In this document: piece by piece, positions 1 to 64,000 of the stretch
How the letters are laid out: each line of letters starts with the position of its first letter
Numbering within the stretch: position 1 is the first letter of the stretch
Assembly (NCBI GenBank): GCA_030390025.1
Contig: JASTWF010000123.1
Span: 620,001-684,000 of the forward strand
Source: Squalus acanthias
Lineage: Eukaryota
Reading direction: 5' to 3'
DNA: 64,000 bases
Position numbers and translations under genes: made by a program
Notes under the pieces: generated by a model
Database searches by the model: none
What the model saw: the letters and a program-made list of their open reading frames with translations, nothing else
What the model was told of the DNA's origin: nothing

Positions 1-169
1 TCGATTCAGGAACAGGTGAATGTCGATGGATGTTATTTATATGGACTTCCAAAAGGCATTTGATCTGGACTGAATTGGAGTTATTGAGGTTAATTAACCT
101 ATTAAAACCAGACTTTTATTGTGGCCACGGTGAAATTCTGGTTGGTGTAAATTTGTGTGGACCTGCTAA

Positions 170-1608
170 ACACAGGCAAAATGAAGGCTGTATCAGACAG
201 AAGGAGGGCGGCTTGGGAAGCAGTATTGATACCCAAATACAAATCAGTCTAGATTATAAGGGAACACAGAGTCAACCCCGCAGAGGGAATGCTATCGGAG
301 GGTGGGGCACACGATTGTCAGTAATCGAAGAAGAGGTCAGAGGAACCGTATCAGAATCGCCCCTTGAAAATCCCCAAAACACCTTTTATGTAGATGGATC
401 TCGCCGATATATAAATGGGGAGCCACACACTGGTTGGGCAGTAGTATCCGAGAACGGAGAAACAGTCGCAAAGGGAGGGCTTGAAGGAGGAACCTCAGCG
501 CAGGTAGCAGAACTAGTGGCTCTCACGGAAGCATTGAAATTGGCAAAAGGAAAACGAGTAAATATATACACAGACAGTAGATATGCGTTTGGGGTAGTGC
601 ATGATTATATGATAGCGTGGAATAGGAGAGGATATGTAACCTCCGGAGGAGGACAAATACAGCATGAGGAGGTAGTGAGAGACCTAGTAGAAGCGGTAAA
701 AGGAGCAGAAGAGGTAGCAGTGATTAAAATAAAGGCACACCGTAAGATAGTGAGCGAGCAACAAAAAGGAAATATGCTAGCTGATCAGGCAGCAAGAGCA
801 GTGGCGGACACAGAGATGCCTACACCAATAGCAGTAGGTAGAATAACAGTAGAGGGAAGAAATACTGTTTAGTGATCATAGACCAGTTTACAAGGTGGGT
901 GGAAGCATTCCCCACCAGAGACTGTAGTGCTCAGACTGTGGCCCGAATATTTGCATACGACGTGATACGAGATGGGGGGTTCCGTTGCAAATAGATTCAG
1001 ATCAAGGTACCCACTTTATGGGAAAGGTAATGAAAGAAGCTTGTAAGTTACTGGGAGTAAGACAGAAGTTCCATATCCCCTATCATCCGCAAAGCTCAGG
1101 CATGGTAGAGCGAATGAACAGAACCCTGAAAACAGCCTTAAGTAAGGCCATAGCCGAAACCGGACAGGGATGGGTGGATGTCCTTCCGTGTATCCTGATG
1201 AGGCTGAGAGCCACCCCAAACAGGGTGACCGGACTGACACCATATGAACTCATGACTGGACGAGCAATGTGTCTGCCGGAAGGAGTAGCATCTGGTAGCG
1301 AGGGACTAGGACCCTTAAAAGATAAAATTAGGAAATACGTACAAACATTGGATAATCAATTGAAGGAGCTCAAACAAGAAATTAAAGAACAACAAGACAT
1401 CAGAGATAAAATTACACAAAAGCAGGGGGCCTCGGAGCCCCTACCCAAGGTGGGCGAGCAGGTATTTGTTAAAATATTGCCAGAGAGATCGGGATTCTCA
1501 CCTAGATGGACTGGACCATTTGAGGTTATCATGACCAGTGATACGTGCGCATGTATAGATATGAGGGGAAAAGGGAGATGGAAACATTGGACCCAATTAA
1601 AACGATAA
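170..1608 (+). pseudogene. pol: ERV pol 3' half (connection, RNase H, integrase), disrupted
   Basis: RNase H motifs FYVDGS, SAQVAELVAL, IYTDSRYAF, KIKAH and GNMLADQAA. Integrase YCLVIIDQFTRWVEAFP, IDSDQGTHF, PYHPQSSGMVERMNRTLK and PRWTGPF. Frameshifts present; the HHCC region is missing near 860. Confidence 0.92.
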
Positions 1609-1720
1609 AGCAATAACCCACCTGATCTTAAATCCCACAGGAACAATGGAATAAACACCGGAGATAAACTAACCTCTGGTGACGACCAGGCTTCTGCTTA
1701 ATTTACAGGGAAACTTCACC

Positions 1721-3513
1721 ATGAAGGTGGGATTACTGCTGGGAATCGTATGCAGCACGAAATAAGCGAAGGGACATCCCACATTACACGACAAGTACAT
1801 GATGAGGAAGCACCATGTTTTAATGGAACAATCACATTCGGAGTCTCATCCACGGCTCCCAATATACAGAAAGAAGAGACAAACGAACTGAGGATGCTAC
1901 AATGTCCAGATATGAAACCTGGACCTATGAATGGACTAGTATTACTTACCGAGGGAGAACAATTGTATGATAACGTGAGACACGAAATTGTACCGGTGCT
2001 AATGAACTTAACTATGTTACAATGGCCAGGATATTGTGAAAGGTTTACTAAAACTAGAGAATTATCTGCATATATGATAAAGAATGTAATTAATCAAGCT
2101 GCTGATGCGACAGGGGCCACTAGTTTCAAACATGCTGCATTCCACCAAGGATTAAGAGGAGCTTAGGAACCGATATACTCACGGGAATAAACACGGGGAC
2201 ATCATTCATTAATGCCCTAGATATACAAGGAGTCCAGAGTAGTGTGGAACGACTACAAAGGGTAATATAACAGATTTTAGAGAAGGAAACTGGTTTGGTT
2301 CGACAAGGATCAGAGTTGGGAGGACATACGATAAGGAAATTACTCGAGGGAATCAAGGTTATAGAGGACCATGCTAGCGTTATCAACAAACTAAACCATA
2401 GAGATGAGGAACAGACAGAAGATGGGGTAGGGCGAGGCGTGTGTCATGCCTATGGCCAATGGATTACCGGACAGTTAGAACATAATCTGGCACAGATACA
2501 GCAAGACGAGGTACCAGACTGGATTAACAGCACACAGCTCCATGGCATGAGCCAGAATCCAGGCCCTCTGAGTGCTTGCATCCTCAAAGGGATGACCAGA
2601 GTATATCCGGTGACACAAAAATGTAAAGCAGAAGTGACAGCAAAGATAGGCATGGTACTCCTGATACCAGTGGTGGGACTAGACACGACTCCATACCCAC
2701 AGTACCAGGTAACAAACATAGGCATAGTGAGGGGTGAGACATACCTCCAATACTATCCAATTGATACCTGTGCCATCAGAAAGAATGGTACTATGAGAGG
2801 AGTCTCCCTAAACGGATGCCACGGGAAAGGCACGCTTACGATATGCCCACATTCGGTAGGAGAAGGCCCGAAGGATGAGTGCGGCTATAATAAGACAGAG
2901 GGGTGTGTGTTGGAATTATCACATGTTGATCACCATCACACCCGCTCGGGATACAGAGGCGAAGGGGAGTATTGTATAGCCACCACAGAGACTGAGTACC
3001 AATATAGTAACCTTGTATGTGCAATCACAATGCCTAACTTTGCTTTACGCCAAAGATCCCTGTGACAATTGGACACACCAGATTGGTGTATGTACATTCA
3101 AGGGAGGAGATAAAACTAAATGTGACAGATAGTTTAAGGGACGAGTTGGTCAATTATGAAGATCCGGTAGGGGCCCCAATACCCCGCCTGCAAGAGGATC
3201 TGCAAGAAATGAAAGAGGATTTAAGTAAGATGGTGAAACAATACATAGTGTTGCAAAGGAATCTTGGGGAATTAGAAAAGGACATAGAGGTAGAGCTACA
3301 GGAAGTCCCGTGGTATGAGAAGCTGTGGGATTGGGGAATGAATGTCAACATACACCCATGGATCCGCATCATTTCTCATATATATTAGTGATAGTACAGT
3401 TAGTCATGGCTATAGGATGGGGAATAGCAGCATGCACCGCTTGTAAAAAGAAACGGACCAAACAAAGAGCTAAAGCGAGTCAGAAAGAGCTGGAAAACAC
3501 AAGGTTGCTCTAA
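1721..3513 (+). pseudogene. env: ERV envelope, class I fusion protein with Loki/paramyxovirus-F-like layout; frameshifted, stop at 2268
   Basis: Hydrophobic start MKVGLLLGIV after an acceptor-like TTTACAG. Furin site RIKR (2148-2159) followed by SLGTDILTGINTGTSFINAL, a heptad region, a Cys-rich middle, a second heptad, a W-rich membrane-proximal region, TM LVIVQLVMAIGWGIAAC and a basic tail. Confidence 0.85.
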
Positions 3514-3632
3514 ACATGATGGGTATGCAGGGCCTCCCGAACCAGCGACTGATCACCGCATGGAGCAGGAGGCACAGCGATGCTTATACATGTGGTTTAA
3601 CTTGGGCAGGGCCAAGTACCAGAAGGGGGGAT

Positions 3633-4143
3633 TGCAGTGGGGAAAGAGTTAAAATGACATCGCTGGCAGTTTCACTGAATAGTGTAAGAAAGACAGGTGC
3701 TACCATGAAGGGCCACATCTATAAAGATGGTCAAAGATAGCTGACCTTTGGAGAGATATAAAACAATTAAATGGAGACAGGATGTCCAGCATTTCAACTG
3801 CCCGTAAGAACTTTATTACCGAGGTCGCATTCCAAGGTATCTTTTAATGAGCATTCAGCAGTTTGAGTGATTGATTGAAGAGGCAGCTTATACATGTTTA
3901 TATTAAGATTCGTAACCAATCCGTGAAGGTGCATGCGGGCCAAGATCCAATCAGGTGGCAGGAATGAATTTAGCATGAGCCAGACATGCTTATTGTAATG
4001 TATAAAAATGTAGTGTTTGCTGTAACAATTTGGAGAAGTCTGGCTAAGACAGAGCAGACTGTTTCCCCACCGGTGTAATAAAGACAACTTGACTATCGAT
4101 CTAAAACCTTGTGTCGAGTGTTGGTTTAAAATACTCCACAACA
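3633..4143 (+). repeat. ERV LTR
   Basis: PPT AGAAGGGGGGA at 3621-3631, TG...CA ends, TATAAAA at 4001, AATAAA at 4077. Confidence 0.85.
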
Positions 4144-4145
4144 AT

Positions 4146-4163
4146 TGGCGTCACGAACAGGAT
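4146..4163 (+). promoter_or_regulatory. Primer binding site, tRNA-Ser(CGA)
   Basis: TGGCGTCACGAACAGGAT is the complement of the vertebrate tRNA-Ser(CGA) 3' end as I recall it; it lies 2 nt after the LTR. Confidence 0.85.
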
Positions 4164-4634
4164 CCACACGGACGGGAGACATTTGCCACAGTTTTGCCCA
4201 TTCACTTAATCTATTAATATCTCTTTGTAATTTTATGCTTCCATCTACACTGCTTACAATGCCACCTATCTTTGTGTCATCGGCAAACTTGGACATGTGG
4301 CTTTCTATGTCATCTAAGTCATTAATAAATATTGTGAATAGTTGAGGCCCCCTGTGGGACACCACTAGTCACATCCTGCCAATTTGAGTACCTGCCCATT
4401 ATCCCCACTCGCTGTCTCCTGTCACTCAGCCAATTTCCTAACCAGGTCAATGATTTGCCCTCAATTCCGTGGGCTTCAACTTTAGCTAACAGTCTCTTAT
4501 GAAGGACTTTATCAGATGCCTTCTGGAAGTCCATATAAATAACATCCATAGACATTCCCCTGTCCACTACTTTAGTCACCTCTTCAAAAAATCCAATGAG
4601 GATCGTCAGGTATGACCTACCCTTTACAAATCCA

Positions 4635-4763
4635 AAAGCAAAATACTGCGGGTGCTGGAAATCTGAAATAAAAACAGAAAATGCTGGAAATACTCAGCAT
4701 CTGTGGAGAGAGAAACACAGTTAACGTTTCAGGTCGATGACCTTTCATCTGAACTGGAAAAGG
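4635..4763 (-). mobile_element. Short Penelope terminal-repeat insertion
   Basis: Matches the end of the Penelope element at 15225; 12-bp direct repeat TTTACAAATCCA at 4623 and 4764. Confidence 0.75.
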
Positions 4764-5395
4764 TTTACAAATCCATGCTGGCTCTCTCTGATCAGCTGAA
4801 AATTTTCAAGCTGTTCAGTCTTTAATTATAGACTCTAGTAATTTCCCCACAACAGATGTTAGGCTAACTGGTCTATAATTCCCTGGTTTCCCTCTCTCAC
4901 CATTCTTAAATAGCGGAGTGACATGCGCAATTTTCCAATCTAAAGGAACGGTTCCCGAATCGCGAGAACGTTGAAAGATTATAATTAGGGCATCTGCAAT
5001 GTTCTCACCTACTTCCTTTAAAACACTGGGATGGAAACCATCTGGTCCTGGGGATTTCTCACTCTTTAGTGCCATTGTTTTCTTCATTACTGTTATTTAG
5101 CTTGCATTAATTTTTGTGAGTCCCCGGCCCTGATTCAATATTAGTTTCCTTGGGATGTCCGGCATGCTGTCCTCTTCCTCTACAGTAAATACTGACGGAA
5201 AGTAATTATTCAACATGTCCACCATTTTCTTATTTTCATTTACAGTATCACTGTGAGCAGTTTTCAAGGGGCCCACATTGCTCCTGACCACCCTCTTTTT
5301 CCTAATATAATTGTAAAATAAATTGTGTTGATTTTGATATCCCTTGCAAGTTTCTTTTCATACTCCCCTTTTGTAGCTCTTACTATCTGCTTTGT

Positions 5396-5633
5396 TGTGG
5401 CGGATCGCCACCTAAAACGGGCATAATCCACTCTTCCGTCTGTGGACAAATTTCCAGCACCTTCCCTTTAAGGCACCTTACCTTTAAGGCAGAAGGGGGC
5501 GGGGCCTCAGGTTTTACCCAGAGAATTCTGGGAGCTTTTCAGTCTGCCATTTTGTGCCATGCTGTGATTAAAAAGTCTCTTGTTTAACACAAATGGATTC
5601 AGCCTTAATTCGTGTTTCGCGGCAGCCACAACA
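5396..5633 (+). repeat. Gypsy 5' LTR
   Basis: TG...CA ends; direct repeat of 9505-9742. Confidence 0.95.
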
Positions 5634-5673
5634 TTGGTGACCCCGACGCTCAGAACGTATTCCGAGCACTGCA

Positions 5674-6666
5674 ATGGTGGACACGAACGCAGTTTCCGTG
5701 AAACTGCCGGAGTTTTGGGAAAACCAGCCCGAAGCCTGGTTTCTCCAAGCTGAATCTCGCTTCCGGCTGCGAAATATCACCACAGATGGGACGAAGTACG
5801 ACTATCTCGTCACATCACTCGGTAGCGCCGCAGTTTCCAAGGTTTGGACAACGCTGCAGAACCCACCAGAGGAAGGCAAGTACGCACATCTCAGGGCAGC
5901 GCTCCTTAAAAAATTTATGGCCTCGGCATATCAGCGAAACTGCCACCTCCTCGACCTTCCAGGCCTCGGTGATGCCTCACCGTCAGACCTCCTCTCCCAC
6001 ATGCTCTCCCTCACCGACGAGAGCCCACCCGGATCCCTCTTCCGCACGCTGTTCATCCGCCAGCTCCCTCTCAGCATCCGCCCAGCGATCGTGGCGTCCG
6101 GCCTCACGAACCTGGAAGCCCTGGCCGATGAGGCCGACAAGCTGCTGTCCGCTCACTCCAGCCGCGACGTCACTCCGGACCTGGCAGCCAATGCCTGGGC
6201 GCGCCCCTCACCATCCAGCACGCGGCCACAAGGGCCTGTCACCAGGACCACGGGGCCTTCACGCCCCACTAACCCGGGCCACTGTTACTACCATGCACGG
6301 TTCGGCGCCAGGGCACAAGGGTGCACACCTCCCTGCTTTTTCAATCCGCCCCTGTTCCAGCCCCCGCGATGGCCATGGGCCACGCGGGCTCCCTGCTGTT
6401 CGTCACGGATGACAAAACCAGCCGCTGGTTCCTGTGCGACACTGGGGCTCAGCACAGCATCATCCCGGCCTCCTCCCTCGACATCCAAAAGGGCGAACGA
6501 GGACCGGCGCTGGCTGCTGCTAACGGCTCGGAAATCCGGACGTATGGCACCCGGACAGTCACCCTCGACCTCGCTGGTCACCGCTACCGATGGGAGTTCA
6601 TCACTGCCAAGGTGCTCTCCCCCCTCATCGGCGCAGATTTCCTGTGCGCCCACGGCCTACTGGTAG
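5674..6666 (+). CDS. gag: Gypsy Gag with CHCC knuckle
   Basis: VKLPEFW...PEAWFLQAE N-terminus; CYYHARFGARAQGCTPPC; overlaps pol, which is in the -1 frame. Confidence 0.88.
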   Translation: MVDTNAVSVKLPEFWENQPEAWFLQAESRFRLRNITTDGTKYDYLVTSLGSAAVSKVWTTLQNPPEEGKYAHLRAALLKKFMASAYQRNCHLLDLPGLGDASPSDLLSHMLSLTDESPPGSLFRTLFIRQLPLSIRPAIVASGLTNLEALADEADKLLSAHSSRDVTPDLAANAWARPSPSSTRPQGPVTRTTGPSRPTNPGHCYYHARFGARAQGCTPPCFFNPPLFQPPRWPWATRAPCCSSRMTKPAAGSCATLGLSTASSRPPPSTSKRANEDRRWLLLTARKSGRMAPGQSPSTSLVTATDGSSSLPRCSPPSSAQISCAPTAYW

Positions 6667-9484
6667 ACATCCCTCGTCACCGCCTCGTGGACATGAACAC
6701 CATGTCCCCCATCCTGGGCGCCATGGCCCCCCGTCAACCCGCCGACATGGCGTCACAGTGCCACACCCAGGCCACGGATGACTACTCGGCACTCCTGGCC
6801 GAATTCCTGGCCCTTACCAATCCGACCTTCTCCGCGGAGGCCGCCAAACACGGGGTGGAACACTTCATCCCCACCACAGGCCCCCCAGTGTACGCCCACG
6901 CCCGCAGGCTGGACCCGGCCAAACTGGAGATCGCACGGACCGAGTTTGCCACCATGGAACAGCTCGGCATCATCCGCCGCTCCAACAGTCCCTGGGCCTC
7001 CCCACTCCACATCGCCCCCAAACCAGGCGGAGGTTGGCGCCCCTGCGGGGATTACCGCCGCCTCAATGACGCCACCACCCCTGATCGGTACCCCGTGCCG
7101 CACATTCAGGACTTCTCGGCTAGACTGGCCGGCCGCTCAGTCTTTTCCAAGGTCGACCTGGTGCGCGGCTACCACCAAGTCCCCGTCCACCCCGCGGACG
7201 TCCCCAAGACGGCCGTAATCACCCCCTTCGGCCTGTTCGAGTTCCTGCGGATGCCCTTCGGCCTCAAAAAAGCGGCCCAGGCATTCCAACGGCTCATGGA
7301 CTCGGTCCTTCGGGACCTGAAGTTTCTGTTCGTCTACCTGGACGACATCCTGGTAGCCAGTTCCTCCAAGCAGGAACACCTCGAACACCTTCGCATCCTG
7401 TTCGGGCGCCTCAGCGACCACGGGCTCATCCTCACCCCAGCCAAATGACAGTTCGGCCTGGACAAGATCGACTTCCTCGGCCACCACATCACCCATGCTG
7501 GGGCCATTCCCCTGCCCACCAAGGTGCAGGTCGTCCAACAATTTCCCCGCCCCACCACCATCAAAGGCCTCCAGGAGTTCCTCGGGATGGTGAATTTCTA
7601 TAACCGCTTCATCCCCAAAGCGGCGTCCCTCATGAGGCCCCTGTATGAAGCCCTCCGGGGCAGGAGCGGCAAGATGGCGGTCGAATGGACGGCAGACGCG
7701 TCCGCCGCCTTCGATTCCACCAAGACCGCGCTCGCCAAGCCACCCTGCTCACGCACCCACGGCCCAATGCCAGGGTAGCGCTCACCACGGACGCCTCCGA
7801 CCACGCGGTCGGCGCCGTGTATGAGCAGTGGGTCGATGGCACCTGGCAACCACTTGCCTTCTTCAGCCGCCAACTACGCCCCCCGGAGGTCAAGTACAGC
7901 ACCTTCGACCGCGAGCTCCTCGCGCTGTTCCTGGCGGTCCGCCAATTCCGGTTTTTGCTTGAGGGCCACCCCTTCACTGCGTTTGTCGACCACAAGCCCC
8001 TGACATTCGCAATGGCAAAGACAACCGACCCCTGGTCCGCCAGGCAGCAGCGCCAGCTCGCGGCAGTGTCCGAGTTCACCACGGACATCCAACACGTCTC
8101 CGGCCGAGACAATGTGGTAGCCGACTGCCTCTCCCGCCCCGCCATCCACGCCGCACACCTAGCAGTCGACTACGCTCAACTCGCAGCAGACCAGATCACC
8201 GACCCTGATCTGCTCTCCGCACCCACCAACCTACCAGGGCTACGCCTGGCCGACGTCGCCTGTGGCCCGACCGCAGTCACGGTCAAGTGCGACATATCCC
8301 TATGTCAACCTCGGCCCGTCGTCCCAGCGTCCTGGCGCCGCCGGGTATTCGACATTCTCCACAACCTCTCCCACCCCGGCGCCCGCGCATCCATCAAATT
8401 GGTAGCCAACCGCTTTGTCTGGCGCGGCCTTCGCAAGGATGTGCGTACTTGGGCCAACTCCTGCCTAGCCTGCCAACGGGCCAAGGTACAGCAACACACG
8501 AAAGCACCCCTCGAGGAGTTTACCGTCCCCTCGCGAAGATTCGACCACATCCACGTGGACATCGTCGGGCCCCTGCCGCCGTCGCAAGGCCACACGCACT
8601 TGCTGACCATCGTTGACCGCACCACACGCTGGCCTGAGGCAATTCCACTGACCTCTACCACCACCGCCGACATCGCCAGAGCCTTCGTCAGCACCTGGGT
8701 CGCACGGTTCGGCGTCCCCTCCGACATGACGTCGGACAGAGGTCCGCAATTTACCTCTGAACTCTGGACCGCCGTCGCACGCAATCTCGGGGTGACCATT
8801 CACCGCACCACAGCATACCACCCCCAAGCCAACGGACTGTGTGAGCGGTTCCACAGATCCTTGAAGGCATCTCTTCGAGCCAGCCTCCAAGACGGCGCCT
8901 GGACCGACCGACTTCCGTGGGTCCTCCTCGGCCTGCGCACCGTGGTTAAAGAAGACCTCCACGCATCGGCAGCAGAGCTCGTGTACGGTCAGCCGCAGCG
9001 CATACCCGGCGAGTTCCTGCCCACTGCCACGACACCCTGGTCAACCGACCAGCAACGCCACGACTTCGCCTCACCGGCGCTGCAGTTCGCCCCGGTGCCC
9101 ATTGCCCGACACGGCGAATCCACCTCACACGTCCCACTAAGCCTGCACCAGGCACGGTTTGTTTTCGTCCGGCACGACGCCCACCGCGGACCCCTTCAAC
9201 CCCCGTACGACGGGCCCTACAAGGTGCTACAGGCTGGGGACAAATTTTTCACCCTGCAAGTGGGTGACAGGACCGAAAAAGTGTCGGTTGACCGACTCAA
9301 GCCAGCACACTCGGAGCCCGGTGAGCAGGTCCCTGTAGCTCGTCCACCTCCACGCGGCCGACCTGCCCTCAAGCCGGTTCACCCGGCTGCTCCACGCCCG
9401 GCCGTTCCACGTCCACCGGCGTCCTACAAGAGCCGCTCCGGCCGGCCCATCAGACCGCCGCACCCTCTCGTCCACACCTCCTAA
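6321..9484 (+). pseudogene. pol: Gypsy Pol (PR-RT-RNase H-IN) with one stop (7446) and one frameshift (about 7740)
   Basis: LCDTGA, WASP, YLDD, TDAS, ELLA, H-H-C-C, SDRGPQF, NGLCERFH and GPY motifs. Confidence 0.92.
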
Positions 9485-9504
9485 GCGGATTCTGGGGGGA
9501 GCTG

Positions 9505-9742
9505 TGTGGCGGATCGCCACCTAAAACGGGCATAATCCACTCTTCCGTCTGTGGACAAATTTCCAGCACCTTCCCTTTAAGGCACCTTACCTTTAAGGCA
9601 GAAGGGGGCGGGGCCTCAGGTTTTACCCAGAGAATTCTGGGAGCTTTTCAGTCTGCCATTTTGTGCCATGCTGTGATTAAAAAGTCTCTTGTTTAACACA
9701 AATGGATTCAGCCTTAATTCGTGTTTCGCGGCAGCCACAACA
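9505..9742 (+). repeat. Gypsy 3' LTR
   Basis: Copy of the 5' LTR, followed by TTGT. Confidence 0.95.
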
Positions 9743-10119
9743 TTGTTGTCCTTTGTATCTTTCCCATTCGCCAGGACCTGTGCTATATTTGGCATTTTTG
9801 TCTGCTTTTACTTTTAGTTTTATGCTGTCCCTTACCTCTTTAGTTGTCCATGGCTTTTTGTTTTGGCAAGTAGAGCTCTTGCCCCTCAGGGGTATAAACT
9901 GGTTCTGTATCACGTTAAGTTTTGAACACCTCCCACTGATCTCCTGTTGCTTTGCCCATTAACAGATTTGCCCAGTTTACTGTGGACAGTCCCATTGAAG
10001 TCAGCCTCACCTAAATCTAGAAACTTAGCAGCTGTTTCGCATTTCTCCCTTTTAAACAGAATGTTGAACTCGATCATATGATCGCTATTAGATAAACGCT
10101 CACGCACCGTTAGGCTGTT

Positions 10120-10995
10120 AACATAGGAACATAAGCATTAGGAGCAGGAGTAGGCCATTCGGCCCCTCGAGCCTGCTCTGCCATTCAATAAGATCATGGC
10201 TGATCTTCGACTTCATCTCCATTCCCGCCCGATCCCCATATCCCTTGATTCCTCCAGAGTCCAAAAATCTATCTATCTCAGCCTTGAATATACTCAACGA
10301 TTCAACATTCACAGCCCTCGGGCAGAGAATTCCAAAGATTCACAACCCTCTGAGTGAAGAAATTCCTCCTCATCTCAGTCTTAAATGGCCGACCCCTTAT
10401 CCTGAGACTATGCCCCCTAGTTCTAGACTCTCCATCCAGGGAAAACAAGCTCTCAGCATCACCCTGTCAATCCCCCTCAGTATCTTATATGTTTCAATCA
10501 GATCACCTCTCATTCTTCTAAACTCCAGAGAGTATAGGCCCAATCTACTCAATCTCTCCTCATAGGACAGCCCTCTCATCCCAGGGATCAATCCAGTGAA
10601 CCTTCGTTGCACCGCCTCTAACGCATCTATGTCCTTCCTCAGATAAGGAGACCAAAACTGTGCACAGTACCCCAGGTGTGGTCTCACCAAAGCCCTGTAC
10701 AATATTAGTAAGACTTCCTTACTTTTGTACTTCAACCCCCTTGCAATAAAGACCAACATGCCATTTGCCTTCCTAATTGCTTGGTGTACCTGCATGCTAA
10801 CTCTCTGTGTTTCCTGTACGAGGACACCTAAATCTCTCTCAACACCAACATTTAATAGTTTCTCACCATTTAAAAAATATTCTGTTTTTCTATTCTTCCT
10901 ACCAAAGTGAATAACCTCACATTTCCCCCAAATGATACTCCATCTGCCAAGTTCTTGCCCACTCACTTAACCTGTCTATATCCCTTTGCAATCTC
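10120..10995 (-). mobile_element. CR1 3' fragment
   Basis: LVRPHL, RRMRGDLIE, 3' UTR and tail. Confidence 0.88.
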
Positions 10996-10998
10996 TTT

Positions 10999-11957
10999 GG
11001 GCACGATCTTGCCAGCCCTGGGGAGGCGGGTATGGAGGCGGGACTGCCGGGAAAATGGCAGAATTTGGGGGTGGGTGCCCAACCCGCCTCTGTGCTATCT
11101 TGCCAGGAGGCGGGTAGCCGACCCGCACCGGGTCCCTGTCTCCTAGTTAACAGGCAGATAAGAGGATTATCCCCATTTTACCCACACAAGTGCGGGCTTC
11201 CCGAAGGCTGTGAACCCCTCCAGGGTCACTGAAGCGAGCAGTGGGTCTGCGGGGGTCGGAGGGGTGCAAAAGTGAGCTGTGAAGGTAAGTGATGGGTGCA
11301 AGTGTGGAGAGGTGAGTGTGTGAGGTCAGTGCAAAGTGTTGGAAAGAGTTTACTTACCTTTGTTTCTTCCTGCAGGCTTCAAGAGTTGGGTGTGCGGAGA
11401 GTCTCGCACCTCCGCGGCAGAGATGACAGATTGCTGCTGCATTCTCCAATGCAGCAACCATCTAATTTCTGCTAAAGAAAGAGGTTTGATGAGTCTTGAC
11501 ATGAATCTGTCATTCATGAAAGAAAGACTTATGAAATAATACTGAGTGGCCTGCGGGTGGCGCTGTCCAGGGAGAGTATAAATACTCGGGCACGGGCCCA
11601 GCTTGCGCAGGACATTCTGACCAGGAACCAGTGAAGGACACAACTAGACCTCCATGTTGTAAAACAGTTGATTAAAGCTTTGTTTAACGCTTAGACCAAG
11701 TGCCTAGTAGTTTTCTTACGTCAAGTCTTGAATTCAAGAACTCATCAAACTACAGAGAATGTCAGTGTTTGACAGATGAAACGTCACTCGCTGACGTCAC
11801 CAGTAACCGGCTTTCCCTTAATTGGCCTGCTAAGCCTGCTGGGTGGGCTTAACAAGGTCAATCAAGGGAAAATAGCGTGGGTTGGCCACAAATCGATGGA
11901 GGCGGGACATCAACCCGACAAGCTGCAGTCCCGCTTCCAACGGGAGAAAATCACCCC
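10999..11957. mobile_element. Possible degraded Harbinger-like non-autonomous element containing a solo LTR
   Basis: Imperfect inverted ends GGGCACGATCTT / AAAATCACCCC resemble the other MITE ends in this window. Confidence 0.35.
11487..11747 (+). repeat. Solo LTR-like element
   Basis: TGATGAG...CTCATCA inverted ends, TATAAATA at about 11577, ATTAAA at 11671. Confidence 0.6.
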
Positions 11958-12517
11958 TACAGCATTCATAGCCCTCAGGGGCAGAGAATTCCAAAGATTC
12001 ACAACCCTCTGAGTGAAGAAATTCCTCCTCATCTCAGTCTTAAATGGCCGACCCCTTATCCTGAGACTATGCCCCCTAGTTCTAGACTCTCCAGCCAGGA
12101 GAAACAACCTCTCAGCATCTCCCCTGTCAATCCCCCTCAGAATCTTATATGTTTCAATGAGATCACCTCTCATTCTTCTAAACTCCAGAGAGTATCGGCC
12201 CATTCTACACAATCTCTCATCATAGGACAGCCCTCTCATCCCAGGGATCAATCTAGTGAACCTTCGTTGCACCGCCTCTAATGCATCTATGTCCTTCTTC
12301 AGATAAGGAGACCAAAACTGTGCACAGTACTCCAGGTGTGGTCTTACCAAAGCCCTGTACAATATTAGCAAGGCTTCCATACTCTTGTACTTCAACTCCC
12401 TTGCAATAAAGGCCAACATGCCATTTGCCTTCCTAATTGCTTGGTGTACCTGCATGCTAACTCTCTGTGTTTCTTGTACGAGGACACCTAAATCTCTCTG
12501 AACACCAACATTTAATA

Positions 12518-12728
12518 CAATAGCAAAATACTGCGGATGCTGGAAATCTGAAATAACAACAGAAAATGCTGGAAATACTCAGCAGGTCAGGCAGCATCTG
12601 TGGAGAGAGAAACAGAGTTAACGTTTCAGGTCTGGGACCCTTCATCAGAACTGGAGAAGTTAACTCTGTTTCTCTCTCCACGGATGCTGCCTGGCCTGCT
12701 GAGTGTTTCCAGCATTTTCTGTTGTTAT
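12518..12728 (-). mobile_element. Penelope terminal repeat with inverted partial copy
   Basis: 12658-12728 is the reverse complement of about 12553-12623; 14-bp direct repeat ACCAACATTTAATA at 12504 and 12729. Confidence 0.8.
12615..12655 (-). ncRNA. Minimal hammerhead ribozyme motif, Penelope-type
   Basis: Minus strand AGTT-CTGATGA-AGGGTC CCA GACCT-GAAACGTT-AACT. Confidence 0.6.
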
Positions 12729-12915
12729 ACCAACATTTAATAGTTTCTCACCATTTAAAAAATATTTTGTTTTTCTATTCTTCCTTCCAAAGTGAATAAC
12801 CTCACATTTCCCCAAATTATGCTCCATCTGCCACGATCTTGCCCACTCACTTAACCTGCCTATATCCCTTTGCAGGCTCTTTGTTTCCTCCTCACAGTTT
12901 ACTTTCCCACCTAAC

Positions 12916-13365
12916 TTTGTATGAGGAGAGATTGGGTCGATTAGGCTTATATTCGCTGGAGTTTAGAAGAATGAGAGGGGATCTCATTGAAACTTATAAA
13001 ATTCTGACAGGACGAGACAGACTAGATGCAGGAAGGCTGTTCCCGATGGCAGGTGAGTCCAGAACCAGGGGTCACAATCTCTAAGGATAAGGGGTAAGCC
13101 ATTTAGGACTGAGATGAGGAGGAATTTCTTCACCCAGAGAGTGGTGAACCTGTGGAATTCTTTACCACACAAGGCAGTTGAGGCCAATTCATTAAATATA
13201 TTCAAGAAGGAGTTGGATATATTTCTTAAGGCTAAAGGGATCAAGGGCTATGGGGAGAAAGCAGGGACAGGGTACTGAATTTGGATAATCAGCCATGATC
13301 TCATTAAATGTCGGAACAGGCTCGAGGGGCCGAATGGTCTACTCCTGCTCCTATTTTCTATGTTT
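12916..13365 (+). mobile_element. CR1 3' end
   Basis: YEERLGRLGLYSLE through the 3' UTR and TTTCTATG tail. Confidence 0.85.
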
Positions 13366-13597
13366 CTATCAGCAATCTTGGATACATTACACTCGGTCCC
13401 TTCATCTAAGTCATTAATATAGATTGTAAATAGCTGAGGCCGTCTATTTCCAAGCTTCAAAGGGAAAATAGACAAGTACATGAGAGAAAAGGGAATAGAA
13501 AGATATGCTGAAAGGCTGAGATGAGGTAGATGGAAATGGAGACGACTCTTGTGGAGTATAAACACAGACTAGTTGGGCTGAATGGCCTGTTTCTGTA

Positions 13598-15222
13598 ATC
13601 ATAGAATTATAGAATGGTTACAGCACAGAAGGAGGCCATTCGGCCTGTCGAGCCCGTGCCGGCTCTCTGCAAGAGCACTTCAGCTAGTCCCACTGCCCCG
13701 CCCTATCCCCGTAGCCCTGCAAATTTCTTTCCTTCAGGTCCTTATCCAATACCCTTTGGAAAGCCACGATTGAATCTGCCTCCACCACCCTCTCAGGCAG
13801 TGCATTCCAGATCCTAACCACTCGCTGCGTAAAAAAGTTTTTCCTCGTGTCGCCTTTGGTTCTTCTGCCAATCACCTTAAATCTGTGTCCTCTGGTTCTC
13901 GACCCTTCCGCCAATGGGAACAGTTTCTCTCTATCTACTCTGTCTAGACCCCTCATGATTTTGAACACCTCTATCAAATCTCCTCTCAATCTTCTCTGCT
14001 CCAAGGAGAACAACCCCAGCTTCTCTAGTCTATCCACGTAACGTCTCTGTTATTGCACCCTCTTTAGGATTGTACCCTTTAGTTTATATTGCCTCTCTTC
14101 ATTCTTTCTACCAAAATGTATCACTTGGCACTTTTCTGCGTTAAATTTCATCTGCCACATGTCCGCCCATTCTACCAGCCTGTCTATGTTCTCTTGAAGT
14201 CTATCACTATCCTCCTCACTGTTCACTATACTTCCAAGTTTTGTGTCATCTGCAAATTTTGAAATTGTGCCCTGTACACCCACATCCAAGTCATTAATAT
14301 ATATCAAGAAAAGCAGTGGTCCTAGTACCGACCCCTGGGGAACACCACTGTATACCTTCCTCCAGTCTGATAAACAACCGTTCACCACTACTCTCCGTTT
14401 CCTGTCACTTAGCTAATTTCATATCCATGCTGCCACTGTCCCTTTTATTCCATGGGCTTCAACTTTGCTGACAAGCCTATTATGTGGCACTTTGTCGAAC
14501 GCCTTTTGGAAATCCATGTACACTACGTCAACCACATTACCCTCATCAACCCTCTCTGTTACCTCATCAAAAAACTCGATCAAGTTGGTTAAACACGATT
14601 TGCCTTTAACAAATCCGTGCTGGCTTTCCTTAATTAATCCACACTTGTCCAAGTGACTGTTAATTTTGTCCCTGATTATTGTTTCTAAAAGCTTCCCCAC
14701 TACTGAGGTTAAACTGACTGGCCTGTAGTTGCTGGGTTTATCTTTACACCCTTTTTTGAACAAGGGTGTAACATTTGCAATTCTCCGGTCCTCTGGCACC
14801 ACCACCGTTTCTAAGGAGGATTGGAAGATTATGGCCAGTACCTCCACGATTTCTTCCTTCACTTCCCTCAGCGTCCTAGGATGCATCCCACCTGGTCCTG
14901 GTGACTTATCTACTTTCAGTACAGCCAGCCTTTCTAGTACCTCCTCTTTATCAATTTTTATCCCACCCAGTATCTCCTCTACCTCCTCCTTCCCTATGTC
15001 TATGGCAGCATCTTCTTCCTTGGTGAAGACAGATGCAAAATACTCATTTAGCACCTCAGCCATACCCTCTGCCTCCATGCGTAGGTCTCTTTTTTGGTCC
15101 CGAATCGGCCCCACCTCTCTTCTTACTACCCGTTTATTATTTATATACCTATAGAAGACTTTTGGATTACCTTTTATGTTAGCTGCCATTCTATTCTCAT
15201 GCCCTCTCTTTGCCCCTCTTAT
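13598..15222 (-). mobile_element. CR1 ORF2 fragment with 3' end
   Basis: RT motifs QHGF, DFQKAFDKV, GVPQGSVLGP and FADDTK. Confidence 0.9.
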
Positions 15223-15224
15223 GA

Positions 15225-17650
15225 ATAAAAACAGAAAATGCTGGAAATACTCAGCAGGTCAGGCAGCATCTGTGGAGAGAGAAACAGATTTAACGTTTCA
15301 GGTCAATGACCTTTCGTCAGAACTGGAAAATGTTAGAGATGTAACAGGTTTTAAGCAAGTACAGAGGCAGGGAAAGTGGGGAGGGGAGGAAAGAACAAAA
15401 GGGAAGGTCTGTGATAGGGTGGAAGGCAGGAGAGATTAAATAACAAAAGGAATGGTTGGACAAAGCAAAAGGAGATGGTAATGGGACAAGTAAAGAAACA
15501 AAAGATGGATCTAGAAGAGGTGTAAATGGGAATAGCAGAATCATCAACAGCTACCATTTGAAAAAATGGGGCAGAGGTTATGACCTGAAATTGTTGAACT
15601 CGATGTTGAGTCCAGAAGGCTGTAAAGTGCCTAATTGAAAGATGAGGTGCTATTCGTTCATGGGATGTGGGCATCGCTGGCTAGGCCAGCATTTACTGCC
15701 CATCCCTAATTGCCTTTGAGGTACTTGCTAGGCTATTTCAGGGAGCAGTTAAGAGTCAACCACATTGCTGTGAGTCTGGAGTCACGTATAGGCCAGAAGA
15801 TTTCCTTCCCTAAAGGACATTAGTGAACCAGATGGGTTTTTATGACAATCCGATAGTTTCATGGTCACCATTACTGATACTAGCTTTTTATTCCAGATTT
15901 ATTTAATTAACTGAATTTAAATTCCACAGCTACGTCGTGGGATTGGAACTCATGTCTCTGGATTATTAGTCTAGGCCTCTGGATTACTGGTCCAGTAACA
16001 TAACCACTATGCTACCGTACCCGACGAGCTTCATTGGAACAGTGCAAGAGGCCGAGGACAGAGAGGTCAGAATGGGAGTGGAGCGGAGAATTAAAGTGAC
16101 AGGCGACTGGAAGCTCGGGGTCACCCTGACGGACTGAACGGAGATGTTCCGCAAAGCGGTCACCCAATCTGCGTTTGGTCTCCCCAATGTAGAGGAGATC
16201 GCATCGTGCGCAATGAATACAGTATACTAAATTGCAAGAAGTACAAGTAAATCGCTGTTTCACCTGGAAGGAGTGTTTGGGGCCCTGGACGTTGGGAAGG
16301 GAGAAGGTGAAGGGGCAGGTGTTGTATCTTCTGCGCTTGCATGTGAAAATGCCGTGGGAAGGGGAGAGGATATTAGGGGTGATTGAGGAGTGGACCAGGG
16401 TGTCGCGGAGGGAACGGTCCCTTCGGAATGCAGAAAGGGGAGGGGAGGGTAAGATGTGTTTGGTGGTGGGATCACGCTGGAGGTGGCGGAAATGACGGAG
16501 GATGATCCATTGTAGAGGTTGGTGGGGTGGGAGGTGAGGGCAAAGGGACCCTATTGTGGTTCTGGGAGGGAGGGGAAGGGGAGAGAGCAGAAGTGCAGGA
16601 AATGGAACAGACACGGTCGAGGGCCGTGTCAACCACGGTAAAGGGGAATCCTCGGTTGAGGAAAAAGGAAGACATATCGGAAGCACTAGTATGGAAGGAG
16701 GCATCGTCAGAACAGATGCGACAGAGACGGAGAAACTGGGAGAATGGAATAGAGTCCTTACAGGAAGCGGGGTGGGAGGAAGTGTAGTCCAGGTAGCTGT
16801 GGGAGTCAGTGGGCTTACAGTGGATGTTGGTTGATAGTCTATCCCCAGAAATGGAGACAGAGAAGTCGAGGAAGGGAAGGGGAGAGTCGGAGATGGACCA
16901 TGTGAAGGTGAGGGAAGGGTGGAAATTGGAAGGAAAGTGAATGAAATTTTCTAGTTCAGGGCGAGAGCAGGAAATGGCACCGATACAGGCATCAATGTAC
17001 CGGAAAAAGAGGTGAGGGAGGGGACCTGAGTAGGACTGTAACAAAGAATGTTCCACATATCCGATGAAAAGGCAGGCATGGTTAGGGCCCATGCGGGTTC
17101 CCATAGCAACACCTTTAATTTGGAGGAAGTGAGTGGAGTCAAAGGAGAAGTTGTTCAATGTGAGAACAAGTTCAGCCAGGCAGAGGAGGGTGGTGGTGGA
17201 TGGGCCTCTGCTCAAGGGAGAAGCGGAGCGCCCTCAGGCCATCCTGGTGGGAGATGGACGTCCATAGTGAAAAGGAGATGGTTGGGGCCAGGAAACTGTT
17301 AAAGTGGTGGAGGGCGTCGGAAGAGTGGCGGATGTAGGTGGGAAGAGACTGGACAAGGGGAGAAAAAATAGAGTCGAGATTGGAGGAAATCTGTTTTGCG
17401 GGGCAAGAACAGGCGGAAACGATGGGTCTACCAGGGCAGTCCTGTTTGTGGATCTTGGGCAGGAGGGAGAAGCGGGCTGTGCGGGGTTTGGGGGATCTGT
17501 GAGGTTGGCGGCCGCGGAGGGAGGATCTCCAGGGGAGATGAGGTCGGTGACAGTCTAGGAAACGGTGGCTTGATGTTCGGCGGTGAGGGTCACGGCCCAG
17601 GGCTCGGTAGGAGGCGTCAGAGAGTTGGCGTTCAGCCTCCGCAAGGCAGA
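15225..17650 (-). mobile_element. Penelope-like element (RT plus GIY-YIG), degraded
   Basis: QIKGVAMGTRMGP, FFRYID, LPFLD and NLVYCIHC...YIGETKRRLGDRFAEH; terminal repeat with hammerhead core at about 15288-15326. Confidence 0.9.
15652..16022 (-). mobile_element. tRNA-derived SINE inserted in Penelope
   Basis: Minus-strand head GGTAGCATAGTGGTTA...GAGTTCCAATCCC; related partial copies at about 32410-32660 and 55945-56190. Confidence 0.6.
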
Positions 17651-17727
17651 GGACTGTTTCTGTTTCTGTCTATTCTACTGAATTCTACCATTCGGCAGTG
17701 CCAGCAAAGAAGAAGCCGCTTGTGGTA

Positions 17728-18648
17728 AAGGGGCCTTTAGGGACAAGTGACCATAGTATGATTGAATTTTACATTAAGTTTGAGAGTGATGTAGCAATCT
17801 GAAACTAAGGTCTTCAATCTAAACAGAGGAAACTACAAGGGTATGAAGGACAAGTTGGCCATGGTAGATTGGGAGACTACACTAAAAGGTATGAAGGTGG
17901 ACATACAATGGCTAACATTCAAGGAAATAATGCATAATTTGCAACAAACATATATTCCTCCAGGGCATAAAAACCCAAAAGGAAAAGTGATCCAACCATG
18001 GCTAACAAAAGAAATTAAAGCTAGTATTAAGTCAAAGGAGGAAGCTTATAAAGTTGCCAGAAAAAGCGGTCAGCCTGAGGATTGGGATCTTTTTAGAAAT
18101 CAGCAAAGGGGGAACCAAGAAATTGATAAAGAAAGGGAATATGGAATATGAGCACAAACTAGCGAAAAATATAAAAACGGATTGTAAAAGCTTCGATAGG
18201 TATGTGAAAAGGAAAAGACTGGCGAAGGTAAATGTAGGTCCTTTACAGTCAGAGACGGGAGAATTTATAATGGGGAATGAGGAAATGGCAGAGAAATTAA
18301 ATAAATACTTTGTTTGTCTTCACGGAGGAAGACACAAAAAACCTCCCAGAAATACGAGAAAACCAAGGGTGTGGCGAGAATGAGGAACTTAAAGAAATTA
18401 TTATTAGTAAAAAAACAGTACTAGCAAAATTAATGGGACTAAAAGTCGACAAATCCCAAGGACTGGATGACCTACATCCTCGGGTTTTGAAAGAGGTGGC
18501 CATTGGAATAGTGGACGCATTGGTTGTCATCTTCCAAAATTCTATAGATTCTGGAACGGTTCCTGCAGATTGGACGATAGCAAATGTAACCCCACTATTT
18601 TCGAAAGGAGGGAGAGAGAAAACTCCTGCTCCTATTTCTTATGTTATG
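17728..18648 (+). mobile_element. CR1 ORF2 fragment with internal deletion and tail
   Basis: PWLTKEIK and LHPRVLKE, joined to CTCCTGCTCCTATTTCTTATG. Confidence 0.85.
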
Positions 18649-18649
18649 A

Positions 18650-19336
18650 TGACAGCAATCGGAAAAACGTAGTTTGAAACAAAACGAATGTGTTCGTGTT
18701 CTCAGTCCCCCTGGAAAGTCAAGTTCACACAAGTGGAACCACAGTAGGGGTTGGTGGAACCAAGAGATATTTGGTTGAGATTGGCGACAACATCCGAAGT
18801 GTTCATGTAGATCAAACGATCTCTGCTGGAGACGAACCAAGACGTGACCTTGGACCACTTGATCATGAACTCATACATGAGTTTGACTCAGTTCAGACTT
18901 CAGTAACTGAAGCACCAGGTTCAAACAAGTCTGAGATAGAAAACAGGATCATCTTTGAGTTCGGAAGCAAAACAAAACAGCCGGAAAACTGGTTCGACAC
19001 CAAAAAAACCTTCCGTCAGGAGATCAGGAAGGCTCCGCAAACCTGTTATTAAACTGGATTTGTAGTTCATTCGAAAGAAAAAACAGCCAGGAGTTTTTGT
19101 TCGGTGGACATGTGGTGGGGCCAGTTTTGTTGTATTTGAGAGGGAAACACATTTTTTAAGTGGAAAGTGTGTAATGTATTGTCACACGGTTCAGTGTGGG
19201 CATGCTCAGTTCGCTCTGGCCTAATAAGGCAAAGCACAGGGAGGAGCAACTCATGGTGTCTCTGCCCTTCATTTGTTCCACCCACCCACATATATGACAG
19301 TGACCCCGACACCAATAAACAGTTCTTATATTTACA
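18650..19336 (+). mobile_element. Gypsy 3' end (integrase C-terminus, PPT, 3' LTR 19170-19336)
   Basis: RYLVEIGDNIRSVHVDQ and RRSGRLRKPVIKLDL-stop; LTR with TGTAA...TTACA ends and AATAAA. Confidence 0.7.
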
Positions 19337-19339
19337 GAA

Positions 19340-19950
19340 GAGGCCAGACCGGCAGGAAAGTTTAGACCCGCCCCCTTCGCTCCTCCTCGCCGCTGCTCCA
19401 ATCACAGCGCCGCTTTTACAGCCGCCCTCACCGGCCGCTCGCCGCTGCTCCAATCACAGCGCCGCTTTCAGACCCGCCTTTTTCATCCGCTCGCGCTTCA
19501 GCGGTTGGGGTTTGAGCGCTCGACTAACCGCCCCGCCCCCACTCGGCGCCCGTGCTCACTGATCCGCCAATCACAACATCGCTTTCTTTCCCTCTCGGGC
19601 CGCTCGAGCTTCAGCGGTTGGGGTTTGAGCGCTCGACTACCCGCCCCGCCCCCACTCGGCGCTTCAGCGGTTGGGGTTTGAGCGCTCGACTACCGCCCCG
19701 CCCCCACTCGGCGCCCGTGCTCACTGATCCGCCAATCACAACATCGCTTTCTTTCCCTCTCGGGCCGCTCGCGCTTCAGCGGTTGGGGTTTGAGCGCTCG
19801 ACTCACCGCCCCGCCCCCACTCGGCGCCCGTGCTCACTGATCCGCCAATCACAACATCGCTTTCTTTCCCTCTCGGGCCGCTCGAGCTTCAGCGGTTGGG
19901 GTTTGAGCTCCTCCCCCACCTCGCTCTCGCTGGCTGCTCCTCCAATCAAA
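19340..19950. promoter_or_regulatory. CpG-rich approx. 113-bp tandem repeat with GC and CCAAT boxes
   Basis: Repeated CCGCCCCGCCCC and CCAATCAC; high CpG content. Confidence 0.45.
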
Positions 19951-20456
19951 GCTGTCTGCTTTGGTCCACATCGGTTGTTTCCCCCTCCATATACTTGGGG
20001 CAGGATGACAATATTTGTGTCAGGATCAAAACCTTTAATGAGCCCTGGGAATCAGCTCTTCCAGTTGAAGATTGCGCTGATGTTCAGCACACAGTGTCTA
20101 TCTGACTGGACCGTGTCTTTAATTGTCTTGAGATGTTCTCTGTTTCTCTCCCCTTCCTTTTGAACAAGATGGTGAGCAACTTCCTTTCAAAAATAATGAT
20201 GGACTGGGGCTGTTCACGTTGAAGCTTGTCCCAGTATATAATCAATGATTTGTAAACCTAGCTTTAATTTGCAGCGTATGTAGTCAATGATTTGTAAACC
20301 CAGGTTTAATCTGCACTATGTTGACGTTAAATATTCCATTTTTTGTGAACTGCTCAGCCCTGCCTTACATTAATGACCAAGTTGTGATGTTTAACAGTCC
20401 CTGGTGGTCGGCACTCTCCCATCATAAAACCTCAGAGGGTCAGGAGAATACCCCTT

Positions 20457-23400
20457 AAGAGACTCAGATCAAACTGTCAGGACGGAGAGTGAAGAGACTC
20501 AGATCAAACTGTCACAGGACGGAGAGTGAAGAGACTCAGATCAAACTGTCACAGGACGGAGAGTGAAGAGACTCAGATCAAACTGTCAGGACGGAGAGTG
20601 AAGAGACTCAGATCAAACTGTCAGGACGGAGAGTGAAGAGACTCAGATCAAACTGTCACAGGACGGAGAGTGAAGAGACTCAGATCAAACTGTCAGGACG
20701 GAGAGTGAAGAGACTCAGATCAAACTGTCACAGGACGGAGAGTGAAGAGACTCAGATCAAACTGTCAGGACGGAGAGTGAAGAGACTCAGATCAAACTGT
20801 CAGGACGGAGAGTGAAGAGACTCAGATCAAACTGTCAGGACGGAGAGTGAAGAGACTCAGATCAAACTGTCAGGACGGAGAGTGAAGAGACTCAGATCAA
20901 ACTGTCACAGGACGGAGAGTGAGAGACTCAGATCAAACTGTCCAGGACGGAGTGAGGAGACTCAGATCAAACTGTCAGGACGGAGAGTGAAGAGACTCAG
21001 ATCAAACTGTCACAGGACGGAGTGAGGAGACTCAGATCAAACTGTCAGGACGGAGAGTGAGGAGACTCAGATCAAACTGTCACAGGACGGAGAGTGAGGA
21101 GACTCAGATCAAACTGTCACAGGACGGAGTGAAGAGACTCAGATCAAACTGTCACAGGACGGAGAGTGAGGAGACTCAGATCAAACTGTCAGGACGGAGA
21201 GTGAAGAGACTCAGATCAAACTGTCACAGGACGGAGAGTGAGGAGACTCAGATCAAACTGTCACAGGACGGAGTGAGGAGACTCAGATAAAACTGTCAGG
21301 ACGGAGAGTGAAGAGACTCAGATCAAACTGTCACAGGACGGAGTGAGGAGACTCAGATCAAACTGTCAGGACGGAGAGTGAGGAGACTCAGATCAAACTG
21401 TCACAGGACGGAGAGTGAGGAGACTCAGATCAAACTGTCACAGGACGGAGTGAAGAGACTCAGATCAAACTGTCACAGGACGGAGAGTGAGAGACTCAGA
21501 TCAAACTGTCACAGGACGGAGAGTGAAGAGACTCAGATCAAACTGTCAGGACGGAGAGTGAAGAGACTCAGATCAAACTGTCAGGACGGAGAGTGAAGAG
21601 ACTCAGATCAAACTGTCACAGGACGGAGTGAGAGACTCAGATCAAACTGTCAGGACGGAGAGTGAGAGACTCAGATCAAACTGTCAGGACGGAGAGTGAA
21701 GAGACTCAGATCAAACTGTCACAGGACGGAGAGTGAAGAGACTCAGATCAAACTGTCAGGACGGAGAGTGAAGAGACTCAGATCAAACTGTCAGGACGGA
21801 GAGTGAAGAGACTCAGATCAAACTGTCAGGACGGAGAGTGAAGAGACTCAGATCAAACTGTCAGGACGGAGAGTGAAGAGACTCAGATCAAACTGTCACA
21901 GGACGGAGAGTGAAGAGACTCAGATCAAACTGTCACAGGACGGAGAGTGAAGAGACTCAGATCAAACTGTCACAGGACGGAGAGTGAAGAGACTCAGATC
22001 AAACTGTCACAGGACGGAGAGTGAAGAGACTCAGATCAAACTGTCAGGACGGAGAGTGAAGAGACTCAGATCAAACTGTCACAGGACGGAGTGAAGAGAC
22101 TCAGATCAAACTGTCAGGACGGAGAGTGAAGAGACTCAGATCAAACTGTCAGGACGGAGAGTGAAGAGACTCAGATCAAACTGTCAGGACGGAGTGAAGA
22201 GACTCAGATCAAACTGTCACAGGACGGAGAGTGAAGAGACTCAGATCAAACTGTCAGGACGGAGAGTGAAGAGACTCAGATCAAACTGTCACAGGACGGA
22301 GAGTGAAGAGACTCAGATCAAACTGTCAGGACGGAGAGTGAAGAGACTCAGATCAAACTGTCAGGACGGAGAGTGAAGAGACTCAGATCAAACTGTCACA
22401 GGACGGAGAGTGAAGAGACTCAGATCAAACTGTCAGGACGGAGAGTGAGAGACTCAGATCAAACTGTCACAGGACGGAGTGAAGAGACTCAGATCAAACT
22501 GTCAGGACGGAGAGTGAAGAGACTCAGATCAAACTGTCACAGGACGGAGAGTGAAGAGACTCAGATCAAACTGTCAGGACGGAGAGTGAAGAGACTCAGA
22601 TCAAACTGTCACAGGACGGAGAGTGAAGAGACTCAGATCAAACTGTCAGGACGGAGAGTGAAGAGACTCAGATCAAACTGTCACAGGACGGAGAGTGAAG
22701 AGACTCAGATCAAACTGTCAGGACGGAGAGTGAAGAGACTCAGATCAAACTGTCACAGGACGGAGGGAAGAGACTCAGATCAAACTGTCAGACGGAGTGA
22801 AGAGACTCAGATCAAACTGTCACAGGACGGAGAGTGAAGAGACTCAGATCAAACTGTCAGGACGGAGAGTGAAGAGACTCAGATCAAACTGTCAGGACGG
22901 AGAGTGAAGAGACTCAGATCAAACTGCCACAGGACGGAGTGAGGAGACTCAGATCAAACTGTCAGGACGGAGAGTGAAGAGACTCAGATCAAACTGTCAG
23001 GACGGAGTGAAGAGACTCAGATCAAACTGTCACAGGACGGAGAGTGAAGAGACTCAGATCAAACTGTCAGGACGGAGAGTGAAGAGACTCAGATCAAACT
23101 GTCAGGACGGAGAGTGAAGAGACTCAGATCAAACTGCCACAGGACGGAGTGAGGAGACTCAGATCAAACTGTCACAGGACGGAGTGAAGAGACTCAGATC
23201 AAACTGTCACAGGACGGAGAGTGAAGAGACTCAGATCAAACTGTCAGGACGGAGAGTGAAGAGACTCAGATCAAACTGTCACAGGACAGAGAGTGAAGAG
23301 ACTCAGATCAAACTGTCAGGACGGACAGTGAGGAGACTCAGATCAAACTGTCAGGACGGAGAGTGAAGAGACTCAGATCAAATTGTCAGGACGGAGAGTG

Positions 23401-24949
23401 AAGAGACTCAGATCAAACTGTCAGGACGGAGTGAAGAGACTCAGATCAAACTGTCAGGATGGAGTGAAGAGACTCAGATCAAACTGTCAGGACGGAGAGT
23501 GAAGAGACTCAGATCAAACTGTCACAGGACGGAGTGAAGAGACTCAGATCAAACTGTCAGGATGGAGTGAAGAGACTCAGATCAAACTGTCAGGACGGAG
23601 AGTGAAGAGACTCAGATCAAACTGTCACAGGACGGAGTGAAGAGACTCAGATCAAACTGTCAGGATGGAGTGAAGAGACTCAGATCAAACTGTCAGGACG
23701 GAGAGTGAAGAGACTCAGATCAAACTGTCACAGGACGGAGAGTGAAGAGACTCAGATCAAACTGTCAGGACGGAGAGTGAAGAGACTCAGATCAAACTGT
23801 CACAGGACGGAGAGTGAAGAGACTCAGATCAAACTGTCAGGACGGAGTGAAGAGACTCAGATCAAACTGTCAGGACGGAGAGTGAAGAGACTCAGATTAA
23901 ACTGTCAGGACGGAGAGTGAAGAGACTCAGATCAAACTGCCACAGGACGGAGTGAGGAGACTCAGATCAAACTGTCAGGACGGAGAGTGAGGAGACTCAG
24001 ATCAAACTGTCAGGACGGAGAGTGAGGAGACTCAGATCAAACTGTCACAGGACGGAGAGTGAAGAGACTCAGATCAAACTGTCAGGACGGAGAGTGAAGA
24101 GACTCAGATCAAACTGTCACAGGACGGAGAGTGAAGAGACTCAGATCAAACTGTCACAGGACGGAGTGAAGAGACTCAGATCAAACTGTCAGGACGGAGA
24201 GTGAAGAGACTCAGATCAAACTGTCACAGGACGGAGAGTGAAGAGACTCAGATCAAACTGTCAGGACGGAGAGTGAAGAGACTCAGATCAAACTGTCAGG
24301 ACGGAGAGTGAAGAGACTCAGATCAAACTGTCAGGACGGAGAGTGAAGAGACTCAGATCAAACTGTCACAGGACGGAGAGTGAAGAGACTCAGATCAAAC
24401 TGTCAGGACGGAGAGTGAAGAGACTCAGATCAAACTGTCACAGGACGGAGAGTGAAGAGACTCAGATCAAACTGTCACAGGACGGAGAGTGAAGAGACTC
24501 AGATCAAACTGTCACAGGACGGAGAGTGAAGAGACTCAGATCAAACTGTCAGGACGGAGAGTGAAGAGACTCAGATCAAACTGTCACAGGACGGAGAGTG
24601 AAGAGACTCAGATCAAACTGTCACAGGACGGAGAGTGAAGAGACTCAGATCAAACTGTCACAGGACGGAGAGTGAAGAGACTCAGATCAAACTGTCACAG
24701 GACGGAGAGTGAAGAGACTCAGATCAAACTGTCACAGGACGGAGAGTGAAGAGACTCAGATCAAACTGTCACAGGACGGAGAGTGAAGAGACTCAGATCA
24801 AACTGTCACAGGACGGAGTGAAGAGACTCAGATCAAACTGTCACAGGACGGAGTGAAGAGACCCAGATCAAACTGTCACAGGACGGAGTGAAGAGACTCA
24901 GATCAAACTGTCAGGACGGAGTGAAGAGACTCAGATCAAACTGTCACAG
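20457..24949. repeat. 33/35/37-bp satellite, copy 1
   Basis: Unit GAGTGAAGAGACTCAGATCAAACTGTC(AC)AGGACG(GA). Confidence 0.97.
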
Positions 24950-25012
24950 AAGTGTATTGTTTTAATTTAAATTAATTAAAGGGTAAATAATAAATTTAAT
25001 TAATTACATAGA

Positions 25013-25954
25013 ATGGGAGAGCAGGTGATGTGTTACTGCTGCAATATGTGGGAGCTGGTGGACACCATTGATGTTCATGGTGATCACATTTGCAATAAGT
25101 GTTGGCTGCTCGAGAAACTCCGGCTCCGTATTGATGAGCTGGAGTCCGAGCTTCAAACACTGCGACACATCAGGGAGGGGGAGAGTTACCTGGACTCTGT
25201 GTTCCAGGAGGTACTCACACCAATTAGATTAACTAATTCAGATGTAGCCCGTGATCAGGGACAGGAGGGTGTGACTACGAGTGAGGCAGGTACGGGGATC
25301 CAGGAGGTAGTGTTGGAGGAGCCGCAGCCCTTGCTCTTGTCCAACAGGTTCGAGGCTCTTACTCCCTGTGAGGACGGGAGCAGGGACTGCAGGGAGGATG
25401 AGCAACCTGGCCACAGCACTGTGGTACGGGGAGCCATTCAAGTGGGGGGAGTAAAAAGAAAAGTTGTAGTGGTAGGGGATAGTATCATTAAGGGGATAGA
25501 TAGGGTTCTTTGCAGCCAAGAGCGAGAGTCCCGAAGGCTATGTTGCCTGCCCGGTGCCAGGGTTAAGGACATCTCCTCTGGGCTGGAGAGAAACTTGGAG
25601 TGGGAGGGGGAAGATCCAGTTGTCGTGGTCCATGTTGGTACCAATGACATAGATAGGACAAGGAATGAGGTTCTGCTGAGGGAGTATGAGCAGCTAGGGG
25701 CCAAATTAAAAAACAGAATCTCTGGATTACTACCTGAGCCACGAGCAAATTTGGCTAGGGTAAATAAAATCAGAGAGTTAAATGCGTGGCTCAAAGAATG
25801 GTGTGGGAGAAATGGGTTTTGCTTCCTGGGACACTGGCACCAGTACTGGGACAGGAGAGAGCTGTTCCGTTGGGACGGACTTCACTTGGCCAGTGCTGGG
25901 ACTAGAGTCCTGGCAAATCGAATAACTAGGGCTGTAGAGAGGGCTTTAAACTAA
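25013..25954 (+). CDS. CR1 ORF1 (Zn finger/coiled coil plus SGNH esterase); 15-nt in-frame deletion
   Basis: CxxC...CxxC, VGDSII, HVGTND and DGLHL motifs. Confidence 0.88.
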   Translation: MGEQVMCYCCNMWELVDTIDVHGDHICNKCWLLEKLRLRIDELESELQTLRHIREGESYLDSVFQEVLTPIRLTNSDVARDQGQEGVTTSEAGTGIQEVVLEEPQPLLLSNRFEALTPCEDGSRDCREDEQPGHSTVVRGAIQVGGVKRKVVVVGDSIIKGIDRVLCSQERESRRLCCLPGARVKDISSGLERNLEWEGEDPVVVVHVGTNDIDRTRNEVLLREYEQLGAKLKNRISGLLPEPRANLARVNKIRELNAWLKEWCGRNGFCFLGHWHQYWDRRELFRWDGLHLASAGTRVLANRITRAVERALN

Positions 25955-25992
25955 TTAGTGGGGGGGAGGTTTCAAGAGAGCAAAAAATAAAA

Positions 25993-28943
25993 ATGTCAGC
26001 GGAGAAGGCAATAGAGCAAAGTAGCAGTGGGGTAATTAAAAACCAGAGCGTGTCAGGAAGGGACAGAATATATAAAGATAAAGGTAAAGTAGTAAAGGGG
26101 GTAAAAGCAGGAATAAATTGTCACAGAACATATTTAAAAGTTCTTTATCTGAATGCACGCAGCATTTGTAACAAAATAGACGAGTTGACGGTACAAATAA
26201 CTACGTATGGGTATGATCTTGTGGCCATTACAGAAACATGGCTGCAGGGTGACAACGACTGGGAATTAAATATGCCAGGGTATTTAACAATCAGGAAGGA
26301 CAGGCAGGAAGGAAGAGGAGGTGGGGTAGCTATGTTAATAAAGGAAGGAATCACTGTATTACAGAGAAATGATATTGGGTCAAAGGATCAGGATAATGAA
26401 ACAGTTTGGGTGGAGATAAGGAATAATAAGGGGAAAAAAACACTAGTGAGAGTAGTATATAGGATCCTAATAGTTGCAACTCTGCTGGAAGAAGTATTAA
26501 TCAGGAAATAGTTGGGGCATGTAATAAGGGAACAGCTATAATTATGGGGGATTTTAACTATCATATTAACTGGACAAATCAAATTGGGCAGGGCAGCCTT
26601 GAGGAAGAGTTTATTGAGTGTATTAGGGATGGATTTCTTGAGCAGTATGTAACTGATCCTACAAGGGGGCAAGCAACCTTGGACCTGGTCCTGTGTAATG
26701 AGTCAGGATTAATTAATAATGTCCTAGTTAAGGATCCCCTTGGAATGAGTGACCATAACATGGTTGAATTCCATATCCAATTAGAGGGTGAGAAGGTTGG
26801 TTCTCAAACAAGCGTACTGAGCTTGAATAAAGGAGACTATGATGGTATGAGAGCGGAATTGATTAAAGTGGACTGGGAAAATAGATTAAAGGGTAAGACG
26901 GTACATGAGCAGTGGTGTTCATTTAAGGAGTTATTTTACAACTTTCAAAAAATATATATTCCACTGAGGAAAAAAGGGTGTAAAAGAAATGACAGCCATC
27001 CGTGGCTAAGTAAAGAAATTAAGGATAGTATCCAACTAAAAACAAGGACATATAAGGTAGCCAAACTTAGTGGGAGGATAGAAGATTGGGAAGTCTTCAA
27101 AAGACAGCAAAAAGTAACTAAAGGATTGATTAAGAAAGGGAAGATAGATTATGAAAATAAATTAGCAAAAAATATAAAAACAGATAGCAAGAGTTTCTAT
27201 AGTTATATAAAAAGAAAAAGGGTGGCTAAGGCAAACGTAGGTCCCTTAGAGGATGAGACCGGGAAATTAATGGTGGGAAACATGGAGATGGCAAAAATGC
27301 TGAACAAATATTTTGTTTCAGTCTTTACGGTAGAGGACACTAAGAATATCCCAACACTGGACAAACAGGGGGCTCTAGGGGGGGAGGAGCTAAATACGAT
27401 TAAAATCACTAAGGAATTGGTACTCAGTAAAATAATGGGACTCAAGGCGGATAAATCCCCTGGACCTGATGGCTTACATCCTAGGGTCTTGAGGGAAGTG
27501 GCAGTAGGGATTGTGGATGCTTTGGTAATAATTTTCCAAAATTCCCTGGACTCAGCAAAGGTCCCGGCAGATTGGAAAACTGCTAATGTAACACCCTTAT
27601 TTAAAAAGGGTAGTAGGCAGAAGGCTGGAAATTATAGACCAGTTAGTCTAACAGCTGTGGTGGGTAAAATTTTGGAGTCTATTATTAAGGAGACAGTAAC
27701 GGAACATTTAGATAAACATAATTTAATAGGACAAAGTCAGCATGGCTTTATGAAGGGGAAGTCATGTCTGACAAATTTGCTTGAGTTCTTTGAGGACATA
27801 ACGTACAGGGTGGGTAAAGGGGAACCAATGGACGTAGTGTATTTAGACTTCCAGAAGGCATTCGACAAGGTGCCACATAAAAGATTATTGCTCAAGATAA
27901 AAAATCACTGGATTGGGGGTAATATTCTGGCATGGGTGGAGGATTGGTTATCTAACAGGAAGCAGAGAGTTGGGATAAATGGTTCATTCTCGGACTGGCA
28001 ACCAGTAGCCAGTGGTGTTCCGCAGGGGTCAGTGCTGGGTCCCCAACTCTTTACAATCTATATTAACGATTTGGAGGAGGGGACCGAGTGTAACATATCA
28101 AAGTTTGCAGATGATACAAAGATGGGAGGGAAAGTAGAAAGTGAGGAGGACATAAAAAACCTACAAGGGGATATAGACAAGCTGGGTGAGTGGGCGGAGA
28201 TTTGGCAGATGCAATACAATATTGGAAAATGTGAGGTTATGCACTTTGGCAGGAAAAATCAGAGAGCAAGTTATTATCTTAATGGCGAGAAACTGGAAAG
28301 TACTGCAGTACAAAGGGATCTGGGGGTCCTAGTGCAAGAAAATCAAAAAGTTAGTATGCAGGTGCAGCAGGTGATCAAGAAGGCCAACGGAATGTTGGCT
28401 TTTATTGCTAAGGGGATAGATTATATAAACAGGGAGGTATTGCTGCAGTTATATAAGGTATTGGTGAGACCGCATCTGGAATACTGCATACAGTTTTGGT
28501 GTCCATACTTAAGAAAAGACATACTTGCTCTCGAGGCAGTACAAAGAAGGTTCACTCGGTTAATCCCCGGGATGAGGGGGTGGACATATGAGGAGAGGTT
28601 GAGTAGATTGGGACTCTACTCATTGGAGTTCAGAAGAGTGAGAGCCGATCTTATTGAAACATATAAGATTGTGAAGGGGCTTGATCGGGTGGATGCGGTA
28701 AGGATGTTCCCAAGGATGGGTGAAACAAGAACTAGGGGGCATAATCTTAGAATAAGGGGCTGCTCTTTCAAAACTGAGATGAGGAGAAACTTCTTCACTC
28801 AGAGGGTAGTAGGTCTGTGGAATTTGCTGCCCCAGGAAGCTGTGGAAGCTACATCATTAAATAAATTTAAAACAGAAATAGACAGTTTCCTAGAAGTAAA
28901 GGGAATTAGGGGTTATGGGGAGGGGGCAGGAAATTGGACATGA
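25993..28943 (+). pseudogene. CR1 ORF2 (APE plus RT), frameshift at about 26463
   Basis: YLNARS, ITETW, GDFN, SDH and FADD motifs; 1 bp shorter than copy 2 at YRPP. Confidence 0.92.
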
Positions 28944-29736
28944 GGCTGAGTTCGGATCGGTCGAGGCCCTGTGGATGGCGGAGCGGGCCCAGGGGCTGTG
29001 TGGCTGGGTCCTGCTCCTACTTCTTGTGTTCTTTAGATTTGAGGTGAGGATCAGATCAGCCATGATCTTATTGAATGGTGGAGCAGGCTCGAAGGGCCGA
29101 TTGGCCGACTCCTGCTCCTATTTCTTATGTTCTTATGTTCTTATTGTAAAATGCTGTTATTATTCAGCGAGTGTGTCTAATTCTGTTTACCCTTGGGGAG
29201 AATTTAAAAAAACACTTCCCTTGTGAACATTGAGCTCCTCTTGTTGACTGATGTCAGTATCCGGGAGGTGGGTGAATTTCTGCTTTCATCCAAAACCTAC
29301 TGGGTGATACAGGGCACCAGTTGGATCCCCGTGTCCTATCTCACCAATTTGCCTCAGGACCAACATTAAAGGGGCCAACCCCCCTTTTACTGGATCAATG
29401 TGACATTTCTCCCCCTCCACCCCCACCCGCTCTTCCAGCACCTCCTCCCACCCCACAGCCTCTTTGGGCGAGAGATGGGCTTCCAATTCTTGCCAACTAG
29501 AGTCAGAGCAGAGGGGCAATGAACAAGCTGTGGAGTCGGAACCCGATCCAAACTGGCCCGGCAGTGTTCACAACAAATTACCATACAGACAAGGTGTGGA
29601 TTGGGTGGGGGAACCCAAGCTCGGGCTGTATCTCCTCCCTCTGTTAACACTTCATCCCGACAGACACCATGGACTGGATTTGAACCCGCCAAACGGTTTG
29701 CAATAAAATTCACCGACCAATTCCATTCACGACCAA

Positions 29737-29909
29737 TCACTTTATTTCGCACATTTGTGGGTGACATTCATACTCGTGCTCAGCACCGTCAGAGAGGGTC
29801 ACGTTAAGGTTAGTCTGGTAGAGGAATCGCGGCATACACCCAGAACAAGAGCAAGTAGGACAAGAGCAAGCAGCATTTCCACCCGGAACAGGAAGATTTG
29901 TGTTTCCAC
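29737..29909 (-). CDS. IgW: IgW short-form Cys-rich secretory tail exon, copy 1
   Basis: TTCCAG acceptor in phase 1; GGN...CSCPTCSCSGCMPRFLYQTNLNVTLSDGAEHEYECHPQMCEIK-stop, resembling elasmobranch IgW-short/IgX tails. Confidence 0.8.
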
Positions 29910-30587
29910 CTGGAACTGTAAGAGTTGCAGATTTAAGCATTATACATTTTCACCTCCTCTCCCCTGTGCTGGGAAAGTGGGAGCTCCACACGGCCCCTGA
30001 ACTCTGCTCCATCCTGAGTTTTTTAGGATCCTAAAGGGACCAGATCATGGAGACCATGACAAGCTGTTTCACCTTGTCGAGGACAGCAGAACCAGAGCCC
30101 ACGACCTATGCTTGAAGCAGGATCGGGGAGGGGTTCAATGCAAATCTAATGTCGTGAGCCAATATTTCAGTCAGTGGTCGAATTCAAATGCAAAATTGGA
30201 TAGATTTCTTTCAGAAAATAACATTTGGGGGACAGTAGAAAGGGAGCAGGTAGGCGGTGATTTGAACTGTGGACGGTATCAGATGGGCCGCCCGTTTTAC
30301 ACCCCGCCCCATTTTCTTTTCTATTGAAATCAGCAGAGAGTAAAATTGGGCGAGGCTGTAAACGGGCGGCCGATCCCGGCAGTTTCCCCGCCCAGCGCGT
30401 TATGTTAAAATTACTCCCTTTAAGTGTCGATTGAATATCAACACAAAGTACTAAACATCTTGCTTCCCTCAACAAGGTCGATATTAGGGACAGTGATTCA
30501 CGAATTGAGGGCGAGCGTCAGCACTTTAAGTTAATACAAGGCTGAATTACTGACGGTAAATTCTTTTTCCCCTCAGACACCACTTAC

Positions 30588-30893
30588 CCTCTCGATACCT
30601 CATGCTGATCCTGTCATTGAAGCTCGAAGGTGTGCGGGACACTTCACAAGTGTAGACATTCCCTTTGGTCCATTCCTCCACAGGCACCGTCAGGTAAGTG
30701 ACCGTTTCAAAGGTAGCTTCAGTTCTCAGTGTGGCAGGGAGAACAACATCCGTTTGGTCCATTCCGGCTTTCTTCCAGGAAACCTGCAGGCTGTTGGGAT
30801 AGAATCCGGATATCACACAGCCCAGGACAGCTTTAGTTTGATTGTAGAGAACCTCCGGGGATGGAACAAGGGCGATGAGCTTCGGAGCTCGAG
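30588..30893 (-). CDS. IgW: IgW CH2 exon, copy 1
   Basis: TTACAG acceptor and GTAAGT donor, phase 1/1; C1-set motifs VLGCVISGFYP, VSWKK, EEW and YTCEV. Confidence 0.9.
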
Positions 30894-31536
30894 CTGTAAC
30901 ACATTGCCATATTTCAGATTACACGATTGTTTTGGCCACAGTAAAGGTGTGCTCCATTCCCCCAACATCTAGAGCAAGCGTCACGATGCCAGCCCCCTCC
31001 ATAATGTTGTCAATTTGCCGGTGATCATGTCATAAGAACATAAGAAATAGGAGCAGGAGTCGGCCATTTGGCCCCTCGAGCCTGCTCCGCCATTCAATAA
31101 GATCATGGCTGATCTTCTCCCTCATCTCCACTTTCCTGCACTATCCCCATGTCGTAAGGGTGAGACCCATCGTGACATGCTGGAGAGAGGTGGGATTGGG
31201 AGAGTTGGCAGTATACCTAGGGTATGCCAAGTGGAGCATCCCATTCTACAGTGATATGGAGCAAAGGCAGGTAAATAGGGGTGAGGTGCAGATCAGCCAT
31301 GATCTAATTGAATGGTTGAGCAGGCTCAAGGAGCTGGAGGGCCTACACCTGTTCCTGTATTCCTGTGTATAGGAGTAGATGGGGAGAAACTGTTTCCACT
31401 GGCAGGAGGGTTGCTAAGAATTCATTCGGGTTCTAATCTTCAACAACCTCCTACATTGGTTGGTGAAATTTCCTTGTCCAATTTCATCCCCCGACACCAG
31501 TGCAGTTTTAAATGGCAAATAATGTCTTGTACTAAC

Positions 31537-31856
31537 ATTTAGGTTCAGGTTTTCGGGTCTGAGCTTCCACCATTTCGTTTGACTTGTACTCCGCCTTGCA
31601 GTGGTAGACCCTATTGGCGTTCCAATCCGACACAGAGACTTTGAGCACACTGCTCATTGTGTACTTCATATTTTGCCCCAAGACTGCCGGATACTTCTTG
31701 ATTCCAGTAGTGATGTCTGCACCGTTACTGGACCATGTCTGACTGATGATCTCGGGCTGAAAGTCCTTGACCAGGCAGAGGAGGCTGATCTCATCTTGGT
31801 TGGAGTTCCTGCCACAGGAAAGGTTGGAGATGTAGACTGATGGTGTGGCCTGGACA
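31537..31856 (-). CDS. IgW: IgW CH1 exon, copy 1 (acceptor phase anomalous, possibly pseudo)
   Basis: [35 protein letters not shown] and YHC motifs; donor T|GTTAGT. Confidence 0.88.
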
Positions 31857-32003
31857 CTTGAAACATAAATAGATGCACACAGGTTCGTCCAGTAAAAAAG
31901 TGCATTACAGGCGGATGCAGCAGGAGAGATTTTGTTATGTGTAAAACCAGCCATTTCTGAAAACAATTACACTGATTCGCAAGGAGTTTACAGTTTTACG
32001 TCT

Positions 32004-32190
32004 CAGTTGTGGCTCAGTTGGTATCATGGTATCACTCTCATCTCTGTGTCAGAAGGTTGTGGGTTCAACCCCACTCCAGAGACTTGAGCGTATAATGTAG
32101 GCCGTCACTCCAGTGCAGTACTGAGGGAGTGCTCCACTGTCTGAGGTGCCGTCTTTCAGATGAGATGTTGAAGCGAGGACCTGTCTGCAT
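32004..32190 (+). mobile_element. Deu-domain SINE (SacSINE1-like)
   Basis: tRNA-like head plus CAGTACTGAGGGAGTGCT...GGTGCCGTCTTTCAGATGAG. Confidence 0.75.
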
Positions 32191-32845
32191 TCCCAAAACC
32201 AATTAATGTTTCCTGTATAACTGTCAGCACCAGATGATAGGAGTTTATAGAAAAGGAAGAATTTGCCACCAAATTATTAGAATTACTAAGTCTTGTTTAG
32301 CGGTGACATTGATTGGGAGATTAAAATACCTTAGAGTCTACACAAGTGACAGGCATAACCTAGAGGGAATGGTAATATGGGTAAGATAGCAAATAGGACC
32401 CGTAGAAATACATTGCGTAAGAGGTTGAGTGTTCAAATCCTGCCATGGCAAGTTGGGAAATTGAGACCATTAAATCTGGTGATTTCTGGGCTGGCACCAG
32501 TTAAAATGACTGGGAGAAGCTGCCGGATTGTGGGGAAAAACCCACCTGATTCATTAAAGTTCTTCAGGGAAGGGAACCTGCCGCCCCTCCCCGGTCTGGG
32601 CCTCCATGTGACTCCAGTCACACACATCACATGGCTGACTCTTAATGACTCCGGGCAACGAGAGATGGGTATTAATGCTGTAAGATTCCAGGAGTGAGTG
32701 TGGAATCAGGTAAACGACCAGCAAAAGCCAATCAACAGTTGGGAGATTCTCAGTGGAAACGTGGGGAGTTGTTAAGGAATTATTAACGAGGCTACAATGG
32801 TAATTCATTGGGGACAGGGCAGGGGGAGGGGTAGCAGGACACAAT

Positions 32846-33610
32846 GGCCTGAAAATTAAACCTAATACATGAGAGTACGCACTGTGTACTCTCGCGTATT
32901 AGGTCCCGAATTGCCGGTTTCCTGCATGCACTGCGCATGCGCGGGAAACCGGCACTTCGTGTATTGCAAAGGGGGCGGCTCCTAAGTGAACCACGTGCGC
33001 GCTACAGGTTGTGCGCATGCAGTGCACTTAGTTTTTTTTTCAGGTTTGAACGCGCAGGTAAGTGGTGAAGATTTTACACATGAAAAAAGGAGGCGTAGGA
33101 CCCCCTTTTAACAAGGTAAGTAGTTAATTAAGTGTTATTTTAAATTTTTTTCAACAGGTTTATCTTTTTTAGAGACTTTAAAGAAAGGTAAGTTTATTTT
33201 TATAACTTTTAAAAAGATTTTAAATTTTTTCAAAAATTTAATTTTTTGTTTAAAGTGGTTAATTTATTTAACTATACTTATTTTATTAATGTGATGGCTT
33301 TTTTTTAAAATTTAATTGAGGTTTAGCTGTTCTTTTGGGGGCTTGTAGTATTCATAGCTTTGACAGCCCTTGCTGTCAAAACTATGAATGAAAGATGGTG
33401 TGCTGCCATTGGCTCTAACTGAATCACGTGATCCCAGAGCTCGCACGAACTAATTGCGCCTCTGGGATACGCAAGCACTGCACGCTGGCAACAGGGAGAG
33501 GCTCTGAAACTAAAGTTCGTGTGGGCCCCAAACAAAAAGGTAGGCGCGGAGTGCGATATCGCGGGGAATCCTTACCCCCGCGGGAACCATCGATGTTTAA
33601 TTTCTGGGCC
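32846..33610. mobile_element. Harbinger-like MITE present only in copy 1
   Basis: TIR GGCCTGAAAATTAAAC / GTTTAATTTCTGGGCC, AAT TSD; empty site at 56375. Confidence 0.88.
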
Positions 33611-33639
33611 AATAGCAGAGAGGAGGGACAAGGTGCATA

Positions 33640-36600
33640 GAAAACTAGGAGGGATGAACAGCAACAAAACAAAGAATAGTGCAGAAAGAGCAGGAATTAG
33701 ATGGTGGATAAAAGCAAAGCTGACTAGCATGGTGTTGGAATGCATGTGTGTTAATGCGAGGAGTGTTCCAAATAACGAGCTACAGGCGCAAGTTGCCCCA
33801 TGGGGTTATGATATAGTGGCTATAACGGAGACCTGGCTTAAATATGGGCAGGAATGGGAACTAAACATTCCTGGCTGCAACGTATTCAGGAGGAATAGGG
33901 AAAGGAAAACGACAGGAGGGGTCTGGCAGTATTGATCAAGGATAATATTACAGTTCTACAGAGGGAAGAGATACTCGAGGGTTCAAAGACTGAGGGCACG
34001 AAATTCGGTGACGCCTTGTTTGGGGGCGGTAGCCGAGTTAAGACCGGAAATTTAGCGCCCAGCGCGGAAGTACCGCCCCGGCCGCTAAATTCGGCACTCC
34101 ACTTCCTGTTGGGGCGGTAACCGAGGTGATGTCGGGGCGCGCTCGGCGGAAGCTCCGCGGAGCGCTGCCGCGTTTCAACGTCCCTCCTCTTCATTTAAAG
34201 GGGAGGGCCACTGCACACTCTGCAGGGACTCCGATGGCCCACACTAGGCCACCACAGAGGGCCAAACTGGAGGTCAGCCAAACAAAGAAAATGGCAGCGT
34301 GGGTCATGGCCGTACCGCCCTTTTAAATACCGTCCCGGAGGTCGGCCCGGTTCGCGACCTGCGAGGCTGGCACTGACATTGCCCGCGGCAGCCTCGCGGG
34401 GCGCAGCCGAATTTCTGGCGCAGGGCAGTAAGGGACGTGGCGCTATCAGGAAGCGCCTCAGCAACGCCCCACCGAATTTCTCGGGAGGCGCTTTCCCCCT
34501 CCGGGCAACAAGCCTGTTGCGCCCCGTTAACGCCCCCCCTGGAGGTGCTAACGGGGCGCAAAGGAGCCGAATTTCTAGCCCTGAATCTATTTGGTTAGAG
34601 TGAAGGAACAGAAATGGAGCTGTTACATTGCTGGGTGTTTACTATAGCCCCCCAAATAGTGAGAAGGAGATAGAGGGGCAAATCTGTGAGCAAATTTCAG
34701 AAAAATGTTTAAAATAATAGAGCAGTAATAGGAGGGGACTTCAATTACCCGAATATAGACTGGGGGTAAAACAGAGTAAAGGGCAAGGAGAGTAAAGAAT
34801 TCCCAAACTGTGTACAGGAGAACTTTCTTAATCTGTATGTTTCTAGCCAAACAAGGAAGGAAGCAGTGCTGGATCTAGTTCTAGCGAATGAAGTTAGGAA
34901 AGTGGAGTTTGTTGCTGTGGGAGAAGATCTGGGTCAAAGTGATCATAATATAATTAGGTTTAAAGTAGTTATGGACAGGGACAAAGAAAAATCAACGGTG
35001 AAGAGAGCCAATTTCAGTGATTTGACGAGGGATCGAGCACAGGTGGACTGGAAACAAAGATTGTCCAGGAAAACAGTGAATGAGCAATGGCCGGCCTTCA
35101 CAGCAGAGATACTTCGGGTACGAACCAAACATATTCCCATAAGGAGGAAAGATGGGGCGTCCAAAGCTAGAGCTCCCTGGATGGCAAAGGAAATAGAGGT
35201 TAAAATAAAACAGAAAAAGGAGGTTTATGGCAAATGTCAGGTACAGAATAAAATCGAAAACTAGGCACAATACAGAAAGTGCAGAGGGAAATTGAAAAAG
35301 AATATAAGAAGGGCAAAGAGAGAATATGAGAAAAGATTAGTGGGCAATATAAAAGGGAACCCAAAAATCTTTTACAAACATTCAGAAAGTAAAAGGATAG
35401 TTAAAGGAATGGTGGGGTAGATTCGGGACAAAAAAGGAAATCTTCTTGTGGAAGCAGAGGGCATGACTGAGGTACTGAATGAGTACTTTGCATCTGTCTT
35501 CACAAAAGAAGAGGATGAAGTTAATGTCGCAGCAGAGGAGTGGGGAGTAGAGATACTGGATAGGATAAAAATAGATAGAAAGGAGATGCTAAATAGGATG
35601 GCATCACTCAAAGTTAACAAGTCACCCGGTCCAGATGGGATGCATCCCAGGTTGCTGAGGAAAGCTAAGGTGGAGATAACAGGGTCTGACCACACTCTTT
35701 CAATCCTCATTCGATAGGAGTGATGCCAGAGGACTGGAGCATTGTAAATGTTACATCCCTTTTCCTAAAAGGGGAGAGGGATAAACCTGGTAACAACAGG
35801 CCAATCAGTCTAATGTCAGTGGTGGGAAAACTACTAGAGACCACTGTCAAGGACAAAATTAATTCTCACTCGGAGAAGCATGGATTATTAAGGGACAACC
35901 AGCACAGATTTGTTAAAGGAAAATTGTGTCTGACTAATCTGATTGAGTTCTTTAATGCAGTAACAAAGAGGCTTGACGAAGGTAGTGCAGTAGATGTTGT
36001 ATCTATGGACTTTCAAAAGGTATTTATTCGCAAAATAGGAGGGACGGTGGTAACTTGGGTATATAACTGGCGAAGGGATAGGAGGCAGAGAGTAGTGGTG
36101 AACAGATGTTTTTCTGACTGGAGAGAAGTATGCAGTGGGGTCCCCCAGGGGTGGGTATTAGGACCATTGCTTTTCTTGTTATATGTAAATGACTTGGACT
36201 TGGGTATAGGCAAGTGTGTGAGATACTTGGCTTTATAAATAGGGGATTGAATACAAAAACAAGGAAGTCATGCTAAACCTTTACAAATCACTGGTTAGGC
36301 CCCAGCTAGAGTATTATGTACAATTCTGGGCACCACACTTTAGGAAGGATGTCAAGGCCTTGGAGAGGGTACAGAGGAGGTTTACCAGGATGATCCCAGG
36401 GATGAGGGACTTCAGTTATGTGGAGAGATTGGAGAAACTGGGCTTGTTCTCCTTAGAGCAGAGAAGGTTAATGGAACACCTAATTGAGGTTGTTGAAATT
36501 ATGAGGGGTTTTGATAGAGCAGGTAGGGAGAAACTGTTTCCTCTGGCAAGTGGGTTGGTAACCAGAGGTGATAGATTTAAAATAATTGGTAAAAGAAGTA

Positions 36601-36745
36601 GAGGGGAAATGAGGAGAAATGTTTTCACACAGTGGGTTGTTAAGATCTGGAACGCTCTACCTGAAAGGGTGGTAGAATCAGATTCCACGGGCACTTTCAA
36701 AAGGCAATTGCCTCCTTCTGCGTTGTAACTATTCTATGATTCTAT
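33640..36745 (+). mobile_element. Old degraded CR1 ORF2, copy 1
   Basis: NARS, ITETW, KSPGPDG, GVPQG and LVRPQLEY motifs, plus tail. Confidence 0.88.
33994..34581. mobile_element. Harbinger-like MITE in CR1, present in both copies
   Basis: TIR GGGCACGAAATTCGG / CCGAATTTCTAGCCC, TGA TSD; removal restores SKTESIWLE. Confidence 0.85.
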
Positions 36746-37805
36746 CTTTTAAGAAAGAAAGAAAGATTTGCATTTATAAAGCGCATTTTCACACCCACCG
36801 AACATCTCAAACCGCCTGACAACCACTAAATACTTTCGGAAGTGTAATTGTAAAGGCAATTGTACATGTACTTGAAGAGGACTAATTTGCAGGGGAAAAA
36901 GCTGGGGTGTGGGACTAAATTGTACAGCCCCCTTGGGATGAGTAAGATGGCATGAGGGTAAGATGGCGGAAGGGTGCAAGATTGTATGATTCCAGGGCTA
37001 TGGGGAAAATAAGGCCAAAGGGACCTGTTTAGGGTTAATACAGAGCTATGGGGAGAGCGCGGCAGTAGGATGAGTTTGGGATTGATACAGGGCTATGGGG
37101 AGAGAGCGGGGCAGTGGGTTAGTTTGGGATTGATACAGGGCTATGGGGAGAGAGCGGGCAGTGGGATTAGTTTGGGATTGATACAGGGCTATGGGGAGAG
37201 ATTGGAGCAGTAGGATTAGTTTGGGATTGATACAGGGCTATGGGGAGTGAACAGGATTAGTTTCGGATAGATACAGGGCTATGGGGAGCAGTAGGATTCG
37301 TTTGGGATTGATACAGGGATATGGGGAGAGAGTGGAGCAGTAGGATTAGTTTGGGATGGATACAGGGCTATGGGGAGAGATTGGAGCAGTAGGATTAGTT
37401 TACGATTGATTCAGGGCTATGGGGAGAGAGTGGAGCAGTGGGATTAGTTTGGGATTGATACAGTGCTATGGGGAGAGAATGGAGCAGTGGGATTAGTTTG
37501 GGATTGATACAGGGCTATGGGGAGGGAGTGGAGCAGTAGGATTAGTTTGGGATGGATACAGGGCTATAGGGAGAGATTGGAGCAGTAGGATTCGTTTGGG
37601 ATTGATACAGGGCTATGGAAGAGATTGGAGCAGTAGGATTAGTTTGGGATGGATACAGGGCTATGGAGAGAGATTGGAGCAGTAGGATTAGTTTGGGATA
37701 GATACAGTGCTATGGGGAGAGATTGGAGCAGTATGATTAGTTTGGGATTGATACAGGGCTATGGGGAGAGAGTGGAGCAGTAGGATTAGTTTGGGATTGA
37801 TACAG

Positions 37806-38555
37806 AAGAACATAAGATGTAGGAGCAGGAGTAGGTCATTTGGCTCCTCGAGCCTGCTCCGCCATTCAATAACATCATGGCTGATCTGATCTTGGCCTCA
37901 ACTCCACTTCCCTGCCCGCTCCCCATAACCCTTGACTCCCTTACCATTCAAAAATCTGTCTATCTCCACCTTAAATATATTCAATGCCCCAGCCTCCACA
38001 GCTCTCTGGGGAAGAGAATTCCAAAGATTCACGACCCTCTGAGAGAAAAAAGTCCTCCTCATTTCCGTTTTAAATGGGTGCCCCCTTATTCTGAAATTAT
38101 GCCCCCTAGTTCTAGATTCCCCCACTAGGGGAAACATCCTCTCTGCATCTACCCTGTCAAGCCTCTTCAGAATCTTATATGTTTCAATAAGATCATCTCT
38201 CATTCTTCTAAACTCCAATGAGTATAGGCCCAACCTGCTCAACCTTTCTTCATAAGACAACCCTTTCATCTCTGGAATCAACCTCATGAACCTTCTCTGA
38301 ACTGCCTCCAGTGCAAGTAGATCCTTCTTTAAATAAGGAGACCAAAACTGTACGCAGTACTCCAGGTGTGGTCTCACCAACGCCCTGTACAGTTGTAACA
38401 GGACTTCCCTACTTTTATACTCCAGCCCCTTTGCAATAAAGGCCAACATTCCATTAGCCTTCCTAATTACTTGCTGTACCTGCATGCTGACTTTTTGTGA
38501 TTCATGTACAAGGACCCCCAGATCCCTCTGTACCTCAGCATTTTGTAATCTCTCT
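37806..38555 (-). mobile_element. CR1 3' fragment
   Basis: 195-aa ORF matching the CR1 C-terminus, plus tail. Confidence 0.9.
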
Positions 38556-38777
38556 GGGGCTATGTGGAGAGAGTGGAGCTGTCGGATTAGTTTGGGATTG
38601 ATACAGGGCTATGGGGAGAGATTGGAATAGTGGGATTAGTTTGGGATTGATACAGGGCTATGGGGAGAGAGTGGAGCAGTGGGATTAGTTTTGGATTGAT
38701 ACAGGGCTATGGGGAGAGATTGGAATAGTGGGATTAGTTTGGGATTGATACAGGGCTATGGGGAGAGAGTAGAGAAG

Positions 38778-39160
38778 TCTTCTTCTTAGGCAGTCCCTCG
38801 GAACCGAGGATGACTTGCTTCCACATTAAAAATGAGTTCGCAGGTGACTGATGAGTCCAATGCGGGACCTACAGTCTCTGTCACAGGTGGGGCAGACAGT
38901 GGTTGAAGGGGCAGGTGGGTGGGGTGCTTGGGTTGACGTGCGCTCCTTGCGCTGCCTGCGCTTGGCTTTCGCTTGCTCCCGGCGAAGAGACTCGAGATGT
39001 TCGGCGCCTTCCCGGATGCTTCTCCACTTTGTGCGGTCTTGGGCCCGGGAAATACCAGGTGTCGGTGGGGATGTTACACTTTTTCAAGGAGGCTTTGAGG
39101 GTGTCCTTGAAGTGTTTCCTCTGCCCACCTGGGGCTCTCTTGCCGTGCCGGAGCTCCGAG
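38778..39160 (-). mobile_element. RTE-type LINE 3' end
   Basis: FKDTLKASLKKCNI on the minus strand; (GAA)n tail. Confidence 0.7.
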
Positions 39161-40804
39161 TTGGGAGCAGTGGGGTTAGTTTGGGATGGATACAGGGCTA
39201 TGGGGAGAGAGTGGAGCAGTGGGATTAGTTTGGGATTGATACAGGGCTATGGGGAGAGATTGGAGCAGTGGGATTAGTTTGGGATGCTATGGGGAGAGAT
39301 TGGAGCAGTCGGATTAGTTTGGGATTGATACAGGGCTATGGGGAGGGAGCAGGGTAGTCGGATTTCTTTGGAATTGATACAAGGCTGTGGGGAGAGAGTG
39401 GAGCAGTGGGATTAGTTTGGGATTGATACAGGGCTGTGGGGAGACAGTGGAGCAGTGGGATTAGTTTGGGATTGATACAGGGCTGTGGGGAGAGAGTGGA
39501 GCAGTGGGATTAGTTTGGGATTGATGCAGGGCTGTGGGGAGAGAGTGGAGCAGTGGGATTAGTTTGGGATTGATACAGGGCTGTGGGGAGTGAGTGGAGC
39601 AGTGGGATTAGTTTGGGATTGATACAGGGCTATGGGAGAGATTGGAGCAGTAGGATTAGTTTGGGATTGATACAGGGCTGTGGGGAGAGAGTGGAGCAGT
39701 GGGATTAGTTTGGGATTGATACAGGGCTGTGGGGAGAGAGTGGAGCAGTGGGATTAGTTTGGGATTGATACAGGGCTATGGGGAGAGAGTGGAGCAGTGG
39801 GATTAGTTTGGGATTGATGCAGGGCTGTGGGGAGAGAGTGGAGCAGTGGGATTAGTTTGGGATTGATACAGGGCTATGGGGAGAGAGTACAGCAGTGGGA
39901 TTACTTTGGGATTGATACAGGGCTGTGGGGAGAGAGTGGAGCAGTGGGATTAGTTTGGGATTGATACAGGGCTGTGGGGAGAGAGTGGAGCAGTGGGATT
40001 AGTTTGGGATTGATACAGGGCTGTGGGGAGAGAGTGGAGCAGTGGGATTAGTTTGGGATTGATACAGGGCTATGGGGAGAGAGTGGAGCAGTGGGATTAG
40101 TTTGGGATTGATACAGGGCTGTGGGGAGAGAGTGGAGCAGTGGGATTAGTTTGGGATTGATACAGGGCTGTGGGGAGAGAGTGGAGCAGTGGGATTAGTT
40201 TGGGATTGATACAGGGCTGTGGGGAGAGAGTGGAGCAGTGGGATTAGTTTGGGATTGATACAGGGCTATGGGGAGGAGTATTTGCCAGAAGCCAAACCAC
40301 AAGCAGCTGGTTCATTGTAATAATAACCCATGGCCACTGGGTGGCAGTGCAACAGCACCAGATGTAGAGGGGCTGCTGGGAATGTCAGTGAAATTACAGC
40401 ACAGGACGATCCCACTGGGCCAGAGGGGTCTGAGCCAGTGGGAGCTCTTCAACTGAGTCTGTCTGCCTCTAAAAGGGAAGGACAGGGAATGGCTTAAACA
40501 GTTAGTACCTCATTGACAGTGAAGAGCTCTCGAACATCCATCGGATGTGAAAGGCATTTAATAAATATCTCACTCTCTCTCTCTCTGTCTCTTTCTCTCA
40601 CACTCTCAGTCTCACTTTGTTCCTTACTCTCACTCTCTCTCTCTCTCCTGCTTCCTCTGGTACTCTCTCTGACTCTCCATGTTTCTCTCTGTGTCTGTCT
40701 GTCTCTCTCTCACTCTCCCTCTCTCTCCCTCGCTCACTCTCCCTCTCACTTACTCTCTCTCCCTCTCTCCCTTTCTCTGACTCTCTTAGGCTGGTAGGAG
40801 TGTG

Positions 40805-41015
40805 TAAGATGGCGGGAGGGTAAGATGGCGGGAGGGTAAGATGGCTTGAGGGTAAGGTGGCGGGAGGGTAAGGTGGCGGGAGGGTAAGGCACGGGAGGGT
40901 AAGATTGCAGGAGGGTAAGGTACGGGTGGGTAAGGTGGCGGGAGGGTAAGATGGCGGGAGGGTAAGGTACGGGAGAGTAAGGTACGGGAGCATAAGATTG
41001 CAGGAGGGTAAGATG
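40805..41015. repeat. 16-bp tandem repeat AAGATGGCGGGAGGGT
   Basis: About 13 variable units after a (CT)n tract. Confidence 0.85.
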
Positions 41016-41289
41016 ACGTCCTCCTCCTTTAAGACGCTCCTTGAAACCTACCTCTTTGACCAAGCTTTTGGTCATCTGTCCTTATGTAGCTCAGTGCCAA
41101 ATTTTGTTTGATATCGCTCCTGTAAAGCGCCTTGGGACGTTTTACTGCATTAAAGGCGCTGTATAAAAGAGAGAGAAAAGGAGCAAATAGAGAGTGAGGG
41201 ACGATAGAGTGAGACAGAGAGAATAGAGAGATAGAATAGAAAGAGATTGAAAGATATATATAGAGAGAGACAGAAATAGAGTTTGCTCA

Positions 41290-41515
41290 CAGTCACGGGG
41301 GCTCTACTGGCAGTCCCCCTCGTGCTCGAGTATCTTCGGGAGAGGCAGCGGAGGCAGCGAAGAAGATGAGAAGATGCGCGCAGAGCGAGGAGGAGGAGGG
41401 CTCTCAACAGGAGGCCTTACCCACCGAGGGTCTTCGGAGAGCACTTCTCTTAAATCCACTTAAGCGAGGAGCAGTATATTAGGAGGCTACGCTTCACCAA
41501 GGAGGTGGTCACAGT
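41290..41515 (+). mobile_element. Harbinger transposase N-terminal fragment
   Basis: RRPYPPRVF...LSEEQYIRRLRFTKEVVT. Confidence 0.6.
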
Positions 41516-42312
41516 CACCACAGAAGCCAGTTCTCAGCCAATTCGATTCATTCCACGTGATATCAAGAAACGGCTGAGCACACTGGATACAGCAAAGGCT
41601 TTGGGCCCCGACAACATCCCGGCTGTCATGCTGGAGATTTGTGCTCCAGAACTAGCCGCGTCTCTAGCCAAGCTGTTCCAGTACAGCTATAACACTGGCA
41701 TCGATCCGACAATGTGGAAAACTGCCCAGGTATGTCCTGTCCAGTTCACAAAAAGCAGGACAAATCTAATCCAGCCAATTACCGCCCCATCAGTCTACTC
41801 TCAATCATCAGCAAAGTGATGGAAGGTGTCGTCGACAGTGCTGTCAAACAGCACTTACTCACCAATAACCTGCTCACTGATGCCCAGTTTGGGTTCCGTC
41901 AGGACCACTCAGCTCCAGAACTCATTACAGTCCTTGGTCCAAACATGAACAAAAGAGCTGAAGTCCAGAGGTGAGGTGAGAGTGACTGCCCTTGACATCA
42001 AGGCAGCATTTGACCGAGTGTGGCATCAAAGAGCCCTGGTAAAACTGAAGTCAATGGGCATCGGGGGGGAAACTCTCCAATGGCTGGAGTCATACCTAGC
42101 ACAAAGGAAGATGGTTGTGGTGGTTGGAGGTCAATCATTACAGCCCCAGGACATCGCTGCAGGAGTTCCTCAGGGCAGTGTCCTAGGCCCAACCATCTTC
42201 AGCTGCTTCATCAATGACCTTCCCTCCAACATAAGGTCAGAAGTGGGGATGTTCGCTGATGATTGCACAGTGTTCAGTGCTATTCACAACTCCTCAGATA
42301 ATGAAGCAGTAT
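41516..42312 (+). mobile_element. CR1/L2-group LINE RT fragment
   Basis: NYRPISLLS, QFGFR, LDIKAAFD, GVPQGSVLGP and FADD motifs. Confidence 0.85.
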
Positions 42313-42481
42313 CCCTCAATATCTTTTCCTTGGGTGTATTCCTCCAATGACGGTGCTGGTGGCGGGTGGGGAGGGTTCCCTCTTACATGCGACTACGAAT
42401 CCCTCCCAATGTCTGGTCCTGGGATATATTCCCCAATGACTGTACTTCGGGGGATTCCCTCGTGCAGGCGACTAGGAATCT

Positions 42482-43644
42482 CAACAACAACAACTTATAT
42501 TTATATAGCGCCTTTAATGTAAAAAAAGTCCCAAGGCGCTTCACAGGAGTGTTCGCAAAAATAAATTTGACACCGAGGCATATAAGGAGATGTTAGGGCA
42601 GATGACCAAAAGCTTGGTAAAGTGGTAGGTTGTAAGGAGAGTCTTAAAGGATGAAAGAGAAGTAGAGAGACGGAGAGATTTAGGGGGGGAATTCCCGAGC
42701 TAAGGGCCCAGGCAGCTGAAGGCACGACCACCAATGGTGGAGCATTTAAAATCGGGGATGTTCAAAAGTCCAGAATAGGTGGAGCACAGAGGTCTCGGGG
42801 GATTATAGGGCTGGAGGAGATTACAGAGAAAAGGAGGGGTGAGGCCATGGAGGGATTTGAAAACAAGGATGTGAATTTTAAAATCGAGGCATTGCTTAAC
42901 TGGGAGCCAATGCAGGTCAGCAAGCACAGGGAAGATGGGTTAGCAGGACTTGGTGCGAGTTTGCACAGGGGCAGCAGAGTGTTGGATGACCTCAAATTTA
43001 TGGGGGATAGAACTAGGGAGGCCGGCCAGGAGTGCATTGGAATAGTTAAGTCTAGAGATGATAAAGGCATGGATGAGGGTTTCAGCAGCAGATACTTTGA
43101 GGACGGGCGATATTACGAAGGTGGAAATTGGCAGTCTTAGTGATAGAACGATATGAGTAAGAAGCTCAATTCGTGATGAAATATGACACCAAGGTTGCGA
43201 ACAGACTTGGTCAGCCTTAGACATTTGTTGGGCAGAGAGATCGAATCAGTGGAAAGGGAATGGAGTCTTCCCGATATTTAATTGGAGGAAATTTTTATTC
43301 ATCCAGTGCTGGATGTTGGACAAGCAGTCTGATAGTATAGAGATGGTGGAGGGTTCAAAAGAGGTGGAGGAGAGGTAGAGCTGGGTATCAGCAGCGGACA
43401 TGTGAGAACTCACGCTGTGTTTTCGGATGATGTCACCGAGGGGCAACATGTAGATGAGAAATAGGAGGGGGCCAAGGATAGATCCTTGGGGGACACCAGA
43501 GGTGACAATGCGGGATCGGGAAGAGAAACCATTGCAGATGATTCTATGGTTACGGTTGGAGAGATAGGAATTAAACCAGGCAAGTGCAGTCCCATCCAGC
43601 TTGACGACGGTGGAGAGGCGTTGGAGCAGAATTTTGTGGTCAAT
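42482..43644 (-). mobile_element. L2 LINE 3' part
   Basis: GVPQGSILGPLLFLIYMLPLG, LHWLPV and (TTG)n tail. Confidence 0.85.
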
Positions 43645-46600
43645 CTCCCCCAATATTTGGTCCTGGGGTGTATTCCCTCAAATACTGTACGAGAGGGATT
43701 CCCTCACACATGGGACTGGGAAACTCCCCAAATATCAGATCCTGGGGTGTATTCCCCACAATATCTAGTCCTATTGTGTATTCCCCCAATGACTATACTG
43801 AGGTGATTCCCTTATGCATGAGACAGGGAGTCTCCCTCAATTACCCCCCAATGACTGTACCTCGAGGGTTTCCCCTCATACATGGGACTGTGAATCCCAA
43901 CCCCCTCTCCAATATCTTGTCCTGGAGCGTATTGCCCCAATAAATTTGCTTGTAGGAGAATAACCTCATACATGCAAATGGGAACCTTCTCCAATATCTG
44001 GTCCTGGATTTATTCCCCCAATATTTGGTCCTGGTGTGTATTCCCCCAATGACTGTCCCTCGAGCGTTTCCCTCATATGTGGGATATAAAATTCCACCAC
44101 CCACCCCCGCACCCCCTCCCCCCGCCGCAATATTGCATCCTGGGATGTATTCCACCACTGAATGTGCTTGTGGGTGAATTCCCTCATACATGCAGCTGGG
44201 AACCTCCCTCAATATCTGGTCCTCGGGTGTATCCTCAGTGTATCTAATCCTCGCGTGTATTCCCCCAGTATCTGCTCCTCGCGTGTATTCTCCCAGTATC
44301 TGGTCCTCGCGTGCATCCCCCAGTATCTGGTCCTCGCGTGTATTCCCCCAGTATCTGGTCCTGGTGTGTATTCCACCAGTATCTGGTCCTGGTGTGTATT
44401 CCTCCAGTATCTGGTTCTGGGTTGTATTCCCGGTATCTGGTCCTGGGTTGTATTCCCCCAGTATCTGGTCCTGTTGTGTTTTCCCCCAGCACCTGGTCCC
44501 AGTGTGTATTCCCCCAGTATCTGGTCCTGGTGTGTATTCCCCCAGTATCTGGTCCTAGGGTGTATTCCCTCAATACCTGGTCCTGGTGTGTTTTTCCCCA
44601 GTATCTGGTCCTGGGTTGTATTCCTCCAGTATCTGGTCCTGGTATGTATTCCCCCAATATCTGTTCCTGGGGTGTATTCCCTCAATACCTGGTCCTGGTG
44701 TGTATTCCCCCAGTATCTGGTCCTGGTGTGTTTTTCCCCAGTATCTGGTCCTGGGTTGTATTCCCCCAATATCTGGTCCTGGTGTGTATTCCCCCAGTAC
44801 CTGGTCCTGCGGTGTATTCCCCCAATATCTGGTCCTGGTGTGTATTTCCCCAGTATCAGGTCCTGGTGTGTATTCCCCCAATATCTGGTCCTGGTGTGTA
44901 TTCCCCCAATATCTGGTCCTGGGTTGTATTCCCCCAATATCTGGTCCTGCGGTGTATTCCCCCAATATCTGGTCCTGGTGTGTATTTCCCCAGTATCAGG
45001 TCCTGGTGTGTATTCCCCCAATATCTGGTCCTGGTGTGTATTCCCCCAGTATCTGGTCCTGGGGTGTATTCCTCCAATATCTGGTCCTGGTGTGTATTCC
45101 CCCAGTATCTGGTCCTGGTGTGTATTCCTCCAGTATCTGGTCCTGGGGTGTATTCCCCCAGTATCTGTTCCTGGGGTGTATTCCCCCAGTATCTGGTCCT
45201 GGGGTGTATTCCCCCAGTATCTGTTCCTGGGGTGTATTCCTCCAGTATCTGGTCCTGGGGTGTATTCCCCCAGTATCTGGTCCTGGGGTGTATTCCCCCA
45301 GTATCTGGTCCTAGGGTGTATTCCGTCAATACCTGGTCCTGGTGTGTATTTCCCTAGTATCTGGTCCTCGGTTGTATTCCTCCAGTATCTGGTCCTGGGG
45401 TGTATTCCCCCAGTATCTGGTCCTGGTGTGTATTCCCCCAGTATCTGGTCCTGGGTGTATTCCCCCAATATCTGGTCCTGGTGTGTATTCCCCCAGTATC
45501 TGGTCCTGGTGTGTATTCCCCCAATATCTGGTCCTGGGGTGTATTCCCCCAATATCTGGTCCTGGTGTGTATTCCCCCAGTATCAGGTCCTGGGGTGTTT
45601 TCCCCAATATCTGGTCCTGGTGTGTATTCCCCCAGTATCAAGTCCTGGGGTGTATTCCACAGTATCTGGTCCTGGTGTGTATTCCCCCAGTATCAGGTCC
45701 TGGGGTGTATTCCACAGTATCTGGTCCTGGTGTGTATTCCCCCAATATCAGGTCCTGGGGTGTATTCCCCAGTATCTGGTCCTGGTGTGTATTCCCCAAT
45801 ATCTGCTCCTGGGGTGTATTCCCCCAATACCTGGTCCTGGTGTGTATTCCTCCAATATCTGGTCCTGGGTTGCATTCCCCCAGTATCTGGTCCTGGGTTG
45901 TATTCCCCCAGTACCTGGTCCTGGTGTCTATTCCCCCAGTACCTGGTCCTGGTATGTATTCCCCCAATACCTGGTCCTGGTGTGTATTCCTCCAATATCT
46001 GGTCCTGGGTTGCATTCCCCCAGTACCTGGTCCTGGTGTGTATTCCCCCAGTTTCTGGTCCTGGTGTGTATTCCCCCAGTATCTGGTCCTAGGGTGTATT
46101 CCCTCAATACCTGGTCCTGGTGTGTTTTTCCCCAGTATCTGTTTCTGGGTTGTAGTCCTCCAGTATCTTGTCCTGGTATGTATTCCCCCAATATCTGTTC
46201 CTGGGGTGTATTCCCTCAATACCTGGTCCTGGTGTGTATTCCCCCAATATCTGGTCCTGGTGTGTATTCCCCCAGTATCTGGTCCTGGGTTGTATTCCTC
46301 CAATATCTGGTCATGGTGTGTATTCCCCGAGTTCCTGGTCCTGGTGTGTATTCCCCCAGTATCAGGTCCTGGTGTGTTTTCCCCAATATCTGGTCCTGGT
46401 GTGTATTCCCCCAGTATCTGTTCCTGGGGTGTATTCCCCAATATCTGTTCCTGGGGTGTATTCCCCCAGTATCTGGTCCTGGTGTGTATTCCCCCAGTAT
46501 CAGGTCCTGGGGTGTATTCCCCAATATCTGGTCCTGGTGTGTATTGCCCCAGTATCAGGTCCTGGGGTGTATTCCCCAATATCTGCTCCTGGTGTGTATT

Positions 46601-47327
46601 CCCCAATATCTGGTCCTGGGTTTTATTCCCCCAATACCTGGTCCTGGTGTGTATTCCCCCAGTATCTGGTCCTGGGTTGTATTCCTCCAATATCTGGTCC
46701 TGGGTTGTATTCCCCCAGTATCTGGTCCTGGGTTGTATTCCCCCAGTATCTGGTCCTGGGGTGTATTCCTCCAATATCTGTTCCTGGGGTTTATTCCTCC
46801 AATATCTGATCCTGGTGTGTATTCCCCCAGTATCTGGTAATAGAAACATAGAAACATAGAATCTAGGAGCAGGAGTAGGCCATTTGGCCCATCGAGCCTG
46901 CTCCACCATTCAATATGATCATGGCTGATCATCCAAATCCAGTACCCTGTCCCTGCTTTAATCCCCACAGTACACATATCCCACCCTACCCCCGTAACCC
47001 CACGTATTTAATTCCCCCCGAACACTAAGGGTCAATTTATCATAGCCAAATCAACCTAACCCGCACATTTTTGGACTGTGGGAGGAAACCGGAGCACCCG
47101 GAGGAAACCCACGCAGACACGGGGAGAATGTGCAAACTCCACACAGACAGTCACCCGAGGTCAGATTCGAACCCGGGTCCCTGGCGCTGTGAGGCACCAG
47201 TGCTAACCACTATGAGGTACTGGTGTGTATTCCCCCAATATCTGGTCCTGGGGTGTATTCCCCCAATATCTGGTCCTGGGGTGTATTCCCGCAATCTCTG
47301 TTTCTGGGGTGTATTCCCACAATATCT
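43645..47327. repeat. 28-bp satellite CCCCAGTATCTGGTCCTGGTGTGTATTC
   Basis: Degenerate at 43645-44200, homogeneous at 44200-46838, resumes at 47215; interrupted by a CR1 tail and a SINE. Confidence 0.95.
47010..47212 (-). mobile_element. HE1/V-SINE
   Basis: tRNA head plus V-domain TGTGTGGAGTTTGCACATTCTCCCCGTGTCTGCGTGGGTTTCCTCC. Confidence 0.85.
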
Positions 47328-48475
47328 GAAGAGACTCAGATCAAACTGTCACAGGGGGAGAGTGAAGAGACTCAGATCAAACTATCAGGACGGAGAGTGA
47401 AGAGACTCAGATCAAACTGTCACAGGACGGAGAGTGAAGAGACTCAGATGAAACTGTCACAGGACGGAGAGTGAAGAGACTCAGATCAAACTGTCAGGAC
47501 GGAGAGTGAAGAGACTCAGATCAAACTTTCAGGACGGAGAGTGAAGAGACTCAGATCAAACTGTCAGGACGGAGTGAAGAGACTCAGATCAAAATATCAG
47601 GACGGAGAGTGAAGAGACTCAGATCAAACTGTCAGGACGGAGAGTGAAGAGACTCAGATCAAACTGTCACAGGACGGAGAGTGAAGAGACTCAGATCAAA
47701 CTGTCAGGACGGAGAGTGAAGAGACTCAGATCAAACTGTCACAGGACGGAGAGTGAAGAGACTCAGATCAAACTGTCAGGACGGAGAGTGAAGAGACTCA
47801 GATCAAACTGTCACAGGACGGAGAGTGAAGAGACTCAGATCAAACTGTCATAGGACAGAGAGTGAAGAGACTCAGATCAAACTGTCACAGGACGGAGAGT
47901 GAAGAGACTCAGATCAAACTGTCAGGACGGAGTGAAGAGACTCAGATCAAACTGTCAGGACGGAGAGTGAAGAGACTCAGATCAAACTGTCACAGGACGG
48001 AGAGTGAAGAGACTCAGATCAAACTGTCAGGACGGAGAGTGAAGAGACTCAGATCAAACTGTCAGGACGGAGTGAGGAGACTCAGATCAAACTGTCAGGA
48101 CGGAGAGTGAAGAGACTCAGATCAAACTGTCAGGACGGAGTGAGGAGACTCAGATCAAACTGTCAGGACGGAGAGTGAAGATACTCAGATCAAACTGTCA
48201 GGACGGAGTGTGAAGAGACTCAGATCAAACTGTCAGGACGGAGAGTGAAGAGACTCAGATCAAACTGTCAGGACGGAGTGAAGAGACTCAGATCAAACTG
48301 TCAGGACCGAGTGAAGAGACTCAGATCAAACTGTCACAGGACAGAGTGAAGAGACTCAGATCAAACTGTCACAGGACGGAGTGAGGAGACTCAGATCAAA
48401 CTGTCAGGACGGAGTGAAGAGACTCAGATCAAACTGTCAGGACGGAGTGAAGAGACTCAGATCAAACTGTCACAG
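47328..48475. repeat. 33/35/37-bp satellite, copy 2
   Basis: Same unit as 20457-24949, shorter array. Confidence 0.96.
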
Positions 48476-48544
48476 AAGTGTATTGTTTTAATTTAAATTA
48501 ATTAAAGGGTAAATAATATTAATAAATTTAATTAATTACATAGA

Positions 48545-49500
48545 ATGGGAGAGCAGGTGATGTGTTACTGCTGCAATATGTGGGAGCTGGTGGACACCAT
48601 TGATGTTCACGGTGATCACATTTGCAGCAAGTGTTGGCTGCTCGAGAAACTCCGGCTCCGTACTGATGAGCTGGAGTCCGAGCTTCAAACACTGCGACAC
48701 ATCAGGGAGGGGGAGAGTTACCTGGACTCTGTGTTCCAGGAGGTACTCACACCAATTAGATTAACTAATTCAGATGTAGCCCGTGATCAGGGACAGGAGG
48801 GTGTGACTACGAGTGAGGCAGGTACGGGGATCCAGGAGGTAGTGTTGGAGGAGCCGCAGCCCTTGCTCTTGTCCAACAGGTTCGAGGCTCTTACTCCCTG
48901 TGAGGACGGGAGCAGGGACTGCAGGGAGGATGAGCAACCTGGCCACAGCACTGTGGTACGGGGAGCCATTCAAGTGGGGGGAGTAAAAAGAAATGTTGTA
49001 GTGGTAGGGGATAGTATCATTAAGGGGATAGATAGGGTTCTTTGCAGCCGAGAGCGAGAGTCCCGAAGGCTATGTTGCCTGCCCGGTGCCAGGGTTAAGG
49101 ACATCTCCTCTGGGCTGGAGAGAAACTTGGAGTGGGAGGGGGAAGATCCAGTTGTCGTGGTCCATGTTGGTACCAATGACATAGATAGGACAAGGAATGA
49201 GGTTCTGCTGAGGGAGTATGAGCAGCTAGGGGCCAAATTAAAAACAGAACCTCTAGGGTAGTAATCTCTGGATTACTACCTGAGCCACGAGCAAATTTGG
49301 CTAGGGTAAATAAAATCAGAGAGTTAAATGCGTGGCTCAAAGAATGGTGTGGGAGAAATGGGTTTTGCTTCCTGGGACACTGGCACCAGTACTGGGACAG
49401 GAGAGAGCTGTTCTGTTGGGACGGACTTCACTTGGCCAGTGCTGGGACTAGAGTCCTGGCAAATCGAATAACTAGGGCTGTAGAGAGGGCTTTAAACTAA
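48545..49500 (+). pseudogene. CR1 ORF1 copy 2, frameshift in an A-run at about 49240
   Basis: Split ORFs 48545-49261 and 49297-49500. Confidence 0.88.
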
Positions 49501-49538
49501 TTAGTGGGGGGGAGGTTTCAAGAGAGCAAAAAATAAAA

Positions 49539-52490
49539 ATGTCAGCGGAGAAGGCAATAGAGCAAAGTAGCAGTGGGGTAATTAAAAACCAGAGCGTGTC
49601 AGGAAGGGACAGAATATATAAAGATAAAGGTAAAGTAGTAAAGGGGGTAAAAGCAGGAATAAATTGTCACAAAACATATTTAAAAGTTCTTTATCTGAAT
49701 GCACGCAGCATTCGTAACAAAATAGACGAGTTGACGGTACAAATAACTACGTATGGGTATGATCTTGTGGCCATTACAGAAACATGGCTGCAGGGTGACA
49801 ACGACTGGGAATTAAATATGCCAGGGTATTTAACAATCAGGAAGGACAGGCAGGAAGGAAGAGGAGGTGGGGTAGCTATGTTAATAAAGGAAGGAATCAC
49901 TGTATTACAGAGAAATGATATTGGGTCAAAGGATCAGGATAATGAAACAGTTTGGGTGGAGATAAGGAATAATAAGGGGAAAAAAACACTAGTGGGAGTA
50001 GTATATAGGCCTCCTAATAGTTGCAACTCTGCTGGAAGAAGTATTAATCAGGAAATAGTTGGGGCATGTAATAAGGGAACAGCTATAATTATGGGGGATT
50101 TTAACTATCATATTAACTGGACAAATCAAATTGGGCAGGGCAGCCTTGAGGAAGAGTTTATTGAGTGTATTAGGGATGGATTTCTTGAGCAGTATGTAAC
50201 TGATCCTACAAGGGGGCAAGCAACCTTGGACCTGGTCCTGTGTAATGAGTCAGGATTAATTAATAATGTCCTAGTTAAGGATCCCCTTGGAATGAGTGAC
50301 CATAACATGGTTGAATTCCATATCCAATTAGAGGGTGAGAAGGTTGGTTCTCAAACAAGCGTACTGAGCTTGAATAAAGGAGACTATGATGGTATGAGAG
50401 CGGAATTGATTAAAGTGGACTGGGAAAATAGATTAAAGGGTAAGACGGTACATGAGCAGTGGTGTTCATTTAAGGAGTTATTTTACAACTTTCAAAAAAT
50501 ATATATTCCACTGAGGAAAAAAGGGTGTAAAAGAAATGACAGCCATCCGTGGCTAAGTAAAGAAATTAAGGATAGTATCCAACTAAAAACAAGGACATAT
50601 AAGGTAGCCAAACTTAGTGGGAGGATAGAAGATTGGGAAGTCTTCAAAAGACAGCAAAAAGTAACTAAAGGATTGATTAAGAAAGGGAAGATAGATTATG
50701 AAAATAAATTAGCAAAAAATATAAAAACAGATAGCAAGAGTTTCTATAGTTATATAAAAAGAAAAAGGGTGGCTAAGGCAAACGTAGGTCCCTTAGAGGA
50801 TGAGACCGGGAAATTAATGGTGGGAAACATGGAGATGGCAAAAATGCTGAACAAATATTTTGTTTCAGTCTTTACGGTAGAGGACACTAAGAATATCCCA
50901 ACACTGGACAAACAGGGGGCTCTAGGGGGGGAGGAGCTAAATACGATTAAAATCACTAAGGAATTGGTACTCAGTAAAATAATGGGACTCAAGGCGGATA
51001 AATCCCCTGGACCTGATGGCTTACATCCTAGGGTCTTGAGGGAAGTGGCAGTAGGGATTGTGGATGCTTTGGTAATAATTTTCCAAAATTCCCTGGACTC
51101 AGCAAAGGTCCCGGCAGATTGGAAAACTGCTAATGTAACACCCTTATTTAAAAAGGGTAGTAGGCAGAAGGCTGGAAATTATAGACCAGTTAGTCTTACA
51201 TCTGTGGTGGGTAAAATTTTGGAGTCTATTATTAAGGAGACAGTAACGGAACATTTAGATAAACATAATTTAATAGGACAAAGTCAGCATGGCTTTATGA
51301 AGGGGAAGTCATGTCTGACAAATTTGCTTGAGTTCTTTGAGGACATAACGTACAGGGTGGATAAAGGGGAACCAATGGACGTAGTGTATTTAGACTTCCA
51401 GAAGGCATTCGACAAGGTGCCACATAAAAGATTATTGCTCAAGATAAAAAATCACTGGATTGGGGGTAATATTCTGGCATGGGTGGAGGATTGGTTATCT
51501 AACAGGAAGCAGAGAGTTGGGATAAATGGTTCATTCTCGGACTGGCAACCAGTAGCCAGTGGTGTTCCGCAGGGGTCGGTGCTGGGTCCCCAACTCTTTA
51601 CAATCTATATTAACGATTTGGAGGAGGGGACCGAGTGTAACATATCAAAGTTTGCAGATGATACAAAGATGGGAGGGAAAGTAGAAAGTGAGGAGGACAT
51701 AAAAAACCTACAAGGGGATATAGACAAGCTGGGTGAGTGGGCGGAGATTTGGCAGATGCAATACAATATTGGAAAATGTGAGGTTATGCACTTTGGCAGG
51801 AAAAATCAGAGAGCAAGTTATTATCTTAATGGCGAGAAACTGGAAAGTACTGCAGTACAAAGGGATCTGGGGGTCCTAGTGCAAGAAAATCAAAAAGTTA
51901 GTATGCAGGTGCAGCAGGTGATCAAGAAGGCCAACGGAATGTTGGCTTTTATTGCTAAGGGGATAGATTATAAAAACAGGGAGGTATTGCTGCAGTTATA
52001 TAAGGTATTGGTGAGACCGCATCTGGAATACTGCATACAGTTTTGGTGTCCATACTTAAGAAAAGACATACTTGCTCTCGAGGCAGTACAAAGAAGGTTC
52101 ACTCGGTTAATCCCCGGGATGAGGGGGTGGACATATGAGGAGAGGTTGAGTAGATTGGGACTCTACTCATTGGAGTTCAAAAGAGTGAGAGCCGATCTTA
52201 TTGAAACATATAAGATTGTGAAGGGGCTTGATCGGGTGGATGCGGTAAGGATGTTCCCAAGGATGGGTGAAACTAGAACTAGGGGGCATAATCTTAGAAT
52301 AAGGGGCTGCTCTTTCAAAACTGAGATGAGGAGAAACTTCTTCACTCAGAGGGTAGTAGGTCTGTGGAATTTGCTGCCCCAGGAAGCTGTGGAAGCTACA
52401 TCATTAAATAAATTTAAAACAGAAATAGACAGTTTCCTAGAAGTAAAGGGAATTAGGGGTTATGGGGAGGGGGCAGGAAATTGGACATGA
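49539..52490 (+). CDS. Intact CR1 ORF2 (APE endonuclease plus RT), 983 aa
   Basis: Uninterrupted ORF with all APE and RT motifs; element spans about 48476-52691. Confidence 0.95.
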   Translation: MSAEKAIEQSSSGVIKNQSVSGRDRIYKDKGKVVKGVKAGINCHKTYLKVLYLNARSIRNKIDELTVQITTYGYDLVAITETWLQGDNDWELNMPGYLTIRKDRQEGRGGGVAMLIKEGITVLQRNDIGSKDQDNETVWVEIRNNKGKKTLVGVVYRPPNSCNSAGRSINQEIVGACNKGTAIIMGDFNYHINWTNQIGQGSLEEEFIECIRDGFLEQYVTDPTRGQATLDLVLCNESGLINNVLVKDPLGMSDHNMVEFHIQLEGEKVGSQTSVLSLNKGDYDGMRAELIKVDWENRLKGKTVHEQWCSFKELFYNFQKIYIPLRKKGCKRNDSHPWLSKEIKDSIQLKTRTYKVAKLSGRIEDWEVFKRQQKVTKGLIKKGKIDYENKLAKNIKTDSKSFYSYIKRKRVAKANVGPLEDETGKLMVGNMEMAKMLNKYFVSVFTVEDTKNIPTLDKQGALGGEELNTIKITKELVLSKIMGLKADKSPGPDGLHPRVLREVAVGIVDALVIIFQNSLDSAKVPADWKTANVTPLFKKGSRQKAGNYRPVSLTSVVGKILESIIKETVTEHLDKHNLIGQSQHGFMKGKSCLTNLLEFFEDITYRVDKGEPMDVVYLDFQKAFDKVPHKRLLLKIKNHWIGGNILAWVEDWLSNRKQRVGINGSFSDWQPVASGVPQGSVLGPQLFTIYINDLEEGTECNISKFADDTKMGGKVESEEDIKNLQGDIDKLGEWAEIWQMQYNIGKCEVMHFGRKNQRASYYLNGEKLESTAVQRDLGVLVQENQKVSMQVQQVIKKANGMLAFIAKGIDYKNREVLLQLYKVLVRPHLEYCIQFWCPYLRKDILALEAVQRRFTRLIPGMRGWTYEERLSRLGLYSLEFKRVRADLIETYKIVKGLDRVDAVRMFPRMGETRTRGHNLRIRGCSFKTEMRRNFFTQRVVGLWNLLPQEAVEATSLNKFKTEIDSFLEVKGIRGYGEGAGNWT

Positions 52491-53283
52491 GGCTGAGTTC
52501 GGATCGGTCGAGGCCCTGTGGATGGCGGAGCGGGCCCAGGGGCTGAGTGGCTGGGTCCTGCTCCTACTTCTTGTGTTCTTTAGATTTGAGGTGAGGATCA
52601 GATCAGCCATGATCTTATTGAATGGTGGAGCAGGCTCGAAGGGCCGATTGGCCGACTCCTGCTCCTATTTCTTATGTTCTTATGTTCTTATTGTAAAATG
52701 CTGTTATTATTCAGCGAGTGTGTCTAATTCTGTTTACCCTTGGGGAGAATTTAAAAAAACACTTCCCTTGTGAACATTGAGCTCCTCTTGTTGACTGATG
52801 TCAGTATCCGGGAGGTGGGTGAATTTCTGCTTTCATCCAAAACCTACTGGGTGATACAGGGCACCAGTTGGATCCCCGTGTCCTATCTCACCAATTTGCC
52901 TCAGGACCAACATTAAAGGGGCCAACCCCCCTTTTACTGGATCAATGTGACATTTCTCCCCCTCCACCCCCACCCGCTCTTCCAGCACCTCCTCCCACCC
53001 CACAGCCTTTCTGGGCGAGAGATGGGCTTCCAATTCTTGCCAACTAGAGTCAGACCAGAGGGGCAACGAACAAGCTGTGGAGTCGGAACCCGATCCAAAC
53101 TGGCCCGGCAGTGTTCACAACAAATTACCTTACAGACAAGGTGTGGATTGGGTGGGGGAACCCAAGCTCGGGCTGTATCTCCTCCCTCTGTTAACACTTC
53201 ATCCCGACAGACACCATGGACTGGATTTGAACCCGCCAAACGGTTTGCAATAAAATTCACCGACCAATTCCATTCACGACCAA

Positions 53284-53456
53284 TCACTTCATTTCGCACA
53301 TTTGTGGGTGACATTCATGCTCGTGCTCAGCACCGTCAGAGAGGGTCACGTTAAGGTTAGTCTGGTAGAGGAATCGCGGCATACACCCAGAACAAGAGCA
53401 AGTAGGACAAGAGCAAGCAGCATTTCCACCCGGAACAGGAAGATTTGTGTTTCCAC
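53284..53456 (-). CDS. IgW: IgW short secretory tail exon, copy 2
   Basis: Paralog of 29737-29909; ends CEMK-stop. Confidence 0.78.
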
Positions 53457-54119
53457 CTGGAACTGTAAGAGTTGCAGATTTAAGCGTTATACATTTTCAC
53501 CTCCCCTCCCCTGTGCTGGGAAAGTGGGAGCTCCACACGGCCCCTGAACTCTGCTCCATCCTGAGTTTTTTAGGATCCTAAAGGGACCAGATCATGGAGA
53601 CCATGACAAGCTGTTTCACCTTGTCGAGGACAGTAGAATCAGAGGACATGACCTGTGCTTGAAGCAGGATCGGGGAGGGGTTCAATGCAAATCTAATGTC
53701 GTGAGCCAATATTTCAGTCAGTGGTCAAATTCAAATGCAAAATTGGATAGATTTCTTTCAGAAAATAACATTTGGGGGACAATAGAAAGAGATTTGAATT
53801 GTGGACGGTATCAGAGGTGCCGCCCGTTTTACACCCCGCCCCATTTTCTTCTCTATTGAAGTCAGCAGCGAGTAAAATCGGGCGAGGCTGTAAACGGGCG
53901 GCCGATCCCGGCAGTTTCCCCGCCCAGCGCGTTATGTTAAAATTACTCCCTTTAAGTGTCGATTGAATATCAACACAAAGTACTAAACATCTTGCTTCTC
54001 TCAACAAGGTCGATATTAGGGACAGTGATTCGCGAATTGAGGGCGAGCGTCATCGCTTTAAGTTAATACAAGGCTGAATTACTGACGGTAAATTCTTTTT
54101 CCCCTCAGACACCACTTAC

Positions 54120-54425
54120 CCTCTCGATACCGCATGCTGATCCTGTCATTGAAGCTCGAAGGTGCGCGGGACACTTCACAAGTGTAGACATTCCCTTTGG
54201 TCCATTCCTCCACAGGCACCGTCAGGTAAGTGACCGTTTCAAAGGTAGCGCCGGTTCTCCGTGTGGCAGGGAGAACAACATCCGCTTGGTCGATTCCGGC
54301 TTTCTTCCAGGAAACCTGTAGGCTGTTGGGATAGAATCCGGATATCACACAGCCCAGGACAGCTTTAGTTTGATTGTAGAGAACCTCCGGGGATGGAACA
54401 AGGGAGATGAGCCTCGGAGCTCGAG
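54120..54425 (-). CDS. IgW: IgW CH2 exon, copy 2
   Basis: Intact splice sites and reading frame. Confidence 0.9.
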
Positions 54426-55068
54426 CTGTAACACATTGCCATATTTCAGATTACACGATTGTTTTGGCCACAGTAAAGGTGTGCTCCATTCCCCCAACAT
54501 CTAGAGCAAGCGTCACGATGCCAGCCCCCTCCATAATGTTGTCAATTTGCCGGTGATCATGTCATAAGAACATAAGAAATAGGAGCAGGTGTCGGCCATT
54601 TGGCCCCTCGAGCCTGCTCCGCCATTTAATAAGATCGTGGCTGATCTTCTACCTCATCTCCACTTTCCTGCACAATCCTCATGTCGTAAGGGTGAGACCC
54701 ATCGTGACATGCTGGAGAGAGGTGGGATTGGGAGAGTTGGCAGTATACCTAGGGTATGCCAAGTGGAGCATCCCATTCTACAGTGATATGGAGCAAAGGC
54801 AGGTAAATGGGGGTGAGGTGCAGATCAGCCATGATCTAATTGAATGGTTGAGCAGGCTCAAGGAGCTGGAGGGCCTACACCTGTTCCTGTATTCCTGTGT
54901 ATAGGAGTAGATGGGGAGAAACTGTTTCCACTGGCAGGAGGGTTGCTAAGAATTCATTCGGGTTCTATTCTTCAACAACCTCCTACATTGGTTGGTGAAG
55001 GTTTCTTGTCCAATTTCATCCCCCGACACCAGTGTAGTTTTAAATGGCAAATAATGTCTTGTACTAAC

Positions 55069-55388
55069 ATTTAGGTTCAGGTTTTCAGATCTGAGTTTCC
55101 TCCATTTTGTTTGACTTGTACCCCGCCTTGCAGTGGTAGACCCTATTGGTGTTCCAATCTGACACAGAGACTTTGAGCACACTGCTCATCGTGTACTTCT
55201 TATTTTGCCCCAAGACTGCCGGATACTTCTTGATTCCAGTAGTGATGTCTGCACCGTTACTGGACCATGTCTGACTGATGATCTCGGGCTGAAAGTCCTT
55301 GACCAGGCAGAGGAGGCTGATCTCATCTTGGTTGGAGTTCCTGCCACAGGAAGGGTTGGAGATGTAGACTGATGGTGTGGCCTGGACA
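55069..55388 (-). pseudogene. IgW: IgW CH1 exon, copy 2, with nonsense codon
   Basis: CGA to TGA at 55085-55087, upstream of the donor. Confidence 0.88.
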
Positions 55389-55535
55389 CTTGAAACATAA
55401 ATAGATGCACACAGGTTAGTCCAGTAAAAAAGTGCATTACAGGCGGATGCAGCAGGAGAGATTTTGTTATGTGTAAAACCAGCCATTTCCGAAAACAATT
55501 ACACTGATACGCAAGGAGTTTACAGTTTTACGTCT

Positions 55536-55720
55536 CAGTTGTGGCTCAGTTGGTATCATGGTATCACTCTCATCTCTGTGTCAGAAGGTTGTGGGTTCAA
55601 GCCCACTCCAGAGACTTGAGCGTATAATGTAGGCCGTCACTCCAGTGCAGTACTGAGGGAGTGCTCCACTGTCTGAGGTGCCGTCTTTCAGATGAGACGT
55701 TGAAGCGAGGACCTGTCTGC
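55536..55720 (+). mobile_element. Deu-domain SINE, copy 2
   Basis: Paralog of 32004-32190. Confidence 0.75.
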
Positions 55721-56399
55721 ATTCCCAAAACCAATTAATGTTTCCTGTATAACTGTCAGCACCAGATGATAGGAGTTTATAGAAAAGGAAGAATTTGCCA
55801 CCAAGTTATTAGAATTACTAAGTCTTGTTTAGCGGTGACATTGATTGGGAGATTAAAATACCTTAGAGTCTACACAAGTGACAGGCATAACCTAGAGGGA
55901 ATGGTAATATGGGTAAGATAACAAATAGGACCCGTAGAAATACATTGCGTAAGAGGTTGTGAGTTCAAATCCTGCCATGGCAAGTTGGGAAATTGAGACC
56001 ATTAAATCTGGTGATTTCTGGGCTGGCACCAGTTAAAATGACTGGGAGAAGCTGCCGGATTGTGGGGAAAAACCCACCTGATTCATTAAAGTTCTTCAGG
56101 GAAGGGAACCTGCCGCCCCTCCCCGGTCTGGGCCTCCATGTGACTCCAGTCACACACATCACATGGCTGACTCTTAATGACTCCGGGCAACTAGAGATGG
56201 GTATTAATGCTGTAAGATTCTAGGAGCGAGTGTGGAATCAGGTAAACGACCAGCAAAAGCCAATCAACAGTTGGGAGATTCTCAGTGGAAACGTGGGGAG
56301 TAGTTAAGGAATTATTAACGAGGCTACAATGGTAATTCATTGGGGACAGGGCAGGGGGAGGGGCCGCAGGACACAATAGCAGAGAGGAGAGACAAGGTG

Positions 56400-59300
56400 C
56401 ATAGAAAACTAGGAGGGATGAACAGCAACAGAACAAAGAATAGTGCAGAAAGAGCAGGAATTAGATGGTGGATAAAAGCAAAGCTGACTAGCATGGTGTT
56501 GGAATGCATGTGTGTTAATACGAGGAGTGTTCCAAATAACGAGCTACAGGCGCAAGTTGCCCCATGGGGTTATGATATAGTGGCTATAACGGAGACCTGG
56601 CTTAAATATGGGCAGGAATGGGAACTAAACATTCCTGGCTGCAACATATTCAGGAGGAATAGGGAAAGGAAAACGACAGGAGGGGGCTGGCAGTATTGAT
56701 CAAGGATAATATTACAGTTCTACAGAGGGAAGAGATACTCGAGGGTTCAAAGACTGAGGGCGCGAAATTCGGAGACGCCTTGTTTGGGGGCGGTAGCCGA
56801 GTTAAGACCGGACATTTAGCGCCCGGCGCGGAAGTACCGCCCCGGCCGCTAAATTCGGCACTCCACTTCCTGTTGGGGCGGTAACCGAGGTGATGTCGGG
56901 GCGCGCTCGGCGGAAGCTCCGCGGAGCGCTGCCGCGTTTCAACGTCCCTCCTCTTCATTTAAAGGGGAGGGCCACTGCACACTTGCAGGGACTCCGATGG
57001 CCCACACTAGGCCACCACAGAGGGCCAAACTGGAGGTCAGCCAAACAAAGAAAATGGCAGCGTGGGTCATGGCCGTACCGCCCCTTTAAATACCGTCCCG
57101 CGAGCGGAGGTCGGCCCGGTTCGCGACCTGCGAGGCTGGCACTGACATTGCCCGCGGCAGCCTCGCGGGGCGCAGCCGAATTTCTGGCGCAGGGCAGTAA
57201 GGGACGCGGCGCTATCAGGAAGCGCCTCAGCAACGCCCCACCGAATTTCTCGGGAGGCGCTTTCCCCCTCCGGGCAACAAGCCTGTTGCGCCCCGTTAAC
57301 GCCCCCCGGAGGCGCTAACGGGGCGCAAAGGAGCCGAATTTCTAGCCCTGAATCTATTTGGTTAGAGTGAAGGAACAGAAATGGAGCTGTTACATTGCTG
57401 GGTGTTTACTATAGCCCCCCAAATAGTGAGAAGGAGATAGAGGGGCAAATCTGTAAGCAAATTTCAGAAAAATGTTTAAAATAATAGAGCAGTAATAGGA
57501 GGGGACTTCAATTACCCTAATATAGACTGGGGGTAAAACAGAGTAAAGGGCAAGGAGAGTAAAGAATTCCCAAACTGTGTACAGGAGAACTTTCTTAATC
57601 TGTATGTTTCTAGCCAAACAAGGAAGGAAGCAGTCTGGATCTAGTTCTAGCGAATGAAGTTAGGAAAGTGGAGTTTGTTGCTGTGGGAGAAGATCTGGGT
57701 CAAAGTGATCATAATATAATTAGGTTTAAAGTAGTTATGGACAGGGACAAAGAAAAATCAACGGTGAAGAGAGCCAATTTCAGTGATTTGACGAGGGATC
57801 GAGCACAGGTGGACTGGAAACAAAGATTGTCCAGGAAAACAGTGAATGAGCACTGGCAGGCCTTCACAGCAGAGATACTTCGGGTACGAACCAAACATAT
57901 TCCCATAAGGAGGAAAGATGGGGCGTCCAAAGCTAGAGCTCCCTGGATGGCAAAGGAAATAGAGGTTAAAATAAAACAGAAAAAGGAGGTTTATGGCAAA
58001 TGTCAGGTACAGAATAAAATCGAAAACTAGGCACAATACAGAAAGTGCAGAGGGAAATTGAAAAAGAATATAAGAAGGGCAAAGAGAGAATATGAGAAAA
58101 GATTAGTGGGCAATATAAAAGGGAACCCAAAAATCTTTTACAAACATTCAGAAAGTAAAAGGATAGTTAAAGGAATGGTGGGGTAGATTCGGGACAAAAA
58201 AGGAAATCTTCTTGTGGAAGCAGAGGGCATGACTGAGGTACTGAATGAGTACTTTGCATCTGTCTTCACAAAAGAAGAGGATGAAGTTAATGTCGCAGCA
58301 GAGGAGTGGGGAGTAGAGATACTGGATAGGATAAAAATAGATAGAAAGGAGATGCTAAATAGGATGGCATCACTCAAAGTTAACAAGTCACCCGGTCCAG
58401 ATGGGATGCATCCCAGGTTGCTGAGGAAAGCTAAGGTGGAGATAACAGGGTCTGACCACACTCTTTCAATCCTCATTCGATAGGAGTGATGCCAGAGGAC
58501 TGGAGCATTGTAAATGTTACACCCCTTTTCCTAAAAGGGGAGAGGGATAAACCTGGTAACAACAGGCCAATCAGTCTAATGTCAGTGGTGGGAAAACTAC
58601 TAGAGACCACTGTCAAGGACAAAATTAATTCTCACTCGGAGAAGCATGGATTATTAAGGGACAACCAGCACAGATTTGTTAAAGGCAAATTGTGTCTGAC
58701 TAATCTGATTGAGTTCTTTAATGCAGTAACAAAGAGGCTTGACGAAGGTAGTGCAGTAGATGTTGTATCTATGGACTTTCAAAAGGTATTTATTCGCAAA
58801 ATAGGAGGGACGGTGGTAACTTGGGTATATAACTGGCGAAGGGATAGGAGGCAGAGAGTAGTGGTGAACAGATGTTTTTCTGACTGGAGAGAAGTATGCA
58901 GTGGGGTCCCCCAGGGGTGGGTATTAGGACCATTGCTTTTCTTGTTATATGTAAATGACTTGGACTTGGGTATAGGCAAGTGTGTGAGATACTTGGCTTT
59001 ATAAATAGGGGATTGAATACAAAAACAAGGAAGTCATGCTAAACCTTTACAAATCACTGGTTAGGCCCCAGCTAGAGTATTATGTACAATTCTGGGCACC
59101 ACACTTTAGGAAGGATGTCAAGGCCTTGGAGAGGGTACAGAGGAGGTTTACCAGGATGATCCCAGGGATGAGGGACTTCAGTTATGTGGAGAGATTGGAG
59201 AAACTGGGCTTGTTCTCCTTAGAGCAGAGAAGGTTAATGGAACACCTAATTGAGGTTGTTGAAATTATGAGGGGTTTTGATAGAGCAGGTAGGGAGAAAC

Positions 59301-59512
59301 TGTTTCCTCTGGCAAGTGGGTTGGTAACCAGAGGTGATAGATTTAAAATAATTGGTAAAAGAAGTAGAGGGGAAATGAGGAGAAATGTTTTCACACAGTG
59401 GGTTGTTAAGATCTGGAACGCTCTACCTGAAAGGGTGGTAGAATCAGATTCCACGGGCACTTTCAAAAGGCAATTGCCTCCTTCTGCGTTGTAACTATTC
59501 TATGATTCTATC
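56400..59512 (+). mobile_element. Old CR1 with MITE (about 56758-57348), copy 2
   Basis: Paralog of 33640-36745. Confidence 0.88.
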
Positions 59513-59799
59513 TTTTAAGAAAGAAAGAAAGATTTGCATTTATAAAGCGCATTTTCACACCCACCGAACATCTCAAACCGCCTGACAACCACTAAATACT
59601 TTCGGAAGTGTAATTGTAAAGGCAATTGTACATGTACTTGAAGAGGACTAATTTGCAGGGGAAAAAGCTGGGGTGTGGGACTAAATTGTACAGCCCCCTT
59701 GGGATGAGTAAGATGGCATGAGGGTAAGATGGCGGAAGGGTGCAAGATTGTATGATTCCAGGGCTATGGGGAAAATAAGGCCAAAGGGACCTGTTTAGG

Positions 59800-62700
59800 G
59801 TTAATACAGAGCTATGGGGAGAGCGCGGCAGTAGGATGAGTTTGGGATTGATACAGGGCTATGGGGAGAGAGCGGGGCAGTGGGTTAGTTTGGGATTGAT
59901 ACAGGGCTATGGGGAGAGAGTGGGCAGTGGGATTAGTTTGGGATTGATACAGGGCTATGGGGAGAGATTGGAGCAGTAGGATTAGTTTGGGATTGATACA
60001 GGGCTATGGGGAGTGAACAGGATTAGTTTCGGATAGATACAGGGCTATGGGGAGCAGTAGGATTTGTTTGGGATTGATACAGGGATATGGGGAGAGAGTG
60101 GAGCAGTAGGATTAGTTTGGGATGGATACAGGGCTATGGGGAGAGATTGGAGCAGTAGGATTAGTTTACGATTGATTCAGGGCTATGGGGAGAGAGTGGA
60201 GCAGTGGGATTAGTTTGGGATTGATACAGTGCTATGGGGAGAGAATGGAGCAGTGGGATTAGTTTGGGATTGATACAGGGCTATGGGGAGGGAGTGGAGC
60301 AGTAGGATTAGTTTGGGATGGATACAGGGCTATAGGGAGATATTGGAGCAGAAGGATTCGTTTGGGATTGATACAGGGCTATGGGGAGAGATTGGAGCAG
60401 TAGGATTAGTTTGGGATAGATACAGTGCTATGGGGAGAGATTGGAGCAGTAGGATTAGTTTGAGATTGATACAGGGCTATGGGAGAGATTGGAGCAGTAG
60501 GATTAGTTTGGGATGGATACAAGGCTATGGGGAGAGATTGGAGCAGTAGGATTAGTTTGGGATGGATACAGGGCTATGGGGAGAGAGTGGAGCAGTAGGA
60601 TTAGTTTGGGATAGATACAGTGCTATGGGGAGAGAGTGGAACAGTGGGATTAGTTTGGGATTGATACAGGGCTATGGGGAGAGATTGGAGCTGCAGGATT
60701 AGTTTGAGATTCAGACAGGCTATGGGGAGAGATTGGAGCAGTAGGATTAGTTTGGGATTGATACAGGGCTATGGGGAGAGATTGGAGCTGCAGGATTAGT
60801 TTGGGATTCATACAGGGCTATGGGGAGAGAATGGGATTAGTTTCGGATAGATACAGGGCTATGGGGAGGGAATGGAGCAGTAGGATTAGTTTGGGATTGA
60901 TACAGGGCTATGGGGAGAGAGCGGGGCAGTGGGTTAGTTTGGGATTGATACAGGGCTATGGGGAGTGAATGGGATTACTTTCGGATAGATACAGGGCTAT
61001 GGGGAGCAGCAGGATTCGTTTGGGATTGATACAGGGATATGGGGAGAGAGTGGAGCAGTAGGATTAGTTTGGGATGGATACAAGGCTATGGGGAGAGATT
61101 GGAGCAGTAGGATTAGTTTGGGATGGATACAGGGCTATGGGAGAGATTGGAGCAGTAGGATTAGTTTGGGATTGATACAGGGCTATGGGAGAGATTGGAG
61201 CAGTAGGATTAGTTTGGGATGGATACAGGGCTATGGGGAGAGATTGGAGCAGTAGGATTAGTTTGGGATTGATACAGGGCTATGGGAGAGATTGGAGCAG
61301 TAGGATTAGTTTGGGATGGATACAGGGCTATGGGGAGAGATTGGAGCAGTAGGATTAGTTTGGGATTGATACAGGGCTATGGGAGAGATTGGAGCAGTAG
61401 GATTAGTTTGGGATTGATACAGGGCTATGGGGAGAGATTGGAGCAGTAGGATTAGTTTGGGATTGATACAGGGCTATGGGAGAGATTGGAGCAGTAGGAT
61501 TAGTTTGGGATTGATACAGGGCTATGGGGAGAGATTGGAGCAGTAGGATTAGTTTGGGATTGATACAGGGCTTTGGGGAGAGAGTGGAGCAGTAGGATTA
61601 GTTTGGGATTGATACAGAAGAACATAAGATGTCGGAGCAGGAGTAGGTCATTTGGCCCCTCGAGCCTGCTCCGCCATTCAATAACATCATGGCTGATCTG
61701 ATCTTGGCCTCAACTCCACTTCCCTGCCCGCTCCCCATAACCCTTGACTCCCTTACCATTCAAAAATCTGTCTATCTCCACCTTAAATATATTCAATGCC
61801 CCAGCCTCCACAGCTCTCTGGGGAAGAGAATTCCAAAGATTCACGACCCTCTGAGAGAAAAAAGTCCTCCTCATTTCCGTTTTAAATGGGTGCCCCCTTA
61901 TTCTGAAATTATGCCCCCTAGTTCTAGATTCCCCCACTAGGGGAAACATCCTCTCTGCATCTACCCTGTCAAGCCTCTTCAGAATCTTATATGTTTCAAT
62001 AAGATCATCTCTCATTCTTCTAAACTCCAATGAGTATAGGCCCAACCTGCTCAACCTTTCTTCATAAGACAACCCTTTCATCTCTGGAATCAACCTCATG
62101 AACCTTCTCTGAACTGCCTCCAGTGCAAGTAGATCCTTCTTTAAATAAGGAGACCAAAACTGTACGCAGTACTCCAGGTGTGGTCTCACCAACGCCCTGT
62201 ACAGTTGTAACAGGACTTCCCTACTTTTATACTCCAGCCCCTTTGCAATAAAGGCCAACATTCCATTAGCCTTCCTAATTACTTGCTGTACCTGCATGCT
62301 GACTTTTTGTGATTCATGTATAAGGACCCCCAGATCCCTCTGTACCTCAGCATTTTGTAATCTCTCCGGGGCTATGTGGAGAGAGTGGAGCTGTAGGATT
62401 AGTTTGGGATTGATACAGGGGTATGGGAGAAAGTAGAGCAGTGGGATTAGTTTTGGATTGATACAGGGCTATGGGGAGAGAGTGGAATAGTGGGATTAGT
62501 TTTGGATTGATACAGGGCTATGGGGAGACAGTGGAGCAGTGGGATTAGTTTGGAATTGATATAGGGTTATGGGGAGAGAGTGGAGCAGTAGGATTAGTTT
62601 TGGATTGATACAGGGCTATGGGGAGAGATTGGAATCGTGGGATTAGTTTGGGATTGATACAGGGCTATGGGGAGAGAGTGGAGCAGTGGGATTAGTTTTG

Positions 62701-64000
62701 GATTGATACAGGGCTATGGGGAGAGATTGGAATAGTGGGATTAGTTTGGGATTGATACAGGGCTATGGGGAGAGAGTAGAGAAGTCTTCTTCTTAGGCAG
62801 TCCCTCGGAACCGAGGATGACTTGCTTCCACATTAAAAATGAGTTCGCAGGTGACTGATGAGTCCAATGCGGGACCTACAGTCTCTGTCACAGGTGGGGC
62901 AGAAAGTGGTTGAAGGGGCAGGTGGGTGGGGTGCTTGGGTTGACGTGCGCTCCTTGCGCTGCCTGCGCTTGGCTTTCGCTTGCTCCCGGCGAAGAGACTC
63001 GAGATGTTCGGCGCCTTCCCGGATGCTTCTCCACTTTGTGCGGTCTTGGGCCCGGGAAATACCAGGTGTCGGTGGGGATGTTACACTTTTTCAAGGAGGC
63101 TTTGAGGGTGTCCTTGAAGCATTTCCTCTGCCCACCTGGGGCTCTCTTGCCGTGCCGGAGCTCCGAGTTGGGAGCAGTGGGGTTAGTTTGGGATGGATAC
63201 AGGGCTATGGGGAGAGAGTGGAGCAGTGGGATTAGTTTGGGATTGATACAGGGCTATGGGGAGAGAGTGGAGCAGTGGGATTAGTTTGGAATTGATACAG
63301 GGCTGTGGGGAGAGAGTGGAGCAGTGGGATTAGTTTGGGATTGATACAGGGCTATGGGGAGGGAGCAGGGTAGTCGGATTTCTTTGGAATTGATACAAGG
63401 CTGTGGGGAGAGAGTGGAGCAGTGGAATTAGTTTGGGATTGATACAGGGCTGTGGGGAGACAGTGGAGCAGTGGGATTAGTTTGGATTGATACAGGGCTG
63501 TGGGGAGAGAGTGGAGCAGTGGGATTAGTTTGGGATTGATACAGGGCTGTGGGGAGAGAGTGGAGCAGTGGGATTAGTTTGGGATTGATACAGGGCTGTG
63601 GGGAGAGAGTGGAGCAGTGGGATTAGTTTGGAATTGATACAGGGCTGTGGGGAGAGAGTGGAGCAGTGGGATTAGTTTGGGATTGATACAGGGCTGTGGG
63701 GAGAGAGTGGAGCAGTGGGATTAGTTTGGGATTGATACAGGGCTGTGGGGAGAGATTGGAGCAGTGGGATTAGTTTGGATTGATACAGGGCTGTGGGGAG
63801 AGAGTGGAGCAGTGGGATTAGTTTGGGATTGATACAGGGCTGTGGGGAGAGATTGGAGCAGTGGGATTAGTTTGGAATTGATACAGGGCTGTGGGGAGAG
63901 AGTGGAGCAGTAGGATTAGTTTGGGATTGATACAGGGCTATGGGAGAGAGTGGAGCAGTAGGATTAGTTTGGGATTGATACAGGGCTGTGGGGAGAGAGT
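59800..64000 (+). repeat. G-rich 49-bp satellite, copy 2, with CR1 (about 61618-62367) and RTE (about 62786-63167) insertions
   Basis: Same unit and same insertions as copy 1. Confidence 0.95.

Follow-up and report, generated by a model that had tools for sequence, protein, structure and literature searches.

The window, that is the whole stretch of 64,000 nucleotides analysed here, is cartilaginous-fish DNA as judged from homology and contains a direct duplication that emerges from self-comparison. Copy A extends from 20457 to approximately 40280, and copy B starts at 47327 and continues past the window end; the spacing between the two copies is about 23.5 kb. On the minus strand, both copies carry IgW CH1, CH2 and a short secretory exon only, and can be described as constant-only fragments. 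The principal features are:

20457..24949, no strand, 35-bp satellite at the start of copy A, about 127 units
24950..29450, plus strand, left low-divergence flank of copy A, 19/4500 substitutions, with a young CR1-type LINE
29451..34083, no strand, high-divergence tract of copy A, 87/3850 columns (2.26%)
29740..29915, minus strand, copy A exon for the cysteine-rich tail of short-form secretory IgW, 56% to P0021 (E 5e-16)
30588..30893, minus strand, IgW CH2 exon of copy A, a C1-set domain flanked by an AG acceptor and a GT donor
31537..31857, minus strand, IgW CH1 exon of copy A, a C1-set domain with 85% identity to Squalus acanthias IgW
32846..33610, no strand, A-only insertion of about 765-768 bp, inside the high-divergence tract
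33994..34581, no strand, second insertion, presumably MITE-like, with terminal inverted repeats and a TGA duplication, in A and B
34084..39163, plus strand, right low-divergence flank of copy A, 15/4066 substitutions
47327..48472, no strand, 35-bp satellite at the start of copy B, about 33 units
53009..56825, no strand, the same high-divergence tract in copy B, from first to last dense difference
53287..53463, minus strand, secretory exon of copy B, without AATAAA
54118..54426, minus strand, IgW CH2 of copy B
55070..55389, minus strand, IgW CH1 of copy B, in-frame TGA near the exon end (55087)

The IgW domains give Pfam C1-set matches with E values of 1e-16 and 4e-17. Among 29 homologues, the best identity of CH1 is 85%, to Squalus acanthias IgW P0013; the homologue search with CH1 returned no protein above this value, so there is no close functional paralog among the matches. 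The cysteine-rich tail is located at 29740-29916 by tblastn of P0021, P0022, P0025 and P0027. In elasmobranchs, the short secretory form of IgW consists of two C domains and a cysteine-rich tail, examples being P0025 from nurse shark and P0021 from Pristiophorus. The fragments resemble this form, with CH1, CH2 and tail exon in order on one strand and 85% and 79% identity to P0013. An AATAAA overlaps the last codons of the secretory exon in copy A and is absent from copy B. At the start of the tail exon (29870-29915, minus strand), an internal near-duplication adds PGGNTNLPV ahead of PGGNAACSC, making the exon longer than its counterpart in P0021.

The search for V, J and leader covered the window, which reaches 32 kb upstream of copy A and 8.6 kb upstream of copy B. 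With the 29 homologues, no V segment was matched at E<=1, the rest of the window yielding 22 weak and unconvincing hits (best E 0.051), and no RSS was found within three mismatches of the RSS consensus. Probes for leader, J and TM score at shuffled level, while the CH1 control scores 79, and CH3 onward and TM exons have no matches across the 29 kb downstream of copy A. Copy B may still have V or J segments past 64000. Ig exons follow a phase-1 rule. At the CH1 acceptor of both copies, the first upstream AG is in phase 2 and the next in phase 0. To find an AG in frame, at phase 1, one has to go 20 nt into the CH1 exon (31836), and copy B is identical in this respect. A functional cluster would have a phase-1 CH1 acceptor and an open frame, and this combination is found in neither copy. 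Given the out-of-frame first acceptor in A and B, the TGA in B, and the exons missing from the window, the best interpretation of both copies is that they are fragments of pseudogenes. The gene models P0021 (Pristiophorus), P0028 (Scyliorhinus) and P0029 (Cetorhinus) are likewise IgW CH1-CH2 without V; these may be similar fragments or the result of incomplete annotation. According to PMC5192425, nurse shark IgW loci comprise V, D and J together with six to eight C exons; the window is unlike these in having only CH1, CH2 and tail, with broken frames.

The fragments are embedded in repeats. The 35-bp satellite of copy B adjoins a 28-bp satellite with zero gap between them, and this contact is likely the duplication junction. 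The young CR1-type LINE is near full length, with an ORF1 esterase and an ORF2 endonuclease-RT, and occupies 24950-29145 in A and 48476-52690 in B; its 3' end (about 29145) lies 600 bp beyond the IgW secretory exon. In copy A, ORF2 has a frameshift; in copy B, the 1004-codon ORF2 frame is open and ORF1 is broken. Each copy of the element has a frameshift of its own, and no lesion is common to both. The right flank consists of decayed CR1 to about 36750, followed by 49-bp minisatellite blocks and a CR1 fragment. The A-only insertion, which we also take to be MITE-like, has imperfect terminal inverted repeats of about 15 bp and an AAT target-site duplication; its contig depth in public runs is very high, depth not being copy number. 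A contig of public run X9 ceases to fit at 32845, leaving 30 letters unmatched, which suggests that the insertion is the derived state.

Further repeats occur elsewhere in the window. A young LTR retrotransposon lies at 5396-9751, with two 247-bp LTRs that are 99.2% identical and frames interrupted by stops; its domains stand in the order RT, RNase H, integrase, which we take to be Ty3/Gypsy-like. At 928-3388 there is a retrovirus-like remnant with an integrase core whose Pfam match (rve, E 9e-06) falls short of the curated threshold; the split frames after the integrase appear env-like by eye and have no Pfam matches. A fragmented element at 16012-17669 (minus strand) looks by eye like a Penelope-like RT with a GIY-YIG motif, and the one frame scanned gave no Pfam match. 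Tandem arrays of a 28-bp unit (about 95 copies) and blocks of a 49-bp unit are found at 44205-46838, 37027-40279 and 59793-64000; the copy number of the 49-bp blocks varies between A and B (16 vs 38 in the first block).

When copy A (24950-39163) is aligned pairwise with copy B (48476-63170), excluding satellites and the A-only insertion, there are 121 substitutions in 12,416 aligned columns and 9 small indels. Divergence is non-uniform: the log-likelihood ratio for the best segment is 43.1, against a maximum of 10.9 among 300 permutations (observed value on a 50-bp grid, permutations on a 100-bp grid), and it is 22.0 against a permutation maximum of 11.7 when changes within 10 bp are collapsed. 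BIC selects three segments, with 0.42%, 2.26% (29451-34083) and 0.37% divergence, the middle one being about six times more diverged than its flanks at roughly 0.4%. By AIC a finer partition is preferred, with a 2.8% core (29451-31690) and a 1.5% shoulder (post hoc p=0.011). The left edge of the tract falls at 29355-29464 within 2 log-likelihood units and at 29244-30087 within 4; the corresponding ranges for the right edge, which is inside the second insertion (33994..34581) within decayed CR1, are 34050-34168 and 33999-34776. Over its 4.6 kb, the tract extends from about 300 bp past the tail exon to 2.2 kb upstream of CH1. A block of distinct divergence with defined edges, as expected of a conversion tract, is therefore present.

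The counts given in the earlier note are reproduced by the alignment: CH1 has 11/320 differences (3.4%; nine amino-acid-changing, one of them a stop), CH2 11/309 (3.6%; seven residues altered), the intron at 30040-30540 20/486 (4.1%), the CH2-CH1 intron 12/643 (1.9%), CR1 ORF2 11/2954 (0.37%), and the old CR1 at 34770-36750 4/1980 (0.2%). The heterogeneity that had been described as a sharp peak centred on the IgW exons is far beyond chance, but its shape is a plateau (29451-34083) in which the secretory exon is low (2/177). The observation that introns are elevated too (1.9-4.1%) holds, and the non-coding tract by itself, with 63/3044, stands well above the flanks, with 34/8566 (p=1e-15). CH1 and CH2 together have 22/629 differences (3.5%) vs 65/3221 (2.0%) in the remaining tract (p=0.028); at non-CpG sites the figures are 10/575 vs 47/3016 (p=0.72). 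The slight exon excess is confined to CpG sites and disappears without them.

The spectrum of changes is similar inside and outside the tract. Transitions account for 55/87 differences in the tract vs 21/34 in the flanks, CpG transitions for 21/87 vs 7/34, and adjacent (tandem) changes for 8/87 and 4/34. CpG sites hold 29 of the 71 strong-weak differences in the tract (8.5 expected), and the flank pattern is alike (10/29, 2.5 expected). CpG density, which is 5.7% in the tract vs 4.0% in the flanks, was considered as a cause of the tract and rejected, as non-CpG divergence is still 1.59% vs 0.29%. A locally raised mutation rate was also rejected: the X9 contig differs from A by 4.2% outside the tract (one piece, 29150-29412, a stretch without any A-B difference) and by 4.6-10% within it, as against a six-fold difference in rate. 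Tract differences are clustered (31 with a gap <=10 bp vs 17.6 expected; 0/5000 simulations), and so are those in the flanks (4 vs 1.3 expected); we attribute this to multi-nucleotide mutation of the ordinary kind or to short conversions. By homologue majority, 7 of 18 derived residues lie in A and 11 in B, several assignments being weak; with derived residues on both sides, both lineages have aged.

Related IgW copies are represented in public contigs. Contigs of four runs (of 24 listed) were aligned to 29150-36950 and the best-supported rows used, with 663 difference rows beyond these; depth in such runs is not copy number, and the species of a run may differ from that of the window. Nine listed X1 and X5 contig pieces with depths of 100-212 are 0.5-2.6% from A, and others 9-11%. 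The B allele is the alternative letter at 10 of 21 sites picked from 40 listed rows; at site 30753 in run X1, it makes up 113 of a depth of 190. Several contig pieces hold fewer differences from A than the A-B pair does, and hence mix A and B alleles. An X6 contig with another organism label (depth 5.9) has 2 differences from A over 166 positions, in a stretch with 7 differences between A and B; an A-like CH2 haplotype thus occurs beyond this assembly. A and B share a letter at 29919 that is absent from X1 and X9 (and X5) contigs, and one at 30849 that is absent from X1 and X9. Five CH2 residues common to A and B are rare among 23 homologues, and X9 has no other letter at 30834; these residues may be lineage-specific rather than pre-split decay. 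Depth is 100-200 for the IgW pieces vs 7-25 for three diverged CR1 pieces, which, depth not being copy number, is no more than a hint of multiplied IgW copies. At 29663-29821, 30234-30540 and 30834-30850, X1 and X5 contigs reveal a second, more distant IgW subfamily; its listed pieces are 9-11% diverged from A and in some cases at similar depth. No listed contig of the four runs reaches across the tract or its edges.

The divergence mosaic is real, and its likeliest cause is an exchange of DNA between gene copies that has nothing unusual about it. With 2.3% in the tract vs 0.4% in the flanks, one copy is mosaic; the former value is the usual distance among members of this IgW family, and the flanks are the recent part. 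The account we judge to be somewhat better than an even bet is a recent tandem duplication, after which a tract was taken from an older sister copy. A decayed IgW CH1-CH2-short secretory fragment would have resided in a unit rich in repeats, and a recent head-to-tail duplication of this unit would have left about 0.4% divergence. One copy would then have acquired a 4.6-kb tract from an older sister copy via ectopic gene conversion or double crossover, and the tract would record the older split (2.3%) plus ordinary neutral, CpG-driven decay. The left edge would be set by the end of donor homology at the young CR1: it lies 200-320 bp from the 3' end of this element, where homology with a donor lacking the element would stop. 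A CR1 as old as the tract is free of shared stops and frameshifts in 7.5-23% of 400 simulations, and an element younger than the tract split is weakly favoured.

The divergence of the two flanks is equal (19/4500 vs 15/4066, p=0.73) and shows no over-dispersion within them (p 0.64, 0.53). One flank age is preferred to two independent ages by a Bayes factor of about 6, a modest and prior-dependent value, and this speaks for an imported tract rather than homogenised flanks; so do the same spectrum in and out of the tract, the derived residues on both copies, and the other copies seen in contigs. The CH1 acceptor is out of frame in both tract haplotypes, and both have the decayed CR1 upstream; this makes an intact cluster a less probable donor than a sister copy of the decayed unit itself. 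The earlier suggestion of a conversion tract from another IgW paralog accordingly stands as far as the block-like tract, the equal flanks and the A and B alleles in contigs go, but the source is likely to have been such a decayed sister. From this pattern we infer the tandem-duplication origin and an exact donor; a single copy pair does not give the direction of exchange, and either copy could have been the recipient. The satellites give recency no support: the 35-bp arrays of A and B are not collinear (0 shared terminal units), and the 49-bp arrays have only scattered shared units. Letters shared by A and B inside the tract require a donor from the same sub-lineage, and a history in which A and B are themselves old sisters explains them equally. 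Possible steps on the right side (1.5%, 0.7%, 0.1%; post hoc p about 0.01 each) count against an imported tract, since they suit several homogenising events.

Such a history is the chief competitor, and we regard it as possible though clearly less probable. A and B would be an old pair (2.3%) in which conversion or unequal crossover homogenised both flanks, leaving the middle as an unconverted island, with the A-only insertion possibly blocking pairing. Two events on an old pair would replace one event plus a third copy, making the third copy unnecessary; the copies are about 23.5 kb apart, and the derived letters and acceptor defect shared within the tract, as well as the possible stepwise fall on the right side, are accommodated. 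The tract contains the A-only insertion, and PMC3924837 names insertions as a barrier to conversion. However, divergence is not centred on this insertion, which weakens the barrier model: 500-bp bins hold 9, 6, 16, 9, 14, 17, 7 and 1 differences to the left and 9, 3, 4, 0, 2 and 0 to the right. At least two events of matching age are needed, against which the Bayes factor of about 6 counts, and should the CR1 postdate the split of the tracts, a 4-kb insertion must have been copied across too.

An assembly artefact seems improbable, whether it joined two haplotypes in tandem or made the flanks alike through polishing or graph collapse. The region is multi-copy and satellite-bounded, and copy B begins at a satellite-to-satellite junction, all of which would invite such errors; yet the 64,000-base window has no N, and the flanks retain 34 differences with a CpG-rich biological spectrum. 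Polishing would hardly be able to turn 2.3% into 0.4% over kilobases, A and B tract alleles are both present in public contigs, and the two-allele case would still require an exchange event.

We give little credence to the idea that AID-linked exchange between Ig clusters took place in the germline and yielded, as a heritable product, the swapped block, the CH1-CH2-tail cassette with about 2 kb of upstream intron. For nurse shark, a review (PMC4279169) describes exchange between Ig clusters in somatic cells that is thought to be AID-mediated, and shark somatic hypermutation and V-C switching (PMC4279169, PMC5931798) share with the present case an Ig locus, some adjacent substitutions and inter-cluster exchange. 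Those processes are, however, somatic, hotspot-biased and tandem-rich, whereas the IgW tract shows the CpG spectrum of germline change, lacks hotspot bias and has no V region. Where AID-initiated breaks are repaired from a donor, no WRC bias along the tract is expected, and spectrum tests therefore do not bear on exchange in the germline. The locus would matter more, pointing to directed germline exchange, if tract edges in many clusters repeatedly fell around the constant cassette; if true, shark Ig constant regions would be shuffled between clusters in germ cells.

Divergent selection on CH1 and CH2, shielding a peak from homogenisation as for exon 5 of the primate red/green opsins, is very improbable and largely refuted. 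In its favour are the 3.5% vs 2.0% contrast of CH1 and CH2 with other parts of the tract, codon changes that alter residues in 16/22 exon substitutions (16 residues), and local clusters at the CH1 end. The changes had been called mostly amino-acid changing, and the counts of about 9 in CH1 and 7 in CH2 are confirmed, but this is the neutral expectation: 77% of exon sites are nonsynonymous, and across the three exons the 615 nonsynonymous sites hold 18.5 differences and the 180 synonymous sites 5.5 (pN/pS 0.98, with a wide interval as it is based on 24 differences). Selection is also opposed by the loss of the exon excess at non-CpG sites, by the stop in B, the out-of-frame first acceptor in both copies, and the lack of leader, V, J and TM in the window. 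In the known cases, peaks lie on functional coding sites, with flanking introns that remain low around the selected opsin peak (PMC3924837) and an excess of non-synonymous change in Drosophila Pre28 (PMC2588116); in the IgW tract, introns are as high as exons and the gene is broken.

Targeted local mutagenesis, the other mechanism proposed earlier, is weaker still: germline-fixed AID- or hypermutation-type mutagenesis aimed at an Ig locus would suit the clustered differences, but clustering is also seen in the flanks, and the hotspot motifs WRC (21 of 71, 16.7 expected, p=0.26) and WRCY (9, 9.2 expected) show no excess in a CpG-dominated spectrum, while derived changes occur in both copies, the tract includes indels and a transposon insertion, and the A-like CH2 haplotype of the X6 piece points to unchanged tract haplotypes elsewhere. 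Shark hypermutation does make tandem changes (PMC4279169, PMC5931798), but those in nurse shark TCR-alpha amount to 38-51% tandem bases, with 4.3-fold hotspot enrichment (PMC5931798), vs 8/87 here.

Mosaic divergence between neighbouring duplicates is a known outcome of gene conversion (Fawcett and Innan 2011, PMC3924837; for Drosophila, PMC2588116), and the present case resembles those in having low-divergence stretches around a high island and transposon insertions as possible barriers. Gene conversion on Ig-family C exons in shark genomes has a parallel in UrIg2, whose C-domain repeats are homogenised in this way according to PMC12227049; UrIg2, however, represents homogenisation inside one gene, and the IgW case uneven divergence between two copies of a pseudogene. 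In the literature covered, which lay mostly outside subscription journals and excluded supplements, no paper was found on this locus or on conversion between IgW constant-only pseudogenes; such fragments may be listed in table S1 of PMC12227049.

The locus represents one further case of exchange between duplicated copies. It also serves as a warning: where immune exons show a peak of divergence and most of the differences change amino acids, neutrality can still be the explanation. The findings further suggest that decayed constant-only IgW fragments have been multiplied and shuffled in this lineage of sharks, and multiplied fragments of this kind would bias counts of IgW clusters that are based on C exons.
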